Shown: positions 1 through 64,000 of the stretch, piece by piece
Numbering within the stretch: the first letter of the stretch is position 1
How the letters are laid out: each line of letters begins with the position of its first letter
NCBI GenBank assembly: GCA_000993565.1
Contig: LBWK01000001.1
Span: forward strand, 300,208 to 364,207
Direction of reading: 5' to 3'
Length of the DNA stretch: 64,000 nucleotides
Origin: a candidate division WS6 bacterium GW2011_GWF2_39_15
Lineage (GTDB): Bacteria > Patescibacteriota > Dojkabacteria > SC72
Notes under the pieces: model-generated
Told to the model about the DNA's origin: nothing
The model's input: only the letters and a program-made list of their open reading frames with translations
Database searches by the model: none
Translations under genes and position numbers: made by a program

Positions 1-973
1 TCTTCTCGTCCACAGGAATAATCAAAGATAATATCTCCTCCTTTGATATAGAAGGATTAAACTGTCTTAACCAATTTATAATATAACTGACAGATTCTTT
101 GATCGGAGTGAGTCTATCACCTTGAGTCATTAGTATACGGGGCATAACACTCGGTTTACCGGGATACTTATCCTTTCTTCCCAATTCTTTGCACTTTGCA
201 ACAAAAGACTTCCAGTTAAGGGATTGCTCTTCACCATGAACATCAAGAAACGGGCTTACAAACTTCCCAACATATACTCCGGTAATACCTTTTGCAAAGC
301 TATATACAACTTTTGGTAGTATGTTTACAAATCTATCTCCAACGCCATTGAGTATATTAATTGCTGTAAATGTATTAATACCCCTTTCTTTAACAGCAGG
401 ATTAGATGCGTATACCTTATATCCCTCTTGGCACAAACTCAACGCAGCCTCTGCCCCTGAAGAGTGACCAACTATAACTGTCTTTTCGGGAGCCCCCCCC
501 ATATACTTGAGCACTATTTTCATCAATTTCTGATACTCCTCACTGCTGACATTTTCCTCACTGGCAGATCCTTCTTTTAGATTGGATCCCCCGAATCCGG
601 GGCAGTCCAGACCTAATGCAAGCCATTTCTTGCTAACCGGCTCAAGGTTTTTACCCAAGCTCGATACGAAAGAATTACCTGAGTCCCACGTCTTGCGATT
701 GGAGGCTAATCCTCCAGCAAGGACAAAACCGCATTCATTAAAAGATTCCTGAATCTCTCCGCTATCTCCCTCCGTCTTTCCCCATGCGTGCAGAGTTAAA
801 CCTTCATATTTATTCAGAAATTCCTTTTCTTCAGTAGGGAGAGGGGCATTCTCCGTATTTATCTTTAGGCTCCATTCTCGAAGACCATCTTTCCTCTGTT
901 TATCTTTTATTTCTTCCACCTCTATTCCGCGATCCTTCCAGGATAGATTTTCTAATGGGATATCTGGATTCAT
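1..973 (-). CDS. alpha/beta hydrolase-fold protein, paralog of 2107..3984. The C-terminus is truncated by the window edge.
   Basis: The reverse translation starts at the ATG at 973..971 (MNPDIPLENLSWKDRGIEVEEIKDKQRKDGLREW...) and aligns with the N-terminal part of the 625-aa protein. DNA similarity is visible (e.g. 420-520 vs 3420-3520). No stop occurs before position 1. Confidence 0.55.
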   Translation of the reverse strand, partial: MNPDIPLENLSWKDRGIEVEEIKDKQRKDGLREWSLKINTENAPLPTEEKEFLNKYEGLTLHAWGKTEGDSGEIQESFNECGFVLAGGLASNRKTWDSGNSFVSSLGKNLEPVSKKWLALGLDCPGFGGSNLKEGSASEENVSSEEYQKLMKIVLKYMGGAPEKTVIVGHSSGAEAALSLCQEGYKVYASNPAVKERGINTFTAINILNGVGDRFVNILPKVVYSFAKGITGVYVGKFVSPFLDVHGEEQSLNWKSFVAKCKELGRKDKYPGKPSVMPRILMTQGDRLTPIKESVSYIINWLRQFNPSISKEEILSLIIPVDEK

Positions 974-1073
974 ATAACGGTATTATACATAAATATTCAG
1001 GATCTTCCATCAGTGTCTCATTTATCCTTTCAAACGATTTATGATACTCTATGTATAATTAGCGTTCATAAAA

Positions 1074-1430
1074 ATGACAAAACCAAAAGAGAATAGTAAC
1101 AATCTCAAGACATTGATAATTGTCGCCGCTATTGTTGTAATAGTCCCCGTTCTTGCCTTAGGGGGGTTGTATCTATACTCCCAATTTCAAATGAATAGAT
1201 TAAAGTCCAATGGTAATTCGAACACTACAGATTTCTGTGCCAGTGTATGGATGCCCTTTGTTACATGTAAAGAAGGGTATACACAAGGATGCGTATACAA
1301 AGACTGCAAATGTGATGACCAAAGAGAGCTAAAAAATATACGTGTAGATGGATGTATTAAAGAGAATGATACCAATACACAGTATTCACTAGATGGAGTG
1401 TGTAAGAAAGCCTGCAAACAAACGGAGTAA
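1074..1430 (+). CDS. Hypothetical small Cys-rich protein with an N-terminal TM anchor.
   Basis: 118-aa ORF with a hydrophobic segment LIIVAAIVVIVPVLALGGL and 9 Cys in the C-terminal half. Confidence 0.4.
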   Translation: MTKPKENSNNLKTLIIVAAIVVIVPVLALGGLYLYSQFQMNRLKSNGNSNTTDFCASVWMPFVTCKEGYTQGCVYKDCKCDDQRELKNIRVDGCIKENDTNTQYSLDGVCKKACKQTE

Positions 1431-1503
1431 TGTTTTTTGTAGAAACCTTCCCCTTATATCCTGTATACTTCTAAGACGTTATGTAAAATAAACAAACTTA
1501 AAT

Positions 1504-2100
1504 ATGCTCAAGCAGAAAACACTCGTACTTTTCAAACCTGATGTTGTACAAAGACAAATAGTAGGGGAGATCCTTACAAGATTTGAACGGAAGGGCTTTA
1601 AAATAGTTGGAATGAAGATGGTACTCCCTACGGAGAGTCTTGCAAAAGAACACTACGAAACTACAGATGAACAGATAATTGGAATGGGAAATAAAACAAT
1701 TGTACTTGCTCAGGAACACGGAGAAGATACAAGCAAAATGGATGCACGGGAGATAGGTCTAAAGGTATGGCAAAGAAATGTTGACTATCTAAGCTGCGGC
1801 CCAATATTAGCTATAGTGATGCAAGGACCGCACATAATAGAGTCAGTGAGGAAAATGATTGGAGTTACGAATCCGTTTATGGCTGATGTAGGGACAATTA
1901 GAGCTGATTATTCACCTGATTCAATTACACTCTCATCAAGTAGCGATAGAACAACAAGGACTATGCTACATGCATCAGACAGCGAAAAAAGTGCTCAGAG
2001 AGAAATAGCTCTCTGGTTTAAAAAGGGAGAGATTTTCGAGTACGAGACGGCAATTGAGAAGGTTCTTTTTGATGTAAGCTGGAGTTTGAAGCGTAAATAA
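1504..2100 (+). CDS. ndk: Nucleoside diphosphate kinase-like protein carrying a ~40-aa insertion.
   Basis: N-terminal LVLFKPDVVQR..GEIL.RFE.KGF matches the NDK fold. LHASDSEKSAQREIALWF matches the NDK active-site NIIHGSDS...EI.LWF region. At 198 aa it is longer than the usual ~140 aa. Confidence 0.7.
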   Translation: MLKQKTLVLFKPDVVQRQIVGEILTRFERKGFKIVGMKMVLPTESLAKEHYETTDEQIIGMGNKTIVLAQEHGEDTSKMDAREIGLKVWQRNVDYLSCGPILAIVMQGPHIIESVRKMIGVTNPFMADVGTIRADYSPDSITLSSSSDRTTRTMLHASDSEKSAQREIALWFKKGEIFEYETAIEKVLFDVSWSLKRK

Positions 2101-2106
2101 AGCTTA

Positions 2107-3984
2107 TTATTTGCTATATCTTGATTGCATTAATTTGTTTTTAGCCTCTGCTACTTGAGCAATCTGCTGAAAACCAACGGCTGTACAGATCTTCAAATCT
2201 TCTTTCGCACTTATAAAGCTATCGAAGAACTTACTAAATTTGAAAGATGTTAAATGATGTGCATACATAACAACTAACTGCATAACAATCTCATCTCTTA
2301 CTTTCAAGAAAAAGCTATCTACTAAATCGTCAGTCGGTTCCATTCCTTCTTTCTTCCCAATTACTTTCAATGTGCCTTCTTTGGCCAACTCCGCAAATAT
2401 GGGATGAAGCGAAGTCGCCAAAAAGGTACTTTCACCATCAAAATCGGCACTATAACGGTCAAAAAACCGGACAATGTTTTTCATCTCATTTGCGACAAAC
2501 TCAGGTTCATTTCCAACCTCCACTTTATTTCTTTCGAGTAAGAAAGGGTGAGCTAATACTCTAGTAATTATTGGTTCGATAGCACTCGTAGGGAGCGTTA
2601 CTAAATAGTCATCAAATTGCGGATCTCCGCTATGGGAAGGTATCAGAACCTTATCAAGTTTAGAAAGCTCTTCAGACAAATTAGCAAATGTCTCTAGAGA
2701 GTATGTGATGAATCCGAGCTCCTTAATTCTACTGTTTGAATATTTTATCTCATCCAGTACTCTCTCGTTAAGTTTCAATCCTTGTGCATAATCATCAAGA
2801 AGTGAACTTATTAATCCATTAGAAGCCAAAACAGGGACTTTAAAGTCTTTTTTACCTTTCTTTAAAGCTACATAATCAGTCATACTTCCGGTAACCGCTT
2901 CCGCCACATTATCATCCTCATACATCCCATTATGCCCAACACTCTTTGATAACTCTTCGCTTATCGGGATAATCGTTCTCAAGATTCTCTCCTTTAGACT
3001 ATTACTATCCGTAAACCTGGAAAACCAATCACATATAACGGGGATTGACTCAACAATCGGAGTTAGTTTATCGCCCTGGGCTAGAAGTAAAGTAGGTTCT
3101 ACTGTCGGAGCAATTTTAAGAGGAGAATCGATAAGTTCCAACTCTTTTGATTTATAAACAAACGCCTTCCAAAAAAGCTTTTCCTGTCTAGAGTGAATTC
3201 CTAGCATTTCACCACCAAATTTCCCTAAATACAAAGCAGTGATTCCCACAGCAAAAGGATGAACAATAATAGAAGCGGCAGGAATTCTTTGAACACTATC
3301 ACCAATACCATTTAAAGCATTAATATTTTTGAATGCATTTTCTTCAGAATTTTTAACGGCCGGGTTACACGAAAACACTTTATATCCTTTGGTGCTAAAT
3401 GGCAGCACCGCTTCCGCTCCTGAGGAGTGACCTACTAGAACCGTACTCTTATCATCTGGATTTAAAACTTTTAAAGCTATTGATATTAGCTTTTGATAAT
3501 CTTCACTACTTACATTTTCTACACTTTCTAACCCCTTTTTAAGTGCTGAGCCGCCGAATCCCGGGCAGTCAATTGCAACTCCCATCCACTTTCCGGCAAT
3601 TGGATCAAGTTTTCTTCCTAATCTTGTTACGAACGAGTTTTTCTTTGTATCCCACACTTCATAGTTTGAAGCCAGTCCACCGGCAAAAAGAAGTCCGCAA
3701 TTCATAAAAGCCTCATGCATTTCTTCTATTCCACCTTCAACATTGCCCCAGGCATGAAAGGATAAATCGTCATACTTCTTAAGAAATTCTCTTTCTTCTT
3801 CACTTAAATTAGAGTTCTCAGCATCTATCCTTAGTTTCCATTCTTGTAGACCATCACTTCTTTCTTTATCTTTTATTTCCTCCACAATTAATCCGCGAGC
3901 TTTCCACACAGGGACATTTGAACCCTCAAAGTTTGATGATGAACTGGCTGGATAAATAGAATCTTGTGAATTGTTTTCAGTCAT
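2107..3984 (-). CDS. Alpha/beta hydrolase-fold protein (esterase/lipase-like), 625 aa.
   Basis: GHSSGAE nucleophile-elbow (GxSxG) motif. It is a paralog of the partial gene at 1..973. Confidence 0.6.
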   Translation of the reverse strand: MTENNSQDSIYPASSSSNFEGSNVPVWKARGLIVEEIKDKERSDGLQEWKLRIDAENSNLSEEEREFLKKYDDLSFHAWGNVEGGIEEMHEAFMNCGLLFAGGLASNYEVWDTKKNSFVTRLGRKLDPIAGKWMGVAIDCPGFGGSALKKGLESVENVSSEDYQKLISIALKVLNPDDKSTVLVGHSSGAEAVLPFSTKGYKVFSCNPAVKNSEENAFKNINALNGIGDSVQRIPAASIIVHPFAVGITALYLGKFGGEMLGIHSRQEKLFWKAFVYKSKELELIDSPLKIAPTVEPTLLLAQGDKLTPIVESIPVICDWFSRFTDSNSLKERILRTIIPISEELSKSVGHNGMYEDDNVAEAVTGSMTDYVALKKGKKDFKVPVLASNGLISSLLDDYAQGLKLNERVLDEIKYSNSRIKELGFITYSLETFANLSEELSKLDKVLIPSHSGDPQFDDYLVTLPTSAIEPIITRVLAHPFLLERNKVEVGNEPEFVANEMKNIVRFFDRYSADFDGESTFLATSLHPIFAELAKEGTLKVIGKKEGMEPTDDLVDSFFLKVRDEIVMQLVVMYAHHLTSFKFSKFFDSFISAKEDLKICTAVGFQQIAQVAEAKNKLMQSRYSK

Positions 3985-4122
3985 ATGTAATACGGATTCT
4001 GTGTATTTCTATCTTGATTATACACAATGACTTTAAAGCCACAAGGGAGAGTTATTATCAGCTATTTAAGTTTCACCATAGAGTAGGGGAGTTTCATACA
4101 TCATCTTTAGTAATAGATTGGA

Positions 4123-4317
4123 ATGGAAAATAAAACTATTATACTTGCACAGGGATATGGAGAAGATACTTCCAAAATGAATGCAACAGAAACCGCTGAT
4201 CATCTATTACTTAAAGGGCATCATATTTCGATTAGGTATTTAACTCGACTCCTGGAGAATTTTCTGAAGTATCACTATTTAGCCAAAGCGTTTTACACAG
4301 AAATGAGACCGTCGTAA
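4123..4317 (+). pseudogene. Fragment duplicated from the ndk-like insertion region.
   Basis: MENKTIILAQGYGEDTSKMNATE matches MGNKTIVLAQEHGEDTSKMDARE of the 1504..2100 protein. DNA at 4120-4200 is ~80% similar to 1690-1770, then diverges into a short ORF. Confidence 0.4.
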
Positions 4318-4498
4318 TCTCGCTATCACTCTTTGCAAAAGTGAAAGAGGCGGTATCATCTAAATATATCTGGTCGAAAAGCATCCCACTTTCATCATAC
4401 ACCCTATTTACTGCGTAGTTACTTTCTTCCTCAACTTCTATAATTCCATGGACTATAATATATCTATCTCCATCCCATACCATCGTAGCATATGAATA

Positions 4499-4720
4499 TT
4501 ATTTACCAACGTTAATATAACCCCGGGACTCCATATTAAAGGCACAAACTTCAGGTGATTCAGTGGGCTGAACTCTCAAGTCTTGATTTGTTGAAGACTT
4601 GCACCCTGAAAGAGCCAGACCTAAAATAAGAAATGGAATCGCAAACTGTTTTTTCATAGCGCATATTATATCATAGTTTATTCCAAAATCCTGTTCTACA
4701 AAGCAAAAAATAGCTAACAA
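4499..4720 (-). CDS. Putative lipoprotein, possibly disrupted or continued in 4232..4483.
   Basis: An internal start gives MKKQFAIPFLILGLALSGCKSS (signal peptide plus lipobox LSGC). The downstream ORF 4232..4483 lies on the same strand in a different frame 16 nt away. This is either a frameshift or two small genes. Confidence 0.35.
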   Translation of the reverse strand: MLAIFCFVEQDFGINYDIICAMKKQFAIPFLILGLALSGCKSSTNQDLRVQPTESPEVCAFNMESRGYINVGK

Positions 4721-4839
4721 AAAGCAAAGAAATGGGTGTAGTGATTAGAAGCCGTTTCACAAAGCGGAGGAGGTTTCATAATGCTTTATGTTTAACAGTC
4801 TTGGAGTTATACTAAGCGATAATTTATATACAAAACACT

Positions 4840-5316
4840 ATGGATAGCCAGGAATTAAAGTCACTTGTATCAAACTACCTCTCAACTCAGAAACTCATGT
4901 CACTTGCTACTTTTTCCGATACTCCATGGATCGCAAATCTATATTATGTTCATGATAGTGATTTAAATCTATACTTTGTGAGCAAAGCATGGAGAGAACA
5001 CTCAAAAGCTATAGATATCAATCCTAATGTTGCAGTCGCAATTGCAGATTCACATCAGCCTATATATCTCCCTCAGAAAGGAATTCAGTTGCATGGAACG
5101 GCCCAAAAGATTAAAAGTATTAAAAAACTGGAGTGGATGTTTAATATGTGGAATAAGCTGATAACGGAAGGGCAGGGCGAGAAGATGGAAGATCCTAAGA
5201 AGTTCATAGACGCAGCCGTTTCAAATGTATATAAGATCTCACCTAAAAGAATAAAGTTCTTCAACACACAGCTATGGCCGAAAGAGCAGTTTCAGATATT
5301 GGATTTAGCTGATTAA
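4840..5316 (+). CDS. Pyridoxamine 5'-phosphate oxidase-like FMN-binding split-barrel protein.
   Basis: 158 aa. LMSLATFSDTPWIANLYYVHDSDLNLYFVSKAWREHSKAIDINPNVAVAI resembles the PNPOx-like / general stress protein 26 family. Confidence 0.45.
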   Translation: MDSQELKSLVSNYLSTQKLMSLATFSDTPWIANLYYVHDSDLNLYFVSKAWREHSKAIDINPNVAVAIADSHQPIYLPQKGIQLHGTAQKIKSIKKLEWMFNMWNKLITEGQGEKMEDPKKFIDAAVSNVYKISPKRIKFFNTQLWPKEQFQILDLAD

Positions 5317-5373
5317 TTTCTATATTCTCTCCTTAAAAAAAACATTTCATTTAAATGTTAGAATGTCAATGAG

Positions 5374-5970
5374 ATGCAGATTACAGACACAAATCAAAAA
5401 TCATTCACACTTCCGACACGACTATCATCAAAAGCTCGCGCCCGCTCTTTAACCACCACCATTATCGCTGTCATCGTGCTTATACTCGCATACTCTTTTA
5501 ATATCACCAATCCGGAAAGCCAGCCCGGTGTAAAATCCGCACAAGATTTCAGTATTGATGAGAACAAGTTCTACGAGGTAACAAAGGTAGTAGACGGAGA
5601 TACAATAAAAGTATCTGAATTAGGAACTTTAAGAATGATCGGGATTGATACGCCAGAGATTGTAGATCCGCGAAAACCTGTTGAATGTTTTGGTAGGGAG
5701 GCCTCAGATAAAGCCAAGGATCTTTTATTAGGTAAGAAAGTAAGGTTGGAAGTAGATAATTCACAGGAGAGAATAGACAGGTATGACAGACTGCTTGTTT
5801 ATGTCTATACAAAAGACGGGCTTTTCTTCAATCAGGAGATGATCAGACAGGGGTATGCACACGAATATACGTATTCAGTACCCTACAAATACCAGATTGA
5901 TTTCAGAAATGCACAAAGAGATGCACAGGAGAATAATAGGGGCTTGTGGGGAGCAAAGTGCAATAATTGA
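5374..5970 (+). CDS. Thermonuclease (staphylococcal nuclease-like), membrane-anchored.
   Basis: N-terminal TM segment. SNase motifs are present: VVDGDTIKV, RMIGIDTPE and DRYDRLLVYVY. Confidence 0.85.
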   Translation: MQITDTNQKSFTLPTRLSSKARARSLTTTIIAVIVLILAYSFNITNPESQPGVKSAQDFSIDENKFYEVTKVVDGDTIKVSELGTLRMIGIDTPEIVDPRKPVECFGREASDKAKDLLLGKKVRLEVDNSQERIDRYDRLLVYVYTKDGLFFNQEMIRQGYAHEYTYSVPYKYQIDFRNAQRDAQENNRGLWGAKCNN

Positions 5971-6064
5971 ACCGTAACATTTGCCTTCCCCGTATCATGA
6001 TAGTAGAATGTATTAGCGATATAAAACATAGGCTTTAGATATATAAATTATTATCTAAAAACAT

Positions 6065-6538
6065 ATGCTACTTAACAGTCCTTCAATTATTCACGATAGT
6101 GAGATCCCACCCCAATACACTTGTGATGGAGAGAACATCAACCCGCCTTTTACAATCTCCTATGTACCGCAAAATGCACAAAGCCTGGTCTTTCTTGTCG
6201 AAGACCCGGATGCCCCTGCAGGACTATGGGTACACTGGATGATATGGAATATGGATCCTAAAATGACAGAGATAAGAGAAGGTGAAGTACCAAAAGGAGC
6301 TGTCGGAATGAACTCGGGAATGACCAATGACTGGTATCCTATATGCCCTCCAGAAGGAGAACATCGATATCACTTCAAACTCTTCGCTTTAGATACAATG
6401 CTGGAACTGGATGAGAAAACCGTAACAAGAGAAGACCTTCTTGCTGCAATGGAAGATCATATTGTTGCAAAAGCAGAGTTAGTTGGGAGATATACGAAAG
6501 CTGAAAATAAAGTTACTTTGGAACAGCCCACGACCTAG
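6065..6538 (+). CDS. YbhB/YbcL-family PEBP (Raf-kinase-inhibitor-like) protein.
   Basis: YTCDGENINPPF, FLVEDPDAP and HRYHFKLFALD are hallmarks of bacterial PEBP/UPF0098. Confidence 0.85.
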   Translation: MLLNSPSIIHDSEIPPQYTCDGENINPPFTISYVPQNAQSLVFLVEDPDAPAGLWVHWMIWNMDPKMTEIREGEVPKGAVGMNSGMTNDWYPICPPEGEHRYHFKLFALDTMLELDEKTVTREDLLAAMEDHIVAKAELVGRYTKAENKVTLEQPTT

Positions 6539-6611
6539 TCCTTACTCTGTAGCGACAAACTGTAGATATTTTAGTGCTATACTTTGTATAGTAATATCAT
6601 TTTGAACTTGT

Positions 6612-7184
6612 TTGGAAACTGAAAATCCTCAATATATACTACTCATGAAAGCCGGCCCATACTGCGGATACACTCTCCCTGAGATTATTGAGATAAAGCA
6701 GAAAGAAGAGAAGAAGACCGGAAAATTCTTCTGGGGATATAGCGGAGTTTTTTGTCATCCAAAAACACTGCAAAACTTTGTTCTTCAATCTATATCAAAT
6801 AGCAAAAAGGTATATATCCTGCTCACCGAAACGAAGTCCTCATTTGAAACTCCAAAGGTTGAACAGTTCACAAAGTATTCTACAGATACTAACCACTGGT
6901 TAAATCTACCTGAAGAAATCCTCCTGGTTGGCAATAAATCCAGACCTCACTTTGCAATAACGGGAAACAAATTACATGCTGTAGAGATGAATCTGGATAT
7001 AAGCCAATACTGTCTGTTGAATGGTTTACTAATAAACAAGGACCGATATCTAAACAACTACTTTAAATACAGAGTAGACAAAGCCTGCGGTTACTATTCC
7101 CCAAGAGAAGACTATACAGAAAAGATAATAAAAGTGAACTATCTAGCAGAACTGGTTTCTCCATACTCAATCTATATAAAGTGA
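6612..7184 (+). CDS. Hypothetical protein.
   Basis: 190-aa ORF with no recognisable motifs. Confidence 0.4.
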   Translation: METENPQYILLMKAGPYCGYTLPEIIEIKQKEEKKTGKFFWGYSGVFCHPKTLQNFVLQSISNSKKVYILLTETKSSFETPKVEQFTKYSTDTNHWLNLPEEILLVGNKSRPHFAITGNKLHAVEMNLDISQYCLLNGLLINKDRYLNNYFKYRVDKACGYYSPREDYTEKIIKVNYLAELVSPYSIYIK

Positions 7185-7289
7185 GGTGAATCAACATTTG
7201 GGTGGTTTTTGATCTTTACCCACAACTCCTCTACTCTCACAAGATATTGCCCTACTTCTAATTGATCCCTTTTATCCTTCGGAGTATAA

Positions 7290-7721
7290 TTGCATATTTC
7301 ACTGCCAATAAATTATAAAACAAGTCAAATGGCGGATACCTCACAGGTCGCAATACAAGACCACGAAGGAACTAGCGAAAGCCCTGCAGTCGCAGAGGCA
7401 AAAAAGGCTCTTAGAAAGTGGGGCGTAGAATTAGAAGAGACTGAAATAACCATACAGACTGTTGGTGATGTAAATGCTCTAAACCAAGGAGAGTTCTTCT
7501 TCAGCTCTAGTTCATACAGAAATTTAGTCCTTGCTTTAAAAGAAGGCCCAGATGGTATATCCGTGATAATCGGTGACCCAACACAATATGATCAGGGAGT
7601 GGCAGTACTCCCTTTTAGTGTATTCATAAACTTTATTATGTCGGGAGATATTCTCGTTGAGTGTGGGACGAGTTTTAATGACGTAAACCTAAAAGAATTA
7701 TATCCTACCGTCTATCAATAG
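7290..7721 (+). CDS. Hypothetical protein.
   Basis: 143-aa ORF with no recognisable motifs. Confidence 0.4.
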   Translation: MHISLPINYKTSQMADTSQVAIQDHEGTSESPAVAEAKKALRKWGVELEETEITIQTVGDVNALNQGEFFFSSSSYRNLVLALKEGPDGISVIIGDPTQYDQGVAVLPFSVFINFIMSGDILVECGTSFNDVNLKELYPTVYQ

Positions 7722-7740
7722 ATATCTGACACGATATTAA

Positions 7741-9729
<1,989 letters not shown>

Positions 9730-9766
9730 CCTTTATATTCTTTCCTTACAGGCTTATAATCCCAGT

Positions 9767-10753
9767 ATGCTTCTAACAATACCCGCTACATATCCTGAAC
9801 AGACTGTAATCAAGTACTATCAAACTGTTCAATCTCCTCTGTTTGTAGGTCTGGACTCAGCCGTTCTACTTAAATCCACTGAGAAATACCTCGACACTGT
9901 TAAGCCCTCAGGAATAATACTGCTGGGTAACAATATTGAGAATTATGAACAGACTAAAAAATTGATCTCAGATATAAAAAAATATGCACAGAAAAAAGGT
10001 ATTAGTATAGAGATCTCCATCGATGAAGAAGGAGGGCTTGTTTCAAGATTAAAAAATTTAAACGGATATCCCAGAGACTTTACGGGAATCAGCGATTACA
10101 ATTCGAAAACCGCCTCCAAACAGGCTGACTATATGAAGCAGATTGGAATAAACCTAAACTTAGCACCCGTTGCTGACATCGCGTACAAAAACTCTGTGAT
10201 GACAACCAGAAGTGCAGGAGAGACCTCGGTTAAAGTATCTGAGGTTATTTCATCATATATAGATATTCTTCACGCAAATAATATTGAGAGCTCTGTAAAG
10301 CACTTTCCCGGTCTCGGAAGAACCACCTCTGACACGCATTTCTCTCAAACTACGGTGGGAATAAACTACAGGCAGTGGTTAGTTACAGACTCAATCCCTT
10401 TTAAGACTGCCGTCGATAACGGGACAGATTATGTAATGACAGGACATGTTATTTACAACCAAATAGACTCACTTCCTGCGAGTATATCTCCAAAATGGAC
10501 CGAGATATTAAGAAACGAGCTTCACTTTGAAGGCAGGATTATAACCGACGATTTAAAGATGGTAGGGGTAGGGGAGTATGGAAACACCTATCTATGTAAT
10601 AACAAAAAGAAAGTTTCAGGGAAAGATAAGTATGCTGTCATAATAAAGAAGGCTTTAGATGCAGGAACCAACAACCCTTTGCTCATTCTTAACCAGCAGG
10701 ATACTATCAATGCTACAAAAGATTGGATACTCATTGAAAAAGAGTGTATATAA
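9767..10753 (+). CDS. nagZ: Beta-N-acetylhexosaminidase, NagZ-like (glycoside hydrolase family 3).
   Basis: KHFPGLGRTTSDTH matches the GH3 KHFPGHG motif. The ISIDEEGG segment is also present. Confidence 0.75.
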   Translation: MLLTIPATYPEQTVIKYYQTVQSPLFVGLDSAVLLKSTEKYLDTVKPSGIILLGNNIENYEQTKKLISDIKKYAQKKGISIEISIDEEGGLVSRLKNLNGYPRDFTGISDYNSKTASKQADYMKQIGINLNLAPVADIAYKNSVMTTRSAGETSVKVSEVISSYIDILHANNIESSVKHFPGLGRTTSDTHFSQTTVGINYRQWLVTDSIPFKTAVDNGTDYVMTGHVIYNQIDSLPASISPKWTEILRNELHFEGRIITDDLKMVGVGEYGNTYLCNNKKKVSGKDKYAVIIKKALDAGTNNPLLILNQQDTINATKDWILIEKECI

Positions 10754-10789
10754 CAATATAATGAGATATTAATTTGAAAATATCGCACG

Positions 10790-11617
10790 ATGATTAATCT
10801 TGAAAACGCTGTAAAATTCCCCTTTGAGGATAAAGACTGGCTCAAAACAGTCGGGGTATATTTTTTGATCAGTTTAGGACTTGCGATAATAACCTTTGTA
10901 CTTCAGACAACTTTTCAACTTCCTGCAGATATCTTTAATACAATAGCAAAAGAAACTGAGACTGAGTCCTTTAAATATCTTGCAACCAGTACAAACGCCA
11001 TTTCGGCTTTTTTCAATATGATTGTATCTTTGGTTACATTCCCGGTAACCTTGTACCTATCAGGTTATCTCTTTGATGTGGTAGGACATATCATGTATGG
11101 AAAGAAGCCCGAAATCACTCCGCATGGAAATATATGGCAGAGGGTAAAGTTTGGGATTGTGAAGGTGGTAATAGGATTTGTGCTTGGTATGACTTCTCTT
11201 CTGCTCCTTGGATTTCCCATACTTACAGGAGCAGCAGCTGCAATATCGATGGAAAGCATGATTGTAGTGAGCATCCTTTTATGGATTGCGACAGGAGTTC
11301 TTTTCCTTTTATGGCTTTTTACCTGCGTCATAATAGTAAAGTTTGCAATGTACAGCATGGAGTATTTGTATCTATCCGAAGGATTCAAAAATGTCTTTGT
11401 TCTTTCAAAAGTTTCGGCCCTCATTTCCAACAACTGGAAAAAGTATCTTCTCCTTCTTGGGCTTGAGATATTAGGGGCGATAGCAATCTCCCTCTCCTTT
11501 GTCACATGCTGTATGGCCTTCTTTGTATACCCGGCAGTAGCAACCGTTGTAGCATTTGCTTTGGCATACTGTTACGGCACTGTATACAAGGAGATATATA
11601 CCTCTTCTAGGGTTTAA
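10790..11617 (+). CDS. Polytopic membrane protein (DUF4013-like).
   Basis: 275 aa with several hydrophobic helices. Confidence 0.5.
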   Translation: MINLENAVKFPFEDKDWLKTVGVYFLISLGLAIITFVLQTTFQLPADIFNTIAKETETESFKYLATSTNAISAFFNMIVSLVTFPVTLYLSGYLFDVVGHIMYGKKPEITPHGNIWQRVKFGIVKVVIGFVLGMTSLLLLGFPILTGAAAAISMESMIVVSILLWIATGVLFLLWLFTCVIIVKFAMYSMEYLYLSEGFKNVFVLSKVSALISNNWKKYLLLLGLEILGAIAISLSFVTCCMAFFVYPAVATVVAFALAYCYGTVYKEIYTSSRV

Positions 11618-11680
11618 CAAAACCGCCTTTTTAGGGTATCATGGTTAGACAGGCAACGTATAATTTAGATACTACAAGTT

Positions 11681-14461
11681 ATGAACGACGAGAAGGATAA
11701 GATTGTGAAATTGGCAACAGAACAGGATCCAGAAACAAATACACCAGAAACTCCACCAGTGGTTGAAACAGAATCAGAAGACGGAGGAGATGATGAAGGA
11801 CTTTCATTTAATACAGAGTTCAAACCAGGTGAGATAGCAGACAGTTCCATTTCAGATGAGATGAAGACCCGCTACATCGACTACTCAATGTCCGTAATTG
11901 TTTCAAGAGCACTTCCTGAGGTAAAAGATGGTTTGAAACCGTCGCAGAGAAGAATTCTCGTTGCAATGAACGACATGAACCTGATTCCTTCCGCGCACTA
12001 CAGAAAATCAGCAAAAATAGCGGGTGATACTTCAGGTAACTACCACCCGCATGGAGAGGTCGTTATCTATCCTACAATGGTTAAAATGGCTCAGGATTTT
12101 TCAACCCGATACCCGTTAGTAGACGGGCAGGGAAATTTTGGTTCAGTAGACGGGGACCCTGCGGCTGCAATGAGATACACGGAAGCCAAGATGTCAAAAA
12201 TTACAGTGGAACTCCTTCGAGACCTTGAGAAGGGAACCGTCCCTTTTATTCCTAACTATGACGGTACAAGACTGGAACCCACTGTTCTTCCTGCTGCAAT
12301 TCCACAGCTTCTGGCAAACGGAAGCGATGGTATAGCCGTTGGTATGGCAACAAAAATTCCTCCTCACAACCTCACAGAACTAATTACCGCACTGCGCGAA
12401 ATGATCAAGAGAGGAAACAAGTGGGAAGGAAAAGCTATCTATAACGAGCTCAGACTTGATAGAGAAAAGGGAGAGAGAATCCCTATGACCCTCGACCCCA
12501 GACCAGTTGACTACCTTGGCAACTATATAAATAAATATAGTCTGGAGTATGAAAAGCAGAGAGAAGCAATTGCTCTTCGCATTAAAACCGACGAGCGTCT
12601 GTACCCTGAATTCAAATCTGAAATAACGCCTGAAGAACTCATCAACATAATTCCCGGACCTGACTTTCCCACAGGAGGAACTATTTATGACAGGAATGAG
12701 ATTCTGAATGCATATTCAACCGGTAGAGGAAGGATTCTTCAAAGGGCGAAAGCATCTATTGAAGAGGGAAAGAAAGGCAGATACGAGATAATTGTAACTG
12801 AGATACCTTTCCAGGTTAATAAAGCATACCTGACCGAAAAGATTGCTGATTTGGTGAAAGAGAAGAAGGTTGAAGGTATTGCAGATATCCGTGACGAGTC
12901 TAACAGAGAGGGGATGAGAGTTGTAATAATCCTGAAAAAGGATGTCCAGCCGAAAACAGTCCTAAACAAGCTCTACAAGTTTACAGAGATGCAAAAGGTC
13001 TTCAATGCCAATATGATTGCCCTTGTTGAGCAGGAGCCAAAGACACTTCCTCTAAAACAGATGCTGGAGCTATTTTTAAGCTTCAGAATCTCAGTTGTAA
13101 TTAGAAGATTTGAGTTTGATTTAGCAGAGGCAAGGTATAGAGGACATATACTTGAAGGCCTGCTTAAAGCACTAGATATTCTTGATGACATTATTGCCAC
13201 AATACGAGGTTCAAAAACCCAGGAAGAGGCCAAAACCAACCTTATTTCCAAATTTGACTTTACAGAGGTACAGGCACAGGCCATTCTTGAGATGCAGCTC
13301 AGAAAACTCGCTGCTCTGGAGAGAGAGAAACTGCAGGATGAATATAAAGAATTAGGTGAAAAGATTAAAGAGTATACCTTAACCCTTGCAGACCCAATTA
13401 AGATCCTTGGAGTGATCGACGCAGAATTATCCGAGATCGTTGAGAAACACGGTGACGCAAGAAGATCTAAAGTCATTAAAGGCAAGATTGATGAAATTTC
13501 TGAGGAGGATATGGTCGCGGCTGAAAATACACTAGTAACCTTGAGCCACTCGGGATACATAAAGAGGATTCCTCCTGATACATACAGGACTCAGAATAGA
13601 GGAGGAAAGGGTATTACAGGTGCCACGACAAAGGAAGATGACTGGATCTCGCACGCCATTTTGTGCAATACACATGATGACTTGATGTTCTTCAGCAACA
13701 GGGGAAGAGTATTCAGAATAAGGGCATTTGAGATCCCAGAGTATGGAAGAACAGCTAAAGGCCTTCCGATTGTGAACCTCATCTCTTTGGAACAGGGTGA
13801 ATTGATCACAAGCGTTCTTAATATCAGCAGGAACAGTGACGAATCAGGAGTTACATATAAGTTCCTTTTCATGGCTACGAAAAAAGGGACAGTCAAAAAG
13901 ACTGACATTAAAGACTTCGAAAAGATTAGAGCAACCGGATTAATAGCAGCAAAGCTCGAAGGAAGCGACGAACTGCTCAAAGTGATTCCAACCTCAGGGG
14001 AAAGTGAGATCATTATGGTAACAAGAGAAGGTAAGTCAATCAGGTTTAAAGAGGAGGATGTAAGGCCGACAGGAAGGGCTACGATGGGAGTACGCGGTAT
14101 TAAGTTTGCCAAAGACAATGATGAAGTGATATCCATGGATGTTATGGTATCAGAAGAGGGTAATTTCTTTACCCTTTCTGAAAAAGGCTTTGGAAAGATG
14201 AGTAAATTAAGTGATTACACTCTGCAGGGCAGAGGAGGATCAGGTATCTTTACCTTTAGGGTAACCGATAAGACAGGAAAGTTGGTAGTTGCAAAAATTG
14301 TTGATAATAAAGACGAAAGTGAAATAGTCGTGATATCAGAAAACGGCGTAATTATAAGAACGGAGATGAAAAACCTTCCTATTCTTCAGCGCCAAACCTC
14401 GGGAGTAAAAATTATGAATGTCGCAACAGAGGATAAAGTTTCTGCAATTGCCGTAATTTAG
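11681..14461 (+). CDS. gyrA: DNA gyrase subunit A, with an acidic N-terminal extension.
   Basis: [31 protein letters not shown] (catalytic Tyr) and C-terminal beta-pinwheel repeats. Confidence 0.97.
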
Positions 14462-14482
14462 TTTAATTGTTAACGATTTCAA

Positions 14483-15100
14483 ATGAGACAGTTACTAATT
14501 AATAAGCTGATTACGGATAAGAAGGTATTAAGTCTCCTGACGCTTAACGACTTCGGAACCTGGTCAAGTGCGAGTCTCTCAGGAATTATATTTCCACTCT
14601 TCTCTATATCACAAATTAAAGGTGCTGATCTAACAGATGTTGGACTATCATCCCTAGTATTCTTAGGTGTAAGTGCTGCTCTCAATCTTCCTTTAGGAAA
14701 GGCTATGGATAGGCTTAAAGGGTACGTGGATGAAACCTATATTCTCGTAGCCTCCTCGGTGCTTAGAGGCATTGCCCTAATTCTTCTCGCCTATTCAACT
14801 TCACTCGCAGCATTATACTTCTATCAAATAATACTGGGAATCGCTCGGTCAATGAACTATGTTTCCTGGAGGGTTCTATTTAGCAAGTACCTGGATCCCA
14901 AGCATGTAGGGGAGCAGTGGAGCGTTTATGACTCGGTTATCGCCATTGGCCTTGGTATAGCAACGTTTATAGGCGGCTACATGGGTGATAATTTCCCGTA
15001 TTCATATGTAATTCTTGTTGCAGGTCTAGTCTCTATTGTTGGAGGCGTATTTCCTCTATTTATTGTAAAGGACGTGAAAGAGATTGCTGAAGAGAAATAA
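14483..15100 (+). CDS. Hypothetical membrane protein.
   Basis: 205 aa with ~5-6 TM helices. Confidence 0.4.
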   Translation: MRQLLINKLITDKKVLSLLTLNDFGTWSSASLSGIIFPLFSISQIKGADLTDVGLSSLVFLGVSAALNLPLGKAMDRLKGYVDETYILVASSVLRGIALILLAYSTSLAALYFYQIILGIARSMNYVSWRVLFSKYLDPKHVGEQWSVYDSVIAIGLGIATFIGGYMGDNFPYSYVILVAGLVSIVGGVFPLFIVKDVKEIAEEK

Positions 15101-15128
15101 ACGGGTAATGAAATGATATACTCAAGTT

Positions 15129-16028
15129 ATGGAAATAACGTTAAACAGAGAGAGTAAAGAGAGAAGGATCGGCATTCTTTTTATTCGTCTTTTTATACCC
15201 CTCCTGTTACTTTTTACTGTCCTTTCTGTAGGGCTATGGAAATATTCATACATCTTTGGACGTTCCAATGAAACAGAGAAGGATGTACCCGTATTAAAAG
15301 TAGGGGAGAGAAATGAAACGAGCCTACTCAAACCTCTTCCAATTCCACAACCTTCTATCAAGAAAATTGTCGTGCCTGTAGCGCCTAAGAGTGCCGGAAC
15401 AAGTACCGCAGGCTGGTGGAAATATCCAAACGTGATTAAGGAAACAACTAGGTCAGGTGACGATTTATTAGTGTTAGTGAATAAAGAGTATAGATTACCT
15501 TCTACATACGTTCCTGCAGGTTTGGTTTATGCTAATACTAGCGGGATCAGGGTAACTACAAAAGCAAGCTACATGTTAAGGAGTATTGTAATTGAAGATT
15601 TAAGGGAGCTTAATAATGATGCAAAGAAGGCAGGGTTGAACTTGAGTGTGATATCGGGTTATCGGTCGTATGCAGCTCAATCCGGCACCTATAACTACTG
15701 GGTTAATTACAACGGCGGCAACTATGATGTAGTGGACCAGATATCCGCCAGGCCGGGACACAGCCAGCATCAGCTTGGTACAGCCATGGATTTTTCAAGT
15801 AGTGAGATAGGGGACAGGCTGGGAAGTGAGTTTACAGATACGAAGGCAGGTAAGTGGTTAGCCGCAAATGCATGGAAGTATGGATTTGTGATTTCATATC
15901 CAAAGGGGTGGGAAGCGGTAACAGGGTATACTTATGAGAGCTGGCATTACAGATACATAGGGAGAGAGAATGCCAAAGAGATGGTAGAGAGTGGTATCAT
16001 ATTGGAAGATTATTTAAAAAATAAGTAA
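15129..16028 (+). CDS. D-Ala-D-Ala carboxypeptidase, VanY / peptidase M15-like, membrane-anchored.
   Basis: SGYRSY, GHSQHQLGTAMDF and SWHYRYIG are LAS/M15B zinc-binding motifs. An N-terminal TM segment is present. Confidence 0.75.
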   Translation: MEITLNRESKERRIGILFIRLFIPLLLLFTVLSVGLWKYSYIFGRSNETEKDVPVLKVGERNETSLLKPLPIPQPSIKKIVVPVAPKSAGTSTAGWWKYPNVIKETTRSGDDLLVLVNKEYRLPSTYVPAGLVYANTSGIRVTTKASYMLRSIVIEDLRELNNDAKKAGLNLSVISGYRSYAAQSGTYNYWVNYNGGNYDVVDQISARPGHSQHQLGTAMDFSSSEIGDRLGSEFTDTKAGKWLAANAWKYGFVISYPKGWEAVTGYTYESWHYRYIGRENAKEMVESGIILEDYLKNK

Positions 16029-16031
16029 GAA

Positions 16032-16676
16032 GTGAATAAGAAAAGAGTTTTAAACAAGATCCTTAATTGGTATATACTCGTGGGAGTAGTTATGCTCGTA
16101 GTAGCAACCTTATTTATTCTCTCCCCGATTTATCCTTATATCTGGTTCCAAATAAATAATGATGCTTTAGCCAAAGAGCAAGCAAATGTAGTCACTCTCA
16201 TCAACAATATAGATGAAGAGGAAAGAAGTAATACAGCTCCGGAAACTCCAGATCTACCGTCATTTGATTCATCACTTACATCTACAAACACCCTTTTAAT
16301 TCCCTCCATTGGAGTTGTAGGAGCAATAAATGAAAATTCTATTCCGGAAAACGGACTTTCTAAAGGTGTATGGAGAGTTTCTGAATGGGGAGATCCAATT
16401 AATAACACAAACCCGATTATTCTTGCTTCACATAGATTTGGTTATTTAGCCTGGAGTAACAGTTATAGAAAGAAGAATTCATTTGAGAACCTTCCTAAAA
16501 CTAAAGTAGGGGATACCATAGAGATAATATGGGAACAGAGAAGATTTAGATATAAAATATATAAAGTGGAAGAGAATACTAAGATTGCTGATTATAAAGC
16601 CAACCTCATTCTTTACACTTGTAAAACACTAAACTCAGAGATTAGAGTTTTTAGATATGCTATGAGAGTAGAATAA
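16032..16676 (+). CDS. Sortase-family transpeptidase.
   Basis: N-terminal TM segment. Catalytic His in ILASHRFGY, Cys in LILYTCKTL and a downstream Arg (RVFRY). Confidence 0.65.
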   Translation: MNKKRVLNKILNWYILVGVVMLVVATLFILSPIYPYIWFQINNDALAKEQANVVTLINNIDEEERSNTAPETPDLPSFDSSLTSTNTLLIPSIGVVGAINENSIPENGLSKGVWRVSEWGDPINNTNPIILASHRFGYLAWSNSYRKKNSFENLPKTKVGDTIEIIWEQRRFRYKIYKVEENTKIADYKANLILYTCKTLNSEIRVFRYAMRVE

Positions 16677-16677
16677 A

Positions 16678-17895
16678 CTAAGCAGCAAATGATAAAGGTT
16701 GGGAACTCTTCTCGACTTTCGATCCCTTAGGTATAGAACTTCCGCCAGCAATTATTCCGGCAAGGTCAAACAAACCCCATGGGAGAGGTTGATAAAGAGA
16801 TATAAAATTAGCGGTGAAGTTAGCATTTATTATTTCCTGATTTTGACTTAATTCACCAATCCGAAATCCTTTTCTTCTAATGTAATCTGAGAAGACTGCC
16901 TGAACATATGTAGAGTGAGACTCATTCGCCAACAATGAATGATATTGTTTTCCTAACGCAGTATTAATATCTCTGGACATAATATAACCACCTGCATTTA
17001 CCAAAATAGAGGGAAGTAAATACCATCCATTTACTCCGAAAGCCATAAGAATACTTAATATATCTATCACCTGAAATCTTTTCTGAGTGATTATGAACTC
17101 TCTGGACCTATTCGAGACTTCCGGATATTTATATGCAAACCAACTATGTGCTGCTTCATGTGCGAGAATCTCTGCTGGGGTTAATATCTCACGATATACT
17201 TTATCTGAAAAGAAGGAATTCATAATATGAATCCTATTCCCATCGATCCCCATTCCAGCTCTCAATAATGATGGCCTAAGAATATATTCATACCATTTAA
17301 ATCTCGCAAATACGATTTCCGCATTCGGGATAAGAGAATTAATATCAAGAGTATTCCCATTTGGAGACGTTTGATAAAAACCGACAGTACTTAAATACTT
17401 ATCCGGCGACGACGTTCCTGATTTTAGATCAAATACAATGTCTACATTGTTGTTGCCAGGAATATCATAATTTATCCTTAATAATCCATTAGATACAGCA
17501 CCTTTGAAATCTCCACCCTTCATTGACCTAAACATCGTTTTCAAATTGTCTTCAGTGCTTGTACTTAAGCCATCTCCCGCAATTATATGTGGATCCAATG
17601 TTCCTACATCCTGTAGGGGAGTTTCCCAGAGAAACATGGTCTCATTACCATATTTTTCTCTGAAGAGTTCACCAGGAGCTGTTTTTTCAATTCTTACACC
17701 TTTAAAATATTCAATTACCTCATCAGCTTCCGGAAGATGATCCTTAACAAAATCAGCATCTGTTCCCGGAGGGGTTTGCCAGTTTTCCCTGACTTGTTTT
17801 AATCCAGCAGAGTATGCGTAAGTATTATTCATATCGTAATTATAAACTATTGCATCCAAATTAACTATAGGGTATAATTCTCCCAGATATTTCAT
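16678..17895 (-). CDS. Putative zinc metallopeptidase (HEXXH).
   Basis: 405 aa with the LAHEAAHSWF motif. Confidence 0.5.
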   Translation of the reverse strand: MKYLGELYPIVNLDAIVYNYDMNNTYAYSAGLKQVRENWQTPPGTDADFVKDHLPEADEVIEYFKGVRIEKTAPGELFREKYGNETMFLWETPLQDVGTLDPHIIAGDGLSTSTEDNLKTMFRSMKGGDFKGAVSNGLLRINYDIPGNNNVDIVFDLKSGTSSPDKYLSTVGFYQTSPNGNTLDINSLIPNAEIVFARFKWYEYILRPSLLRAGMGIDGNRIHIMNSFFSDKVYREILTPAEILAHEAAHSWFAYKYPEVSNRSREFIITQKRFQVIDILSILMAFGVNGWYLLPSILVNAGGYIMSRDINTALGKQYHSLLANESHSTYVQAVFSDYIRRKGFRIGELSQNQEIINANFTANFISLYQPLPWGLFDLAGIIAGGSSIPKGSKVEKSSQPLSFAA

Positions 17896-17907
17896 ATATC
17901 ATTAATT

Positions 17908-18159
17908 ATGAGAAATACTAAATTACAATCTATATTTGCAGTTGCCATATTAGCAATGGTTTTCTTTTTTGCTATAAACGGTAATACATTTGCAAGTGGA
18001 TATGGTCCTTACGGGCCTTATGGTCCATACGGTCCTCATAATCCCGTTGATGCAAGTATTGTAAATACAGATGTATTTTCTATAGTTGGTCTTTCTTTGT
18101 ATGGAGCAGGTAGTGCATTAATTGCAAATGCTTCAAAGCTCAAGAAACTTATTAAGTAA
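17908..18159 (+). CDS. Small secreted protein with GPY tandem repeats.
   Basis: Signal-peptide-like N-terminus. GYGPYGPYGPYGPH is encoded by 9-nt tandem DNA repeats (17998-18040). Confidence 0.45.
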   Translation: MRNTKLQSIFAVAILAMVFFFAINGNTFASGYGPYGPYGPYGPHNPVDASIVNTDVFSIVGLSLYGAGSALIANASKLKKLIK

Positions 18160-18252
18160 TACTCATTTCCTGACCTTTCCTTGTTTATTGCCCTTTAACA
18201 ACTGATCTATGTCATTAGTGTAAGTTCGGTTAACTAGAAAAGGAGAACCCCC

Positions 18253-18486
18253 ATGATACTTGATTTGATTTCCCCCATTTTACTGTCACTTTGGTATTTT
18301 GTGATTACCTTGGGAGGCTTCTACGCCTTCTACATTGTGGTCACATCATCCTTAGTGGCAAAGAGTAAGGTGAAGCTAGTATTAATCTTAGCGTGCTTGC
18401 AAAGCGTTGTAATACCGATCATGATATCGGCTACACCCGCTGGGCTACACGCTTTGAGAGATCTTCTCACCCTACTTTTATCTTAA
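18253..18486 (+). CDS. Small hydrophobic protein (2 TM helices).
   Basis: 77-aa ORF preceded by a GGAG-like motif. Confidence 0.3.
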   Translation: MILDLISPILLSLWYFVITLGGFYAFYIVVTSSLVAKSKVKLVLILACLQSVVIPIMISATPAGLHALRDLLTLLLS

Positions 18487-19100
18487 CCGTCGTGCACTAT
18501 CAGGTGCGTTTTTAGAAATAGAGACGCACCTGCGGTTAATCCTTATATTAATGATATAGACTACATTAACCTATAGTATTTACATTTAAGACAGTATGTA
18601 CTATAATGTAACTAGCAATTTAACAATTAAATAGATTAACTTAAATCTGGTGCGCTTAAATCCTAAAAGGATTTCCAGATATAAATTAGTGATTAAAGAA
18701 ATAAGCGCCACATGTAAAACTGTGGCGCTTTCTTTAATCATTGTAAGTTGGTCAGAAAAATACATATAGAATTACATTTAAGCGAATGTAGTACTAAATG
18801 TTTCTGACCAGCTTAGAATGAAAATATAGAGGATACATAGATTAATGTTAAAAGAATATTTTTACATTAAATATGTCTCTTTTAGAAATAAAAGGACAAG
18901 TTCTTTTAAAAGCCTGATATATGATAATAGTAGTATATTTATATACTCAAATTACATATTTGATGGCAACACTCGTTGAAAAAGAATCGGACGGAAAGAT
19001 GGAAGGTATAGGATGTATAGAGTTACATCTCTTCATCGGATAAAGAGTTTTATTATTAGAATTTTTTATCTGATGAAGAGCACGCAGTGCTCTAGAAAAT
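18487..19100. other. AT-rich non-coding block dense with strong hairpins and short direct repeats.
   Basis: Hairpins: TTAACCG..CAGGTGCGT-14nt-ACGCACCTG-CGGTTAA (~18490-18545). TTAAAGAAATAAGCGCCACA-8nt-TGTGGCGCTTTCTTTAA (~18695-18740). TGGTCAGAAA-40nt(inner TACATT/AATGTA)-TTTCTGACCA (~18750-18815). CTCTTCATCGGATAAA-21nt-TTTATCTGATGAAGAG (~19030-19082). A direct repeat ttacatttaag..gtactaNaatg occurs at ~18583 and ~18770. Confidence 0.5.
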
Positions 19101-19167
19101 CCTTTGCCACGAGGGGGAAACACCCTTCATACCATCAGGTGGCCAACAAACAACTACCAAGGAGGTA

Positions 19168-19899
19168 GTGATGAAACCCATGACCGTTATTTCAAGTCTG
19201 GTTCTTTTTGCTGTTCTGCTGACTGCATGCAATATCGGCGCGGTTCAATCCGTTTCTGGCGACGTCTCCGCTTGCGGTGGCGTTGTTTCCATGAACGCTG
19301 ATGGAACCTTTACGGCAGATGTCGGCACGATCGTGTACACGATTGGTGGGATCACCCTTCACTATGAAGATGGAGATCCTCTCAAGCTTAACGCTGGGCA
19401 GTTTGCCACAGTCACTGAGCTTGTGACAATCAATCCCACGGCTGGAACCATCACTGGTAAAGTGATTCCAGGCGTCGGTACACCTCCTGCCTGCGTTGTA
19501 GCAGCTGCAGCTATCGTTCCTGCAACCATGACGCCTCAACCGGTTTCGACCGAGTTGGACTTCGTGCTTGCACACGGGGCGCACTTTGCGGATTACATCA
19601 CACCTGGCCGCGACTACCGCGAGCTGTCCGTGATGGACGTCTACAATGCGCTGAAAGCGTATGGATACGAGGACACCGATTTTCTGGTCATTGCCCACTC
19701 AGATGAAGTGCGCGAATGGCAGGAATCTCGGCTTCTCGCGAAATCCTTCGATGCCGGAAAGGCCCTCATTGCCGTTGGCGAGGTGAAGAACCTTAAATCT
19801 GACAAAGCTTTCATGCTGGTCAGTGCCAATGTGTATGATGGTCCGAATGACATCAATGGGAATCCGCTTGAGGTCTTCGACCCCACGCCCAACGAGTGA
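19168..19899 (+). CDS. Lipoprotein encoded by a GC-rich gene, probably horizontally acquired.
   Basis: Signal peptide plus lipobox LLTAC. Local GC is ~53% vs ~37% in flanks. A perfect AAGGAGGT SD sits 6 nt upstream of the ATG, unlike neighbouring genes. Confidence 0.7.
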   Translation: MMKPMTVISSLVLFAVLLTACNIGAVQSVSGDVSACGGVVSMNADGTFTADVGTIVYTIGGITLHYEDGDPLKLNAGQFATVTELVTINPTAGTITGKVIPGVGTPPACVVAAAAIVPATMTPQPVSTELDFVLAHGAHFADYITPGRDYRELSVMDVYNALKAYGYEDTDFLVIAHSDEVREWQESRLLAKSFDAGKALIAVGEVKNLKSDKAFMLVSANVYDGPNDINGNPLEVFDPTPNE

Positions 19900-19975
19900 T
19901 CCATATCACCGCTCCCTAACTTATCTCTGAAAGGAGGTTAAAAAATAAGTTTAGGGAGCGGTGGATCATTCAAAA
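19900..19975. terminator. Inverted repeat / bidirectional terminator-like stem-loop between convergent genes.
   Basis: caccgctccctaa ... ttagggagcggtg is a 13-bp perfect stem with extra flanking complementarity (gatcca/tggatc) and a ~34-nt loop. Confidence 0.5.
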
Positions 19976-19979
19976 GAAT

Positions 19980-22832
19980 CTATCTTTTGAAAACCAATCC
20001 CCAAATCCAAAAAGCAAGATACACTAAATATATCCATAACGTAGCAAACAAACCGATCATATAGATAATTTGTGGTATATACACGATTATCAGTGAATCA
20101 TAACTCTCTATATTCTTTACATACCATCCGTTTGCATAGTCGTAAGTTGTAAGTTCCTGGCTACTTAGATCTGTCACAGTTTTATTATTTCTGATACCAA
20201 TAAGTCTCCATTGGGCGTTTTTATTCTGATTAAGCGACACTACATAATTACCGACAGCATCTTTACTCCAACTTACCTGTGAACCCCAAACATAATTTTT
20301 TATCGTAAGATCTAAATTCTTCCCTCTATCAAGATTGATTCCATCTACAACCTGACCAGAGTATGATAGGGGAAGAGTAACGAATCTCACTTCTTTAATA
20401 TCAATTGAAAAAATCTTTTCTTTCTCATCATTCAAATACAGGTAAAGAGACATATCATTTTTATCCTTATACCTGTCGATATTCTTTAGATATACATAGT
20501 CAGTTACATAACCGAAAGATTCTTCACGTCTCGTAATAATCCCGTCACTCTGAGAATCTTCCCCCAATACTCCTGAGAAATAGCAGAAATTATCTTTAAG
20601 CCCAAAGATACAATACCGAATACTCTGGGTAGAATTATTCGAATAGGTTACCTTCAATATTCCTCCCTTACCTATATTACTATTCATCACAGGTTCAAAC
20701 ATACATGTCCTTTGTCCAGCAGATGTAATTCTGATACCTGAGCTCTTTTTTAGCTTTGTTATTTGAATTTCCGATGGTTCTGTATCCTCAGGATCACATG
20801 TATATCGGGAACCGTTATTCCAAACTCCGTTATTAAAGTTGTAATTTGAGATCAGATCATAATGCCCAGACTTTAAATCCAGGCTTTGGGATTCATCTTC
20901 ATTATTGATATAGAGGGAGTCTCCGACTATCGAGAACCCATTGTTCTTCGGCTCTTTGCCACATATAGATGAGTTAGGGAAATATTTGTCAACCGGGAGA
21001 CCAACTCTACACTCATTACTCCCATAGATAATTTTTGAACTAACCTGGATACTATCTTTAGAATGATCATTACATGTATTGCGATATAGAGATAATTGCC
21101 CATATTCGCTCACAAGGTTCCAGCAATCGAAATTGCTAATCAATGCCTTAAATTCATTTAACCGAACTTTAGAGCCGTCACCAGGAAGGTCTATGAAATC
21201 ATTTCGAAGAAGAATCCAATTTGTTTGCGTTCTAAATAAAAAATCATTGAGGGTGGTTGCATTTGGTTCCTGTAAGCTATTCAAAATACTGACAGTTTTG
21301 TTTCCCTGTATCTGATTGTAATACCCGTCTATGTAGTCGACATCTGCAAGTCTATGCATAATATCAGGGCCGGCATAACCCCAATCATAGTATGTATACC
21401 CATAGATATGTTTTGATAAAGGTAGAGGAAGAACTTTTTGCCCTTTGGCATTTTCATTTAAATACTCTGCCATTTCCAGATAGCCATAAGTAATTGGGCT
21501 TATCCAAGCTTCATTAATCGCCCTCCCAGGTATAACATATAGCAAAATCCCAAAGATAAATAAGAAGAAAACTATCTGTACTCTGGTAAATGTATAAACA
21601 AACTTCTCTGAAGTGAACTTGAAAAGCTGCTTGATCTCCAATTTCTGGTTAAACAACAATGCCAGCAAAAGAGACCCAATAAAGAAATACGGCATAGACC
21701 AATATGTCCAGCTGTCCCGGAATAAATCTGAGTATAATGGGATCTTTGATAAAGTTTCTGCAAATATACTGCCAAACGGAGAACCGAATCCATTTGCTAA
21801 AATACCAAAGATTATAAAAATAAATAACAACACCCAACGCTTTTTAAGATTAATCAATCCTGAGATGATCATACAGATGATAGGTACTAACCCTAGTGTC
21901 AGCATGGCTGACTTGGATATATTCCCTAGAATCGGGAAATTATGATCGCCTGGATTAATGGAACTTAAACCATGAGTCCAGGCATATGAGCCAAACCCAG
22001 CCATCGTTTCGACAAGCTTATAATCCTTTGAAAATAGTGTCGCATCATTTCTATAGTATTCCAGTAGACTATTCTGTGCGATATCCGAGTAGTTCAGACG
22101 AGAACCAAAGTAGGAGAGAAAGACCACAGTGTTCAAGAAAAGCGCAACGATAACTATTAAACATACTTCTCTAAGCCGAATTCTGATCGAGATCAGATCC
22201 ATTTTCCCTAATACTAGTACAATAGCTGGGACAAGAATCCAATAAATAAGATATATATTTGCAGTTCGCGATATCGACATCATAACCAAAGCAAATATCC
22301 CAGCTCCAAGATAGGGATTAATCGTTTTATCAAAAGTACGAGCTAGAATATAAACCAGAAGGGGTAAGGAAGCATATGCATATAGGAGATGGGGTTGTGG
22401 AAATTGAAAGCGGAGAAACACATAAACATTGAGCATAAAAAATAAACTCCCAACCCACATTGCAAGTTTGCCAAATTTCAAATAACGAAGAAGCATGAAC
22501 ATAAAGATTCCTGCAAAAGCTCTTAAAACCGTGAAGTATAGGAAGTTGGTTAAAGTTATTGACCTAACAAGCATCTGAATAATTAGCTGAGGGAGAAGAA
22601 GAAATAGTTTACTTACTGCGAAGAACTCCGGAACTCCCAGCGCTTCTCCTGACCATACATAAAGACTTCTTTTAATTTCCAAACCTATATTTATCGGATA
22701 GTCGATATCGCCACCATTTATAAGTTGACCCCACTGTCCTTTGTATGCAATTAAATGAATCGCTAGGCTTATACCTAAAAAAACGGCTAAAGGAGCGAAT
22801 TTCTTTAGCAGATTCAAGATCTTTCTTTTCAT
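19980..22832 (-). CDS. Large polytopic membrane protein with a C-terminal extracytoplasmic domain (GT-C-fold glycosyltransferase-like).
   Basis: >12 TM helices in the N-terminal ~550 aa, then a ~450-aa soluble domain. I prefer the internal ATG at 22832 (MKRKILNLLKKFAPLAVFLG), which avoids a 148-nt overlap with the divergent GT gene. The track ORF extends to 23000. Confidence 0.6.
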   Translation of the reverse strand: MKRKILNLLKKFAPLAVFLGISLAIHLIAYKGQWGQLINGGDIDYPINIGLEIKRSLYVWSGEALGVPEFFAVSKLFLLLPQLIIQMLVRSITLTNFLYFTVLRAFAGIFMFMLLRYLKFGKLAMWVGSLFFMLNVYVFLRFQFPQPHLLYAYASLPLLVYILARTFDKTINPYLGAGIFALVMMSISRTANIYLIYWILVPAIVLVLGKMDLISIRIRLREVCLIVIVALFLNTVVFLSYFGSRLNYSDIAQNSLLEYYRNDATLFSKDYKLVETMAGFGSYAWTHGLSSINPGDHNFPILGNISKSAMLTLGLVPIICMIISGLINLKKRWVLLFIFIIFGILANGFGSPFGSIFAETLSKIPLYSDLFRDSWTYWSMPYFFIGSLLLALLFNQKLEIKQLFKFTSEKFVYTFTRVQIVFFLFIFGILLYVIPGRAINEAWISPITYGYLEMAEYLNENAKGQKVLPLPLSKHIYGYTYYDWGYAGPDIMHRLADVDYIDGYYNQIQGNKTVSILNSLQEPNATTLNDFLFRTQTNWILLRNDFIDLPGDGSKVRLNEFKALISNFDCWNLVSEYGQLSLYRNTCNDHSKDSIQVSSKIIYGSNECRVGLPVDKYFPNSSICGKEPKNNGFSIVGDSLYINNEDESQSLDLKSGHYDLISNYNFNNGVWNNGSRYTCDPEDTEPSEIQITKLKKSSGIRITSAGQRTCMFEPVMNSNIGKGGILKVTYSNNSTQSIRYCIFGLKDNFCYFSGVLGEDSQSDGIITRREESFGYVTDYVYLKNIDRYKDKNDMSLYLYLNDEKEKIFSIDIKEVRFVTLPLSYSGQVVDGINLDRGKNLDLTIKNYVWGSQVSWSKDAVGNYVVSLNQNKNAQWRLIGIRNNKTVTDLSSQELTTYDYANGWYVKNIESYDSLIIVYIPQIIYMIGLFATLWIYLVYLAFWIWGLVFKR

Positions 22833-22852
22833 AGCTGTAATTATACGAAATA

Positions 22853-24037
22853 ATGTATAATTTAACCATGAAAATACTTCTAGCTGTCCCAGAATATCCT
22901 CCACATCATATTGGAGGTGGTGGTGAAGTTTACAAACAGCTTGCAACAAACTATCAGCGATTAGGGCATGAGGTAACTGTTTTATATGGATATTATCCAA
23001 ATAGGGGATTAAATTCCAAAATTAAGAGCTACAAGAAAGATAATATAATCTTCTATGAGGTCCCGGAGCTACCATACCCTAAGTCGAAACCATTTCTCAG
23101 AACCGCAATGCCAGCTACCATGAAAGCAAAAAAAGAGCTTCAGGACATTATTAGTTCTGACATTTTTGATGTCGCACACCTTCACGGATATGGTTGGCCT
23201 TTAATAAACACAATTGCAGGGCTTTGTATGAAATTTAATATTCCTTATATTTACACATTACATGGATACCCTGAGAGCCAGAATTCTTCCCCAATTTTAA
23301 GACTTATATGGAATAACTTCATATTACCAACCCAAAATAGATCCCTAAGTCAAGCCCATTCACTAACGGCAATCTCCGACTATGTGGCAAAGGATCCAAG
23401 GAACACTCAACTTAGCAAGACTCATACAATATTCAACGGAATCAATTACAGTTCATTTAGAGAGATCGCAAATGAGGTAGATATAAAGACGGAAAACAAC
23501 ATTTCAGATGATGACTTATTCATATATTCAATAGGTAGGTTGGCAGAAATGAAAGGCTTCCAGAATATCGTTAAGTTGATACCTCAGATAAATAAGCAGG
23601 GAATGAAAGTAAAATACTTAATCGCCGGTGATGATGATGGATATATGAAAGAATTGGAAAAGCTAGTTTCAAACTTAAGGTTAGAGGATCAAGTTAAGCT
23701 TGTAGGTTTTCATGGTGATGATACTAAAAAAATGTTCATAAAACAGTGTAATATATACGCAGTTCCATCGTTATGGGAACCATTTGGTTTAACCGTTCTT
23801 GAAGGAATGGTATTTGAGAAACTGATACTAACAACCGAGGCCGGAGGGATTAAGGAAGTTTTGGAGGGATATAGCAACAAGATTAATATGGATGATAAAG
23901 ATCTGATAAATAAAATCATCAGTAGAAAGCAAAATAGAAGCGAAATGGATTGGAATAGATTTAATTGGGAAACAATATCCAAGAATTATCTTAGTCTTTT
24001 AGAAGAAGCCGCTATTCATACAAAGAGATTAGCCTGA
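22853..24037 (+). CDS. Glycosyltransferase family 4 (GT-B, GT1-domain).
   Basis: N-terminal LLAVPEYPPHHIGGGGEV. C-terminal motifs VPSLWEPFGLTVLEGM match the EX7E region of GT4. Confidence 0.8.
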   Translation: MYNLTMKILLAVPEYPPHHIGGGGEVYKQLATNYQRLGHEVTVLYGYYPNRGLNSKIKSYKKDNIIFYEVPELPYPKSKPFLRTAMPATMKAKKELQDIISSDIFDVAHLHGYGWPLINTIAGLCMKFNIPYIYTLHGYPESQNSSPILRLIWNNFILPTQNRSLSQAHSLTAISDYVAKDPRNTQLSKTHTIFNGINYSSFREIANEVDIKTENNISDDDLFIYSIGRLAEMKGFQNIVKLIPQINKQGMKVKYLIAGDDDGYMKELEKLVSNLRLEDQVKLVGFHGDDTKKMFIKQCNIYAVPSLWEPFGLTVLEGMVFEKLILTTEAGGIKEVLEGYSNKINMDDKDLINKIISRKQNRSEMDWNRFNWETISKNYLSLLEEAAIHTKRLA

Positions 24038-24279
24038 ACGATTTAGCACGACTTAGTGATATTAAAGGTTAAATAGAGTCACATCTCATATTTACTCGAA
24101 GCGAGTAATAGCCTATAATATTTATCTTTTCCTCCATTTTTAGTATAATATATTGTCTAAATAATACATTTAGAAATACTGCTCTTTACAAATATATTTC
24201 TTAAATGCAGGGAGTCATCAAGTAATGATTTATATCGTTATTTGAATATCTCCTTGCTATTCCTCCTAAATGTCATAGT

Positions 24280-24711
24280 TTGACGATTAGAGCAATACTT
24301 TATTGTTGTAATCGTCAGATTTTGACTATGGAGGTAGTCATGAAAAAAATGATTGAAAAAGTAAAAGCAGCACTGGCCTTGAAAAGTGAAAAAAGGAAAG
24401 CACGATTCTATCTGATCATGCTGGAAATCCTTTTTCTCACAATCATAACACAGGTTCATGGAAATCCTATGAGCCAGTTTCTTGCCGGAAGTGCTGGAGT
24501 GATTGGTTTCTTCGGATATCAGGCACTCATCAGAGGGTTTCGCTCCGAATGGGCTGTATTTGCAGGCTTACTAATGGGAGTTTCAATTTCCCCTCTTAGT
24601 ATGATCATTGCATACAGTTTATTACATTTGGAGGTTACCCAATCATTTACGCTGAGCATGGTAGCATGGTGGTTTATACCATTCATTTCTACCTTGCTCA
24701 ATGAAAGCTGA
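24280..24711 (+). CDS. Small membrane protein. The likely true start is the internal MKKMIEKV at ~24340.
   Basis: ORF with 3-4 hydrophobic helices, followed by a strong hairpin. Confidence 0.35.
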   Translation: MTIRAILYCCNRQILTMEVVMKKMIEKVKAALALKSEKRKARFYLIMLEILFLTIITQVHGNPMSQFLAGSAGVIGFFGYQALIRGFRSEWAVFAGLLMGVSISPLSMIIAYSLLHLEVTQSFTLSMVAWWFIPFISTLLNES

Positions 24712-24714
24712 GGA

Positions 24715-24770
24715 GATAACCGCCCAAGCACGTGAGTGCGTCAAAAACATCTGACGCACTCACGGTTATC
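24715..24770 (+). terminator. Stem-loop terminator candidate.
   Basis: gataacc-8nt-CGTGAGTGCGTCA-aaaacatc-TGACGCACTCACG-ggttatc. The inner stem is 13 bp perfect, with a 7-bp outer stem. Confidence 0.5.
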
Positions 24771-24828
24771 TATGTATTTAAGAAATATATATTCTCTATC
24801 CAATTATCTTAGAAAAATTGGATAATTT

Positions 24829-26469
24829 GTGAGATACTCTTCTTATATGAAAATCCTAACCTGGTTTAAATCACATTACTATATTATTCTTCCAATCCTT
24901 CTCCTCTCAGTAATCTCTTTAATGAATTTCCATTCCAATCAATTTATAATGGGATTGGATAATATATCTCCATACTTTAATTCAAGAGCAGTGCTAGATA
25001 AGCTATTTGGAAGTGAAACTGGTGCTGTATTCGCGAACCTCCCCTTTCTATTTACACTCCCTATATTTGAACTTCTTAAACTCATTTCAATTCCCATATG
25101 GGCAATCAATCAGCTGTATTTGATGTTCGGACTTTGGATGGGAGTATTAGGAACGGGATACCTCGTATACAGAATCACAAAGTCTAAAAAAGGCTTTCTG
25201 TTTGGATCAGTACTATCTTTGGCAAACCTTGCAACTTTCTGGATCTTTAATCAGCCTAACTACTTCTTTGTAGCCGCATTTGCATCTATACCATGGTTAA
25301 TGGAGTGGGGGATAGGAAAGCCAGAGAAAAACCTTGTCTTAACAATAATCAGGATCACCGCCGTTATACTATTCTTCCAGACGACAATGAATCTAGTGGT
25401 CTTCATCTCATACCTCTTTGCAATTCTTCTAATACAATTTGCTATAAACACTAGCAGAGTGGAATGGAAGAGTAATTTAATAACTCAGACAAAAAGGCTG
25501 GGAATTATTCTATTAATACTTTTAATTGTATGGCAAGCAGGAATATTTCTGACAGGAAAATCCGATTTTGTTGTTTCTAAATTAGTAACATACTACTCAA
25601 GTATCAAAGAGAACCCTCTAACAAAAGCCATTACTAAAGATCTTCAGGCATCAGGAATAATTAATAACAATATTGTCAATAATATTGTTTTCAAAAACTC
25701 ATGGGTTGAAACTCATACAACGGAGGGCATCAGACTATTTCAAAGCTATGATTACTACTCAGGTCCTATATTCCTAATTGGACTTATACCGTTCGTACTA
25801 GCCCTTTCGACCCTTTTCAATAGTGATCGACAAAAGAAAATTCCTTTACACTTTGCTCTCATAGTGGGACTCATACTAATGAGCAGTATTATGTTGAAGG
25901 CAACTCAAGGGGTACCAGTATTAAGTGAGGCTTTCAGGTGGAGTGCAAGTAAGTTCTGGCCCCTTATTATCTTTCCGATTATCCTCCTCGCTACAGACTC
26001 TCTAGTCACGTTAAAAAGGCCTTTGATAACCGGGATCGTCTTCGGTCTGCTCCTCATTTATATCCTCCCAATGTTTACGGGTAATCTCTTTTCCAAAGAA
26101 CTTGTAACAAAGCTACCTGGCGAGTATTTCAAACTGGATAACAATATTAAAAGTGAAACTCTCTATTACTATCTTCCTGCTCCTCAGGATCTATATTTTT
26201 ATACATACAAATTCGGATATTTTGGTTCCGATTTTGTTTCGTATATGACAAAAGGAGACACTCAAAAAACCGGGATTCTCTCATACTTCAATAATGTTGA
26301 GAGGTACAAGAGTATTAGTAAATCCCTCGTAAACTGTGAGTCGAAAATTGAGAATATTAAGATAATCTGGGATTCAAATGTAGAGACAGGGAGTAATATA
26401 ATTAAAAATTGTTTGGACAGCAAATATAATCTAACTTCAAAAGACAGGGGATTATATATATATGAGTAA
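24829..26469 (+). CDS. Polytopic membrane protein (GT-C / polymerase-like).
   Basis: 546 aa with ~12 TM helices. It sits inside a glycosyltransferase cluster. Confidence 0.5.
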   Translation: MRYSSYMKILTWFKSHYYIILPILLLSVISLMNFHSNQFIMGLDNISPYFNSRAVLDKLFGSETGAVFANLPFLFTLPIFELLKLISIPIWAINQLYLMFGLWMGVLGTGYLVYRITKSKKGFLFGSVLSLANLATFWIFNQPNYFFVAAFASIPWLMEWGIGKPEKNLVLTIIRITAVILFFQTTMNLVVFISYLFAILLIQFAINTSRVEWKSNLITQTKRLGIILLILLIVWQAGIFLTGKSDFVVSKLVTYYSSIKENPLTKAITKDLQASGIINNNIVNNIVFKNSWVETHTTEGIRLFQSYDYYSGPIFLIGLIPFVLALSTLFNSDRQKKIPLHFALIVGLILMSSIMLKATQGVPVLSEAFRWSASKFWPLIIFPIILLATDSLVTLKRPLITGIVFGLLLIYILPMFTGNLFSKELVTKLPGEYFKLDNNIKSETLYYYLPAPQDLYFYTYKFGYFGSDFVSYMTKGDTQKTGILSYFNNVERYKSISKSLVNCESKIENIKIIWDSNVETGSNIIKNCLDSKYNLTSKDRGLYIYE

Positions 26470-27691
26470 AGACACAGTACTGGTAATAACCTCATATCCT
26501 TCTAAAGATACTAAACATGATAAAGGAGTGAGCGGACTGGCCTCATTTGCAAAAAACACTGTAGAGTCTATACCTAAAGATAATATTAATATAATTGTTC
26601 TTGCGGAAAAGAAAGACAAGTTTGATGTGTACAAAGAGGGTGATGTACTAGTTAAAAGAATATGGCAGAGAAATACCCTCAGATTATATTTCCAGCTTTT
26701 CAAACAGGCTTGGATCTACAGGAAGGTGTCAAATAAAATACTTCTGGAGTTTGAATACTCTGTCTACGGATCAAACTTTGTAACCGGATTTATGCCAATA
26801 TTCATCATTGCCGCACGAGTACTTGGGTACAAGACGGTATCGGTTATGCACCAGGTCATTAGAAGTAGGGAAATTCTTTCACAAAACTTAGGTCTTGCTC
26901 AAAGAAGTTTTAAGCTGCATATTGTCTACTTTCTGACCCAAATATTTACACGTTTCTTCACATTCGTTTCTTCTCATATTGTGGTGCTTGATGAAGTACA
27001 CAAGCAAAATTTGAAAGATATTACAAACATCAAAAAGGTAACAGTCATACCACACGGAGTAGAGCAGAGAGACGTAGTACAAAAAGAGACTGGAAAGAAA
27101 ATCAACCTTTTATATTTTGGATTCCTTGCTTGGTATAAAGGGGCAGACTGGTTAATAGATTCTTATCTGGAATTCTCTAAACATAACCCGGAACTGGCTG
27201 ATAAATTCCACATAACTATGGCAGGAGGTGAGAGCCCTACACAGTCGGTAAATCCTAAATATAGGGAATATTATGACGGTATGGTAAGGAAGGCCAACGA
27301 GAATAAGAATATAACCATAACAGGGTTTGTTAAGGAAGAGGACTTCGACACTATCTTTGGTAATGCAGATATTCAGATATTGCCTTATAGGGCCATTATG
27401 TCCTCCAGTGGGCCACTGTCATGGGCTTTTACTTATGAAAAACCTGTTTTGTTGTCTAATATTCTAAGCCCTTATCTCGAAACTGAAGATATAAAGGAAG
27501 TTCTAAATGAACTTAAAATAAGCAGCAACCAATTTACTTTCAATTTGGATAAGCCCTTTAAACTTTTTGAAAGACTTCTAGAAATGCCAAAGCCAGATTT
27601 AAACAGATTAAGTGAATTTTCAAGAGAGGTTAAAGGTAAGCGCAATTGGAAATGGCTTGGGGAGAAGTATCTGTCTATTATATTAAGCTAA
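26462..27691 (+). CDS. Glycosyltransferase, GT1/GT4-like (GT-B).
   Basis: The C-terminal domain carries LLYFGFLAWYKGADWLIDS ... ILPYRAIMSSSGPLSWAFTYEKPVLLSN (GT-B sugar-donor domain). Its start overlaps the upstream gene. Confidence 0.55.
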   Translation: MSKDTVLVITSYPSKDTKHDKGVSGLASFAKNTVESIPKDNINIIVLAEKKDKFDVYKEGDVLVKRIWQRNTLRLYFQLFKQAWIYRKVSNKILLEFEYSVYGSNFVTGFMPIFIIAARVLGYKTVSVMHQVIRSREILSQNLGLAQRSFKLHIVYFLTQIFTRFFTFVSSHIVVLDEVHKQNLKDITNIKKVTVIPHGVEQRDVVQKETGKKINLLYFGFLAWYKGADWLIDSYLEFSKHNPELADKFHITMAGGESPTQSVNPKYREYYDGMVRKANENKNITITGFVKEEDFDTIFGNADIQILPYRAIMSSSGPLSWAFTYEKPVLLSNILSPYLETEDIKEVLNELKISSNQFTFNLDKPFKLFERLLEMPKPDLNRLSEFSREVKGKRNWKWLGEKYLSIILS

Positions 27692-27701
27692 TACAAAGCC
27701 T

Positions 27702-28481
27702 TTAAATCTTATTGTAGTAAATATCAACCTTCTGACGAATCTCATCTTCAGTGAATCTTCCTGTTAACCGTAAAAGGTTTTCAATAACAGATTTGTCAAC
27801 GCCGGACTTTCTCATCCATTTAAAATGATATCCCACAGAGTCAATACTTTGTCTATTGTAACCCTCAACTAATGGTCTCCACACATTATTCATCATCTCT
27901 AAAAGTAGATCCCTATTCATTCGTTCAGGAAAGATACTACGAATACAAACGGCTAGACCTTTAACTAATTCAACTGTTCTAATATCTGAAAGGGTAATGT
28001 AAAATAGCCCGCCATTTGACTCTCGGATACCATGTTCACGACTCAATACATCGTAACGCTGAACAGCAGATACTTCTCTAAACACAACTTCTGCATCCTC
28101 ATTAGGATAAAGCACTACAGAGGTTGTCACATGGGCAATTAATTGCTGCAAAGAAGTTAATACCCGACCATGTATTCGAGCCTCTTCATTTGGGACAGTT
28201 TTCCTCTGGTGTACATATGAAGAAGCAGAAACTATATCTGTCTTGACTACGTTACTCACAGTATACTCCCCTGACTGCTCCATAAAGTACCTTCTAGCTT
28301 GCTCCAGGCTCTGCATAAATGAGACATATTCATCAAAAGTCATGCCTTCCTTAATATTTTCGTAAAATGCTCTCTCTCCTCCTGTTGGAGAGCCAGATCC
28401 TGGTCCTAAATCTGTAGCGACTCCATCAACAATTTCGCCACCATCCTGATCGCGTTTGGGAGTAATTGGGTAATTAGTCAT
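27702..28481 (-). CDS. Hypothetical protein, co-operonic with the GT2 gene.
   Basis: 259-aa ORF with an 8-nt overlap with the upstream GT2 gene. Confidence 0.45.
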   Translation of the reverse strand: MTNYPITPKRDQDGGEIVDGVATDLGPGSGSPTGGERAFYENIKEGMTFDEYVSFMQSLEQARRYFMEQSGEYTVSNVVKTDIVSASSYVHQRKTVPNEEARIHGRVLTSLQQLIAHVTTSVVLYPNEDAEVVFREVSAVQRYDVLSREHGIRESNGGLFYITLSDIRTVELVKGLAVCIRSIFPERMNRDLLLEMMNNVWRPLVEGYNRQSIDSVGYHFKWMRKSGVDKSVIENLLRLTGRFTEDEIRQKVDIYYNKI

Positions 28482-29253
28482 TCTTCATACTATTTAAATT
28501 AGCTCTTGAATAATTATATCTGATTTTACTGAAACTCTTCTTTAACTGATACATCTTTAGCTTAGCAAGCTCCAAAGAAACCTCTTTAAAAGCCTTTCTG
28601 AAGTTCAGTTTGGACTCAGCTTTATATATCCATTTGATAGGGAACTCCCTTACTTTAAAACCATTAAACTTACTATCAATGAGTAAGTTTACATCAACCG
28701 TCCACTTATTGGCAACTAATATTTTCATCAGTTTCTTTGCTACATGTCTCTTCATTACCTTTACTGCACACTGAGTATCTGCAAACTTAAGTCCAAACAG
28801 AGTTCTTACTGCAACGTTAAACATTCTTGAAAGAACAAATCTGTAGACTGGCATATCACCGGATATTTCAGACTTTCTCATATATCTGCTACCCATTACC
28901 AGATCAAGCTCCGGATTCTTTTTAAGCATATTAAATCCTTTAACCAAGTCTTTTATTGAAGATGAACCGTCAGCATCCTGATATGCAACGTACTTTCCTT
29001 TACCAATTTTGACACCTCTGGCGATTGCACCACCTTTACCCGTATAACCCTTAATATTCATAACTTTTATGAATTCATAGCTCTTAGCTACCTCTTTGAC
29101 AACATCAACCGTATTGTCTGTGGAATTATTTACAACAACAATTACCTCACATTCAATACTGGACTTTGAGAAGTATTTCCCAAGTTCCATTAGAGTGGGT
29201 CTTATCCTCTTTTCTTCATTGTATGCCGGTATAATTACCGTTAAGTCTTTCAT
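28474..29253 (-). CDS. Glycosyltransferase family 2, polyprenol-phosphate sugar synthase (DPM1/GtrB-like).
   Basis: VIIPAYNEE, VIVVVNNSTDNT, GKGGAIARG and YQDADGS are GT2 DXD-type motifs. Confidence 0.8.
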   Translation of the reverse strand: MKDLTVIIPAYNEEKRIRPTLMELGKYFSKSSIECEVIVVVNNSTDNTVDVVKEVAKSYEFIKVMNIKGYTGKGGAIARGVKIGKGKYVAYQDADGSSSIKDLVKGFNMLKKNPELDLVMGSRYMRKSEISGDMPVYRFVLSRMFNVAVRTLFGLKFADTQCAVKVMKRHVAKKLMKILVANKWTVDVNLLIDSKFNGFKVREFPIKWIYKAESKLNFRKAFKEVSLELAKLKMYQLKKSFSKIRYNYSRANLNSMKND

Positions 29254-29414
29254 ATCATAAAGGCTTTATTTATACACTATATTATACCAAATTATCCCAT
29301 AGTATTCCATTCTCTATATTATAACCTTTGATAGGGGATTCTGAGTATTGACAACAATAATCATTCTGTTTACTATGGATAAGAAAGTAATTTATGGGAT
29401 ACTCATATAATTAA

Positions 29415-29906
29415 ATGGAACCTGCCCGACAAAATATCTCTCAGTTAATAGTAAATGATGATGTTACACAGACAAAGTTCAATCAATTTGCAAAGGAACT
29501 TCAGGATTTAGGAGCATCAGAGAAAGAGATTAAAGAGATAGCCATGGGAGTTGCAAAGACTGCATCTAATCAGACGACAGCAAAAATCAGCCTTTTAATG
29601 GACGATAGCGACTGGAGTAAATGGAAAGCCTTTGTAGATTCAACTCCAACACCAAATGTTGCACAACAACTCATTATCATGAACAAATTCCTTGAAGATA
29701 GGACAGGCAAGAGCCTAGAGACATTGCATCTTGAAATTCTTGATTCATTACTTAAAGATACTCTTGATCAGATTCAAAAGAGAAGGGATATGGCTATTAA
29801 AGTATCCAAACTTTCTGACGAACAGATAGATACCGTTAATGAAGCTCTTGATAATGAGGAGTTTGATAAAGCTGATGATATATTAAATTCTACAAGTACT
29901 AATTAA
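29415..29906 (+). CDS. Small acidic helical protein, translationally coupled to the giant gene.
   Basis: 163 aa, Asp/Glu-rich. The stop TAA overlaps the giant-gene start context (TAAAATG). Confidence 0.5.
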   Translation: MEPARQNISQLIVNDDVTQTKFNQFAKELQDLGASEKEIKEIAMGVAKTASNQTTAKISLLMDDSDWSKWKAFVDSTPTPNVAQQLIIMNKFLEDRTGKSLETLHLEILDSLLKDTLDQIQKRRDMAIKVSKLSDEQIDTVNEALDNEEFDKADDILNSTSTN

Positions 29907-29907
29907 A

Positions 29908-32900
29908 ATGGGACTTAACGCCGGTGGTATGCAAGAAATACATCCTGATATCCAGTCAGATAGAGAGTTAATAACCTCTGGTAAAGTTCCTCAGGGAACT
30001 GCTGAAGCTAATGACAAATTAAATACTCCAGTAGTAGATATTACAAAGACAACTGGTTATTATGGGAATGATTTAACAACCGATCCTCTCCCGCTTACTG
30101 CTGAAGCGACAGCAAAGATACTTAGAAGAGGTCCTGCACAAAATGAAGATAATGGAGAAACAGGCTTGAAAGCCGGCGAGGAAAGACCTAAAACTCAATC
30201 TGCTATTCCTGTAGCCAACGGATCAGCTTATGTCGAATCAGTTAGTCCTTCAACCCCTGCACAGCAGACACCAGACACCGAAGGACTTGATCAACTTAAT
30301 ACCCCCTTATATACGCTTACTGGAGGAGGAGAGACCACTTCGACTAATGTAACTACGCCAAATGCAACAGAAGGTAAAGCAGGTAAAAACGGTACTGATA
30401 CATCAGATGACTTAGTAGCAAAGCTAAGATCAATGTTGTCCCAGGCTGACAAAGATAAGCCTAAAGAACACACTATAGAAACACCTGTAGCCCAGGATCT
30501 CAATCAGGCAGTTACAGCTTTGGCTGCAGAAGTTGCTAAGGAACCTGAAAATAATTCAAAGAAGGAAGAGTTGAACGGCTTAAAGGAATTAAGTCAATCT
30601 GTAACGAACCTCTCACAACAGATAAACCAGGTGAAAATAGAAATCACAAATCAAGTTAATACTCAGGTTGCCCAAATTACTGCAAAGATGGAAGAATCTA
30701 AAGATAAGCTGGCAGGAACGGTAAACCACTATTATATGCAAGGGGGCTCAGTATTTCACGGGACAGTAGGAGCAGGTACACATATAGAAGTTACAAATAC
30801 GGCAAGTAATTTTAATACAGGAGCAGCAGGAATAAGCGTTAGAAATACAGCAGACCACGGAAGTACAATAAACAATGGCAATATTGTAGATGCAGGTGTT
30901 AATCTGGGTATACTAGATTTGAATGCAATGATGGAAGAAGCTGAAAATTTGGACAGGCTTGCAGACGAACCAGAAGCGCCAACTTCTCTAAGTGAGGCGG
31001 CAAGGGACACAGCCGATAAGGCGAGAGAGCTTACAGAGGATATAAAGACAAGAAAAACTGATCGAGTAACAGATCCGGCAGTTACACCTGATTCAAGTTC
31101 AACAACTCATCCACCCGTAATAAAACCTCAACCAAATGTAACACCGAACGATAATCCTCCTACACCTCCACAACCGGCAGTAGCAGTAACAGATGACAGT
31201 AGTGAGCATAAAGACACCGGAGTAACCCCAGAAGAGCAACCTACTTCCGATCCTAAGAAAGCAGCAGAGAATCTAGTAGGGCCATTGACTCCTGAAGAGT
31301 CACAGGAATTTGATAATGCGAATGAAAAGAAAGGTTTTCTCTTCAGCATAAAGAGAATGTTCAGCGGTGAAAACTGGAAGAGATGGGTACCAACAGTGAT
31401 AGGGTCGATCGCAGGTTCATTCGGGGTAAAACTGTTTGCAGGAGCAGCTCTATCAATGGGTCCAATTGGAACCGCATTACTCGGAGGTGCAATGGCTGGT
31501 TTTGCCATATATTCAGGATATAGAGCTATCAAGAACTTAAGTGAGGCAGCCAAGGCGGAAGGTAAATCTGTATGGCAGGTAATGGGCAACTTGGATTTTG
31601 TAAAAGGAGCCTTACTTGGAGGATTAATTTCTGGGGTAGGTAAAGCTTCAGCGAAGTTTATCCCTGGATTCGGTTCGCTTATGGCACTTGGACTTGAAGG
31701 AGGAACTTCGTGGCTATTTGAAAATCACCTTAACAAGAAACAGCAGGAATTAGTTAACAAATACATGGATACATACCAGGCACGCAGGTATGCAAATCTT
31801 AAGGATAAAGGATATGTCATTAGAGGTGCTGAAGGAGCACCTGCTGTAGGAATGGAATCCATACTTAAAGATATGACAAGTGCACCTTCAGAATCAGAAA
31901 AGAAGGTAGCAAAGAGAGCTGCACTTGCTTCCCTTATACATCTCTACAGCATAACTAAGGATGATGCCCATAAATTTGTTGAGTATACGATAAAGGAGAA
32001 CGGTGTCGATAAGGTGATTAAGGTTGATATTACACAAATTGCGATTGATGAAGCAGAAGGAAGTACAGAGAAATACAGAATGCTTCAACTTAAAGATACT
32101 GACAAGATTAATGTCGAGAAATTTATAGATACATTAGATACAGCCAAACTTACATCAGCGATTCAAGATGCATGGAACAAAACCGATGCAACTAAGAGGG
32201 CTGATATGGCTAAGGATCTTGTAAACCTCTTCGTTGGCTTGGAAGGCACAGAAGTAGAGAAGATTATGTCGGAAGAGAGAAAGAGCTATCTCTCATGGAT
32301 CAACTTCACAACTGGGTTACACTTTGGTATGGCGGCAGTAAATGTTGGATCCTCTCTTGCAGGAGCTTACGGAGCATTCAGAGACAATTTTGGTGTCAAT
32401 CATGATGCACAGGGAGTAAACACCTCAGATTCTCAACAAGCAACAGAAGATTATAGAAGTGCCCATCCAGAAGCCCCGCAGGCAGAAGTAGAGAGGGTAG
32501 TAAATGCTGAAGGCCACATAATTGATAAGGTAGATGTAGACGGAGGCGGCGTAGACTACTACGTCGACCAAACTACAAACCAATATGTTGTACTTTCTGG
32601 GACCGGTGCTGAAAGCGTATTTGAAATACAACACCCGGATCTTGGACAGGTAACCGCAACTGAAGTAACTACCCACGGAGATACAGGCATTGTTGCCACT
32701 TTGAGTGATAATGCAGGAAAAGTTGTTGGTGTAACATATGCCGACTCTACTGGACACATTGGAGTTTTGGATATGAACGGCGTAGGTCAGCATCTATTTG
32801 CAGGTGGAGGAGAGAGCCCAATACACGGAGTAACTCTCACTGATATACAGCCAAATGGTGATGCAACATTAGTTTTAGACAATGTAAACCATCAAGTAAA

Positions 32901-35259
32901 TCTAGGAAATCTTAACCTTGAACTTGACGGATCATCAACATCAGAGGTTCAGACACAGATTGGTGTATTGATGCCACAGAGTGGAGATTCAGTAAATAGT
33001 ATGCTTCACCATACAATTGAACAGGCTAAAACTCTGAATCCTAATTTGCAACAATATGACAATCTGGAACTTGAGAGAATGCTTTACCAGGAAGGAAGTG
33101 GTATCCATGCTAATGACGCCGCGATAAGGCAGGAGTTAGGTATCAGGGGAGCACTTGATGTATCAGAGGAATGGAGCTGGAAAGATTCACCTACAATTAT
33201 GTCCTGGCTAACGGAGCTTAACGGTGGGAATACTGTGGAACTAGGTTCACAGACAGTTACAGGCGGAACACCTGGTGTAAACACTTTCTTTGAAGGGCCG
33301 GAAGTTTCCGCATTTGACGTTGCAAATGCAGGATCTGCACCTGGAGAATCAGGTGGCTTTATCAGTGTAATGGATAGAATCGTAGAGCCATCACTTCTTG
33401 CTTTGGTAGGTGGTGTGATGGCAGGTGTATTTGCTTCACAACCTAAGAGTGGCGGTATTTCAAGGCAGAACGATGTAAATACCGCAACGGCAAAAGCCGG
33501 TGATGATAAGACAAAAGATGACAAAGGCAAGGGAGTAAGCAAAGAAACCTCAGTTGAATTAGCAGCAGGAGAAGGAGCTGTTGAAAAGAAAGTCGGAGGG
33601 CCAAAGGATGTAATCGTAAATCAGATACTTAAGAACGTTATACCTAATAAATATGTTGAGATAGCTGGAAAGAAATATATTCAGGTAGAGAGTGCACCTG
33701 GGCAATGGAAAGAAAAAGATGTTAAAGACGCCCAGCCTATATCAGCTGAAGACCTTGCAGATCTACTCTTGAATCAAACGGATAAGAATCTAAGAAGTAA
33801 AGATCTATCTGGAATACTTAATAGTGCGGCCATCAAAGGTGGGGCAACTATAAAATTAACGGAGGAAGATGGTTCTGAGACAACATATAAGAAGTCCGTA
33901 AAAGACAATGAACCAGGAAAGAGGCCTGTCAAATTAGTATCATGGATTAACACAGAGACAAAGAAGAGTAGCGATGTTCTAACTAGCGATGCACTTGCGA
34001 CCAAGATCCTTGATTTGAAGGAAAAGACAGTTACAGTATCAACGCCATCTGGAAGTCCACAAGGAGGACCAAGTGCTGAAGCTGGTGGAGACGAAACAAA
34101 GAAAGAGGGTGAGGTAGATAAGGAAAAAGCTCTGAAAGAAACTTTAAACAATATATTAGAAACTCTTCATATTGATAAAAAGCAAGTTGTTATTAATGGT
34201 GAAAAATACGAATATAACAAGGATGCCAAAATATGGATAAAGTCAGGTGCATTGTTCAACAAGAATCTAATTCAGAAAGGCTCTGATAATCTTAGTGACC
34301 AGCAAGTTGTTGAATCCTGGATTAAACTTGAGTCAAAACAGCTTGGGAAGGATTTGGAAACAACTCTTGGGAACGTCGACAGTGGGAAAAAGATAAATGT
34401 TATTGACGAAATATTTAGTAAGACACCGACCTCAGTATTGAAACAAGCAAATTACAATGGCGATGTTTATACTTATGATTCAGAAAAAGATGTATGGAAT
34501 AAGGATAAAAAGAGTAAAACGGCAAGTCCAAAGAGTATCACAGGATCTGGAATGACAACCTATATAGCGAATGGTACGGCCAACGCACTCCCAAGCAAAA
34601 AAGAAAATCTGATTTGGAAATCAGATACCAGAGCTTTTAATGACAAAGATTTGGCATTAGAAATTGCAAAACTGAGGGTAAGCACTAAGGAAGTAAAGTC
34701 TGAAACAAAATCCGCAGACAGTAATGCAGAAGGGGAAAAGAACAAGGAAGAAAAAGAGAAGAAAGAAAGTAAGGGCAGAAAACTCCTTAAGACAGCGCTT
34801 ATAGTATTAGCCGTAGCAGGAGGTATTACCTCATATGCAGTTGGTGGTTGGCAAGTAGCAGCAATTACATCAGGCATCAGCTGGTTGACGACACTTGGTC
34901 TAAATATCGGAGAAGGTTTGGCACAAAAAGGTATAAGCAAGAGACAAGCCGAAGCCGCTGAACTAGCAGAAAAGCTTAAAAACGAGAAACGAGCACTGAA
35001 GCCTGATGAAGAAAAGTCGTTGGAGGAAAGGAAGAGGAAGGACGAAAGGGCTAGAAATATTATTTATTGGCTCAAATTTGCCAGTAAAGTCACGGGTGCC
35101 CTATCAATATCATCTGGAGCTTCTGCACTGTTAGGTTTAGTGATTGATAAGTTCCAGATTAACATAAAAGGAATAATCGGAGGTGCTTTCAATAGACCAG
35201 AGATAAACCAAGTTCCTTTTGAACAAACAATAGACGAATCACTTAACTTAGGAAAGTAA
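29908..35259 (+). CDS. Giant 1783-aa membrane/surface protein.
   Basis: Uninterrupted 5.35-kb ORF. The first 274 aa hold a T/P-rich stretch and a coiled coil. The shared 52-aa module YYMQGGSVFHGTVG...NNGNI follows at aa 275-326. A glycine-zipper TM cluster (WVPTVIGSIAGSFGVKLFAGAALSMGPIGTALLGGAMAGFAIY...) follows at ~aa 490-600. The C-terminal third has degenerate repeats (G-x-x-Y-x-Y-x5-W-x-K, four copies). A C-terminal TM pair is present (LIVLAVAGGITSYAVGGWQVAAI). Confidence 0.8.
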   Translation: MGLNAGGMQEIHPDIQSDRELITSGKVPQGTAEANDKLNTPVVDITKTTGYYGNDLTTDPLPLTAEATAKILRRGPAQNEDNGETGLKAGEERPKTQSAIPVANGSAYVESVSPSTPAQQTPDTEGLDQLNTPLYTLTGGGETTSTNVTTPNATEGKAGKNGTDTSDDLVAKLRSMLSQADKDKPKEHTIETPVAQDLNQAVTALAAEVAKEPENNSKKEELNGLKELSQSVTNLSQQINQVKIEITNQVNTQVAQITAKMEESKDKLAGTVNHYYMQGGSVFHGTVGAGTHIEVTNTASNFNTGAAGISVRNTADHGSTINNGNIVDAGVNLGILDLNAMMEEAENLDRLADEPEAPTSLSEAARDTADKARELTEDIKTRKTDRVTDPAVTPDSSSTTHPPVIKPQPNVTPNDNPPTPPQPAVAVTDDSSEHKDTGVTPEEQPTSDPKKAAENLVGPLTPEESQEFDNANEKKGFLFSIKRMFSGENWKRWVPTVIGSIAGSFGVKLFAGAALSMGPIGTALLGGAMAGFAIYSGYRAIKNLSEAAKAEGKSVWQVMGNLDFVKGALLGGLISGVGKASAKFIPGFGSLMALGLEGGTSWLFENHLNKKQQELVNKYMDTYQARRYANLKDKGYVIRGAEGAPAVGMESILKDMTSAPSESEKKVAKRAALASLIHLYSITKDDAHKFVEYTIKENGVDKVIKVDITQIAIDEAEGSTEKYRMLQLKDTDKINVEKFIDTLDTAKLTSAIQDAWNKTDATKRADMAKDLVNLFVGLEGTEVEKIMSEERKSYLSWINFTTGLHFGMAAVNVGSSLAGAYGAFRDNFGVNHDAQGVNTSDSQQATEDYRSAHPEAPQAEVERVVNAEGHIIDKVDVDGGGVDYYVDQTTNQYVVLSGTGAESVFEIQHPDLGQVTATEVTTHGDTGIVATLSDNAGKVVGVTYADSTGHIGVLDMNGVGQHLFAGGGESPIHGVTLTDIQPNGDATLVLDNVNHQVNLGNLNLELDGSSTSEVQTQIGVLMPQSGDSVNSMLHHTIEQAKTLNPNLQQYDNLELERMLYQEGSGIHANDAAIRQELGIRGALDVSEEWSWKDSPTIMSWLTELNGGNTVELGSQTVTGGTPGVNTFFEGPEVSAFDVANAGSAPGESGGFISVMDRIVEPSLLALVGGVMAGVFASQPKSGGISRQNDVNTATAKAGDDKTKDDKGKGVSKETSVELAAGEGAVEKKVGGPKDVIVNQILKNVIPNKYVEIAGKKYIQVESAPGQWKEKDVKDAQPISAEDLADLLLNQTDKNLRSKDLSGILNSAAIKGGATIKLTEEDGSETTYKKSVKDNEPGKRPVKLVSWINTETKKSSDVLTSDALATKILDLKEKTVTVSTPSGSPQGGPSAEAGGDETKKEGEVDKEKALKETLNNILETLHIDKKQVVINGEKYEYNKDAKIWIKSGALFNKNLIQKGSDNLSDQQVVESWIKLESKQLGKDLETTLGNVDSGKKINVIDEIFSKTPTSVLKQANYNGDVYTYDSEKDVWNKDKKSKTASPKSITGSGMTTYIANGTANALPSKKENLIWKSDTRAFNDKDLALEIAKLRVSTKEVKSETKSADSNAEGEKNKEEKEKKESKGRKLLKTALIVLAVAGGITSYAVGGWQVAAITSGISWLTTLGLNIGEGLAQKGISKRQAEAAELAEKLKNEKRALKPDEEKSLEERKRKDERARNIIYWLKFASKVTGALSISSGASALLGLVIDKFQINIKGIIGGAFNRPEINQVPFEQTIDESLNLGK
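30730..30886 (+). repeat. Coding copy A of a 157-bp inverted repeat (the partner is 37090..37246).
   Basis: By eye it aligns to the reverse complement of 37090..37246 with ~13 mismatches in 157 nt. It is codon-aligned, starting at codon 275 of the giant gene. Confidence 0.8.
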
Positions 35260-35285
35260 AAATTAAACTATAAAAGACTTGAGAT

Positions 35286-35729
35286 ATGGTAGAGGAAATT
35301 GCAAAACTAATAGATCAGTTAAAAACTTACGGCCTTGATAATGCAAAACTATCAGCTCTATACCAGTTGGCAGTAGAAGATTTTCTTGAGGAGGTTCAAA
35401 CAGACCTAACAGAAATCTCCGATAGTGACCTAACCGACATAGAGTCATCACTTAAAGACATAACCATTGATAGCTTAGCAGAAGGTAATAATGATCCTTT
35501 CATGACGACTTTACGAAAACTATATGGAGCTCAAGCAGAACCGAGATTCTTGAAATTCCTTAAGGAATACTTTGAAGATGCTGTTAAGCAAGCCCAATCA
35601 GCAAAAGAGCTACTAGAGAAATATAAAGCTAATGATCCTGAAGTTCTAAAGAAGTTAGAGGAAGCAAAAATGAACGAGGATTATGATACGATGGAGGCTA
35701 TTATCAAGAGCCTTAATCCTGGAGAATAG
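35286..35729 (+). CDS. Small acidic helical protein.
   Basis: 147-aa ORF immediately downstream of the giant gene. Confidence 0.5.
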   Translation: MVEEIAKLIDQLKTYGLDNAKLSALYQLAVEDFLEEVQTDLTEISDSDLTDIESSLKDITIDSLAEGNNDPFMTTLRKLYGAQAEPRFLKFLKEYFEDAVKQAQSAKELLEKYKANDPEVLKKLEEAKMNEDYDTMEAIIKSLNPGE

Positions 35730-35740
35730 TCTTAAAAGAG

Positions 35741-37288
35741 TTATTCTCTAACCCTTACAAACTCACTTTGTGATACAAAATGTATCCCGGTATCTGCTTG
35801 AAACACCTTTCTTCCTTCTTCAAACCACTTACCTTCAGGTGGATTGATCGAAGTCAGAATACCCAAGTATACAAAAGCTAAAAGCTGACATCCTGCCGGA
35901 GATTTATCAAACTTCTGCAACTTTGTATTTACTTTTGCTTTCTGTAATTCATTAAGTTCATCAGTTTCAAGAGGGGAGAGAAGATTGAATGAGCCTTTTT
36001 CTTCAATCATTATTCTAAATACTGAATTGAACTGCATATTCATATTACTAGCCAACCAATGTATTTTTTCTGAAGGTGTAAAATCGTCCCTCCAACCATC
36101 TGGGATTCTATCTTTTCGGATACCACCTTCCATTGGATCCACATAGTGAATTACATATCCTCCAAAGGCTTCATCTTTCACAGGAGTACTCAATATCGCA
36201 CGCGCATGTCCGCCAATATGACGATCCTGGGAAGAATAGTAGATACCAACCGGAATTCCCCATCTGTCTCCAAGCTTTGCCATATCAGTTACATTTATCT
36301 CAGTCTCTCTATTGGCATAGCTATCTAGACGGGGAACATCATCCTGTGCTCTTGGCCAGACATCATGATCAGGAAGTTCATCCGTTGTAATGTGGAATTC
36401 GGCTGGCCTACCAGGTTCCCTTGTTTCATGAACGTTTAGGTCATCGATATAAGGAGGTACAAAACCATGCAAAAGGTACTCTCTAACATCGGAACCTTTC
36501 TGGGACAAGATTTTCCTGAACATATCTTCAAGATAATTCGCAACGGTCAGGTTCCTATTTACCCAATGCTGAACCAGTGAGGCATCCATAATGGGTTCCT
36601 CAAGTAGAACAGCTGGAACCTCAACCATTAACCGGCTATGATCTTCCTGCTCTCGGATTATTAGGATAAATAAAGGGTTTTCTTTAGTATCAGAATCCAG
36701 TTCATCTTCTTTTGTCACAACAATATCAACGACGTCTTCATCCTCTTTTGTTTCAATATCAGGGTAAATACTAACCATGTCTTCAAGGTTTTCACCTAAG
36801 GCTTCAGTGAGTTGCATTTGATTTTTTACAATTTGTATTTGGTCATCAATGCTATCTATTTCCTCGCTTATGTCTAAATCTCCGTGATCTGTACTCGTAT
36901 GTGGAGCTGTTTCTTCTCCTTTTGGTCGCAGCGGCTCATCAGATTTTGAAGGAATTGTGGATACCGGAGTTGCACTGTCTACTTTCTGAGGTTCTGGGGT
37001 TGAGGTCTTCTTTTCTGTATCATCAAAGGTAGCAGCTTCTTCCATTGTAGTATCCTGTGTCAAAGTTTTCAGACTAGTCTTTGTGACGGCAATATTGCCA
37101 TTGTTTATTGTGCTTCCATGGTCTGCTGTATTTCTAACGCCTATTCCGACTGCTCCTGTATTGAAATTACTTGCCATATTTGTAACTTCTATATGGGAAT
37201 CTGATCCTACTGTTCCGTGAAATACTGAGCCCCCATGCATATAATATTCATTTGAAGATTCAACACTTTTCTTCCTTTGACCATTCAT
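35741..37288 (-). CDS. 515-aa protein with the shared N-terminal module, an acidic linker and a C-terminal globular domain.
   Basis: aa 15-66 (YYMHGGSVFHGTVGSDSHIEVTNMASNFNTGAVGIGVRNTADHGSTINNGNI) are ~85% identical to giant-protein aa 275-326. An S/T/P/E-rich linker follows. The C-terminal ~250 aa contain conserved-looking His/Cys residues (RHIGGHARAI, SPAGCQLLAF). Confidence 0.7.
   Translation of the reverse strand: MNGQRKKSVESSNEYYMHGGSVFHGTVGSDSHIEVTNMASNFNTGAVGIGVRNTADHGSTINNGNIAVTKTSLKTLTQDTTMEEAATFDDTEKKTSTPEPQKVDSATPVSTIPSKSDEPLRPKGEETAPHTSTDHGDLDISEEIDSIDDQIQIVKNQMQLTEALGENLEDMVSIYPDIETKEDEDVVDIVVTKEDELDSDTKENPLFILIIREQEDHSRLMVEVPAVLLEEPIMDASLVQHWVNRNLTVANYLEDMFRKILSQKGSDVREYLLHGFVPPYIDDLNVHETREPGRPAEFHITTDELPDHDVWPRAQDDVPRLDSYANRETEINVTDMAKLGDRWGIPVGIYYSSQDRHIGGHARAILSTPVKDEAFGGYVIHYVDPMEGGIRKDRIPDGWRDDFTPSEKIHWLASNMNMQFNSVFRIMIEEKGSFNLLSPLETDELNELQKAKVNTKLQKFDKSPAGCQLLAFVYLGILTSINPPEGKWFEEGRKVFQADTGIHFVSQSEFVRVRE
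37090..37246 (-). repeat. Coding copy B of the 157-bp inverted repeat.
   Basis: Reverse complement of the 30730..30886 copy. Codon-aligned, starting at codon 15 of the 515-aa gene. Confidence 0.8.
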
Positions 37289-37333
37289 GACTTTATATGT
37301 GTGATGTATTTTTTAAGTATAACATAACGGAGA

Positions 37334-38644
37334 TTATTTCAGCGGATGCTTCTCCTTATGCGTCTCCTGTGCATACTTATCTGATGCATGCACATATCTT
37401 GTTGTTGTATTGAGACTTTCATGACCAAGCAATACCTGTATAGCAGCAGGACTCGCACCATTTTCAGCCAAATATGTTGCAAAACCATGCCTTAAACTAT
37501 GTGCAGAAGTAGGGACTAAAATGCCTAATCTACGCCTATAATTAGCAATACACTCCTGAAAATAGTTTGTAGATAATCGCGCATTTACATGTTTAGCCCT
37601 AGTCCCGCGAAGCGGAGTAAACAGGGCAGGGGAGTCAAACTTATCCAAGTATCTTGATTTCCTATATTCCTCAATGGTTTTCACATACCTCCACCTATCG
37701 TTTGCATCACTTATGAGATCAACAATATCCTTATTATCCTCAGATGTTTCACGATCAAGTATAAAAGCATGTCTCAGCCTTATCTCTAAATATCTATCCA
37801 ACCAATCCATTGCCCGGTCAGTCATATAAACGAACCTCTCTTTCTTTCCTTTACCCTTTATAAACAGCTTCCCGTCAAGGTTTATCTGATCCAGATTGAG
37901 ATTAATAAGCTCCGAGATACGCATACCAGTTGAAAAAAGCAACTCCATCATTGCACGATTACGCACTCCGACATCATGATCGTGCTCAAACTCAACCGGT
38001 GACTCAATCAGTCTAACTAAATCTTCCAACTCAGCCACCTGTGATTTCTTCTTGTCCGCCTTAATTAATTTAATTGCATCAGGAGGAATTGGAACCTCCA
38101 AATCTCTATCAATTCTGAATTTCAAATAACTTCTGATTGCACTCAACATACGATTGACGCTTCGGGCATCCAAACCGGTATCAGATCGACTGGAGACATT
38201 GGCAGGCTTACCGTGTACCCCAAGACTTCCGAACACCTTGCGATATACATCCTCGAGAAATTTTCCTTTAAACTCGGTACTTTCCGTCTCACTCACAGGT
38301 CTCAATACAGTACCCTCAGGCACTTCGACGGTTCTAGACCCCTTGTAGCCCTTTGAGGTATCTTCCTGTGCTGTATCAACCTTTCTTAAGTATTTCTCCC
38401 TTATTTTATCCAAATCCTTCAAATGATCACCATTTCTAAGGTAGCCCTTGTACAAAGTCACCTGTTCTTTATTCAACTTCTCAAAGGAATACGAATTAGC
38501 ATCAAGAAACACTGCAAAAATTGAAAGATCCCGTGCGTAATTAAGTACTGTCTGCATACTATAATTGTTATTCTGAAGCTCTAAAAGAAAGGAGTCCTGA
38601 TCAGGAAGCTTCGGAATTACTGTGTTCATATTTTTAGAAGACAT
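37334..38644 (-). CDS. Tyrosine site-specific recombinase (XerC/XerD/integrase family) with a ~130-aa insertion.
   Basis: The N-terminal core-binding domain and the C-terminal catalytic domain carry ...AHSLRHGFATYL... and LLGHESLNTTTRYVH (HxxR and the Tyr nucleophile). At 436 aa it is longer than a typical ~300-aa Xer. Confidence 0.85.
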   Translation of the reverse strand: MSSKNMNTVIPKLPDQDSFLLELQNNNYSMQTVLNYARDLSIFAVFLDANSYSFEKLNKEQVTLYKGYLRNGDHLKDLDKIREKYLRKVDTAQEDTSKGYKGSRTVEVPEGTVLRPVSETESTEFKGKFLEDVYRKVFGSLGVHGKPANVSSRSDTGLDARSVNRMLSAIRSYLKFRIDRDLEVPIPPDAIKLIKADKKKSQVAELEDLVRLIESPVEFEHDHDVGVRNRAMMELLFSTGMRISELINLNLDQINLDGKLFIKGKGKKERFVYMTDRAMDWLDRYLEIRLRHAFILDRETSEDNKDIVDLISDANDRWRYVKTIEEYRKSRYLDKFDSPALFTPLRGTRAKHVNARLSTNYFQECIANYRRRLGILVPTSAHSLRHGFATYLAENGASPAAIQVLLGHESLNTTTRYVHASDKYAQETHKEKHPLK

Positions 38645-39082
38645 GGGAGTAGGGGGGTGAAATTTTAGTATTTAGGATAGTAGGGATATAGGAGGTATTA
38701 ATAACATAATTTACTATCTTTCTATCCAGATCTTCATACATAATAAATAATAGCATCTATTGTGAATATATAAAAATAGCTTAAATAGAGCACTTCTCTG
38801 TTCTCCTCTATGCTCTACCGCATATAAGAGCGATTATACTCGGTAGTATATTACCTGATATATACTACTCTGTAAAGGGAAGACCCATCATATTAAAGGT
38901 GTGCACACATTCATATAAATAAATATTAAGACCCTTTATTAATAAGTACTAATAATAAAGATTATTCATTGATAGAAGGAGGTACTACACTGTAAAGATA
39001 TCCACAGATTTACTATAAGATATTAATCACTATGGGATAGCTAGCACTCCCCCTCCCCTTTGCTTATCGTAACATGGAAAAA

Positions 39083-39898
39083 TTAAGAATAATAAATTCC
39101 CAAAATAAACGTAAGGACTAATAGAAACACGTATTGGATCAGATCAAAGTTCCTAACCATATTACGCTGTTTCTTGGTTATGTACTCTAGAGAGATGAAC
39201 CCCCCTACTGTTGGCCCCAAAGCTATAACCTCGTGCCTTTGTGAAACAATCGCCAGTGCTATCACAGAGGTAGAAAGGAAAAGTAACGTTAGAGCGGTAT
39301 ATCCCCCTATCCTCTCCCAGCTTATGTCCATATGCCTTAAGTGGAAAAAGATAAGACCCGTGTAAGTAAGCAACAGAATAGCCATGGTAATAAAGATATT
39401 AAAATTGGCATCCATTATCCCAACAGTTATAAAGAAGGTGCATATAAGAGTTCCAATAAATGAAACCGTTCTTGCCGCCTGAACGAGGGGAATTTCTTTC
39501 TTGATTGTTGAAACGTTAAATATATTAGCCATCAAAAATGACATATATATACCGCCAAACAGAATTGCCAAGATACCAATGAGAATAAGAACTTCATAAA
39601 CCCTACCCACCCTTCTGAAGAAGAAGAGCTCAAGAAAGATCATTTCTGCAAAAATAAAAAGACTCGTCTGCGGAACAATGTATAGAAGAGTGTGTAGCGT
39701 AACCTGGAACCTAAGTGCCCATATTAATCCAATATATGAAAAGATAAAGTACCCTACTCCTCTCAAAATAATCGTGACAGGATTAACAATAACAGATTGC
39801 TGTGTGATTTTAAAAAATAATATGGAGAGTGAGATAACTAATGCAAGAGTCAAGATTCTACCTTTTTTTACATTGTCTATGTTTCCCTGTATTTCCAT
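39083..39898 (-). CDS. Polytopic membrane protein.
   Basis: 271 aa with ~8 TM helices. Confidence 0.5.
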   Translation of the reverse strand: MEIQGNIDNVKKGRILTLALVISLSILFFKITQQSVIVNPVTIILRGVGYFIFSYIGLIWALRFQVTLHTLLYIVPQTSLFIFAEMIFLELFFFRRVGRVYEVLILIGILAILFGGIYMSFLMANIFNVSTIKKEIPLVQAARTVSFIGTLICTFFITVGIMDANFNIFITMAILLLTYTGLIFFHLRHMDISWERIGGYTALTLLFLSTSVIALAIVSQRHEVIALGPTVGGFISLEYITKKQRNMVRNFDLIQYVFLLVLTFILGIYYS

Positions 39899-39901
39899 GT
39901 T

Positions 39902-40960
39902 TTATATTATAGACGTTAATCCTAGAATCTCAATTGCATGACGCATACCCTTCTCAGTCAATACCCGCCCGCGCGATGTTCTTTGTAACAACCCGCATTT
40001 CATTAAAAACGGCTCGTAAACAGACTCAACAGTATTAAGATCTTCAGATACAGCCGCTGCTAATGTGGAAAGTCCGACTGGACCACCGCCATAGTTATTA
40101 TAAATGGATGCAAGTATCTTTCTATCTATTTCTTCCAGACCCAGATCATCTATACCAAGCAATTCTAGGCCTCTTATAGCCGTTTCTCTGTCAATGAAAG
40201 ACTTAAGTATTTCAGATTCGGCAAAATCCCGAACTCTTTTCAACAGCCTCAAGGCAACTCTCGCTGTACCTCTAGACCTTTTTGCCACCTCTGTTAATGC
40301 ATCACTGTCATATGCAATATCCCAAAGCACTGCAGCACGTTTAAGAATTAGGACCAGGTCTTCTTCACCGAAGTAATCAAGTCTTTGAATCAATCCGAAC
40401 CTGTCTCTCATGGGTGAACTGATCTTTCCAATCTGTGTTGTCGCTCCAATTAGTGTAAAGGGCTCCAGTGTTAAGCGGATTGTTTTAGCCGATGGGCCCT
40501 TACCCATCACAATATCAATAGCCCTGTCTTCCATGGCGGGATAAAGAATCTCTTCAACAACCCTTGGTATTCGATGTATCTCATCTATAAACAAGATATC
40601 GTTGGCTTTAAGATTTGTAAGTATAGCAGCCAAATCCCCCTGCCTTTCAATAGCCGGACCAGAGGTTATTCTCAAAGAGGAGTTGATCTCATTAGCAAGG
40701 GCAATAGCAAAAGTCGTCTTGCCAAGCCCCGGAGGTCCGTAAAAAAGGATATGATCAAGGACCTCTCCCCTCCTCTTGGTTGAACTTATCATCATTCTAA
40801 GTTTCTTCTTCTCAGAATCTCTTCCAACAATTTCATCAATTGTTGACGGTCTGATTGACTGCTCTATTACAGTGGCGACACCACTTGATTCTATTGGTTT
40901 GACCCTCTTCTTTTTACTTATCCCGCTCTTCACCGAAGAGATATGGCTTGATTCTATCAC
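39902..40960 (-). CDS. ruvB: Holliday junction branch migration ATPase RuvB.
   Basis: GPPGLGKTT Walker A, ILFIDEIHR and the RuvB winged-helix C-terminus. Confidence 0.95.
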   Translation of the reverse strand: MIESSHISSVKSGISKKKRVKPIESSGVATVIEQSIRPSTIDEIVGRDSEKKKLRMMISSTKRRGEVLDHILFYGPPGLGKTTFAIALANEINSSLRITSGPAIERQGDLAAILTNLKANDILFIDEIHRIPRVVEEILYPAMEDRAIDIVMGKGPSAKTIRLTLEPFTLIGATTQIGKISSPMRDRFGLIQRLDYFGEEDLVLILKRAAVLWDIAYDSDALTEVAKRSRGTARVALRLLKRVRDFAESEILKSFIDRETAIRGLELLGIDDLGLEEIDRKILASIYNNYGGGPVGLSTLAAAVSEDLNTVESVYEPFLMKCGLLQRTSRGRVLTEKGMRHAIEILGLTSII

Positions 40961-41556
40961 TCAGACTTTAATACCAATTTAAGAACTTCCTCAATTGAAT
41001 ACTCTTTTCCTTCCATAAGTTTCTGAGCACTTCGCAAGTATTCCTTTAATGGCTCCCCGCTAAAACCTAAGGATCGAAGAGCATTATTCAAATCATGCAT
41101 CACTTCATCTTTCTGTCCTGAAGTGACTTCACCTGCGATTATTCCCATATCGTCAATCTTATTTTTAAGCTCTATTACAATCTTCTGAGCACTTTTCTGA
41201 CCAAGGCCAGGGACTTTGCTCAGTGTTTTGAAATCTTCAGAAAGCAAAACCATATATAGCTGGGAAGGGGTGAACACGGACAGAATTGATATTCCGCTCT
41301 TCGGCCCGATACCGGAAACTGAGATTAACATCTCAAAAAGATCTCTTTCTTCTAACGTTTTGAAACCATAAAGGGTTTGACTGTCTTCACGCACCACCAT
41401 CAGAGTGTGAAATATTGCCTCTTGACCTACAACAAACCGAAGAAGCTTGGAAGTAACAACCCTGTAACCTATTCCATTACCCAAAAGTACATCCACTTCT
41501 TGATATCTATCTTCTGATTTAATGTGCAGAATCTTGCCTTGTAAATACGAAATCAT
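40957..41556 (-). CDS. ruvA: Holliday junction DNA helicase RuvA.
   Basis: MISYLQGKI... OB fold, HhH motifs (VSGIGPKSGISIL, VPGLGQKSAQKIV). It overlaps ruvB by 4 nt. Confidence 0.9.
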   Translation of the reverse strand: MISYLQGKILHIKSEDRYQEVDVLLGNGIGYRVVTSKLLRFVVGQEAIFHTLMVVREDSQTLYGFKTLEERDLFEMLISVSGIGPKSGISILSVFTPSQLYMVLLSEDFKTLSKVPGLGQKSAQKIVIELKNKIDDMGIIAGEVTSGQKDEVMHDLNNALRSLGFSGEPLKEYLRSAQKLMEGKEYSIEEVLKLVLKSE

Positions 41557-41573
41557 ATAGTTAAGTATAAAGG

Positions 41574-42062
41574 TTATTTCCCTAATATTCTATCCATTTT
41601 CGCGGAATAATGACAGCATACTGCAGCGGCGATTGCATCTGCTGCATCATCTGGTTTAGGTATGGTTTCGAGGTTTAGCAGCAGTTTAACATTTTCCTGA
41701 ACCTGCCTTTTATCCGCCCTACCGTTTCCCGTTATAGCACGCTTAATTTGGGGGGGTGTATATTGATGTATAGGTAACCCATTCTGCTCAAGGACAAGCA
41801 TACATACCCCTCTCGCCTCACCTACTGCCATAGCGGTTTTTACGTTATTACTGAACAAAAGGATTTCTACAGATGCTAATTCAGGTTTAAACTTTTTGAT
41901 AATATTATGAAGGTCTTCATATATCTCCCCTAACCTCATGCTATTGCGCAAGCCTGCTTTGGTTGATATAACGCCGTAATCGATAGCTTTAAGGTCAGTA
42001 TCTGCATCAATAATAGCCCATCCGGTTGTAGCAAGTCCGGGATCAATACCTAAAATAAGCAT
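41574..42062 (-). CDS. ruvC: Crossover junction endodeoxyribonuclease RuvC.
   Basis: MLILGIDPGLATTGWAI... plus the C-terminal DAADAIAAAVCH motif. Confidence 0.9.
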   Translation of the reverse strand: MLILGIDPGLATTGWAIIDADTDLKAIDYGVISTKAGLRNSMRLGEIYEDLHNIIKKFKPELASVEILLFSNNVKTAMAVGEARGVCMLVLEQNGLPIHQYTPPQIKRAITGNGRADKRQVQENVKLLLNLETIPKPDDAADAIAAAVCCHYSAKMDRILGK

Positions 42063-42090
42063 ATAAATGAATAAAAGATTAGATCACCCT

Positions 42091-42864
42091 TTACTCCTGA
42101 TCTAGGTCTGTCCAAATTTCTTGAACATCGTCATAATCCTCAAGAGTTTCAATAGCTCCATTTAACTTTTCCAACTCGGCTTCCCCTATCTTCTTGGTCA
42201 TCTTAGGAACTTTAACTAGCTGAGCTTTGAGTACAACGTATCCCATTTTAAGAATTGCATCTCTAACTTTAGCAAGATTCTTGAACTCACAGTATATATC
42301 AAGAGTACGATCTTCGCTTATATCAATATCCTCAATGCCCTCAACATCCATAAACAGCATCATTACCTCTTCAATATTCTCTTCTACGAAATAATCGGGC
42401 TCTCCGAACTTTTCTGATTTAACCATCTTTCCAGGTTTTACGTTTATATACCCTTTAGTATCAAAGTTCCAAGAGACTGAACCGGCTTCTCCGAGATTTC
42501 CTCCGAAGTCCTCAAACATATTTCTCAGTTCTGATACAACTCTATTGGTATTATCAGTAAGAACATCAACAATAATGGCAATTCCTCCCGGGCCGAAACC
42601 CTCGTAGGAGGCCTCTGTGAGCTGGACACCGTCACTGCTGCCAGCACCTTTATCTATTGCTTTTTGTATATTATCCGTTGGGAAACCTTCTTCTTTAGCC
42701 TGTGCCACAAGAAGACGTAAAGAGGGATTCATATTAATATCTCCCCCGCCCTGCCTTGCGGCATGAGTTATAAGCTGAGACAGTTTAGAGAATACTTTCC
42801 CTTTCTTAGCATCGTTTATTGCCTTCTTGTGTTTAATTGTAGACCATTTACTGTGACCTGACAT
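42091..42864 (-). CDS. yebC: YebC/PmpR-family transcriptional regulator.
   Basis: MSGHSKWSTIKHKK... is the conserved YebC N-terminus. The track ORF begins 17 codons further upstream; the internal ATG at 42864 is more likely. Confidence 0.85.
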   Translation of the reverse strand: MSGHSKWSTIKHKKAINDAKKGKVFSKLSQLITHAARQGGGDINMNPSLRLLVAQAKEEGFPTDNIQKAIDKGAGSSDGVQLTEASYEGFGPGGIAIIVDVLTDNTNRVVSELRNMFEDFGGNLGEAGSVSWNFDTKGYINVKPGKMVKSEKFGEPDYFVEENIEEVMMLFMDVEGIEDIDISEDRTLDIYCEFKNLAKVRDAILKMGYVVLKAQLVKVPKMTKKIGEAELEKLNGAIETLEDYDDVQEIWTDLDQE

Positions 42865-43058
42865 CAATAGTATTGTAACACAAGAACATAAAAACTGATA
42901 AGCCTTAGAATACAAACCTCTTATAGTTACCTACGCAGGTCTAATATTTAAATAAAATTTCCAAATGGTTACAAATAGCTCAAACTTATATTTTTCCTAT
43001 CTTCTTTCTCTGCTGTTTTCCTCTAAAATATAGATATCTAACTTAATCGCCAACAATA

Positions 43059-43577
43059 ATGAAAAGGAAGAAAGAGACTACACTTGAGACTCTTGATAGG
43101 AAACTGGACGAGATCTCGGAGAGATTAAAAGACCATGACAGCAGGTTTATATCTATAGACAAAAGGTTTGATAGTGTAGACAATCAATTCATCAGCATAG
43201 CTAAAAAATTTGATAGTATCGACAATCAATTTATCAGCATAGATAAAAGGCTTGACAGTTTCGATAAACAATTCGCTAACATAGACAAAAGGTTTAATAT
43301 AGTGAATAAAAGATTTGATTTAGTAAACGGAAAACTTATAAAAATAGCTCGGGAGCAAACCTCAAACTCCATGTCTCTGTTCTCATTGGGCGACAAGATT
43401 AATAATCTTGAAAGTCTTTACGAAACAGTTAATGATAAACTTGATACATCAATGATTATCTCAAATAAGCTTTTCGCTGAATATTCACAGAAGATTGAAG
43501 TACTGGATTATAAAGTCAATGAAATAAGTCTAAAACTTGCTGACAAGGAGACTAATCAAAAGTACAAGAAAAAATAG
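43059..43577 (+). CDS. Coiled-coil protein built from 11-aa tandem repeats.
   Basis: DKRFDSVDNQFISI, AKKFDSIDNQFISI, DKRLDSFDKQFANI, DKRFNIVNKRFDLV. The underlying DNA is 33-bp tandem repeats (43140-43330). Confidence 0.5.
   Translation: MKRKKETTLETLDRKLDEISERLKDHDSRFISIDKRFDSVDNQFISIAKKFDSIDNQFISIDKRLDSFDKQFANIDKRFNIVNKRFDLVNGKLIKIAREQTSNSMSLFSLGDKINNLESLYETVNDKLDTSMIISNKLFAEYSQKIEVLDYKVNEISLKLADKETNQKYKKK
43140..43330 (+). repeat. 33-bp imperfect tandem repeats within the CDS (~5-6 units).
   Basis: Consensus ...gacaaaaggtttgatagtgtagacaatcaattcatcagcata... repeated with substitutions. Confidence 0.6.
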
Positions 43578-43581
43578 ACCT

Positions 43582-46104
43582 CTACTCTTGATCCATATTA
43601 TTCTGAGCCGGAATCACTACAGGTGAACCTATTTCCCCTGCTTTTACAACACTTGGCATCTCCACGTTTGAAGATACTGTCTCTGTTCTTTTTCCATTAT
43701 TTACATTCATTAATGCCCTATTCCCTTTATCACTATACTTCTGTTCACTCCATCTTCTAATCTTGTCTTCTATAACTTCCTGGTCTGCACTATACCTCTC
43801 TCTAGAGTTTTGTATAATCTTCTCTTTATTCCCAAATTTCTCATATCTAAGATCTAGAGATTTGGCGCTGAAAGGTTTTGAAGTCATCCCATCAATACAA
43901 AGCTTCACATAAAGAGAGTGGGATTCAAGAGAGACAAGGTCCTCTGCAGAAAATATTGGAGCAAACTCATTAGAGAGAATCGATGCATCTCCCTGGCTAA
44001 CTACAAATGAAGCCAGTGTTCCCACATTACCAAAAATAGCCTGCCTTACAGTTAAAGGTATCTGATCTATATACTGGTTGGTCATGGTGAGATTAAGTTT
44101 GAACTTTCTGGCTTCTGAAAGAATTTTTGCAAAAGAATCTGTTGCAAAGTTCTGAAACTCATCAACATAGAGATAGAAGTCTCTTCTTTGTGCCATAGGG
44201 ATATCAACTCTCTCCATTGCCGTAGATTGGAGCCTTGTAATTAACATCCCGCCAAGCAGAGCCGAACTTTCCTCTCCGATCTTGCCTTGAGCCAAGTTAA
44301 CTAACAATATTTTGCCCTCATCCATAACATTTCTCAAATTAAAGGAGGACTTCACCTGCCCGACTATATTTCTAATTACAGCAGAAGATATAAACCGGCC
44401 AACCTTGTTCTGAATAGGTGCAACTGCCTCCGAAACCAGCTTAGAGTTCTGCGACATCTGTGCAAACTCCTCCTCCCAGAACTTATATAAGATGGGATCT
44501 TTCACCTGTTTAAGAATAAACTTGCGGTAGTTTCGATCATTAAGAAGCCGCATAACCGAGAGAATTGTTGTTCCCTGAGCTTCAAGAGCAGTTGAAATGG
44601 TGTTAGTAAGGATGTATTGAAGACGTGGCCCCCAAGACTCAAACTGCTTTTTGAAAACTTCCACAACACCATCCGCAACCAGATCCCGCTGTGACGAGTC
44701 ATTCATCTCCAAAAGGTTGAAAGCAATTGGGTGCTTCACGTCTGCAGGGTCAAAATATATGACATCGTTCACTCTTTCAGGGGGAATGAAATCGAGAAGC
44801 TCATCAACCGTCTCACCGTGAGGGTCTATAAAACACGCTCCGTTACCGGCAATCACATCTGAAATGAACATATTCTTGAATACCGTTGATTTACCTACCC
44901 CCGTTTTACCCAATAAATAGACGTGGCGTCTTCTATCGTCCTTCTTAACTCCAAAGGATATTTTCTGCCCCCGATAGTCAGTCTCAGCAAAGGCATTAAC
45001 GTCAGGCTCCCCGGCAAGAGGCAGATCCATTGGAGGTTCAGCTTTCCTTGCCCTGCTCCACAAAATATTCGGCGTCTCCACAGAAATATTTGGCAGATGA
45101 AAAACAGAGGCAAGTTCTTCAATATTCAGAATATCTTCAGGTGTAGAAACCAATTTTCTCTTCAGGAAATCGCCGTATATTGATTGGGCACTCTGGTTAG
45201 GTGCCGAATGGACAAAGCTATTCAGGTGAGCAGTTGTAAACTGCTTGAAACTAGCAACAAGATCTCTAAGTATCTGCTCAGATCTTGGCTGATCGGGAGA
45301 TTTTGTAACAACCCTAATACTCACTTCAAACCCAAGTTTAAGCATTTTGGTTTCAATCTGAGTGAGCTCTTCCTGCTGGCCTGGCGCCAGCTTTACAACC
45401 TCTTTACCTCCACCTTTCTCTGTAGATGTCTGAAGGGATTTCGAGATATCCTTAACCATCTTCATAAGGAGTTCCCCAATACTGTTAATAGAGCTCTTCC
45501 CCTCCTTAATCTCCGTAATATATTTCTTTGAAGCCTCCTGCCAATAATTAGCTATTGGTCTCATGTTGAACTGCACCCAAGCTTCCTCTCCAAGCTTTAG
45601 GCCTGAAATGGCACTTGTAATAGCGGCCAGAGGATCAACTTCAAAGTTCCGAAATGTTTTAATCGGGAATATATAACTCTTATCAAGTTCTACAATTCCG
45701 GTACTCACAAAAACCTGTGATTCTCCACGAGTCGCAGTGTAGTCCTGAACATGCTTAATTTCAGCATTTGGATACTGTGCATAGATCTGTCCCTGAACAA
45801 ACTCGGCAAGATGCGCAGGGATAACGGCATAGAAACGTATCCCATTTTCACCTGAAGACACTATTTCAAACGAAATTAGATCCAACGACTTCTTGGAATC
45901 TCTTAGAATTCCATGCAATGATGCAAACATCTGTTCCGCTGCTAGAGGCGTTTTATCATTCTCTCTAGGCACAAGAATTTGTAAAACCTGAGGATTTCTC
46001 ACCTCTTCAAACACAACAACACTCTTAGGCTTCTGTGCAAAGGTGAAAACAAACAGCACAAAAAATACTGATAGAATGAGTAATATTAGTATTGTCCCTG
46101 TCAT
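43582..46104 (-). CDS. TraD/TraG/VirD4-like (type IV coupling protein family) P-loop ATPase with an N-terminal TM anchor and a ~350-aa pre-ATPase domain.
   Basis: Walker A LLGKTGVGKST is followed by a FIDPHGE motif resembling the T4CP DPKGE motif. Walker B is YLYVDEFQNF. A single N-terminal TM helix is present. 840 aa. Confidence 0.55.
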   Translation of the reverse strand: MTGTILILLILSVFFVLFVFTFAQKPKSVVVFEEVRNPQVLQILVPRENDKTPLAAEQMFASLHGILRDSKKSLDLISFEIVSSGENGIRFYAVIPAHLAEFVQGQIYAQYPNAEIKHVQDYTATRGESQVFVSTGIVELDKSYIFPIKTFRNFEVDPLAAITSAISGLKLGEEAWVQFNMRPIANYWQEASKKYITEIKEGKSSINSIGELLMKMVKDISKSLQTSTEKGGGKEVVKLAPGQQEELTQIETKMLKLGFEVSIRVVTKSPDQPRSEQILRDLVASFKQFTTAHLNSFVHSAPNQSAQSIYGDFLKRKLVSTPEDILNIEELASVFHLPNISVETPNILWSRARKAEPPMDLPLAGEPDVNAFAETDYRGQKISFGVKKDDRRRHVYLLGKTGVGKSTVFKNMFISDVIAGNGACFIDPHGETVDELLDFIPPERVNDVIYFDPADVKHPIAFNLLEMNDSSQRDLVADGVVEVFKKQFESWGPRLQYILTNTISTALEAQGTTILSVMRLLNDRNYRKFILKQVKDPILYKFWEEEFAQMSQNSKLVSEAVAPIQNKVGRFISSAVIRNIVGQVKSSFNLRNVMDEGKILLVNLAQGKIGEESSALLGGMLITRLQSTAMERVDIPMAQRRDFYLYVDEFQNFATDSFAKILSEARKFKLNLTMTNQYIDQIPLTVRQAIFGNVGTLASFVVSQGDASILSNEFAPIFSAEDLVSLESHSLYVKLCIDGMTSKPFSAKSLDLRYEKFGNKEKIIQNSRERYSADQEVIEDKIRRWSEQKYSDKGNRALMNVNNGKRTETVSSNVEMPSVVKAGEIGSPVVIPAQNNMDQE

Positions 46105-46142
46105 AGTATTACGATTTTAAACAAAAGAGCTCTCGAGAACAA

Positions 46143-47384
46143 TCATCTCCATCTAAGCTCACTTTCTTTATCTTCACCAAGTATAACAATTATATCACCA
46201 GTTGTAATGAAATCAGGTCTTCCATTAATTATTTCACACTTTCCACAGACCAGGTCTTCCACACTATTAAAAGAGTTTAAAAACTTCTTTTTATCCGAAA
46301 TATATATGGTAGTTTTAGGGAGATTATTCGGTGCATTATCATACCTGACTACTTTCACTCCATAGTTTTGCACCTTTCGTGCATATCTTCCCGCAAGTCC
46401 TGAAACCCCGCTACCATTGTAAACCTCTACTCTTGCCTGCTCTTTCTCTACCAGTCTCGTCCTTATAATGTTAAAGTTCTCTTCAATTTTCCGATCGAAT
46501 TCAGGATAGTTAATAACACTAATGTTTCTACCGTTACTGTCTATGCGTGAGACATACGCCCATTTTTGACTCAAATCTATCATTTTAATCCCACCTGCAT
46601 CAAGCTGCGAGTATCCTCTGTGCAATAGCTTTATAAGGGCTATAGATGTGAGATTGGAATCGACACCGGAAATAAACTTATTCCATACCTCAGATTTAAC
46701 AGCAAGAGTAACTAAGTTGAACCTGCTGTAAAAAGAGTTAATTCCCATACTAGCAGCTGATACATCACGAGATGGATTAAACTTCTCTTTAAAATCATAT
46801 TCACTATACTCGCTAATATCTCCAAACATAGTTGCATACAAACTTAGAGACTTTTCATCCAGCCATATATAGTTCTCAACCGTAAAGCCAGTCATATTTT
46901 CAATCTGCCACACTACATACTCAACAGTACGATTAGGGTTGACCAATTTTGCTGCGTATTCCAAATCCGCAACCTGAATGTGGGCGTTGAAAAGCTGGTT
47001 AGGATCCTCAACATAAACCCCGGGAGGTATATAAATTACTAATGTAGAACCGGTGTTTTCGTTATTAACGATTAACCAACCTCCTGCAAGTCTATTATCA
47101 ACAGGAGACTTAAAGATCACCAATGTAGATGATAAGTCTTTCCGCTCTTTAATGAGATTCAGACGCGATTTGCAGACACTACAGTGAGAATCAGCCGTAA
47201 GAAGATTATTAGCTACCGTAAACGAGCTGTAGACCCCCAGAGTGAGTACTAAGATAATAAGTACCCATCTAATCCATCTAAGTGGGCTTATCTTCCTTTC
47301 ATTTTTTCTAGATTTTAAAAATCCGGAGTTTTGTCTACCACGCTCTATTCTCTTCATATGATACCTCCATCTTACTACAAACAA
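46143..47384 (-). CDS. LytR-CpsA-Psr (LCP) family protein with a LytR_C-like C-terminal domain.
   Basis: N-terminal TM helix and a central LCP-like domain. The C-terminal RVEVYNGSGVSGLAGRYARKVQNYGVKVV matches the LytR C-terminal domain. Confidence 0.65.
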   Translation of the reverse strand: MFVVRWRYHMKRIERGRQNSGFLKSRKNERKISPLRWIRWVLIILVLTLGVYSSFTVANNLLTADSHCSVCKSRLNLIKERKDLSSTLVIFKSPVDNRLAGGWLIVNNENTGSTLVIYIPPGVYVEDPNQLFNAHIQVADLEYAAKLVNPNRTVEYVVWQIENMTGFTVENYIWLDEKSLSLYATMFGDISEYSEYDFKEKFNPSRDVSAASMGINSFYSRFNLVTLAVKSEVWNKFISGVDSNLTSIALIKLLHRGYSQLDAGGIKMIDLSQKWAYVSRIDSNGRNISVINYPEFDRKIEENFNIIRTRLVEKEQARVEVYNGSGVSGLAGRYARKVQNYGVKVVRYDNAPNNLPKTTIYISDKKKFLNSFNSVEDLVCGKCEIINGRPDFITTGDIIVILGEDKESELRWR

Positions 47385-47765
47385 GGATAACTCAGTAGTC
47401 CCAATATCCTATCTTTTTGTCGGCCAAAGCACATCCCATAATATACAAGTTACCTGAATTAACACCAATTAACTTCCTACTAAGCCAAAGCCTCCCTCCA
47501 CTCCCCTGTTACACATAGGATACGCAAAAGCGACATAAGCGTGGATATATTCAGCAACCTCGGAATATCTTATCCATTTAAATCTGGGGATGGGTAGCTA
47601 CACTGAAACTCACCAAACGTTAACAATGCTAACGTTCAATTAATTTGTACACCACAACTAACCTTACTACTAAGGTTTCCTCCTATTTGGAATAGTACCC
47701 TGAAAATTAAAGCGATGTGAAAAACTATTTGTATAAAGGAGAAATATAATATCCGATAAATATAA

Positions 47766-48752
47766 TTATACTGTCCAAACACGAAACCCTAGTTGCGGAA
47801 GATTAAGTCCGAGTAGAACCTCCTCCAATTCAAGTTCGTTATGATTTTGCCCGCTGGAAGCTCCGTACATTGTGTCACCAACTATAACAAGATTAAGACT
47901 CTTGAGAGTGGCCCGGATCTGGTGCATCCTGCCCGTCTCTATTTTTATAAGAATTGTTCCATCTGATAAGGGTTTTATATACGTGAGCGAGTATTTATAT
48001 CCGCCGCGGGGAGAGCTGATTAGTTTCATTCTACGTCTATTTCCTACATCCCTCCCTATATATCCTTCCACTTTAATCCATTCTTCTGTGGCACCGTATG
48101 AATTCAACTTAAAACTTTCCATAGCCTCAGAATATGACTCCTTACTCCTCATTAGCTCCATGCCCGACTTCATCGGTTCGACTTTCGCTCTATACACCTT
48201 AACAACGTTGTGAGCCTCAAACTGCTTTACCAAATATACCTGCATACTTCGGGTCTTAGCAATTATCATTAGTCCTGAAACACCTTTATCAAAACGATGA
48301 ACAACACCAGCTCTATCAACCGACTTATCATACTCCCCTTTTCTTTCCAGATATCCTTTAATCGAATTGGCAAGAGTACCCTCCCAATTCCCTACTCCAG
48401 GATGAACAACAACTCCTTTAGGCTTATGTATGACGAGCCAATCATCTGCCTCTTCAATTATATTTAGTGGGACATGCTCCGGTACTATATAGTTCTTCTG
48501 AAGAATACTTTGGTCAATCATCTCCGTTATTACACGAGGATCAAATGTTACTTCGTCACCGATATTTAATCTTTTTCCTTTCTTAACCCTATCTCCGTTC
48601 ACCTGTACGCACTCAACAACAGCTTTGGAAAGAAAAGACCGGGAGAGCATATCTAAGTATTTATTCTCGACAAGCTTTGGAAGATGTTCAAGCAGATAGA
48701 GATCTACTCTCTTACCTTTATCTGTGACGTCTATAAGCTCTCTATACTGCAT
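47766..48752 (-). CDS. rluD: RluA-family 23S rRNA pseudouridine synthase (RluD-like).
   Basis: S4 domain at the N-terminus. HRFDKGVSGLMIIAKT contains the catalytic Asp motif (HRLD...SG). Confidence 0.85.
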   Translation of the reverse strand: MQYRELIDVTDKGKRVDLYLLEHLPKLVENKYLDMLSRSFLSKAVVECVQVNGDRVKKGKRLNIGDEVTFDPRVITEMIDQSILQKNYIVPEHVPLNIIEEADDWLVIHKPKGVVVHPGVGNWEGTLANSIKGYLERKGEYDKSVDRAGVVHRFDKGVSGLMIIAKTRSMQVYLVKQFEAHNVVKVYRAKVEPMKSGMELMRSKESYSEAMESFKLNSYGATEEWIKVEGYIGRDVGNRRRMKLISSPRGGYKYSLTYIKPLSDGTILIKIETGRMHQIRATLKSLNLVIVGDTMYGASSGQNHNELELEEVLLGLNLPQLGFRVWTV

Positions 48753-49594
48753 TACTTTTTACCTTTAGATATTCTTACTGCGCTCCCTATTTTAGGAAGC
48801 CTTGGGGCTTTAATGACCGTATCAACAACTATATTTGTCTTCTGCATATCATAGATATACAGAATGCTCGACAGCAGACAAAAGACAGCGAGCGCGTAGA
48901 GATTATATCTGTCTATCTTGGTAATTTCACTTGAAAGAAGTGAGAAAAGGATATAGATATTTGCTATGACAAAGTATGCAAAGTGAAGGATAAAGATATT
49001 CTTTTCGTAACTATCTCTATTATTCTTCAATGCTTTTTTAAGAAGATAGTGAAGGACTGAATATATTACAAAGATACCAATAATCCCCAGTCCCTGGTTT
49101 CTAACTTGAACATTTTCTCCGTAAAGACCCGTTGCAAACAGTGAAAGACCCAACATTATACTTCCCGAAATACTTATTACCCCCAGCATCTCCCTCCATC
49201 TCCATTTTTTTACAAATGTAGATAAAGCAAATGTTATAGTTGTGAACGCTACATACATACTAATATACAAAAAACCTCCATCCCAGATTTTCAAAAATTT
49301 CCAGGGAAGAAGACGAAAATAATAGATCCCATCGGAATACTTCTCGTAAGGCACTATTGACCATATCAAGCCTTGAAAATCAGCAGGGTTAGCAAGAATA
49401 TATGACACTCTTCCCCAAATAATAGTTATTATAAAAGCAATAATATATAAATCAAAGATGGAGTTACGGTCTTTCCTTGTCGCATGAGCTTCTGCCCAGA
49501 AAATATATATTCCAAGAACAGCAAGAACTACTAATATAGGGATAAAACCTACTCCAAGAAAAAAATTTTGAACGGATTCTAAAGCTTGGTTCAC
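48752..49594 (-). CDS. Polytopic membrane protein, possibly Lgt-like.
   Basis: 280 aa, 7 TM helices, with a WGR..Y motif. The Lgt assignment is weak. Confidence 0.35.
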   Translation of the reverse strand: MNQALESVQNFFLGVGFIPILVVLAVLGIYIFWAEAHATRKDRNSIFDLYIIAFIITIIWGRVSYILANPADFQGLIWSIVPYEKYSDGIYYFRLLPWKFLKIWDGGFLYISMYVAFTTITFALSTFVKKWRWREMLGVISISGSIMLGLSLFATGLYGENVQVRNQGLGIIGIFVIYSVLHYLLKKALKNNRDSYEKNIFILHFAYFVIANIYILFSLLSSEITKIDRYNLYALAVFCLLSSILYIYDMQKTNIVVDTVIKAPRLPKIGSAVRISKGKK

Positions 49595-50235
49595 TTCTGC
49601 TTTTTATTTTTCTTAGATTTCTTTTTGGACTTTTTCGCTTTACTGTTTACGGGGAGTGGTCTAATTTCAGCTTTCATATTGACTCTAGCCTTGTATTCTT
49701 TCATCTGAGTAAATTTGCGGGATACAAATTCCTTGAAGGTCTCATACCTTACAACTTTCTTAACCTGAGGAATAAAAGCACTGTTTATATCTCCGCAAAA
49801 CGGGCAGTTCTCCCATCTTTTATCTATATTTACACCGCAGTTAGAGCATTTAACTTTGACCTCGGTTTTACAATATGGACAGTATACAAATCCCGGTTGA
49901 AGCATATTTCCGCATTTCATACAATCAGTAAGCTCAGCAGTCTCATACATTAGATATCGTCTTTCAAGATCTGACCAATACTGTTCCTGAAGCGTCATTT
50001 TAGGTCTGAGGATCAAGTATATGAGAAGCCCAGGGATATTAAAGATCAGTACACAAAGAGTTGCGAGAATTCTAAGATAAATCTTATCACTTCGCTCGCC
50101 TGAGTCTATCCAAACCCATGCCACTACGACAATCCAAAAAGCAAGAAAAACAAAAGATGAGTACTTAATGACAACATCGAAGTCCACTTTACTCAAGCCA
50201 TCAATGAAGTCGAGGACGGATTTTTCTAGATTCAT
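49591..50235 (-). CDS. Zinc-ribbon domain membrane protein with a Lys-rich C-terminus.
   Basis: CMKCGN...CPYC...CSNCG...CPFCGD gives two CxxC pairs twice. An N-terminal TM pair and a terminal KKSKKKSKKNKKQK tail are present. Confidence 0.5.
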   Translation of the reverse strand: MNLEKSVLDFIDGLSKVDFDVVIKYSSFVFLAFWIVVVAWVWIDSGERSDKIYLRILATLCVLIFNIPGLLIYLILRPKMTLQEQYWSDLERRYLMYETAELTDCMKCGNMLQPGFVYCPYCKTEVKVKCSNCGVNIDKRWENCPFCGDINSAFIPQVKKVVRYETFKEFVSRKFTQMKEYKARVNMKAEIRPLPVNSKAKKSKKKSKKNKKQK

Positions 50236-50264
50236 AAGGAGTGTAGCTAAAAATAATATACCTA

Positions 50265-50348
50265 TGGTCGAGGAGGGAGTTGAACCCTCACGCTATTGCT
50301 AGCATGGGATTTTGAGTCCCACGTGTCTGCCAGTTCCACCACTCGACC
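50265..50348 (-). tRNA. tRNA-Leu (anticodon CAA), type II with a long variable arm. No CCA is encoded.
   Basis: Reverse complement: GGTCGAG-TG-GTGGAACTGGCAGAC-ACGTGGGA-CTCAAAA-TCCCATG-CTAGCAATAGCG-TGAGGGTTCAACTCCCTC-CTCGACC-A. The 7-bp acceptor stem pairs perfectly, the anticodon loop is CU-CAA-AA and the T-loop is GGTTCAACTCC. Confidence 0.8.
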
Positions 50349-50375
50349 ACTATGCGAATTATACTATTTACTCGC

Positions 50376-51710
50376 CTATTTGTCCTTCTTTTCACCCCTA
50401 TCTTTATATAGGTTTTTGAAACTGGCTATATTTTTAACAAATGCCAATTCTACATCACCCGTTGGTCCGTTTCTATGCTTCGCAACTATAACGTCTGCAA
50501 TCCCTTTCTTCTCCGAGTCCGGATTATACGTCTCTTCTCTGTCTATAAAGATGACAAGGTCAGCGTCTTGTTCTATACTTCCGCTTTCACGAAGGTCTGA
50601 TAGCTGCGGCCTTCTTGAGGTACGTGACTCAACTGCACGAGAAAGCTGCGACAAGGCTATAACAGGAACATCCAACTCACGAGCCATATTTTTAAGCCCC
50701 TGTGAAATCTCCCCAACTTCCTGAGTTCTTCCCTCTCTGCTGCTTCCGTGTACTAACTGCAAGTAGTCAACAATGATAATATCTATACCTCTTTCAAGAG
50801 CGACACGTCTTGCCTTCGTTCTTAGCTCATTTATGTGCTGGCCTGGAGTATCATCAATAAGTATCTGGGTTTCAGCAAGTTCACCCATTGCAATTGCTAA
50901 CCTTTCAAACATCTCATCATTTAGCTTCCCTGTTCTGGTATCCCAGAACGATACTTCCGCCTGCATACCCAGTAGCCTATCAAGTATCTGTGTATTGGAC
51001 ATTTCGAGAGAGAATATCAGGACTTTTTTCTTTTGGGTCACCCCTGCGTTCCGAGCCATATCCAAAGCAAAAGCAGTTTTACCTACAGATGGTCTTGCTG
51101 CAAGTATAATCAAATCAGATTTCTGAAATCCTCCTATTACATTATCCATATCACGAAATCCTGAGGAAATTCCAAGATATGTCTCTTCTCGCTCCGCCCT
51201 TTCGGCTCTCTCATAAGCATCTTTAAGAAGATCCTTGATATGAACAAAGTTCGTCTTAACACCTGTTTGAGCAACATCAAACAGAAGTTTCTCTGATTGA
51301 TCAACGACATCCTTCAGAGGCATACTCTCATCAAAACTAAGTTCGGTAATTTCAGAGGCAGAAGATATTAGCCCTCTTCGAACAGCATTTTCTTTGACAA
51401 TTTCTCCATACTCTTCGGCATGCGCGGAGGTTGGAACCAAATTAGCAAGATCTGTAAGGTATGCACGTCCTCCTATCTTAGATAACTGTTTTTTTCCTTT
51501 AAGCTTATTTGAAAGAGTCACAATATCTATTGGTTCCCCCTCTTCAAAAAGCTCTAGGATATTACTATATATAATTGAGTGCCTTTCCTCATAAAAGTGC
51601 TCTGCAAGAAGCCAGCCCGCTACATTTATAACCGCTTCCTTATCAAGAAGCATCGCACCTAAAACCGACTGCTCGGCTTCTGCATTTTGCGGTGGTAGTT
51701 TATATGCCAT
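50376..51710 (-). CDS. dnaB: Replicative DNA helicase DnaB.
   Basis: N-terminal LPPQNAEAEQSVLGAMLLD. Walker A ARPSVGKTAF, then FSLEMS and IIVDYLQL. Confidence 0.95.
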   Translation of the reverse strand: MAYKLPPQNAEAEQSVLGAMLLDKEAVINVAGWLLAEHFYEERHSIIYSNILELFEEGEPIDIVTLSNKLKGKKQLSKIGGRAYLTDLANLVPTSAHAEEYGEIVKENAVRRGLISSASEITELSFDESMPLKDVVDQSEKLLFDVAQTGVKTNFVHIKDLLKDAYERAERAEREETYLGISSGFRDMDNVIGGFQKSDLIILAARPSVGKTAFALDMARNAGVTQKKKVLIFSLEMSNTQILDRLLGMQAEVSFWDTRTGKLNDEMFERLAIAMGELAETQILIDDTPGQHINELRTKARRVALERGIDIIIVDYLQLVHGSSREGRTQEVGEISQGLKNMARELDVPVIALSQLSRAVESRTSRRPQLSDLRESGSIEQDADLVIFIDREETYNPDSEKKGIADVIVAKHRNGPTGDVELAFVKNIASFKNLYKDRGEKKDK

Positions 51711-51719
51711 ATTAATCGA

Positions 51720-52313
51720 TTAGCTTAAAAATACGATCTGCATAGTTCTTTCCTCTGACTCCGGCCTGCTCTCTACTTTAAGAGTCTTCTCTTCCGTGAA
51801 AGTTGAAAATCCGAAGTACTTCAAAAAGTCTTCTTTGGTTTTTCCACCCTCTTCTTTAGTCCCATACGGAACTAGTATCGCAGGTTCAACATTGGAAATT
51901 ATATCCTGAAGGGCTTCATATGCGGGAAAATCCTCTCCATCAGTATATGGGAGAAGAAGCACATCTACATCTCCTAAATCTTTAAGCAGTTTCATATCAA
52001 TATCTTTACTATCTGTTCCGATAAGTACAACCCTGATAAGTTCGTAATCAAGAATGTAGTGATGGGTTCCAAGAGGTCTTTGAATCATGAGACCTGAGAT
52101 CTCATACTCACCTGCACTATTTATCTCGAAAACATCTTTTCTGCTCACCGGTTTAACATCAGAGGCTTTACTACCGGCAGTATTAATTATGACATCTGCT
52201 TCCGAAGGAATCCCCTTTATCCCCTTCTCTTTAGCGAGAACCGGATCGGTAAGGACGGTGAGGTTATCTACTGAGATTGTAAATGATGTATAACCGTTGT
52301 ACTTAATCTTCAT
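51720..52313 (-). CDS. MBL-fold-like hydrolase, degenerate (UPF0173-like).
   Basis: MKIKYNGYTSFTI...LTDPVL resembles the UPF0173 N-terminus, but no HxHxDH motif is seen. Confidence 0.35.
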   Translation of the reverse strand: MKIKYNGYTSFTISVDNLTVLTDPVLAKEKGIKGIPSEADVIINTAGSKASDVKPVSRKDVFEINSAGEYEISGLMIQRPLGTHHYILDYELIRVVLIGTDSKDIDMKLLKDLGDVDVLLLPYTDGEDFPAYEALQDIISNVEPAILVPYGTKEEGGKTKEDFLKYFGFSTFTEEKTLKVESRPESEERTMQIVFLS

Positions 52314-52364
52314 AGTGTTCCGACATAATTAAAATAGCTGTGTCAGACTAAGTATACCAGAGAG

Positions 52365-52754
52365 TTACTCAATTCTCACTAGGTTTGCAATAATTATTAA
52401 TCTATTCCGAAGTGTTAAGAGTGGCGTACATGTGTAAAGCGTCAGGGTTTCGTTACCCTCCAATCTTTTTTCATATTTGATCTCTTTCTTCTCTACAATC
52501 TCTTTACTATTTACCGTATAAATATACCGATTTCTCCTATACTCCAGATACACAATATCTCCCTTTTCAACCCTATTTAAATAGAAAAAGGGAGGGGGCA
52601 ATATGCTTGCGTATGATATTCTGTGCCCTGCAATAACGACGTTTCCACCGTCACCGGGGAATGGAGTATAAGGAAGGTGCCAGAGATCTAGAGAAAGCTC
52701 CTTTCCGGTATCGACATACTCATTTACCCCTATTACAGGAATGATCAATTTCAA
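52365..52754 (-). CDS. Sortase-like protein, possibly N-terminally longer.
   Basis: Conserved His (NVVIAGHRISY), Cys (TLYTCTP) and Arg are present. The in-frame upstream extension encodes a TM segment (YFCLVFFLFLVIFLCV) with no canonical start codon. The ORF as tracked begins at TTG. Confidence 0.5.
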   Translation of the reverse strand: MKLIIPVIGVNEYVDTGKELSLDLWHLPYTPFPGDGGNVVIAGHRISYASILPPPFFYLNRVEKGDIVYLEYRRNRYIYTVNSKEIVEKKEIKYEKRLEGNETLTLYTCTPLLTLRNRLIIIANLVRIE

Positions 52755-52894
52755 GTCATATGAAAACGTATGAACCCTTGGTAACTCAGGATGAGAGTCG
52801 ACCTCTTTACGAATTGGGGTAACACAAAGGAATATAACGAGAAAGAGAAAAAATACTAAGCAAAAATATCTTACTATTTTACCGGAAGATTAAA

Positions 52895-53137
52895 CTATTT
52901 TAGCATTGCCACAACTCCATCGAGTTGTGCGAGAAGAGATTTCTTCATCTCTCCTTTTACTAATTCAAGTTTAGCACTTTGAAGTGAACTAATTATTGCC
53001 TCCATCTGACCAAGTATTTTTTGAGTATCTTCTTTCATTAATATCAATTTTTCGACTCCCCTTAGTTGACCCTCTATCCTATGTAGCCTATCTTGAATGG
53101 TCGACGGACCTTTTTTCGCCATAATTAACCTTTTCAT
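52895..53137 (-). CDS. CsoR/RcnR/FrmR-family (DUF156) transcriptional repressor lacking the canonical Cys ligands.
   Basis: 80 aa. RLHRIEGQLRGVEKLI matches the family signature RL.RIEGQ.RG. No Cys is present in the protein. Confidence 0.65.
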   Translation of the reverse strand: MKRLIMAKKGPSTIQDRLHRIEGQLRGVEKLILMKEDTQKILGQMEAIISSLQSAKLELVKGEMKKSLLAQLDGVVAMLK

Positions 53138-53159
53138 AAATTAGCTGTGATAATATTAC

Positions 53160-53175
53160 ATACCCGAGTGGGTAT
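53160..53175. promoter_or_regulatory. Candidate operator: ATACCC-N4-GGGTAT inverted repeat 23 nt upstream of the repressor start.
   Basis: atacccgagtgggtat resembles the GC-core pseudo-palindromes bound by CsoR-family repressors (TACCC..GGGTA). Confidence 0.45.
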
Positions 53176-53210
53176 ATGTCAACAGAGAATTGCCTCTCGA
53201 AATTATAGGC

Positions 53211-53234
53211 CCGAAATGAAATATTTCATTTCGG
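53211..53234. promoter_or_regulatory. Perfect 24-nt palindrome in a divergent intergenic region.
   Basis: CCGAAATGAAAT|ATTTCATTTCGG. Confidence 0.45.
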
Positions 53235-53495
53235 ATTTAACCTTTTAAGAATATGTATTTAAGTTTAGACTATATTCCGGCTCTACCGCTCCTACCCTAT
53301 TCTCTATCTTATATAGCCAAGCCTTTGATCCACATATTTCAGGATTAATTTGCTGCTAATTTAGACCGGATCGTATTATACAGCCGATAGTTATACCCCA
53401 TGTCGGTATATTCAGATGACCGCGAAAATAACTATATTGATTAAGTTGAAATTTAAAATTATATTGCATAGGTAAATTTAACAATTAAATAAACT

Positions 53496-53903
53496 ATGCC
53501 ACCAAGAGATTCAGTATTTTCTGAGGTTATGGGAATCTGCAGAGGCTCTGTTCAGGATTTTGTACTAACACCTGATAGTCCAGCAGAGTTTGCTCAAAAA
53601 GCAACTGATATACTCTCGCGCCCTGGAGTGCTCCCGCTCCTACCCGAAGTATGCGTAATTGATTGTAAGTTTACACTAGACCCTTTTCGGGAAGGTAATC
53701 CAAACAAGATAGCAGTACGATACACCCTTAATACTGGAGATCCTGATGCAGAGAGAGCTATTGGATCAATAGTAGTAGGTATTGCCTCCAAACAGGGAGC
53801 ACAAATATTAAACCACGGGAGAATAATCAGAAACCCAGAGGGGTCAAGGATAGGGAGAGAAGACCTAATTGTACAGGTAACATCAAATGAGCATCTTTTT
53901 TAA
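53496..53903 (+). CDS. Hypothetical protein.
   Basis: 135-aa ORF. Confidence 0.4.
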   Translation: MPPRDSVFSEVMGICRGSVQDFVLTPDSPAEFAQKATDILSRPGVLPLLPEVCVIDCKFTLDPFREGNPNKIAVRYTLNTGDPDAERAIGSIVVGIASKQGAQILNHGRIIRNPEGSRIGREDLIVQVTSNEHLF

Positions 53904-53973
53904 CAGAGCATCTATTCACATTAGATATACGCTTCTGTATAATGGATTAGTAATTTAAGCTTATCCTCTAAAT

Positions 53974-54459
53974 ATGCCGAGTAATCAACAGGATTTCGGT
54001 AATTCTTCCACTCCGCGAGAGTCCTTAGAACATAAGGCTATCTCCCCAGAAGATGAACCCCACATAACGAGAACAACCGTTCCCTTTGATGGAACCATTC
54101 ACAATCTTGGAGATAATATCGTAGAGCCAGACGAATTTCATTTCGAGAAACTTCTCACATCACAACAATTAGCAGAGTGTATAGCCAGAAGGGTAAAGAC
54201 CGAATCGATTCATCTTGGTGCTGCGGCAGTATTTGCGAGTCTTGGTGGAGTAGCCTTTGGCAAAATCGTTGATAAAATTTTCGAGACTTATATGCAAACC
54301 TCTCATCTGACCTTTAGTTCAATTTTGACTCCTGAAAATGCCGTTGCAGGTGTTCTTGCTTTAAGTGCAATAGCCCTTTCATCTGTTGCCGTAAGAGAAT
54401 ATGGCAGTGAATTCAGGGATAGTGTGTTGGAGCAGGAAGAAATAAAGGGAGAAGCTTAA
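53974..54459 (+). CDS. Hypothetical protein with a C-terminal hydrophobic segment.
   Basis: 161-aa ORF containing AAAVFASLGGVAFGKIV. Confidence 0.4.
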   Translation: MPSNQQDFGNSSTPRESLEHKAISPEDEPHITRTTVPFDGTIHNLGDNIVEPDEFHFEKLLTSQQLAECIARRVKTESIHLGAAAVFASLGGVAFGKIVDKIFETYMQTSHLTFSSILTPENAVAGVLALSAIALSSVAVREYGSEFRDSVLEQEEIKGEA

Positions 54460-54476
54460 ATTAATGATAAAGAAAC

Positions 54477-54788
54477 ATGCCTAACTATTTTGATACTCAA
54501 ACAGGACTAATAATTCACCCAAAAGTACTAGAGTTTTTGAACAAAGTTAAAGTTGAGACCACACAGCAGAAAAAAGAGTCCCATACCATGATAACAGCCT
54601 ACATAATAAGTAAGCTGGGAGAGGAGCTTAAAAAGACATCCCTATTCACAAACTTTGATACAAATAACCCTGATAATACCAAACACTTAATAGCTTCCAT
54701 AAAAGGGAATGCAGAAGTCGAGCAGATTATTACAAACTTCTTTGAAACCAAGCTTGATACAGTCCTTAATGAACTTTTAGAGGGATAG
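54477..54788 (+). CDS. Hypothetical protein.
   Basis: 103-aa ORF. Confidence 0.4.
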   Translation: MPNYFDTQTGLIIHPKVLEFLNKVKVETTQQKKESHTMITAYIISKLGEELKKTSLFTNFDTNNPDNTKHLIASIKGNAEVEQIITNFFETKLDTVLNELLEG

Positions 54789-54854
54789 CTTGAAGCCAAT
54801 AGCTACCAAATAATATTGGACACATTTTAACTCTTTTGTTATAATCCCCTTGCA

Positions 54855-55178
54855 ATGAAAAAGAATATACATCCAAAATATAATCACAATGTCAAAGTTA
54901 CCTGCTCATGCGGTAATCAATTTATCACAGGATCCATCCTTGACGAGATAACAACAGAGCTTTGTTCGAATTGTCACCCATTCTATACAGGAGAGCAAAA
55001 GATTGTAGACACTGCAAACTTAGTATCTAAGTATGAGGAAAGACAGAAGAAATCTCAGGCCATGTCTTTTAAGAGCAAGAAGGAGAAGATGGAAGCAAGA
55101 AAAATGAAGGCTAAAAAGGATGAGTCTAAAACAGGCACCCTCACACTTAAAGATATGCTTGCAAGTATATCTAAGTAG
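54855..55178 (+). CDS. rpmE: 50S ribosomal protein L31 with a Lys-rich C-terminal extension.
   Basis: MKKNIHPKYN...CSCGN...CSNCHPFYTG is the L31 zinc-ribbon signature. Confidence 0.9.
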   Translation: MKKNIHPKYNHNVKVTCSCGNQFITGSILDEITTELCSNCHPFYTGEQKIVDTANLVSKYEERQKKSQAMSFKSKKEKMEARKMKAKKDESKTGTLTLKDMLASISK

Positions 55179-55205
55179 CTAATTCCCAACCAATTCATAG
55201 CTAAT

Positions 55206-56315
55206 ATGGATATAACAACGATAGAGAAAGAGCTGGATTTAAATGGTATTAGAAATAGAAAGGAAGAGCTTGAAAAGTCTATGTCTAATCTCACCTCTCT
55301 TCCAAATGGAACTATTTCACAGATAGCCGCAGAGCTCACCTACTACTCTCAACTCTATACCCAAACCCTTTCACTTTCAAAAAAGATTGAATCGTATAAA
55401 GAGGCCGTGGAGATTATTAAACAGGGAGAGAGCAACGAGCTCTATGAACTTGCCTTAAATGACAAAAGTACCTTAGAACCTCAGATTGAGGAGGAATATA
55501 ACAATAGACTGGCTTTGGAGATTGAACACGAATTAGGAGATCCCGACGATAATAGATCCGTTCTTCTTGAAATACGTGCGGGAGCCGGAGGGGAAGAGGC
55601 TGCTCTTTTTGCGGGAGATCTTTTTAAGATGTACTCTCAATATGGAAAAAATAAAGGCTGGGCTATAGAAATTGTTGATAGCAGTATCAGTGAAAACGGG
55701 GGCTTCAAGGAGGTTATAGCACACATCAAGGGATCGAATGCGTATAAAGCCCTTAAGTATGAGAGCGGGGTACACAGAGTGCAGAGAGTTCCTATCACTG
55801 AAGCCTCAGGCCGTATTCATACATCTACAGCCTCAGTTGCAATAATGCCCGAAGCAAAAGAAATTGATATACAGATCGACCCACAGGATCTTAGAATTGA
55901 TGTAATGCGGGCAACAGGAGCAGGCGGACAAAATGTAAATAGAACTGACTCTGCTGTCCGTATAACTCACATACCTTCAGGTATAGTCGTAAGCTGCCAG
56001 GAGACTAAACATCAGGATCAGAATAAAGAGAAAGCAATGGCTCTGTTACGATCCCGCTTGTATGACAAAAAGAAGCAAGAAGAAGATGAGAAGCGCTCTC
56101 AATTAAGATCTTCTCAGATCGGCAGCTCAATGAGAGCAGAGAAGATAAGAACATACAATTTTCCGCAGACTAGAATTACCGACCATAGGATCAAGAAATC
56201 ATGGTTTAATGTTGATGCCGTTTTAGCTGGTGACATTGACGAAATGTTATCTGATATTACCAAAGAGCTTCAAAAGTTGGAGCTGGAAAAGAGACTCGAA
56301 GAGAAAAATGTTTAA
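55206..56315 (+). CDS. prfA: Peptide chain release factor 1.
   Basis: GGQ motif [13 protein letters not shown]1-type tripeptide region [13 protein letters not shown] and DxRI..HR motifs. Confidence 0.95.
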
Positions 56316-57120
56316 TACGCAGCTCCAAATACTAAAAACCCTCCAGAATGATCTCGAAAATATTGGATATCCGGACTCATACCGTATTGCAAGGGAGATT
56401 TATCAATATTCGGAAGGTGATCCTCAAGTAATTGTTGAGACTATAGCAAGGCTTAGACAAAATACTCCTTGGGAGTATGTGAAAGAATCGAGTGAGTTCA
56501 AAGGCTACGATTTCATAGTAAACCCAAGCGTTTTGATTCCGCGGATCGAAACAGAACAGCTAGTAGATATTGCAGCAAAAATACTTAGAGAAGACACGAA
56601 AATTAACCATATTGTGGATGTGGGGACCGGAAGTGGAGCAATCATATGCAGCTTATTTAAAGAACTTAACAATAAGGCTCTTAAATATACTGCATCAGAT
56701 ATAAGTACAGACGCTTTGAAAACAGCAAAGAAAAATGCCGCCAAACTAGATATAAAGGAGATTAATTTTATAGAAACAAACTTAGCCAAAGATATTAATA
56801 TTGATCAGCATACCTTGGTCATAGCAAACCTACCTTATATACCTACCGATACTTACATGAAGCTAGATCCATCTGTAAAGGATTTTGAGCCTAGAATTGC
56901 ACTGGATGGAGGGAGAAAGGGAGTAGACCAGATTCAAGAACTCTTCAAACAGTTACTGCTATCCCCTGCCCTACCTAAATATATCCTTCTGGAAATAGAC
57001 GCGGAAATTCTTCCTGATGTTAAATTGACAATTAAAAGCAAAACAACCAAGTACAGTATGGAAACTGTAGAAGATTATCGAAAGCAGATCAGGTTTGTTA
57101 TTTGTTCCCTCACTGCCTAA
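56308..57120 (+). CDS. prmC: Release factor glutamine N5-methyltransferase PrmC/HemK.
   Basis: SAM-binding [10 protein letters not shown] and NPPY-type VIANLPYIP. The start is taken at the ATG at 56308 (MFNTQLQ), which overlaps the prfA stop. The track ORF begins at 56230. Confidence 0.85.
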
Positions 57121-58280
57121 CTCGCCTCTTCAAGCTTCAGCTTTACTTCAACTGTTTTCCCGTCTCTCCAAAGCTTTAAAGTGAGCTCCTCGCCCACCTT
57201 ATAACCTTGAACAACCGTGGCGAGTGATTTACTCATCTTCTCACCATTAATTTCAGTAATAATATCACCCTTCTTTAAACCTGCTTTTGACGCTGGGCTA
57301 TCAGATACCACTCTGACAACCAAAGCACCTGCCACAACATTTCGATAGTACAAAGCAGCCTCTTCTGAGATCATCTGATATTCAACTCCAATATACGGCC
57401 TTATGAATTTACCATACTTCCTGTATTCTTCCAGCCTTGATTTGACTACATTAATCGGCAGTGCAAATGATATGTTATCTGCCCCCGCAGTTGTTGCAAA
57501 GTTAACACCTATAACCTCACCTGAACTATTAATCAAAGGCCCTCCTGAGTTTCCAGGATTAATGGCGGCATCAGTTTGAATAACGTCATAGTATTCCTTC
57601 GTGGTCGTACCAAAGAAATCAGCTTTAGTACTGACAGATCTGTTAAGTCCACTGATTACACCCGTTGTTACGCTACCGGCATAGTCACCAAGTGGAGTAC
57701 CAATTGCAATTACCAGCTGCCCTACCTGAAGATTATCCGAGTTCCCTAATTTGATAGCCGACAGCTTATTTCCTTTGATCTTTAGAATTGCGATATCATT
57801 AACATTATCAACAAGTATCTCATCGACTTTGAATTCTTTTCCCTCCGAAGTAATGACCTTATACTCTTCTGTAGAATCTGAGACTACATGCTGATTAGTG
57901 ACAATAATACCGCTGTTATCTACGATAAAGCCTGTCCCAATGTTGCTGCTTGTATCAACAATCCCCTGCCCCGGCTGAAAATCCATCTGACTAACAGCAA
58001 TACTAACAACAGATGGCTGAGTCTTCTTAACTACATCTATAACCACATTCTCCTCGCTTGTAACAACCGTTTTCAAATTCTCCGTCACCTTTCCTTCTTT
58101 CAAGCCCTCTATCCAATCTGAAACCTTAGGCCTGAGAAGATAGAACGCAATCAGGCACAGGGAAAACACTGTAATAACTAGAACAAATGTAATCAACCCT
58201 TTTACAAATGAAAACCTCTTTTTATTCTTAACTTCTATTTCAGCCATAGTTAGATCTAATAATAATTTATCTAATCTCAT
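57117..58280 (-). CDS. htrA: HtrA/DegP-family serine protease with a PDZ domain.
   Basis: N-terminal TM segment, trypsin-like catalytic GNSGGPL and a C-terminal PDZ domain. Confidence 0.9.
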   Translation of the reverse strand: MRLDKLLLDLTMAEIEVKNKKRFSFVKGLITFVLVITVFSLCLIAFYLLRPKVSDWIEGLKEGKVTENLKTVVTSEENVVIDVVKKTQPSVVSIAVSQMDFQPGQGIVDTSSNIGTGFIVDNSGIIVTNQHVVSDSTEEYKVITSEGKEFKVDEILVDNVNDIAILKIKGNKLSAIKLGNSDNLQVGQLVIAIGTPLGDYAGSVTTGVISGLNRSVSTKADFFGTTTKEYYDVIQTDAAINPGNSGGPLINSSGEVIGVNFATTAGADNISFALPINVVKSRLEEYRKYGKFIRPYIGVEYQMISEEAALYYRNVVAGALVVRVVSDSPASKAGLKKGDIITEINGEKMSKSLATVVQGYKVGEELTLKLWRDGKTVEVKLKLEEAS

Positions 58281-59529
58281 CTAAAACTGTCTTCACGGCT
58301 TTCTCAAGCTGTGGATCTATACCATTCTTAAAATCCTCATCGGTTAATTCTACAACAGTATTTGGTGTAATAGGATTGTCCCTATTAAGCCATTTCCCAT
58401 CAGGCAAGAGCCACTTAAGCGTAGTCAAATGAAGGCTTGATCCATCAGTGAATGGAAGTACACTCTGAGCAGTACCTTTACCGTAAGTCTTTTCCCCAAT
58501 GACTTTGGCCCTATCATTTTTCTGCAAGGCCCCTGTTAATATCTCGGAAGCAGACGCACTTCCTGCATTAACAAGAACTGTAACAGGAACATTCAAGAGT
58601 CTGCCTTTCCTGCTTACTTTAAACTCTTTAACCTTTCCTAATCTATCTTCCTGTTTAGATATAACTGTGCCCTTTGGAAGAAAATCCTCAGCAGCATATA
58701 CAGCCGCATCAAAGTATCCTCCAGGGTTACCTCTAAGATCAAGAACGATTCCTTTTGTTTTATTTTTGACTAAACTATCCACGGCTTTATCCCAATTATC
58801 TTCCCATTCGCTAAGTGAAGAATCGGTGAAGCGGGAGATTTTCAGCACTCTTACTCTTGAATCATCACTGCTCTTAATTTCGATACTTGGGACTGTAATT
58901 TCACCTCTAATAATTTCTATCTCTTGAGCCTTCAAATCACCTTTGTGTAGAACTGTCAAAACCACTTTGCTCCCTGACTTTCCACGTATCTTCTGCACAA
59001 CATCAAATACATTCTCTGAAGGGGCAATATCCTTACCATCAATTTTCAAGATTGTATCACGAGCCTTAATGCCCGCCTTCTCGGCAGGCGATCCGCTTAT
59101 CGGCGAAATAACGATTATCTGTCCATTCTCGTAACCAAGCTCCGCTCCTATTCCTTCAAACATCTTCCCTTCATTTGACGAGTTAAAAGACTCTGTCTCT
59201 TCAGGATCCAAAAATATTGTTGCAGGATCGTCCAATGAACTCACCAAACCCTTGATACTGCCGTAAAACATCTTCTTGACATCAACGTTCTCTTCATTTA
59301 CATAGTTATCGGCAACTGTATCCCATATATTCCAAAAAAGATCGAAGTCAATTTTAGGAATATTTTTATCTTTGTCCCCGGTTATTATAACGTCATTAGA
59401 CCCGCTTCCTCCTAAACCTTTTCCATCATAAAGCCTTCCTGATACAAACCCTATAGATAAGGTACAGATAACAAGTGCAATAACCCCTATCTGCCTTACA
59501 AACCCTTTACTCTCTCTACTATTCATCAA
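58267..59529 (-). CDS. ctp: Carboxyl-terminal processing protease (S41).
   Basis: PDZ domain, LDLRGNPGG and GEKTYGKGTAQ are S41 motifs. Confidence 0.9.
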   Translation of the reverse strand: MMNSRESKGFVRQIGVIALVICTLSIGFVSGRLYDGKGLGGSGSNDVIITGDKDKNIPKIDFDLFWNIWDTVADNYVNEENVDVKKMFYGSIKGLVSSLDDPATIFLDPEETESFNSSNEGKMFEGIGAELGYENGQIIVISPISGSPAEKAGIKARDTILKIDGKDIAPSENVFDVVQKIRGKSGSKVVLTVLHKGDLKAQEIEIIRGEITVPSIEIKSSDDSRVRVLKISRFTDSSLSEWEDNWDKAVDSLVKNKTKGIVLDLRGNPGGYFDAAVYAAEDFLPKGTVISKQEDRLGKVKEFKVSRKGRLLNVPVTVLVNAGSASASEILTGALQKNDRAKVIGEKTYGKGTAQSVLPFTDGSSLHLTTLKWLLPDGKWLNRDNPITPNTVVELTDEDFKNGIDPQLEKAVKTVLDEIR

Positions 59530-59593
59530 TTTTCTGCGTAAAGTTAATTATCCATTATATTCAGTCCAGTGAATATGTACAACCCACCTGTAA

Positions 59594-60643
59594 TTAAATA
59601 TGCACAGGAGTTAAAAGATCCTGTGATATAAAGTATCTTTTTCCATCTTCCAGCTCTATTGATACCATATTCTCCTCTTCGTTCAGATCTAAGACTTTGC
59701 CTATTGCCCTGAAATTATCAACATCCATAACTCTTACGTTCATTCCAGGCTTAAGAAAAGAAATAAACCCTGATGGATATTCATGAGGGGCTTTATGCAG
59801 GTATGTACCTTGATCCGGCCATATAACGATATTTTTTTCAAGATCGACACTGACAAAAGAGTTGGTTAAAGATTTGCAGATAGATACATACTCCTTAGGG
59901 TATGGAATATTACCAAATCCCCCTATTATCCCGACGGAGAAATTAAGAGTTGCGAAGTCTTCATAATCCATTGAATACACTATTATGTACTCTGCTCCTC
60001 TCTCATATATCTCACGAAGGAGATCCGGATATGCAAACCGGCCTGCATAAACGATTTTTCCCTTATAATTATCCTTTAGGTCTTTTACAACATACATAGA
60101 GTTTCCCTCTCCCAAAACTTCAAACTCCCCTACCCTTACGTTTTTATACTCATTAGGTCTCTCATGATAGTTATCCGTAAGCATTGGCATAAACCAAACC
60201 ATGGTTTCTACACTCATGCCGTTCGAAAGGTCTACATCAAGAACCTTACCGTGATATTGGGCTGTATACTCGTCATTTTCAGATTCACTTAGTACATCCA
60301 GAAACCCTTTTTCAATTCTTGCCGTACTTAGTATTCCGTCGGAAGAAGCATAAAGTCTTTTCATAGCTAGACCACCTCCTGACATCCTCTCGGCAAGAAT
60401 CTCGCCTTTGAGCACATACTCACCGTTAAGCCTTACCACATAGTCTTGAGCACCCTCAACCTTAACACCTAACTCTTTAGGAATATAAGTGCTTCCTAGA
60501 ATTCTCTTTGATGACTTTGTAAAAAGCATGCTCCCTGGTTTGATTAGTTCTCCCCTTTTAGTCATAACCTCAACACTACCTTCAAAAGGTATTAGCATTC
60601 GATATCTGACCTCTCTATATAGTAGTTTAGACAATTGGAGCAT
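59594..60643 (-). CDS. Hypothetical protein.
   Basis: 349-aa ORF, co-oriented and overlapping with the next gene. Confidence 0.45.
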   Translation of the reverse strand: MLQLSKLLYREVRYRMLIPFEGSVEVMTKRGELIKPGSMLFTKSSKRILGSTYIPKELGVKVEGAQDYVVRLNGEYVLKGEILAERMSGGGLAMKRLYASSDGILSTARIEKGFLDVLSESENDEYTAQYHGKVLDVDLSNGMSVETMVWFMPMLTDNYHERPNEYKNVRVGEFEVLGEGNSMYVVKDLKDNYKGKIVYAGRFAYPDLLREIYERGAEYIIVYSMDYEDFATLNFSVGIIGGFGNIPYPKEYVSICKSLTNSFVSVDLEKNIVIWPDQGTYLHKAPHEYPSGFISFLKPGMNVRVMDVDNFRAIGKVLDLNEEENMVSIELEDGKRYFISQDLLTPVHI

Positions 60644-61964
60644 TCATCCACGAACTCATTTTAATGTGATTATCCTTAGGTTCAGGGCCGTAGATAATCG
60701 GGCGGTATCTGCTATCAACGATAACACTGTTATACTTCCTCTTCCCCACAATCAAGCCATATTTGAACTCCGAGTATAAACTGCTTCCTTTTATAAACTC
60801 GCCTTTAATCTCCTGTATATCAACATCCCTATCGACAATTATCTGAGTGATTTCGTTAGATAGAGCGTAAACATTTTTTTCATCACCCTTTTCATTAGTA
60901 ATTTTGGCTGTGAAAAGAACTCGTTTCTTCTCACCCTCATTAGCAACATCCGGAATTACAATCTGATCAAGCCTGGAAATGAAATCCTCTACATGTGTTA
61001 AGAAACCTGTCTTTGAGACTCCACCGGCATATACTTTCCCCAAATTATATGTACTGAATGTATTATCAACTGCAATATCACAGACATCCGTTAATTCCAT
61101 TGCATCAATTAAGGATAACAACATAGTTGAATATTGTAGCGAGGTTGTAATAGATCCCGTAACTAAAACCAATGTACTGTATTTATTCTCACCTATCTTA
61201 TCAAAAGACCCCTTATTATCATTTCTAATTGTCAGAAGCTGAAGAGCCATATACGCACGCAAAAGATCTTTTATAGAACCAACGCTTGACTTACCTTTAT
61301 CTCCCAAAACATAGTTCGCCCATGAATTCTGCAGCCTGGTTTTATTCGTTTCGATCTCCAGAAAGGCTTTTAATCTAGGGCTATTAATATTGTCGATTAC
61401 TTTCCATTCGTTCCCAAGCTCTATCTTCCCATGCTTGAATACATAGGGATGAACATTCGATTCATTTAAAGTTCTACGCCTCTTTTCACGATGCAGTCTA
61501 TACAGATACGTATTATCCAGATTAAGATCGACTAGCACGACATCTTCATATCCCAATTTTTCGGATATTCCCATCAAAAGATCCTGGACATAACCGTTAT
61601 CTATCTGCAGGATTGAGATGTCTTTAGAAACCTCTCTTATTATTTCTACATATTCTTTTCTAGGATATGCCCGAGTGTCCAAAATAAATATTATTGAGTC
61701 CAATCCAAACCCTTCGTCTGCAAATGTCATCATTTCACTTGAATTGTTTCTGAAAAACTCCCAATCGAAGTACTTCTCTAATGCATTTAGGTATTCTACA
61801 AGAAAATCTGCTGTAATTTCTGAAGAATTAATTCTGAGAGTATCACTTCTCACATAATGCCTGGCAATCGTATAGTCGTTATAGACAAGTTTAGCCACTA
61901 TTCTTGTTTGGCTAAGCTCAACCAAAAGGTTTGCTGATTTTTCTAAGTTAGGCAGTTTAATCAC
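60627..61964 (-). CDS. Hypothetical protein, possibly actin-like ATPase fold.
   Basis: 445-aa ORF with no firm motifs. Confidence 0.4.
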   Translation of the reverse strand: MIKLPNLEKSANLLVELSQTRIVAKLVYNDYTIARHYVRSDTLRINSSEITADFLVEYLNALEKYFDWEFFRNNSSEMMTFADEGFGLDSIIFILDTRAYPRKEYVEIIREVSKDISILQIDNGYVQDLLMGISEKLGYEDVVLVDLNLDNTYLYRLHREKRRRTLNESNVHPYVFKHGKIELGNEWKVIDNINSPRLKAFLEIETNKTRLQNSWANYVLGDKGKSSVGSIKDLLRAYMALQLLTIRNDNKGSFDKIGENKYSTLVLVTGSITTSLQYSTMLLSLIDAMELTDVCDIAVDNTFSTYNLGKVYAGGVSKTGFLTHVEDFISRLDQIVIPDVANEGEKKRVLFTAKITNEKGDEKNVYALSNEITQIIVDRDVDIQEIKGEFIKGSSLYSEFKYGLIVGKRKYNSVIVDSRYRPIIYGPEPKDNHIKMSSWMNAPIV

Positions 61965-62029
61965 GACAGTAGTATATAACTAGATACTACATCAATTTAC
62001 ATTATATTGGTGATATTTTCAATTACTCC

Positions 62030-62371
62030 CTACTCTACTGCTACATACGGAAGAAGAGCCATAAATCTTGCTCTTTTTACTGCTGTTGTAAGCTGTCTTT
62101 GGTGCTTATTACATACACCGGATTTTTCTGTAGCAATAATCTTTCCTCTTACGGATGTAAACTTCTTGAGCTGATAAACATCTTTGTATGATACTGTTTT
62201 AACAGCCGATTCACAGAGAGGACACTTAAGATTCAGAACAATTTTTCTTCTTCTTTTTTTATTCTTCTTCCCAAAACCTGTATGTGTCTCTTCCTCTTCA
62301 GAAGTTATACTTCTATCATCAAATACATCATCCAGTGTTGGAGGAACTACTTTTTTCTCAATTTCAGCCAT
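62030..62371 (-). CDS. rpsR: 30S ribosomal protein S18 with an N-terminal extension.
   Basis: FTSVRGKIIATEKSGVCNKHQRQLTTAVKRARFMALLPY. Confidence 0.9.
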   Translation of the reverse strand: MAEIEKKVVPPTLDDVFDDRSITSEEEETHTGFGKKNKKRRRKIVLNLKCPLCESAVKTVSYKDVYQLKKFTSVRGKIIATEKSGVCNKHQRQLTTAVKRARFMALLPYVAVE

Positions 62372-62391
62372 TTCTTAAACTTTCTAATATC

Positions 62392-62892
62392 TTAAAATGG
62401 TAGATCTTCTAGAGGATCTTCATCTACCTTCTCCTCGGTCTTTTCAGGAGCTTCTTCTTTGACCTTCCTGGACTTCTTAGGTTTGTCTTCATCAGGAGCG
62501 TCATTATCATCAGACGCGCCTGCAGCACCGGCACCAGTTCCGATACCTTTTCGACCCTTATCGTCCAAGAGAATCATATCCTCAACTCTAACTTCAGTTT
62601 TATACTTTGTAGATCCACTATCATCCTGCCATGATCTTGTTGTGAGAGAGCCCTGAATATATACTTTCATTCCTTTAGCAAGTAATTGATTACAAATTTC
62701 CGCCATCTTGTTCCACGCAACAATATTGTGAAATTCTGTCAACTCCTCAACTTCCCCTTCCTGATTCTTCCATGATTTGTTTGTAGCAAGTCCGAATGTC
62801 GCAACTGGAGTACCATTCCCCGTATATCTAAGCTCAGGATCTCTAGTCAGATTTCCGATCAACTGGACTAGGTTTAAAGATCTTGCAGACAT
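62392..62892 (-). CDS. ssb: Single-stranded DNA-binding protein.
   Basis: LNLVQLIGNLTRDPELRYT OB fold, Gly-rich tail and C-terminal EDLPF. Confidence 0.95.
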   Translation of the reverse strand: MSARSLNLVQLIGNLTRDPELRYTGNGTPVATFGLATNKSWKNQEGEVEELTEFHNIVAWNKMAEICNQLLAKGMKVYIQGSLTTRSWQDDSGSTKYKTEVRVEDMILLDDKGRKGIGTGAGAAGASDDNDAPDEDKPKKSRKVKEEAPEKTEEKVDEDPLEDLPF

Positions 62893-62955
62893 TTTTTATA
62901 TATTAATAATTTATGTTATTTATATTCTACACCATTAACATGAAATCGGAATGAA

Positions 62956-63315
62956 CTAGACCTCTACCTCTAATTCCTTCTTTTTAATTCCTTTTCCGAC
63001 CAATTCTGGATGCTCAACTTCAGAAATCATAAATCTCAAGATTTCGTTTTTAAGTCCAAGCTTTCTTTTAAGCTCAGCAACTGCATCCGCACTCATCTGG
63101 AAATTGTATACTATATAATATCCTTCATCATGGCCTTTAATATTGTAAGCCAGATATCTTTTACCCCATACGTCTACATCTGTAACAACACCATTAGATG
63201 CTTTTACATAATCAGACATCTCTTTGTGAAGAGCTTTTCGAACATCATCAGGGAGAAGAGGTTTTAAAGCAACCATCATCTCGTAATTCTTCATATTTTT
63301 CTCTCGCTTTGCCAT
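62956..63315 (-). CDS. rpsF: 30S ribosomal protein S6.
   Basis: MKNYEMMVALKP... S6 family, in the conserved rpsF-ssb-rpsR order. Confidence 0.9.
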   Translation of the reverse strand: MAKREKNMKNYEMMVALKPLLPDDVRKALHKEMSDYVKASNGVVTDVDVWGKRYLAYNIKGHDEGYYIVYNFQMSADAVAELKRKLGLKNEILRFMISEVEHPELVGKGIKKKELEVEV

Positions 63316-63521
63316 TTTCTATCTATATAATATTAATGTATTTACCGAAGGCGGTAGGATTGTATCAAAAAAGGGAGGATTATGGAAGTATTTACTCATA
63401 ATACTTTCCGCCAACATATTTAAAACTCCTCACTTCACTCTTCCCACCTCCACAGTTTCGAATATCTCCTCATTAAGAAGCTTTTTCCCTGATTGTTAGC
63501 GGAGGTCTTTCTAGAAAGAAC

Positions 63522-63935
63522 TTAAGGCTTTAATTTTTTTAAGGCCTCAACAATACCTATATTGTGAAGTTTACCTGCACCAAGAAATGGTAGGAGAATT
63601 TCTGAGACCCTTTTCTGAGATCCAGGGTCACGCATATCTAGTGGCAAAGTTCTTGACGGTTGAACACCTGGTTTCTCTATGAACTCATAAATATTAGAAT
63701 AATCAGCAATAACACCACCTTTCGCATCTATTGAAAGTACAACCCCCCCACTTCCCTCGTTTGCCATCGTTATAAATACAACGCTTCCCGAAGAAACTCT
63801 GGGATTCTCAAATGGTAAAAGGTTCTTTTCAACAATTCCAGTATCAAATCCTATTTCCTCTAATACAGGAAAAAGCTCTTCATCAGAAGCAGATTCGGAA
63901 AATAAACTTTCGTTCGGGAAATTTCGTGATGTCAT
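63522..63935 (-). CDS. Hypothetical protein.
   Basis: 137-aa ORF. Confidence 0.4.
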   Translation of the reverse strand: MTSRNFPNESLFSESASDEELFPVLEEIGFDTGIVEKNLLPFENPRVSSGSVVFITMANEGSGGVVLSIDAKGGVIADYSNIYEFIEKPGVQPSRTLPLDMRDPGSQKRVSEILLPFLGAGKLHNIGIVEALKKLKP

Positions 63936-64000
63936 ATTTATATTACAAATTAAATTAATATAATCAATTATACCATCTACTAACTATAAGCCAGAAGATG

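Follow-up and report, generated by a model that had tools for sequence, protein, structure and literature searches.

A probable expression slot dedicated to a hypervariable lipoprotein in WS6 (Dojkabacteria) bacteria

In this WS6 bacterium (Dojkabacteria, CPR), the DNA between positions 18570 and 19971 is probably a slot dedicated to the expression of a hypervariable lipoprotein of the cell surface. Positions refer to the window, the whole 64,000-nucleotide stretch that was analysed; it and its related loci carry L numbers, the window being L004. The GyrB that the window encodes matches that of candidate division WS6 bacterium GW2011_GWF2_39_15 with 100% identity. The slot is conserved across WS6 (Dojkabacteria) genomes, and the variable lipoprotein gene that it holds is GC-rich and exchanged between strains. 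In the proposed mechanism, a conserved near-consensus promoter would start the unit and drive a structured leader of ~560 nt, to be followed by a strong Shine-Dalgarno (SD) sequence, the open reading frame (ORF) of a 242-residue lipoprotein and, last, a very stable 3' stem-loop. The features of the slot and its surroundings are:

18570..18607, + strand: promoter, with extended -35 motif CCTATAGTATTTACA, 17-nt spacer and -10 TATAAT
18612..18915, + strand: distal part of the leader RNA, conserved and made up of successive long hairpins (from identity to L001 and folding)
18872..18898, + strand: small hairpin AUGUCUC...GGAC, conserved more widely than any other element of the leader
19029..19100, + strand: proximal leader hairpins, a 24-bp stem (inverted repeat I2) and then AGAGC...GCUCU
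19159-19166, + strand: SD sequence AAGGAGGT (from predicted SD/anti-SD pairing)
19171..19899, + strand: lipoprotein ORF, 242 aa, KKR06284.1, with signal peptide, lipobox, N domain, linker and C domain
19228-19230, + strand: lipobox Cys20, at the signal peptide and lipobox of KKR06284.1
~19231-19485, + strand: variable beta-rich N domain of KKR06284.1
~19486-19554, + strand: Ala/Thr/Pro-rich linker of KKR06284.1
~19555-19896, + strand: conserved alpha/beta C domain of KKR06284.1
19894..19971, + strand: 3' stem-loop of 78 nt, dG -39.9 kcal/mol, z -7.8
19980..22832, - strand: 950-aa polytopic membrane protein KKR06285.1, candidate GT-C (AftD-like) glycosyltransferase (from synteny and the L002 homologue)
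22868..24037, + strand: GT4 glycosyltransferase (Pfam Glyco_transf_4 and Glycos_transf_1; NCBIfam GT4)
24829..29253: rest of the glycosylation cluster, with 546-aa and 259-aa proteins of unknown function, a second GT4-like gene and a GT2
26462-27691: the second GT4-like gene of this cluster
28474-29253: the GT2 of this cluster, resembling polyprenyl-phosphate sugar synthases

Anatomy of the slot

The preliminary description of this DNA had noted an unusual hairpin-rich AT block upstream of the lipoprotein gene. Read from its sequence, the block is a conserved predicted promoter with an extremely structured leader of ~560 nt. The promoter matches the sigma-70 consensus at 11/12 positions, and transcription is predicted to start there. 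Six loci (L001, L002, the window, L005, L006, and L013) each have a single copy of the motif TATAGTRTTKMY-N15-19-TAWAAT, which in every case precedes the lipoprotein gene, and a related form is visible in L008. The strong structure of the block was confirmed: the leader (18612-19170, 559 nt) folds with -185.5 kcal/mol compared with -104.6 kcal/mol for shuffled sequences (z -14.35), and the corresponding z values are -7.7 in L005 and -12.4 in L010.

Over about 340 nt, the leader is ~90% identical in genomes that share ~50% protein identity. The distal leader is 84-94% identical to that of L001 in 50-nt windows, which exceeds both the best-conserved coding part of the ORF (70-80%) and the flank proteins (38-52%). 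It is also present in L007 and L013, its minimum free energy is -96.7 kcal/mol compared with -47.6 kcal/mol for shuffles (z -10.8), and four of its 86 predicted pairs have compensatory changes. The small leader hairpin occurs in the window, L001, L007, L013, L002, and L005; in L008 its sequence is altered and the pairing kept, the pairing register being assigned by eye, without scoring. A pattern search with this hairpin recovered L013 from metagenome contigs. The proximal hairpins are conserved in the window, L001, L013, and L003, with two compensatory pairs. The leader RNA matched no family in Rfam.

Among the 45 window genes, a strong SD precedes the lipoprotein gene alone, and the earlier characterization of the genome as SD-poor holds. 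The predicted SD/anti-SD pairing energy is -12.6 kcal/mol, whereas the next best gene reaches -7.1 kcal/mol and the median is about +0.3 kcal/mol. The SD had been called perfect, which holds, and placed 6 nt before the ATG, which does not: the octamer is separated by 4 nt from ATG 19171, which is likely to be the start codon rather than GTG 19168. The homologues have 6-9 nt between GGAGG and the start. Every lipoprotein allele is led by an SD, which is the strongest or second-strongest in L001, L005, L007, L008, and L011. GGAGG is not avoided genome-wide (128 observed, 91 expected), as would be expected if the ribosomes normally ignore SD sequences.

The lipobox and the Ala/Thr/Pro-rich middle that had been reported for the encoded protein are both present. 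The lipobox reads L-T-A-C, and Cys20 is the same in the four full-length members of the family that were aligned and hardly varies among ten relatives. The family has about 11 members in public data, in this subclade, and the lipoprotein has no match in Pfam, NCBIfam, or the PDB. Its identity across loci is 38-53%, that of the flank proteins is 38-52%, and its divergence tracks that of the flanking genes in the window, L001, and L002. The protein is under purifying selection, with pN of 0.26-0.30 and pS of 0.68-0.76.

The 13-bp perfect inverted repeat described downstream of the gene (19907-19919 / 19951-19963) forms the core of the 3' stem-loop, which lies between the convergent lipoprotein and GT-C genes. 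Its closing stem, GUGAUCC...GGAUCAU, begins in the last lipoprotein codons. In L001, L002/L005, and L003, a GUGAUC...GAUCAC closing stem surrounds one or two inner hairpins of differing sequence (z -6.5 to -7.9). The sequence downstream of the stem-loop contains no U tract, and the hairpin is therefore a poor fit to the classical model of an intrinsic terminator.

Neighbouring genes and exchange of alleles

The gene order of the slot recurs in at least seven other contigs from other samples. The lipoprotein gene lies beside GT-C-like and GT4 genes in L001, L002, L005, L007, L008/L009, L010/L011, and L013, and a homologue of KKR06285.1 partners it in every locus with context. KKR06285.1 itself has no significant family match; its L002 homologue (51% identical) passes the Pfam cut-off for PF11847, GT-C_AftD, with 27.6 bits against 26. 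We consider a functional link between the lipoprotein and the neighbouring GT-C-like and GT4 genes likely. Most probably, their products would glycosylate the lipoprotein or build a glycan layer that holds it; glycosylation is suggested by the gene linkage together with the Thr/Pro-rich linker.

The lipoprotein gene differs deeply between strains that are otherwise nearly identical. Between L002 and L005, the GT-C protein (dS of its gene 0.012) and the 3' UTR are 100% identical and the leader 92-100%, whereas the lipoprotein ORF has 52-78% nucleotide identity per 60-nt block, 64% amino acid identity, and pS of 0.76. Identity breaks off sharply at two points, the SD and a position about 25 nt ahead of the stop codon. 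Deeply diverged alleles in near-identical strains, with breaks at the ORF borders, indicate that members of the clade exchange the ORF as a cassette. A larger replacement distinguishes L013 from L001: the flanks are 96.6% and 92.5% identical, but a 4.9-kb block of lipoprotein, GT-C, and GT4 genes cannot be aligned. The GT4 gene was replaced along with the other two, and the GT-C and GT4 genes of L013 are closest to those of L008. The lipoproteins are also mosaics of domains, with the same N domain joined to different C domains in L007, L008, L010, L012, and L013. L006 encodes the C domain alone, with a transmembrane anchor, in a 920-bp unit that contains the promoter, leader, SD, C-domain ORF, and 3' structure; given its 121-nt terminal repeat, the unit could be circular or part of a tandem array. 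We propose that homologous recombination within the clade would move alleles, and sometimes the whole lipoprotein, GT-C, and GT4 block, from one strain or species to another, with crossovers in the conserved leader and 3' sequences.

Composition of the lipoprotein gene and its possible causes

The compositional island covers the lipoprotein ORF only. The ORF (19168..19899) had been described as far more GC-rich than the rest of the window, and its GC content is 53.3% compared with 38.8% for the 64 kb (GC1 0.61, GC2 0.43, GC3 0.56). The highest value elsewhere in 732-nt windows is 45.9%, the z score of the ORF is 5.4, and the GC steps at its borders are sharp. All alleles are GC-rich, with 48-61% GC in relatives of 30-47% GC and GC3 of 0.49-0.77 compared with 0.20-0.52 in neighbouring genes. 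The lipoprotein gene has 52.5% GC vs 30.3% in the L001 locus, 54.7% vs about 30% in L007, 58.7% vs 29-32% in the downstream genes of L010, and 60.7% vs 44-47% in L008. Codon identity at identical residues between alleles is 0.33-0.37, which equals the expectation, so that the synonymous sites are saturated. Since GC3 is high nevertheless, the composition appears to be actively maintained and not a fading donor signature. The codon shift is directional, mainly toward C-ending codons (C3 0.33-0.47 vs 0.11-0.29), with ATA share 0.07 vs 0.34, AGA 0.13 vs 0.42, and CGC 0.36 vs 0.09. GAA/GAG and CAA/CAG barely shift, GAA being retained over GAG; at four-fold sites G3 and C3 both rise, C far more. 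High GC, above all through C-ending codons and the avoidance of A-ending ones, is thus probably an intrinsic and continuously maintained property of every allele.

The GC-richness may result from selection on the transcript for efficient translation, mRNA stability, or both, as would suit a protein made in very large amounts. Such selection would agree with the SD, promoter, leader, and 3' hairpin of the slot. Two observations were counted against this reading. The L28 gene of the L011 locus, which was the only gene for a ribosomal protein that the related loci offered for codon comparison, lacks the C-ending bias (NNC share 0.25 vs 0.77 for the lipoprotein, n = 20 codons). An Akashi-type test showed no excess of GC-ending (odds ratio 1.15, p = 0.38) or C-ending codons (1.00) at conserved residues. 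Furthermore, CPR bacteria are thought to grow slowly, and translational selection should therefore be weak.

The same two observations favour GC-biased gene conversion at a recombination hotspot, in which G/C-biased heteroduplex repair would raise GC3 within the most-exchanged tract. It would also account for the shared borders of the GC-rich and replaced tracts between L002 and L005, at the SD and the stop-codon region, and for the rise of both G3 and C3 at four-fold sites. However, gene conversion should be strand-symmetric, whereas C-ending codons far exceed G-ending ones and the GAA/GAG and CAA/CAG pairs hardly move. The GT-C and GT4 genes that were co-replaced in L013 relative to L001 stay at the host GC of about 30%. 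Reported effects of biased conversion in bacteria are a few percent, too small for the 15-25 points seen here, and we regard this explanation as unlikely.

It is quite unlikely that alleles are imported again and again from a GC-rich source outside the sampled genomes, such as the host organism of these episymbionts or an undiscovered mobile element, and replaced faster than they ameliorate. Such import would fit the clear horizontal replacement of alleles, the GC, codon usage, and SD that all look foreign to the host genome, and the possibly circular L006 unit. However, no homologue outside the slot was found in any searched collection: high-GC, phage, or plasmid homologues were absent from protein sets of 5.8 billion and 1.84 billion sequences, GTDB genomes, JGI metagenomes, IMG/VR, INPHARED, and PLSDB. 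The replacements use clade-specific flanks (promoter motif, leader hairpin, and 3' closing stem), so the donors must belong to the same clade. The divergence of the ORF that tracks its flanks in the window, L001, and L002, and the preference for GAA over GAG and C over G, which is not a generic high-GC codon table, also stand against import.

The preliminary description had favoured a single recent acquisition from a higher-GC donor, given the strong compositional outlier and foreign-looking ribosome-binding site. Its horizontal element survives, in that diverged alleles between near-identical flanks show the ORF to move. The recent donor does not and is very improbable: equally GC-rich orthologues occupy the same slot in AT-rich sister genomes, the protein has diverged as far as the flanks and its synonymous sites are saturated, and the homology search for a donor lineage returned relatives from this slot only. 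The borders of the locus showed neither mobility genes nor a tRNA or flanking direct repeats, and about 17 kb separate the slot from the nearest tyrosine recombinase.

It is highly improbable that the GC-richness reflects an overlapping function, either a structured RNA inside the ORF or an antisense gene. Long antisense ORFs exist in the window (19192-19698, 168 aa) and in homologues, but their lengths and positions vary, as expected of GC-rich DNA with few stop codons; synonymous positions are conserved no more than by chance, and pN of the sense frame is far below pS. The chimeric mis-assembly with a fragment of a higher-GC organism that had been raised earlier, and that sharp GC steps might suggest, is excluded for practical purposes, because KKR06284.1 and KKR06285.1 adjoin on an 868,911-bp NCBI contig with the same junctions in an independent Logan assembly, the architecture recurs in the other samples, and the ORF is joined without a break to the conserved leader and 3' structure.

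Comparison with known systems

A lone gene with a strong SD has a precedent in the SD-blind bacterium Flavobacterium johnsoniae, where rpsU (bS21) encodes the ribosomal protein that occludes the anti-SD and so autoregulates itself (PMC13000453; see also PMC7797042). The gene product and regulatory logic differ from those of the WS6 slot, whose unusual codon usage and GC content have no parallel in the flavobacterial case. Some Parcubacteria are reported to have no anti-SD (PMC9297842).

The slot resembles genomic islands in its sharp compositional break and in gene content that differs between close strains. Unlike islands, it is clade-conserved, its borders lack an integrase, tRNA, and direct repeats, and the anomaly is common to all alleles at any host GC, with no outside donor found. 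Integron gene cassettes share the order of promoter-proximal slot, variable ORF, and structured inverted repeat. However, the 3' hairpin lies outside the tract replaced between L002 and L005 and hence does not travel with the ORF, and there is no adjacent IntI, the closest tyrosine recombinase being the distant one noted above. The core site of attC has the consensus GTTRRRY, which the 3' sequences, compared by eye, do not fit.

Deeply diverged allelic blocks between conserved flanks are also found in the serotype-type loci of O-antigen and capsule glycans. Actinobacterial lipoprotein glycosylation is reported to use a GT-C enzyme and a polyprenyl-phosphate sugar synthase (PMC3460810); the WS6 cluster likewise places a GT-C candidate, a GT4, and a Ppm-like GT2 near a lipoprotein with a Thr/Pro-rich linker. 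Differences from both are that the GT-C here is a weakly supported AftD-like candidate, that lipoprotein glycosylation is putative, and that the compositional island is the lipoprotein ORF alone.

The S-layer lipoproteins of Bacteroides thetaiotaomicron are reported to be phase-variable (bioRxiv 10.1101/2025.05.01.651756). Compared by description and not by sequence, both systems vary a surface lipoprotein between cells or strains of an SD-poor lineage, plausibly under phage pressure, by on/off switching there and by whole-allele recombination here.

S-layer and major surface-protein genes, such as slpA of Lactobacillus, have long structured 5' UTRs. They share with the slot a consensus-like promoter, a long stable 5' leader, a strong 3' hairpin, codon usage atypical for the genome, allele variability between strains, and linkage to glycosylation genes. 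The WS6 protein differs in being small (24 kDa), lipid-anchored, and two-domain; its leader greatly exceeds, in length and in sequence conservation, what a simple stabiliser would need, and its gene is the sole SD-led one among the window genes of an SD-less genome. Taken as a whole, the slot is best read as what is probably a high-expression platform by which these bacteria would display a hypervariable, probably glycosylated, lipoprotein on their surface.

Slot of the lipoprotein gene in the window and in related genomes

The lipoprotein gene has a GC content of 53.3% (GC1 0.61, GC2 0.43, GC3 0.56), compared with 38.8% for the window (z = 5.4), which bears out the preliminary description of an ORF far more GC-rich than its surroundings. 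The highest GC content of any other 732-nt stretch of the window is 45.9%. At both ends of the ORF, the GC content rises from ~0.2-0.35 to more than 0.5 over roughly 100 nt. Amino-acid composition alone is rejected as the cause, because the synonymous sites are shifted too, with GC3 in the other window genes measured being 0.17-0.41. The 1783-aa ORF at 29908-35259, the "giant gene" of the preliminary description, has a purine-rich skew and a slightly raised GC content (0.41-0.45). The gene is part of a slot composed of the following elements:

18579-18607: near-consensus promoter TTTACA-17-TATAAT, preceded by the extended motif CCTATAGTA
18570-18910: distal part of the leader, ~340 nt, from the predicted start
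19159-19166: Shine-Dalgarno (SD) sequence AAGGAGGT
19171-19899, forward strand: lipoprotein ORF, 242 aa, KKR06284.1; ATG 19171 is the probable start codon
19894-19971: 78-nt 3' hairpin
19980-22832, reverse strand: 950-aa membrane protein, KKR06285.1, candidate GT-C glycosyltransferase

The SD of the lipoprotein gene is exceptional in the window, as had been proposed. The computed energy of its duplex with the anti-SD is -12.6 kcal/mol, the next strongest is -7.1, and the median of the 45 window genes is ~+0.3. Forty-three of the 45 genes are essentially without an SD (weaker than -4.1 kcal/mol), and the sequence GGAGG is over-represented in the 64,000-nt window rather than avoided (128 observed versus 91 +/- 9 expected). 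Together, these two properties fit SD-independent initiation in the WS6 genome and are consistent with ribosomes that normally do not use SD pairing. The lone SD has a parallel in rpsU of Flavobacterium johnsoniae (PMC13000453), and loss of the anti-SD has been documented in part of the CPR (PMC9297842). The octamer AAGGAGGT occurs five times in the window versus 2.9 expected. A second perfect copy, which may be there by chance, is at 19931-19938 in the loop region of the 3' hairpin and is not followed by a start codon.

The anatomy of the slot is conserved among relatives. Each family member with genomic context (loci L001, L002, L005, L007, L008/L009, L010/L011, and L013; several loci are short contigs) adjoins the same ~950-aa polytopic membrane protein and a GT4 glycosyltransferase. 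Upstream, 405-aa and 83-aa proteins are also common to relatives. Among the window, L001, and L002, the flanking proteins are 38-52% identical and the lipoproteins 38-53%. The divergence of the lipoprotein thus matches that of its flanks, which indicates that the gene is as old as its neighbourhood. The compositional contrast recurs from locus to locus.

GC content of the lipoprotein gene and of its surroundings in the window and in related loci
Window: lipoprotein GC 0.533, GC3 0.56; neighbours GC3 0.17-0.41
L001: lipoprotein GC 0.525, GC3 0.57; neighbours GC3 0.11-0.27
L002: lipoprotein GC 0.49, GC3 0.49; neighbours GC3 0.40-0.43
L005: lipoprotein GC 0.509, GC3 0.54; neighbours GC3 0.29-0.48, four downstream genes 0.41-0.43
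L007: lipoprotein GC 0.547, GC3 0.66; neighbours GC3 0.23-0.25
L008: lipoprotein GC 0.607, GC3 0.77; neighbours GC3 0.35-0.52, except one small gene (9156-9377)
L010: lipoprotein GC 0.587, GC3 0.66; three downstream genes GC3 0.24-0.28, remainder of locus 0.19-0.45
L013: lipoprotein GC 0.511, GC3 0.55; background 30% GC
L003: lipoprotein GC 0.484 (GC only); remainder of short contig 0.327 GC
L012: lipoprotein GC 0.514 (GC only); flank mostly 0.28-0.44 GC in 100-nt windows

In each of L001, L005, L007, L008, and L011, the lipoprotein SD is the strongest or second-strongest of the locus, and the locus medians are near zero. The small gene of L008 (9156-9377, reverse strand) encodes a predicted 73-aa membrane protein and is divergent from the lipoprotein gene. 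It has a GC content of 54.5%, a GC3 of 0.70 versus 0.35-0.52 in the other genes, and the strongest SD of its locus (-16.4 kcal/mol). This suggests that the lipoprotein gene belongs with it to a small class of SD-led, GC-rich genes, of which the lipoprotein gene is perhaps not the sole member.

The preliminary description had attributed the composition to recent import from a higher-GC donor or, alternatively, to chimeric assembly. The GyrB protein encoded in the window shows 100% identity to that of candidate division WS6 bacterium GW2011_GWF2_39_15 (Candidatus Dojkabacteria, CPR). KKR06284.1 (UT34_C0001G0324) and its convergent neighbour KKR06285.1 are both encoded on an 868,911-bp contig, and their junction recurs in the NCBI, JGI, and ENA records, in an independent Logan assembly of SRR3309375, and in related contigs. 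The contiguity in independent assemblies, together with the synteny, excludes mis-assembly. Recent import is contradicted by homologues that fill the same slot in seven other loci, and no compositionally matching donor lineage or mobile element was found in the collections searched. Among the signs of a foreign gene, the compositional deviation stands; absence from sister genomes, homologues in a donor, and hallmarks of mobility were not found, and there are no meaningful flanking direct repeats at the ORF borders. The sole tRNA of the window is at 50264-50349, and the closest gene of the integrase family occupies 37334-38644. Like a chimera, a single recent import from a donor of high GC content is thus effectively excluded. 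The same holds for an antisense gene or an RNA overlapping the ORF, since the synonymous sites are saturated and purifying selection acts on the sense frame (pN 0.26-0.30 versus pS 0.68-0.76).

Several other genes lie near the slot in the window and in its relatives. The upstream 83-aa protein (17908-18159) is secreted and has GPYGPYGPYGP repeats, a hydrophobic C-terminus, and a GC3 of only 0.17. Its L001 homologue is 52% identical and has the same position relative to the slot, and genes of like size, matched by size alone, are present in L005 and L008 (83 and 85 aa). In L001, a DUF3800 gene is inserted between a 78-aa gene and the lipoprotein leader, where the window has a 77-aa hydrophobic ORF (18253-18486). 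A DUF3800-IX RNA (Rfam RF02968, 59.7 bits) is beside it at L001:2421-2491. A bAvd/23S_rRNA_IVP-family gene (L010/L011:6898-7245) is positioned 3 kb upstream of the lipoprotein gene. Elsewhere in the window, a 436-aa tyrosine recombinase (Phage_integrase, 37334-38644) and an 840-aa homologue of TrwB/VirD4-like coupling proteins (43582-46104) flank ruvABC/yebC, and L010 carries a similar DUF87/TrwB protein near its slot.

RNA elements around the coding sequence

The region upstream of the ORF had been described as a hairpin-rich AT block. It is structured, and it is identified here as a conserved promoter followed by a long structured leader; the starts and ends of slot transcription are predicted. 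The extended promoter motif, TATAGTRTTGAC-N17-TATAAT, occurs once per locus and always at the lipoprotein leader. The promoter is kept as TTGACA-17-TATAAT in L001, the motif is also present in L002, L005, L006, and L013, and L008 shows a related form.

The distal leaders of the window and L001 share 84-94% nucleotide identity, a higher value than in the most conserved coding stretch of the ORF (70-80%), and the proteins of the region are ~50% identical. The same distal leader RNA is present in L007 and L013. Its predicted fold is a succession of long hairpins with a z-score of -10.8, and the z-score of the whole 559-nt leader is -14.35. Few compensatory changes are seen, and covariation support for the pairing is thin because the alignable sequences are too similar. 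More distant loci have leaders of other sequence that are equally structured (L005, z -7.7; L010, z -12.4) and that keep a small hairpin, AUGUCUC...GGAC, as judged by eye. A covariance model of the distal leader (R1) finds only the window, L001, L007, and L013, so that leader homology in the distant loci is argued only from the promoter motif and the AUGUCUC...GGAC hairpin. In L010/L011, a 1.2-kb gene-free stretch (8757-10000) precedes the ORF; the final 700 nt of this stretch are highly structured (z -12.4) and have no Rfam match.

A DNA pattern search with the leader returned nothing from GTDB genomes and IMG/VR and a single contig, L013, from JGI. In Rfam searches for the leader and the 3' structure, the threshold was reached only by tRNAs and by the DUF3800-IX RNA elsewhere in L001, and the E-value mode added only chance-level matches to miRNAs and sRNAs. 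The leader is rejected as a tmRNA or other known RNA, as ARAGORN predicts no tmRNA and no Rfam family matches, and also as a MITE or repeat element, since each locus has just one copy of it.

The 13-bp perfect inverted repeat noted previously behind the ORF is present and forms the core of the 3' hairpin (-39.9 kcal/mol, z -7.8). The window, L001, L002/L005, and L003 have the architecture of this region in common, but not its sequence. One or two hairpins are enclosed by a closing stem, GUGAUC...GAUCAC, that sets in within the final codons (z -6.5 to -7.9), and a U tract is absent.

The lipoprotein, the adjacent glycosyltransferase genes, and replacement of alleles

The protein begins with the lipobox signal MKPMTVISSLVLFAVLLTAC (LLTAC, Cys20), in accordance with the previous reading; a lipobox was defined as an N-terminal signal peptide ending in [LVI][ASTVI][GAS]C with an invariant cysteine. 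Residues A19 and C20 do not vary among the four aligned full-length members and hardly do so in ten relatives. The Ala/Thr/Pro-rich middle is also present, and it links an N domain to a C domain. Pfam and NCBIfam scans assign the protein to no family. The AlphaFold model of the full-length protein is mediocre (pLDDT 67) and that of the C domain alone is good (pLDDT 81). The C domain is a confidently modelled small alpha/beta domain, whereas the beta-rich N domain is modelled poorly. Neither the full-length nor the C-domain model has a significant Foldseek match in the PDB, and sequence and profile searches of the PDB found nothing. The family is tiny, with four matches in 5.8 billion clustered proteins and ten in a profile search of 1.84 billion representatives, or about eleven members in the public data searched. 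Widening the profile in a further word-index search brought in none. No members were recovered with a protein profile from GTDB genomes, JGI metagenomes, or IMG/VR, nor were any found in INPHARED phages or PLSDB plasmids, and the literature searches returned no description of the locus or its accessions.

The 950-aa neighbour in the window itself matches no family model. Its L002 homologue (51% identical) passes the threshold of PF11847 GT-C_AftD (27.6 versus 26 bits), and the L001 and L010 homologues have sub-threshold matches in the same region, which makes the protein a candidate GT-C glycosyltransferase. Other genes of the cluster encode two enzymes of GT4 type and a GT2 similar to polyprenyl-phosphate sugar synthases. 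The window further encodes a sortase and a VanY-type peptidase and carries an Lgt-like ORF, either close by or farther away. The Lgt-like ORF (48752-49594) matches PF01790 LGT with E = 3e-4 and 20.7 bits, below the 24.9-bit cut-off, and has no NCBIfam match.

Alleles of the lipoprotein gene have been replaced within the slot. L002 and L005 come from near-identical strains, with GT-C proteins 100% identical (dS 0.012), GT4 97%, leaders 92-100% in nucleotides, and 3' UTRs 100%. In contrast, identity in the ORF falls to 52-78% per 60-nt block, the proteins are 64% identical, and pS is saturated at 0.76. The divergent tract begins ~30 nt upstream of the ATG and ends ~25 nt short of the stop codon. 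Here one ancient allele has taken the place of another, with crossovers at the borders of the ORF, and hypermutation is ruled out as the source of the difference. Between L013 and L001, the upstream DNA including the leader is 96.6% identical and the downstream DNA 92.5%, whereas the intervening 4.9 kb with the lipoprotein, GT-C, and GT4 genes are unalignable. The L013 GT-C and GT4 proteins are closest to those of L008 (33% and 41% identity). The N domain is paired with unrelated C domains in L007, L008, L010, L012, and L013, and in L006 the C domain sits behind a transmembrane anchor. Horizontal exchange is thus real, but it occurs within the clade through clade-specific flanks. The co-replacement of the lipoprotein, GT-C, and GT4 genes, the lipid anchor, and the Thr/Pro/Ala linker suggest a surface lipoprotein that may be glycosylated by the adjacent glycosyltransferase module or embedded in its product.

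The JGI contig L006 (1-1041, 1041 nt) has a 121-nt terminal direct repeat, indicating either a circle of 920 bp or a tandem array. A single unit contains the family promoter motif, a leader, an SD, the membrane-anchored C-domain homologue (59% GC), and a GC-rich 3' structure.

A target of a diversity-generating retroelement is rejected: no second copy of any ORF segment exists in the other 63 kb, no reverse transcriptase was found among the window ORFs scanned with Pfam (a part of all ORFs), and the differences between alleles fall on every base, comprise indels, and show a pN much lower than pS. An integron cassette is rejected because L002 and L005 share an identical 3' hairpin but have different ORFs, and an adjacent integrase is absent.

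Maintenance of the GC excess and proposed expression of the slot

Codon identity at identical residues of homologues is 0.33-0.37, compared with 0.33-0.38 predicted from codon frequencies, and exceeds expectation only in the two closest pairs. The synonymous sites are therefore saturated and free of hidden nucleotide-level constraint. With hosts at 30% GC, a donor signature could not outlast such divergence, and some force must therefore be keeping GC3 high.

The leading candidate is selection on the transcript. C3 is doubled to tripled in the lipoprotein (0.33-0.47 versus 0.11-0.29) and A3 drops (0.09-0.27 versus 0.24-0.38). In every two-fold pyrimidine family, NNT gives way to NNC. The lipoprotein genes avoid ATA, TTA, and AGA and use CGC/CGT. 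The choice between GAA and GAG and between CAA and CAG is nearly unchanged, and G3 is even lower in L002 and L005. The shift is closer to the optimal codons preferred in highly expressed bacterial genes than to a generic high-GC codon table or the outcome of a strand-symmetric process. Against this reading, the one ribosomal protein gene available for comparison, L28 in L011, has no C-ending bias and so lends no support to a common set of optimal codons, and an Akashi-type test for translational-accuracy selection, which has low power, was negative.

It is conceivable, if unlikely, that the slot constitutes a separate expression regime in an SD-independent cell, in which the conserved structured leader of ~340-560 nt, the only strong SD, and the C-rich, A-poor coding sequence are co-selected as an mRNA that is handled differently. 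Such an mRNA could possibly be translated only by ribosomes with an exposed anti-SD, by analogy with rpsU of Flavobacteria, or be controlled by a leader-binding factor. If this reading is true, the 15-25-point GC excess at saturated synonymous sites reads out regime, not ancestry. Biased gene conversion at a recombination hotspot is an improbable source of the excess: the glycosyltransferase genes replaced together with the lipoprotein gene stay at host GC, and recombination alone does not explain the GC island. Supply of alleles from an unsampled GC-rich reservoir is also improbable.

The slot resembles major surface and S-layer genes in its strong promoter, long structured 5' UTR, strong 3' structure, and atypical codon usage. 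This functional analogy predicts a highly expressed unit of S-layer type. From the promoter, a structured leader acting in mRNA stability, control, or both would be transcribed. Initiation on the lipoprotein ORF would depend on the SD in a cell otherwise independent of it, and the C-rich, A-poor ORF would be followed by a protective or terminating 3' structure. The product would be an abundant, lipid-anchored and possibly glycosylated protein exposed at the surface. Homologous replacement, with the conserved leader and the conserved 3' region as arms, would switch its antigenic type, similarly to serotype-type polymorphic glycan loci, presumably under pressure from phage or from interaction with the host.

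The slot is classified as a dedicated locus for a hypervariable surface protein, in which both the protein and the RNA families are new. It falls outside every Pfam, NCBIfam, and Rfam family tested. Earlier descriptions were not found of a clade-wide 15-25-point synonymous GC excess confined to one ORF, of its coupling to the only strong SD, or of the highly conserved leader. A signature of foreign DNA in GC content, codons, and ribosome-binding site can thus be a stable, clade-wide trait of one resident slot, and composition-based screens of CPR genomes for horizontal transfer or contamination would misclassify its gene. The family, with 48-61% GC in hosts of 30-47%, is a compact natural test case for the forces that hold synonymous composition in place despite mutation pressure. 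The leader and the 3' element are two new conserved RNA structures and, together with the lone-SD gene, offer handles on translation initiation in the CPR. The lipoprotein is a probable major variable surface antigen of WS6/Dojkabacteria tied to a glycosylation module, and as such bears on host attachment and phage evasion in uncultured episymbionts.

Follow-up and report, generated by a model that had tools for sequence, protein, structure and literature searches.

Genomes of the CPR/Patescibacteria are full of large unannotated membrane proteins, which are routinely taken for surface adhesins, and orphan families are common in these genomes. In T7SSb, the EsaA/YueB protein carries an ectodomain flanked by transmembrane (TM) helices, and small helical WXG100 proteins are encoded nearby. 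Phage tape-measure proteins are characterized by great length, a near absence of cysteine, coiled coils, and glycine-rich hydrophobic hairpins, with a small acidic chaperone gene coupled on the 5′ side. In Vampirococcus lugosii, the ten longest proteins contain interaction domains including WD40, TPR, and PKD and were inferred to form surface fibres (PMC8080830).

The 64,000-nt window analysed here, a stretch of one 868,911-bp contig from a genome of candidate division WS6 (Dojkabacteria), encodes a 1783-aa protein (the giant protein) between genes for two small acidic helical proteins, U upstream and D downstream. The giant protein is similar to the long V. lugosii proteins in exceeding 1300 aa, in possessing membrane segments, and in being encoded without functional annotation in a reduced genome, but its family lacks a recognisable domain and a signal peptide, the predicted cytoplasmic share is ∼70%, and no sequence relationship between the two groups was detected. 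A TM-flanked ectodomain and small, acidic, all-helical neighbours are shared with T7SSb EsaA/YueB and WXG100, whereas sequence and fold similarity to EsaA/YueB is absent, the operon contains no EssC/FtsK-type secretion ATPase, U and D have 147–163 aa compared with the ∼100-aa WXG hairpins, and the mass of the giant protein, unlike that of EsaA/YueB, is predicted to be mostly cytoplasmic. Similarly, its length, lack of cysteine, coiled coil, Gly-rich hairpins, and coupled acidic 5′ gene recall phage tape-measure proteins, but it has no PHROG or Pfam match, no phage genes nearby, no relatives in viral collections, and a position that is fixed across species; a tail-morphogenesis module is absent around the gene, which is instead surrounded by genes for glycosyltransferases, Xer, and RuvABC. 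The only gene in the area that is related to T4SS loci of the VirB6/TrbL/TcpH-like type is that of an 840-aa TrwB/HerA-like ATPase, 8 kb away, and in contrast to T4SS membrane components, the giant protein matches no family HMM and lies in no VirB4 cluster.

The giant gene is real. It starts with ATG, encodes a 191-kDa multi-pass cytoplasmic-membrane protein with no cysteine among its 1783 residues, and is the longest ORF of the window, followed by ORFs of 1006, 926, and 840 aa. The first-pass annotation had described it as a single 5.35-kb ORF, and this holds: the ORF is not an assembly fusion, because an identical protein is found on seven contigs in ENA, Logan, and NCBI assemblies representing at least two samples, and homologues of 1300–2000 aa with the same layout occur elsewhere. 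In the candidate division WS6 (Dojkabacteria) genome that carries it, its sole annotation is "hypothetical protein".

The family census is based on HMMER, run in full against 1.84 billion protein representatives, which gave 15 matches of 989–2028 aa (11 with E <1e-30) with a common query span of aa 476–1190. The scan yields ∼13 relatives, nearly all from Dojkabacteria, and at 50% identity the family makes up about a dozen clusters of the 1.84 billion representatives. In genome contigs, no relatives were retrieved with a single sequence as the query, whereas an alignment-based query recovered them, and the names and loci obtained are mainly those of Dojkabacteria MAGs. The giant protein is therefore a member of a small orphan family that had not been described before and was detected in Dojkabacteria (WS6) only, as the proposal of a new family had anticipated; the further suggestion that it is typical of episymbiotic small-genome bacteria fails, since the family was found only in Dojkabacteria-type MAGs, for which it could serve as a lineage marker. 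Profile and structure searches, which the first-pass annotation had recommended, produced no confident match to a known family: the giant protein has no match in Pfam, NCBIfam, or PHROG, IMG/VR viral contigs, INPHARED phages, and PLSDB plasmids yielded no relatives, and no homology or fold match links any part of it to a known function. PADLOC returned nothing for the giant protein, U, or a neighbouring 515-aa protein, and a role as a defence-system component was dropped. "Categorically new" refers here to the lack of kinship to any described family and not to a proven new kind of system; the function of the family is proposed from sequence, and its mechanism remains a candidate one.

Table 1. 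Positions of the features discussed, in window coordinates.
Feature	Position	Strand	Description
GT2 glycosyltransferase	28474..29253	-	divergent from U
Promoter-like TTGACA-17-TACTAT	29348..29376	+	∼40 nt 5′ of U; 10/12 consensus positions
U, 163-aa acidic helical protein	29415..29906	+	pI 4.5; translationally coupled to giant gene
Giant gene	29908..35259	+	1783-aa polytopic membrane protein; founder of Dojkabacteria-restricted family
N-terminal ∼490 aa	29908..31383	+	hydrophilic, T/P-rich, coiled-coil-like, no signal peptide, predicted cytoplasmic
Left arm, 164-nt inverted repeat	30723..30886	+	encodes giant-protein aa ∼273-326
Gly/Ala-rich membrane cluster	31384..31707	+	two hydrophobic hairpin blocks, aa 493-535 and 566-600
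∼195-aa alpha/beta domain, aa 601-797	31708..32298	+	conserved (alignment A2), predicted cytoplasmic
TM5, aa 798-826	32299..32385	+	conserved in family
Ectodomain (predicted), aa 827-1156	32386..33375	+	beta-rich part plus helical part; most conserved region of family
TM6, aa 1157-1177	33376..33438	+	conserved hydrophobic segment
Five copies of ∼45-aa repeat	33655..34686	+	predicted cytoplasmic; region pI 8.7
C-terminal module	34780..35154	+	TM hairpin 1625-1672, basic coiled coil 1673-1726, last TM 1727-1749
D, 147-aa acidic helical protein	35286..35729	+	pI 4.35; same operon as giant gene
515-aa ORF	35741..37288	-	at this position only in this genome; N-terminus duplicates giant-protein module
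Right arm, 164-nt inverted repeat	37090-37253		inside 515-aa ORF

The order U, giant gene, and D is conserved and tightly spaced in related loci, which bears out the proposed partner-like layout in that both acidic proteins are conserved members of the same operon. The reported translational coupling is seen as a TAA-A-ATG junction between U and the giant gene, and the acidity ascribed to both flanking proteins was confirmed (Table 1). U is 41–47% identical in seven related loci and always directly 5′ of the giant gene; it has no family or PDB match, its top PDB match being the divisome adaptor GpsB at a non-significant E = 0.19. D is 28–36% identical in six loci and is present only where the giant protein retains the C-terminal TM module (7/7 vs. 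0/2 loci), a co-occurrence that is weak evidence of interaction, as the module and the D gene lie side by side in the DNA and a single deletion would be enough for their joint loss. Searches of PDB sequences with profiles of U and D and with the 515-aa sequence gave nothing below E = 0.09, and the possibility that U and D are paralogues was rejected after an empty BLASTP and an hhalign probability of 1.4% over 44 C-terminal columns. The promoter-like element 5′ of U comes from a consensus scan that, taken whole, was not above chance. A gene with a GT2 domain lies 0.3–1.4 kb upstream of U in all seven loci compared, in either orientation, and so connects glycosyltransferases to the giant operon by association, although a gene order shared within a single small-genome lineage may be due to general collinearity instead of function.

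Across the family, a core of ∼700 aa comprises a juxtamembrane helix, two Gly/Ala-rich TM hairpins, the ∼195-aa domain, TM5, an acidic domain of ∼330 aa, and TM6, while the N-terminus is variable and the region after TM6 is modular, containing 45-aa repeats, a GT2 domain, or other domains. AF2 models are of moderate confidence overall (mean pLDDT 64–65). The N-terminal ∼490 aa are not conserved among members, with tblastn alignments to relatives starting at aa ∼410–450, and the low-complexity T/P-rich character noted earlier was located at aa 100–200 and 400–500. The Gly/Ala-rich TM cluster reported in the first-pass annotation was confirmed as two blocks that are present in all members, each with 21–29% Gly, 47–49% Gly+Ala+Ser, and eight small-xxx-small motifs; these runs correspond to a glycine-zipper motif, the blocks are conserved in 16 members, and the turns GP.G and PG.GP are conserved within the cluster. 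A pore or oligomerisation role of the cluster is possible. The following ∼195-aa alpha/beta domain is modelled at pLDDT 70–86 and found no match in a fold search, and TM5 is only weakly hydrophobic in the window protein (1.09).

The predicted ectodomain holds 36 of the 44 invariant columns of alignment A2, which suggests a conserved ligand and not a variable host surface. It is strongly acidic (pI 4.2, with only nine K+R) and is modelled with ∼12 beta-strands around an invariant D-x-D-x-(D/G)-G-x-x-D loop in its beta-rich part and with four to five helices in the GDS...NP...ND..IR segment, where the motifs GDS..., NP, ND..IR.E, and SP..L..LN.G are found. The IDLDGDGxxDL-type form of the loop recalls the DxDxDG calcium-binding loops of FG-GAP integrin-like beta-propellers through matches of FG-GAP, FG-GAP_3, and CRTAC1 that are all sub-threshold, with a single FG-GAP motif scoring 12–15 bits against cut-offs of 22–27 in three of five ectodomains, and Foldseek matches to propellers have E = 0.2–1.5. 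A LysM reading of the GDS...NP...ND..IR segment was dropped, with no LysM match in five ectodomains at E ≤ 10 and a modelled secondary structure unlike that of LysM.

A tentative but preferred explanation is that the giant protein acts together with U and D as a scaffold that spans the envelope and is connected with its biogenesis or with that of glycans. The Gly-zipper hairpins would oligomerise in the membrane, and the conserved ectodomain with its putative DxDxDG calcium-loop motif would contact the wall or a surface glycan of the cell itself, while the cytoplasmic N-terminal region, the repeats, and the C-terminal coiled coil may dock U, D, and possibly the neighbouring glycosyltransferases. 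Cytoplasmic synthesis of glycan or envelope material could thereby be tied to a fixed envelope site. The same hairpins may instead form a pore or translocon, that is, an oligomeric channel exporting glycan, protein, or another macromolecule or providing a conduit to a host, with the ectodomain as a vestibule and U and D as substrates or chaperones. The retention of the Gly/Ala-rich blocks in every member, the co-transcription of small acidic helical proteins with the giant gene, and the adjoining glycosyltransferase genes are all consistent with such a channel, but it appears rather unlikely given that no specific structural match was found, that the TM cluster is modelled at a pLDDT of only 35–70, that Gly-zipper motifs are also frequent in channel-free helix packing, and that no ATPase or other energising component is encoded in the operon.

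The topology was derived from hydropathy, from charge bias, and from a single fusion protein. No N-terminal signal peptide was detected in 17 members, in which the first 40 residues are hydrophilic and the longest hydrophobic run does not exceed five residues, and in every full-length member the first hydrophobic block begins more than 100 aa into the protein. In the 20-aa flanks of the membrane segments of 14 members, K+R total 35 before TM1, 19 after TM5, 5 before TM6, and 36 after TM6. GT2 glycosyltransferases need cytoplasmic sugar nucleotides, and a GT2 domain follows TM6 in place of the repeat region in the relative P0014, the sole such fusion and a partial ORF on a 3.7-kb contig. The repeat region is placed inside because of the charge distribution, its pI of 8.7, and the GT2 domain at that position in P0014. 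The N-terminus is likewise predicted to be cytoplasmic, only aa ∼827–1156 and the last ∼35 residues would face outward, and ∼70% of the protein, repeats included, would lie in the cytoplasm. The extracytoplasmic region of more than 1000 aa postulated in the first-pass annotation is split by the conserved segments TM5 and TM6, which that annotation had missed, and the repeats would fall inside.

A doubtful alternative to the scaffold is that the giant protein is a secreted effector or an adhesin of the surface, served by dedicated chaperones, whose big C-terminal part would be outside the cell for host attachment. Giant membrane-associated proteins have been noted in CPR bacteria and proposed to function in host attachment (PMC8080830), the N- and C-terminal regions of the present family are variable and domain-shuffled, and the small acidic neighbours resemble chaperone genes. 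Nevertheless, signal peptides and a conserved LPxTG are lacking throughout the family, no SLH or other wall-binding Pfam domain occurs in the giant protein, the positive-inside pattern and the basic repeat region point to the cytoplasm, the P0014 fusion makes an outside location of the repeat position unlikely, and the sole domain predicted to be outside is the most conserved part, which is the opposite of what host-specific adhesins would be expected to show; the earlier view of a large secreted or surface effector is not supported. One CPR giant thus appears to represent a tiny, lineage-restricted family with a conserved three-gene operon and a mostly cytoplasmic architecture, and such a layout directs attention to interaction partners and to envelope or glycan phenotypes before host-binding assays.

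The four degenerate repeats described in the first-pass annotation are real, and five copies were delineated (aa 1250–1294, 1319–1374, 1427–1478, 1515–1555, and 1554–1593), including all four of the positions given, but G-x-x-Y-x-Y-x5-W-x-K as written is not matched exactly anywhere in the giant protein, in which a slightly loosened version occurs twice (0.0005 expected). Each copy consists of a beta-hairpin with G..Y.Y...W followed by a helix with [ST]..eLA..I, and an HMM built solely from the window copies detected 10 further ones in relatives, whereas 10 shuffled sets gave none. The second TM hairpin near the C-terminus was also verified, with a further TM segment beyond it (Table 1), and this module is conserved in 10 relatives (L003, L004, L007, L013, P0002, P0003, P0005, P0006, P0011, and P0016).

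Variation at the locus may further involve a 164-nt inverted repeat, the arms of which are 90% complementary and lie in frame in two opposed genes, the giant gene and the 515-aa ORF. The segment at aa ∼273–326 that had been termed a conserved module is a duplication shared with this opposite-strand ORF and is encoded by the left arm of the repeat. A simulated inversion between the arms leaves open chimeras of 775 and 1523 aa; the second orientation was not seen in an assembly-level look at the window and two assemblies. As the neighbouring recombinase is conserved in loci without the 164-nt repeat, has its own dif-like site, and is probably the housekeeping Xer, no dedicated invertase was found for the repeat. 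In its boldest form, U, the giant protein, and D would constitute the core of an undescribed, Dojkabacteria-specific envelope machine, with an oligomeric Gly-zipper ring, a calcium-binding ectodomain, and a large modular cytoplasmic platform through which glycosyltransferases or other cargo are coupled to the surface of the cell or to a host cell, and with a head exchangeable with the 515-aa protein by inversion at the repeat, a proposal that is unlikely to hold as a whole.

On the other side of D, the order giant-D-Xer-271aa-RuvB/A/C-YebC-...-ATPase is conserved in related loci, with a tyrosine recombinase 2 kb from the giant gene and the 840-aa ATPase, which is TrwB/HerA/FtsK-like, on the other strand beyond RuvABC and YebC. 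This order can be read as evidence that the giant protein is a cell-division or chromosome-terminus scaffold operating with the Xer/dif-like site, RuvABC, and the ATPase at the division site, and the dif-like palindrome beside xer, the position of the GC skew peak, and the non-significant GpsB match of U agree with such a role. It is nonetheless improbable: these neighbours are on the opposite strand and not co-transcribed, their identity across loci is 54–74% compared with 29–38% for the giant protein, which fits plain housekeeping synteny, and no divisome domain was detected. A mobile-element origin, whether as a phage tape-measure-like protein or as a T4SS or conjugation component such as VirB6/TrbL, is scarcely credible and was rejected, since the tape-measure-like features, the nearby recombinase, and the TrwB-like ATPase are outweighed by the empty phage, virus, plasmid, and family searches, by the absence of VirB4, VirB8, and VirB6 from the window, and by chromosomal synteny with housekeeping genes.

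The tyrosine recombinase itself, of 436 aa, is probably the housekeeping Xer, because it is conserved together with the dif-like site, ACCGAGTATAA-TCGCTC-TTATATGCGGT. The conserved 430-nt spacer between xer and the 271-aa gene has no Rfam match, a fold z-score of -1.1, and little covariation, and is better read as the dif-like site plus promoter elements than as an ncRNA. The assignment of Xer, its site, and their position is useful for curating this genome, in which the cumulative GC skew reaches its maximum near 36 kb of the window and Xer and the dif-like site are located at a probable replication terminus, around 36–39 kb of the window.

The giant gene is the longest open frame in the window (the runners-up encode 1006, 926, and 840 aa), and we infer that a frame of this size could not have arisen by chance at 39–42% G+C. 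Its product has an exact database entry ('hypothetical protein UT34_C0001G0333', candidate division WS6 bacterium GW2011_GWF2_39_15, 868,911-bp contig) and is called identically on seven contigs among ENA, Logan, and NCBI assemblies from at least two samples, which excludes an assembly fusion and establishes as real the single large ORF proposed by the first-pass annotation. When aa 476–1675 were searched exhaustively with HMMER against 1.84 billion cluster representatives, 15 matches were obtained in total, 11 of them below 1e-30 and 989–2028 aa long, with matches covering query aa ~476–1190 at 29–38% identity. Named relatives are 'hypothetical protein' entries of Candidatus Dojkabacteria MAGs, apart from three doubtful cases, namely one in a Heimdallarchaeaceae bin, which sits on a 3-kb contig under a name that looks wrong, and two with the clearly spurious automatic labels 'Arc/MetJ regulator' and 'RlmF'. 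Eight loci, all labelled Dojkabacteria or 'uncultured Saccharibacteria', came from a pattern scan in which each GTDB species was represented by a single genome, and were confirmed by tblastn; a metagenome scan added six more. The family is small and restricted to one lineage.

The giant protein has no match in Pfam, NCBIfam, PHROGs, or PADLOC, the upstream 163-aa protein (U) has none in Pfam, NCBIfam, or PHROGs, and the downstream 147-aa protein (D) has weak matches that all fall under curated thresholds. Searches of PDB sequences by phmmer and with profiles returned nothing under E = 0.09, and structural work fared no better: two AF2 models were built (aa 608–1107, 11 sequences, mean pLDDT 65; aa 440–835, 12 sequences, mean pLDDT 64), and Foldseek against PDB gave a top E-value of 0.018 with TM-scores ≤ 0.2. 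The earlier statements that no known domain is present and that the protein may found a new family therefore hold, since neither sequence nor structure searches produced an S-layer or T4SS match or a relation to any described family. By these searches the lineage-restricted family appears unclassified, and novel in the sense of having no kinship to anything described; orphan families are frequent in CPR genomes, the novelty is narrow, and any mechanism is a proposal.

Features of the giant-gene locus (window positions in nt; positions within the giant protein in aa)
Feature	Position	Strand	Description
U	29415–29906	+	163 aa
Giant gene	29908–35259	+	1783 codons, uninterrupted
Inverted repeat, 164 nt	30723–30886, 37090–37253		arms 90% complementary, 6.2 kb apart
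D	35286–35729	+	147 aa
515-aa ORF	35741–37288	-	convergent with giant gene; N-terminus encoded by second repeat arm
Xer-type recombinase gene	37334–38644	-	436 aa
Intergenic region, xer/271-aa gene	38645–39082	-	430–460 nt, matched in related loci L003–L009
Dif-like palindrome ACCGAGTATAA-TCGCTC-TTATATGCGGT	38817–38844	-	adjoins Xer gene
840-aa protein	43582–46104	-	N-terminal TM segment, DUF8128 domain, TrwB/HerA/FtsK-type P-loop domain
Gly/Ala-rich hydrophobic cluster	aa 493–535, 566–600		Gly 21–29%, 8 small-xxx-small motifs per block
TM5	aa 798–826		conserved hydrophobic segment
TM6	aa 1157–1177		conserved hydrophobic segment
~45-aa repeat copies	aa 1250–1294, 1319–1374, 1427–1478, 1515–1555, 1554–1593		five copies
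C-terminal TM hairpin	aa 1625–1672		
Further TM	aa 1727–1749		C-terminal to hairpin

Family architecture was read from three alignments (A2, A5, and A6) and hydropathy profiles. A variable hydrophilic N-terminus of 100–650 aa without a signal peptide is followed by a conserved juxtamembrane motif (L-T-E-E-x-K...G-F-x-A-x-I-x-R-x-F-x-G-x-x-W-K), two Gly/Ala-rich hydrophobic blocks of ~45 aa each with conserved GP.G and PG.GP turns, which are read as two hairpins, an alpha/beta domain of ~195 aa, TM5, an acidic domain of ~330 aa, TM6, and a modular region with 45-aa repeats; most members finish with a TM hairpin, a basic coiled coil, and a final TM. Alternative ends occur in P0014, which carries a GT2 glycosyltransferase domain after TM6 (825 aa, partial), and as two unrecognised domains, one common to P0007 and P0009 and the other, finishing in ...IPEYL, to P0004 and P0009. 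The T/P-rich stretches, the Gly/Ala-rich cluster, and the C-terminal hairpin noted at first pass are all present in the window protein, which has no Cys; TM5 and TM6 had been overlooked. Between these two segments fall 36 of the 44 invariant columns of A2, including a D-x-D-x-(D/G)-G-x-x-D loop with sub-threshold FG-GAP and CRTAC1 matches. The repeats described earlier were borne out as a ~45-aa module recurring five times, but the literal motif given for them has no exact match. An HMM built from the window's five copies alone detected ten more among the relatives and had no hit in ten locally shuffled sets, and after four iterations 32 copies were found in real sequences versus 0–1 in shuffled ones. 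The region after TM6 holds one to five copies. N-terminal repeats of ~85 aa (VYDG...Y.KMP...W...LTDEE.A) are seen in P0004, P0006, P0009, and P0013 and are not picked up by this C-terminal repeat HMM.

Comparison of window proteins with related loci by tblastn revealed a conserved order of a GT2-domain gene, U, the giant gene, and D, followed on the minus strand by Xer, a 271-aa polytopic protein, RuvB/A/C, YebC, and the 840-aa ATPase. U lies 1–25 nt upstream of the giant gene, to which it is joined by the predicted translational coupling (TAA-A-ATG), and D lies 2–26 nt downstream; the three genes form one operon. As proposed, both small neighbours are acidic (pI 4.5 and 4.35). They are conserved beside the giant gene across related loci (U 41–47% identity, D 28–36%), with no detectable relatedness of U to D. 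D is restricted to loci whose giant protein retains the C-terminal TM module (7/7 versus 0/2), and one deletion would account for the loss of both at once, as the two features adjoin. All seven loci have the GT2-domain gene upstream of U, divergent in the window and L005 and as a co-directional GT4-GT2 fusion in L004 and others; farther upstream in the window come two GT4 genes and a gene for a 546-aa polytopic protein.

With ~490 hydrophilic residues and no signal peptide, the N-terminus should remain cytoplasmic by the rules of Sec targeting. Across 14 members, K+R counts are low in the flanks towards the TM5–TM6 domain (19 and 5) and higher in the preTM1, preTM5, and postTM6 flanks (35, 38, and 36). 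The TM5–TM6 domain has a pI of 4.2 and nine K+R per 330 aa, versus a pI of 8.7 for the repeat region and 9.8 for the coiled coil behind the C-terminal hairpin; in the window protein, the hydrophobicity of TM5 is weak (1.09). The post-TM6 region should be cytoplasmic because the GT2 domain of P0014 located there requires cytoplasmic nucleotide sugars. Together, the N-terminus, charge bias, regional pI, and GT2 fusion point to an N-in topology, in which only aa ~827–1156 and the last ~35 residues (~20% of the protein) are predicted outside, instead of the >1000-aa extracytoplasmic region first envisaged.

Conserved and specific to its lineage, the giant protein is a multi-pass membrane protein whose two small partner genes are conserved as well; it is tentatively read as an envelope-spanning scaffold. 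The Gly-zipper hairpins would drive oligomerisation, the ectodomain, as the most conserved part with its calcium-loop motif, may touch a ligand that is itself conserved, for instance the wall or glycan of the same cell, and the large modular cytoplasmic platform could dock U, D, and perhaps glycosyltransferases. Nearest by functional analogy are the CPR giant membrane proteins (PMC8080830), EsaA/YueB-type proteins with WXG-like partners, and tape-measure proteins, with homology support for none. A channel or translocon, for which the Gly/Ala-rich cluster had suggested a pore, is rather unlikely. The first-pass view of a surface adhesin or effector is improbable: the ectodomain is predicted outside, but the protein has no signal peptide and ~70% of it is predicted cytoplasmic, which lends no support to secretion or to a largely external location.

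The 'conserved module' of the first-pass annotation is one arm of the 164-nt inverted repeat. Both arms are in frame, and inversion would therefore yield open chimeras, which in simulation are 775 and 1523 aa long with their C-terminal bodies swapped; a single orientation occurs among the assemblies examined. The 515-aa gene is missing by tblastn at the corresponding position in all related loci and is seen there only in this genome. Its product could be a Cys peptidase, because its C-terminal part has a conserved-looking His...Asp...Cys order (GGHARAIL, HYVDPMEGG, SPAGCQLL).

The Xer-type recombinase is longer than the usual ~300 aa, with extra sequence between its N-terminal SAM-like (aa 18–70) and catalytic (aa 223–422) domains, and the long form is kept in all related loci (454–476 aa aligned). 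Strongly conserved blocks mark the adjoining intergenic region across loci, and the two halves of a conserved, long-range inverted repeat of 10 bp (AGAGTAGGGG ... CCCCTACTYT) flank it. Rfam gives no hit for the region, its fold z-score is -1.1, and just three pairs covary. Dif sites have the layout ...ATAA-N6-TTAT..., which the palindrome shares; it is single copy in the window, and other loci are identical except in the spacer. This site and the maximum of cumulative GC skew near 36 kb of the window suggest that the locus is situated at the replication terminus and that the recombinase is a housekeeping Xer rather than an integrase or invertase, in a single-recombinase module like XerS/difSL or XerH/difH. 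A giant protein acting as a scaffold tied to division or the terminus would suit this position and is considered unlikely; the housekeeping genes downstream are 54–74% identical, far above its core.

The 840-aa protein matches PADLOC mad8 (E = 7e-13) and, judged by its 69–74% identity among Dojkabacteria loci, is probably a housekeeping DNA translocase rather than a conjugation coupling protein. Searches of viral contigs, phages, and plasmids turned up no relatives of the giant protein, and a phage or T4SS protein is a highly improbable identity for it. Beside the 840-aa gene, a 172-aa ORF (43059–43577, plus strand) consists mostly of tandem 11-residue units (DKRFDSVDNQFISI-like) and gives weak Pfam coiled-coil matches.

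Follow-up and report, generated by a model that had tools for sequence, protein, structure and literature searches.

The window, by which we mean the whole 64,000-nucleotide stretch of Dojkabacteria DNA analysed here, carries on its minus strand a gene for an 840-aa P-loop ATPase and, directly upstream and co-oriented, a gene for a 413-aa membrane protein. No VirB4, relaxase or other recognisable T4SS/Mpf gene was found by Pfam among about 33 ORFs of the window, as an earlier note on this DNA had remarked. Several large ORFs of the window have no Pfam match of any kind. The features of the two genes are as follows, with residue numbers referring to the respective protein.

43582..46104, minus strand: ATPase gene (DUF8128 + T4CP-like), ORF with stop codon included, encoding 840 aa
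46033..46095, minus strand: N-terminal signal-anchor TM helix, residues ~4-24 (Kyte-Doolittle and model)
45055..46002, minus strand: DUF8128 (PF26449), residues ~35-350, precomputed on homologues, with a predicted VirB4-N-terminal-domain-like fold
44950..45054, minus strand: linker, residues 351-385, with a conserved EPPxxLP motif (invariant columns)
43735..44949, minus strand: T4CP-like RecA/P-loop ATPase domain, residues 386-790 (TrwB_AAD_bind, DUF87)
44887..44910, minus strand: Walker A GKTGVGKS, residues 399-406, K405 invariant, aligning with TrwB GATGTGKS
44812..44826, minus strand: DPHGE, residues 427-431, with D427, P428 and G430 invariant, aligning with TrwB DPNGD
44320-44697, minus strand: all-alpha insertion in the motor, residues ~470-595 (helical block H470-H581 in the model)
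44074..44175, minus strand: Walker B YLYVDEFQNF, residues 644-653, with D648 and E649 invariant, together with R666 and Q677
43582..43734, minus strand: poorly conserved C-terminal tail, residues ~791-840, plus stop codon
46143..47384, minus strand: upstream co-oriented gene for a LytR_C membrane protein, ORF, 413 aa
47208-47276, minus strand: TM segment of the LytR_C protein, residues ~37-59, single pass
46170-46439, minus strand: LytR_C (PF13399), residues 316-405, 47 bits

The earlier note had proposed a TraD/VirD4-like P-loop ATPase with one N-terminal TM helix, an extra N-terminal domain of about 350 aa and the motifs GKTGVGKST, DPHGE and YLYVDEFQNF. All of these elements are present in the 840-aa ORF, and the proposed class is supported by a Pfam match to TrwB_AAD_bind over residues 387-682 (27 bits, cut-off 20.5) and by comparison of the family profile with PDB sequences, in which TrwB (4.5e-8) and DotL/IcmO (8.5e-7) rank ahead of HerA (1.6e-3). 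Relatives of the protein also pass TraG-D_C and T4SS-DNA_transf. In the profile alignment D648/E649 pair with D356/E357 of TrwB, R666 with R375 and Q677 with Q386 (TrwB residue numbers being the chain index + 71); all four residues of the window protein are invariant in family alignments of both 34 and 72 sequences, and R666 is a putative arginine finger and Q677 a candidate sensor. An AlphaFold2 model of the whole protein (pLDDT 87.8, pTM 0.76) aligns with TrwB in Foldseek over about 410-450 columns (TMt 0.66-0.69, rmsd 4-5 A). Judged by its sequence, the motor is closest to the TrwB/DotL coupling proteins, and within the FtsK-HerA superfamily we assign the family to the branch of the T4SS ATPases VirB4 and VirD4.

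A DUF87/HerA match just at threshold (23.4 bits against 23.2), a Foldseek match to HerA 4d2i (E~1e-11), and a PADLOC match to mad8 (46.7 bits) accompanied by weak HerA matches would also fit an FtsK/SpoIIIE- or HerA-type translocase, or an anti-phage ATPase of the HerA-based or MADS mad8-like kind. However, Pfam gave no FtsK_SpoIIIE, FtsK-gamma or 4TM match on the 840-aa protein, the profile ranking favours TrwB/DotL over HerA, and NurA, Sir2 and other mad genes were not found nearby. Moreover, Southlakia encodes a separate, canonical, essential FtsK (SEML1_0096) alongside its family member, and the universal, vertical, single-locus conservation of the family is atypical for defence genes. Domain, profile and neighbourhood evidence make this alternative very improbable; the protein is not an FtsK or HerA of typical architecture, as the reading in the earlier note requires.

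Residues ~1-26 form the single hydrophobic segment of the ATPase (Kyte-Doolittle maximum 3.13), modelled by AlphaFold2 as a helix spanning residues 2-22, and an N-terminal segment of this kind (a 19-residue Kyte-Doolittle window above 1.7) is present in 54/61 full-length family representatives; the other seven may be truncated at the N terminus or fall below the threshold. Because the hydrophobicity scan revealed no second TM helix ahead of the ATPase domain, we infer that the N-domain is cytoplasmic. The domain itself, which the earlier note had recognised but regarded as one of unknown function, is already in Pfam as DUF8128; it is matched by 2,321 cluster representatives and is N-terminal in every non-fragment protein among the best 150 of them. 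When a model of the N-domain alone (pLDDT 75) was compared with the PDB using Foldseek, 14/14 matches at E<=0.001 were TrwK/VirB4 chains (E 6.4e-7 to 4.6e-4, ~400 aligned columns), with modest TM-scores (TMq 0.39-0.45); residues ~200-245 of the domain form a low-confidence variable insert. The N-domain profile matched no PDB sequence, and hhalign matched the domain neither to a CPR VirB4 protein nor to the 218-aa neighbour of the latter. Foldseek aligns the full-length model collinearly with the whole of VirB4 (840-920 columns, E 3.9e-15), and better than with TrwB alone. DUF8128 is thus predicted, from the models, to fold like the N-terminal domain of VirB4.

At 14 loci of a Parcubacteria-type clade the TM helix plus DUF8128 and the ATPase are two adjacent ORFs, with the split point between '...PPxNLP' and 'FAETNFRG...' in the conserved linker, where P358 and P362 are invariant in family alignments. 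This separate encoding indicates that the N-module is autonomous. At its other end the protein has a variable, disordered tail, with pLDDT below 50 across residues 802-840, 11% identity to relatives outside Dojkabacteria, and a length that varies greatly among family proteins of 800 to 1,130 aa. Taken together, the 840-aa protein combines VirB4 architecture with a VirD4-like motor, and we assign family and architecture with high confidence; the family had already been catalogued, and its architecture is previously undescribed.

The family comprises more than 7,900 homologues and at least 600 genome loci from Dojka-, Sacchari-, Peregrini-, Gracili-, Parcu- and Microgenomates-type lineages. In a neighbour-joining tree the sequences group by lineage as labelled, and the window protein falls inside a Dojkabacteria clade; the gene order dnaB...rluD-LytR_C-ATPase-yebC-ruvCAB-xerC is kept in 7 related loci. 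We conclude that the ATPase family is ancient, has been inherited vertically and is nearly universal in Patescibacteria, and that the 840-aa protein represents it, as an orthologue, in Dojkabacteria. The match of its ATPase domain to TraD/VirD4-type models and the presence of a tyrosine recombinase gene 5 kb away (37334-38644) could instead mark the gene as a relic of a decayed integrative/conjugative element, encoding a canonical coupling protein of conjugation (or a VirB4). That explanation is largely refuted, and we consider it barely worth entertaining: the recombinase gene is itself part of the housekeeping synteny conserved across Dojkabacteria, the tree agrees with the lineages as labelled, the window scan revealed no relaxase or Mpf genes, the curated TraD/VirD4 equivalog models score far under their cut-offs (31.9 versus 366; 28 versus 250), and the GC content of the gene (0.417) is near the window average (0.388). 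The ATPase gene is a core chromosomal gene and lies outside any conjugative element, as the earlier note had supposed.

The upstream gene had been taken for a co-oriented LCP-family gene. Its co-orientation stands, with a 38-bp intergenic gap in which no terminator-like site was found, but the LCP assignment is unsupported. The true start of the 413-aa ORF is probably the ATG at 47357 (Met10), where orthologues begin. Like LCP enzymes, the encoded protein is single-pass, with an extracytoplasmic region that ends in a LytR_C domain; unlike them, it has this accessory domain as its sole detectable one, since the LCP catalytic domain LytR_cpsA_psr (PF03816) gave no match at E<=1 in the window protein or its 6 orthologues and a profile of all 7 found no LCP structure in the PDB. 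By eye, the central ~230 aa seem to resemble, loosely, the strand pattern of LCP domains, apparently without their conserved Arg and Asp residues. The short gap and shared orientation, and the retention of the pair at 8 Dojkabacteria loci, window included (the others being L001-L006 and L011), might suggest a two-gene envelope module, with the ATPase as the energy source for exporting or assembling either a polymer of the cell wall or surface or some protein on which the LytR_C protein acts. However, only one Dojkabacteria subclade, syntenic over ~20 kb, has the pairing; it is missing in deeper Dojkabacteria (L007, L008) and in all other lineages examined, where genomes that keep the ATPase already lack the LytR_C gene. 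Because it is limited to these 8 closely syntenic loci, the adjacency carries little functional weight. To our knowledge, moreover, T4CP and VirB4 motors do not act on glycopolymers. We therefore find such a module improbable, and the LytR_C gene is probably no more than a syntenic neighbour that is transcribed together with the ATPase gene.

The ATPase had been called an orphan, which is true locally but not genome-wide, as a VirB4 T4SS is encoded in 2,417/3,035 Patescibacteria genomes (PMC12102498), and two Dojkabacteria entries in the available part of Table S1 of that survey carry one. The same survey reports 5,713 T4CP homologues in 2,918/3,035 genomes, 148 of them near virB4 (PMC12102498), which bears out the suggestion that small-genome bacteria repeatedly carry such uncharacterised ATPases. 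Comparison of the 2,918 genomes with the 2,417 leaves at least ~500 that have a T4CP homologue without a detected VirB4, MAGs being incomplete. Among ~78 related loci, one (L075) is near virB4; here the ATPase gene is divergent and adjoins genes for a PrgI/VirB3-like protein, VirB4 and an M23 hydrolase, and a weak VirB6 match, below threshold, lies farther off. The VirB4 of this locus has 641 aa with P-loop_TraG and AAA_10, and scores only E 3.8e-4 against the family motor profile. L075 and the 148 published cases speak for a link to a T4SS; the rarity of such cases, the ~500 genomes with no detected VirB4 and the lack of T4SS genes in the window speak against it.

That the ATPase occurs in more genomes than VirB4 and is seldom linked to virB4 is consistent with exaptation, which the survey authors themselves raise (PMC12102498). 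It would then be a T4SS-independent DNA motor of a housekeeping or competence type, for example one that acts together with type IV pili and ComEC in DNA intake and processing, or on chromosomal DNA at the membrane. Such a motor might be guided by a DNA/RNAP-binding protein with sigma-region-4 and HARE-HTH domains, whose gene is conserved upstream of the ATPase gene in most other lineages and lies directly upstream in 38/80 loci, in two separate major clades of the neighbour-joining tree. DNA-related neighbours also include dprA and topA in Saccharibacteria (in the order dprA-topA-HTH-ATPase) and yebC-ruvCAB and xerC in Dojkabacteria. However, dprA-topA adjacency is widespread among bacteria, the Dojkabacteria block is plain synteny, and neither the window nor the Dojkabacteria loci examined have the HTH partner gene. 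An apparent HTH-ATPase fusion at L020 was traced to a run of N and rejected as artefactual.

Tn-seq data from Southlakia bear on these questions through SEML1_0293, the apparent Saccharibacterial orthologue as judged from architecture and topA-HTH-ATPase context rather than sequence comparison. This gene is marked as belonging to a core family enriched in Patescibacteria. It is non-essential, but its normalised reads fall from 5817 to 2940 to 1372 while those of SEML1_0292 and cas9 remain flat (PMC10633639). The ATPase shares its dispensability in co-culture with comEC, in keeping with exaptation, whereas the HTH partner is essential, which argues that the two are not obligate partners. The T4SS of Southlakia is essential as well, and this difference from the ATPase counts against T4SS coupling. 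On balance we regard T4SS-independent exaptation as unlikely, though deserving of serious attention.

Overall, we lean slightly towards a hexameric ATPase that is docked at the membrane and serves as a translocase or in coupling, and by analogy with TrwB, VirB4 and CedD, from which the mechanism is drawn, the 840-aa protein is likely to be an active ring translocase. The ATPase would form a ring, probably a hexamer, on the cytoplasmic face of the membrane and hydrolyse ATP at the subunit interfaces, with the TM helix and the VirB4-like N-domain serving as a docking module for the membrane or a partner; in the Parcubacteria-type clade this module would be a separate polypeptide. The T4CP-like ring would bind a macromolecule, most likely DNA or nucleoprotein, and feed or pull it through a membrane translocon, for which a chromosomal archaeal/monoderm-type T4SS, encoded elsewhere in most Patescibacteria, would be the most likely candidate. 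We propose only tentatively that the substrate is DNA, and cooperation with a distal T4SS is a possibility that we hold a little more loosely still.

The window protein shares with T4CPs (TrwB of R388, VirD4, TraD, DotL/IcmO and Cag-beta) a membrane anchor at the N terminus and a homologous P-loop motor with an all-alpha insertion; this motor keeps GxxGxGKS, DPxG(D/E) and hhhhDE as well as the putative Arg finger and sensor Gln. It differs from them in having one TM helix instead of two and a ~320-aa VirB4-like domain between anchor and motor, and in belonging to a family that is inherited vertically on the chromosome and as a rule has no linkage to relaxase or Mpf genes. Like VirB4 (TrwK of R388), it has ~800 aa with an N-terminal domain and a C-terminal RecA-like ATPase, and the predicted fold of its N-domain matches the N-terminal domain of VirB4 alone. 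Its N-terminal TM segment is reminiscent of VirB3-VirB4 fusions. The ORF split between N-module and ATPase parallels TrsD and VirB4 of monoderm and Patescibacterial T4SSs, where TrsD, related to the N-terminal part of VirB4, is encoded beside it (PMC12102498). Unlike VirB4, the protein matches no VirB4 sequence model and has a motor nearer to T4CPs by sequence, its gene does not sit in a cluster with those for VirB3, VirB6, VirB8 or pilins, and Patescibacteria have a bona fide VirB4 distinct from it, exemplified by that of L075.

A further parallel is with CedD/TedD of Sulfolobales and Thermoproteales, which are likewise chromosomal, membrane-bound VirD4-like ATPases. The window protein is not a member of that group, as its match to the CedD model is weak (25 bits against a cut-off of 600), and the available text on CedD describes no N-terminal domain beyond the membrane anchor (PMC11823120). 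According to the same text, the Sulfolobus cedD gene lies away from the others of its system, and its product is essential for DNA import, being required together with a VirB4-like ATPase (PMC11823120). Were a distal T4SS indeed the translocon, CedD of Sulfolobus would be the precedent for the window protein as a coupling ATPase encoded away from its system.

The ATPase gene and its neighbour lie on the same strand of the window, separated by a spacer of 38 bp:

43582 to 46104, minus strand: DUF8128 ATPase gene, an ORF of 840 aa
46143 to 47384, minus strand: neighbour gene, an ORF of 413 aa, co-oriented with the ATPase gene

The 840-aa protein contains a single hydrophobic segment, at its N terminus, followed by ~360 residues (DUF8128 plus linker), a Walker A motif (GKTGVGKS, residues 399-406), a DPHGE motif (427-431) and a Walker B motif (YLYVDEFQNF, 644-653), and thus all of the sequence features that the earlier note had read in it are present. 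Pfam places a TrwB_AAD_bind domain at residues 387-682 (27 bits against a cut-off of 20.5) and a DUF87 match just at threshold (23.4 bits against 23.2), and the NCBIfam TraD/VirD4-type, CedD and VirB4 models give far sub-threshold matches only (SXT_TraD, 31.9 against 366; conju_CD1115, 28 against 250; conj_TOL_TraD, 16.6 against 648). Among solved structures the best sequence match is TrwB, over the region from Walker A to DPxG, and a family profile compared with PDB sequences retrieves TrwB (4.5e-8), DotL (8.5e-7) and then HerA (1.6e-3). Alignment of this profile to TrwB indicates that the catalytic residues are conserved, with K405 corresponding to K136, D648/E649 to D356/E357, R666 to R375 and Q677 to Q386; the roles of these residues in TrwB are those established from its structures.

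The earlier note had named FtsK/SpoIIIE and HerA proteins of typical architecture as the competing best matches, and neither emerged as such, since TrwB and DotL lead by profile. Membership of FtsK/SpoIIIE, which would entail a four-TM N terminus, a PF01580 motor and a gamma domain, is at odds with the lack of any Pfam match to the FtsK family at E<=1, and the idea that the ATPase replaces FtsK is countered by Southlakia epibionticum, which has a separate canonical FtsK, SEML1_0096, that is essential (Wang et al. 2023, PMC10633639). For HerA, an ATPase with a HAS-barrel N-domain, there is the DUF87 match, itself only at threshold; against it, HerA ranks below TrwB by profile and does not occur among the structural matches of the N-domain, and no gene for NurA or another nuclease partner of HerA was found near the ATPase gene. 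An FtsK- or HerA-type role is therefore unlikely. So is a role in defence: the match to mad8 of the MADS system (46.7 bits) covers the ATPase core only, and the neighbouring genes are without mad matches.

An AlphaFold2 model of the full-length protein, built on an alignment of 72 sequences, is confident (pLDDT 87.8, pTM 0.76); the diversity of that alignment was supplied by a third search, which started from a Saccharibacterial sequence, as the diverse-alignment profile (A1) had returned almost only Dojkabacteria. In the model, the TM helix is followed by an N-domain of alpha/beta type, interrupted by a disordered insert (~200-245); a linker then leads to the RecA-like core, where an all-helical block (residues ~470-595) lies between core strands, and the tail is disordered. 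When it was compared with the PDB using Foldseek, TrwK/VirB4 ranked first (E 3.9e-15, 840-920 aligned columns, collinear) and TrwB second (E ~3e-12, TMt 0.66-0.69, rmsd 4-5 Å), followed by Cag-beta and HerA. The alignment to TrwB-deltaN70 spans ~410-450 columns of a chain of ~420 residues, and so takes in nearly the whole chain.

The N-terminal ~350 aa of the protein belong to Pfam family PF26449 (DUF8128), an assignment made via homologues that carry a precomputed match (120/120 of the top homologues, at 67-86% identity). A separate model of this domain (residues 27-385; pLDDT 75, pTM 0.75) gave 14 Foldseek matches with E<=0.001, every one of them a TrwK/VirB4 chain (E 6.4e-7 to 4.6e-4, ~400 columns, TMq 0.39-0.45), with the next matches being to unrelated proteins at E >= 5e-3. 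That TrwB, HerA and FtsK are missing from these matches indicates that the likeness is to the VirB4-specific N-terminal domain rather than to the shared RecA core. At the level of sequence, the N-domain profile retrieved nothing from the PDB at E<=10, and hhalign comparisons of DUF8128 with a Patescibacterial (CPR) VirB4 and with the 218-aa neighbour of that protein gave probabilities below 1%. VirB4 models likewise fell short on the 840-aa ATPase (AAA_10, 18.2 against 27.5; VirB4_plasma, 17 against 590), which has no Pfam match to CagE_TrbE_VirB; a bona fide CPR VirB4, encoded at the related locus L075, passed P-loop_TraG at 94.9 bits. DUF8128 is predicted to have a fold like that of the VirB4 N-terminal domain, at fold level only, and what would be new here is a VirB4 architecture carrying a VirD4-type motor.

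The 413-aa neighbour, which the earlier note had assigned to the LCP family, is a single-pass membrane protein whose sole detectable domain is LytR_C (PF13399, residues 316-405). The LCP catalytic domain LytR_cpsA_psr (PF03816) was not matched at E<=1 in any of seven orthologues, and a profile of these seven retrieved no LCP structure from the PDB at E<=10. By eye, the central region has what we take to be a loosely LCP-like strand pattern, lacking the conserved Arg and Asp. The ORF as called begins with TTG at 47384, and its alignment to the orthologues starts only at the tenth residue, a Met; judging from this, the true start is probably the ATG at 47357 (Met10), which would give a protein of 404 aa. 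The LytR_C gene precedes the ATPase gene in only eight closely syntenic Dojkabacteria loci, the window included, and is absent upstream of the ATPase gene in deeper Dojkabacteria (L007 and L008) and in all other lineages examined. The LCP assignment is not supported, a tie between the ATPase and cell-wall glycopolymer ligation finds no support, and a joint envelope role of the ATPase with the LytR_C protein is unlikely. Promoter- and terminator-like sites near the two genes were about as numerous as in shuffled sequence.

Housekeeping genes make up the surroundings: gyrB/gyrA, glycosyltransferases, a xerC-like recombinase, ruvB-ruvA-ruvC-yebC, rluD and dnaB, together with genes for tRNA-Leu, L31, RF1, prmC, htrA, ctpA and S18-SSB-S6. 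Seven other Dojkabacteria loci have the same gene order, dnaB...rluD-LytR_C-ATPase-(variable small gene)-yebC-ruvC-ruvA-ruvB-...-xerC. The ATPase gene has a GC content of 0.417, compared with a window value of 0.388. The scanned ORFs of the 64-kb window include no VirB4, no relaxase and nothing else recognisable as part of a T4SS. The ATPase gene is core chromosomal and not part of a conjugative element; the reading that it is left over from an ICE is unlikely given the conserved housekeeping synteny and a family tree that follows lineage groups.

The XerC/D-like tyrosine recombinase of this synteny (37334-38644, minus strand) is no mobile-element marker; it is long, at 436 aa, with ~150 residues separating its SAM-like N-domain (18-70) from its catalytic domain (223-422). 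A 172-aa ORF (43059-43577, plus strand) is convergent with the ATPase gene, its end lying 4 nt from the ATPase stop codon. It encodes a predicted coiled coil of ~11-residue repeats (xDKRFDSIDNQFISI...) with weak, non-specific matches (SMC, tropomyosin) far below curated cut-offs; in L001, a PemK-family toxin gene takes the place of this ORF. Five large ORFs have no Pfam match: 29908-35259 (plus strand, 1,783 aa), 19980-23000 (minus, 1,006 aa), 24829-26469 (plus, 546 aa), 35741-37288 (minus, 515 aa) and 60627-61964 (minus, 445 aa). The first four sit among glycosyltransferase genes and may encode lineage-specific envelope or surface proteins.

The closest homologues of the ATPase are from Candidatus Dojkabacteria (WS6, Patescibacteria/CPR), at 63-86% identity; identity to members from outside Dojkabacteria is 32% in the N-domain, 44% in the motor and 11% in the C-terminal tail. 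When the N-domain alone was searched against 1.84 billion cluster representatives, 2,321 of them matched, and in the top 150, fragments aside, DUF8128 is at the N terminus. In the 61 representatives of >=750 aa, a Walker A pattern occurs ~400-450 residues in (58/61) and a (Y/F)LYVDEF-type Walker B pattern is found in 59/61. A scan of one genome per species identified at least 600 DUF8128 ATPase loci, the best 80 of which include Dojka-, Sacchari-, Peregrini-, Gracili-, Uhr-, Buchanan-, Doudna-, Falkow-, Morani-, Nomura-, Shapiro- and Daviesbacteria as well as Microgenomates. In a neighbour-joining tree of 76 units, which follows lineage groups, the window protein falls within a Dojkabacteria clade; one further clade is paralogous. 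Some genomes carry two paralogues in tandem or close together (L009:2894-5440 and 7983-11060; L061; L014), one copy being from a separate deep paralogous clade that has no HTH neighbour. We note that the titles of ten records (L004, L011, L044, L050, L056, L071, L075, L077, L079 and L081) look inconsistent with their content, examples being Saccharibacteria on Dojkabacteria-syntenic contigs and Gammaproteobacteria, Chlamydiae, Bulleidia, Nevskiaceae or Methylomirabilota on contigs whose ATPase gene is elsewhere found under Patescibacteria labels; mis-binning or mislabelling of MAG contigs is the likely cause.

The neighbours of the ATPase gene are specific to lineages. In 38 of the 80 loci, which belong to Saccharibacteria and a Parcubacteria-type clade, a gene for a protein of ~350 aa with sigma-70 region 4 at its N terminus and an RNAP-delta-like HARE-HTH domain at its C terminus lies directly upstream on the same strand (e.g. 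L046:6710-7801 and L069:6725-7810, both plus strand). The Saccharibacterial gene order is dprA-topA-HTH-ATPase; a search of the window for this HTH partner found none. An apparent HTH-ATPase fusion of 1,340 aa (L020:6801-10823), which looked like a Rosetta-stone protein, is not real, being produced by a stretch of masked N that bridges the two genes. In 14 loci (L050-L052, L057, L060, L062, L064, L065, L067-L070, L076 and L081), which form one monophyletic clade with Uhr-, Buchanan-, Doudna-, Falkow- and Moranibacteria among its members, the gene is broken in two precisely at the linker, so that a first ORF encodes the TM helix and DUF8128 (~440-490 aa) and the next ORF the motor (at L069, 7854-9269 and 9291-11186). 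This split indicates that the N-domain is an autonomous, membrane-anchored module. The two ORFs share a reading frame in 14/14 loci, with spacers of 0-27 nt and TAA or TAG stops; programmed read-through is unlikely, as in-frame stops occur two or three at a time in several loci and all split loci belong to one monophyletic group, and the pairs probably descend from a single fission event that left a tiny spacer. New here, too, are the finding that a sigma-r4/HARE-HTH neighbour recurs and the separation of docking module from motor across a whole clade.

At one of ~78 related loci, L075, a T4SS cluster lies next to the DUF8128 ATPase gene:

1684 to 7900, minus strand: L075, ATPase and T4SS cluster region
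7998 to 10187, plus strand: L075, ATPase and T4SS cluster region
16003 to 17520, minus strand: L075, ATPase and T4SS cluster region

There the ATPase gene divergently adjoins a cluster in which genes for a PrgI/VirB3-like protein, for a VirB4 of 641 aa and for an M23 hydrolase accompany an ORF of 218 aa; a TrbL/VirB6 match, weak and below threshold, lies further away. The L075 record is titled "Gammaproteobacteria"; in the tree, its ATPase falls among the Microgenomates-type sequences.

A published survey bears on how isolated the ATPase is. VirD4-type T4CP homologues number 5,713 in 2,918 of 3,035 Patescibacteria genomes, 148 of the 5,713 lying near virB4, and VirB4 is present in 2,417 of these genomes (Quinonero-Coronel et al. 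2025, PMC12102498). The two Dojkabacteria entries inspected in the available part of Table S1 of that study, a part that mentions the class five times, are both VirB4-positive. The name DUF8128 found no mention in the literature searched. The description of a standalone T4CP-like ATPase thus stands as regards the TrwB-like motor and the lack of T4SS genes in the window, and gives way in that the family is an already catalogued, nearly universal CPR family of which the window gene is an ordinary orthologue; nor does the term orphan extend beyond the locus, as a T4SS is very probably encoded at another place in the genome.

In Southlakia, SEML1_0293 (921 aa, TrwB_AAD_bind at 402-719) lies downstream of a 349-aa "RpoS" gene, beyond which is topA (PMC10633639, Table S1), and we regard it as the orthologue on the grounds of an architecture and context the same as those of Saccharibacterial loci, rather than of sequence comparison. 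The "RpoS" gene, SEML1_0294, is Patescibacteria-enriched and, like topA, essential (PMC10633639); it appears, from size and position and not from sequence, to be the counterpart of the HTH partner. SEML1_0293 itself is marked as belonging to a core family enriched in Patescibacteria and is called non-essential at all time points, with normalised Tn-seq reads that drop from 5817 to 2940 to 1372 while those for SEML1_0292 and cas9 stay flat (PMC10633639). The essential Southlakia T4SS cluster is, according to the authors, without a recognisable coupling protein (PMC10633639); the T4CP homologue is reported as non-essential in PMC12102498 also, where the possibility of exaptation is raised.

TrwB, HerA and VirB4 assemble as hexamers. 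Given these relatives and the conserved Arg finger, the ATPase may form a ring, which the TM helix and VirB4-like N-module would dock to the membrane or to partners, and whose T4CP-like motor would engage a macromolecular substrate. We tentatively favour the distal Patescibacterial T4SS as its partner, to which it might serve as a coupling or gating ATPase, though we would put this at somewhat below an even chance. The main rival, a DNA-handling or uptake role independent of the T4SS, is a possibility of roughly one in four in our estimation; it draws on the wider spread of T4CP homologues than of VirB4, on the non-essential Southlakia orthologue and on the DNA-related neighbourhoods.

A large part of bacterial diversity consists of Patescibacteria, which subsist on macromolecules from their hosts and whose chromosomal T4SS is essential. 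An ATPase family found in about 96% of surveyed genomes is an obvious candidate for the substrate-engaging motor, and is nonetheless encoded apart from the T4SS and dispensable in co-culture. The boldest reading of our analysis, which we consider improbable, is that DUF8128 ATPases are a third, previously unrecognised lineage of T4SS-type ATPases, core to Patescibacteria, in which VirB4-type docking is combined with a VirD4-type substrate-engaging motor, and which would serve, in the manner of archaeal CedD, as coupling or gating motors in the import of host DNA or nucleoprotein via the chromosomal T4SS or a competence pore. If so, the nucleotide synthesis that the phylum is missing would be linked to a specific uptake motor, and the architecture could preserve one close to that of the ancestor shared by VirB4 and VirD4. 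If the extra domain is truly a VirB4-type docking module, its existence as a separate protein in one large clade bears on the divergence of VirB4 and VirD4.

With T4CPs (TrwB/VirD4/TraD/TraG) the Patescibacterial ATPase shares a TrwB-homologous NBD with Walker A, Walker B, Arg finger and sensor Gln and, in the predicted structure, an all-alpha insertion in this NBD. It differs from them in having one TM helix and DUF8128 in place of two TM helices that lead directly into the NBD, and in not passing the curated full-length TraD/VirD4 equivalog models; T4CPs are, moreover, required for substrate transfer and encoded with relaxase and/or Mpf genes, none of which was found in the 64-kb window. With VirB4 it shares, as a predicted fold, a VirB4-type N-terminal domain ahead of the ATPase domain, whereas VirB4 sequence models do not match it and the clustering of VirB4 with VirB3, VirB6 and VirB8 (and pilins) has no equivalent in the window and, among related loci, is approached by L075 alone. 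A functional precedent for an unlinked VirD4-like coupling ATPase is CedD of Sulfolobus, a membrane ATPase of VirD4 type that is encoded on the chromosome, away from the other genes of its system, and without which DNA import fails (PMC11823120).
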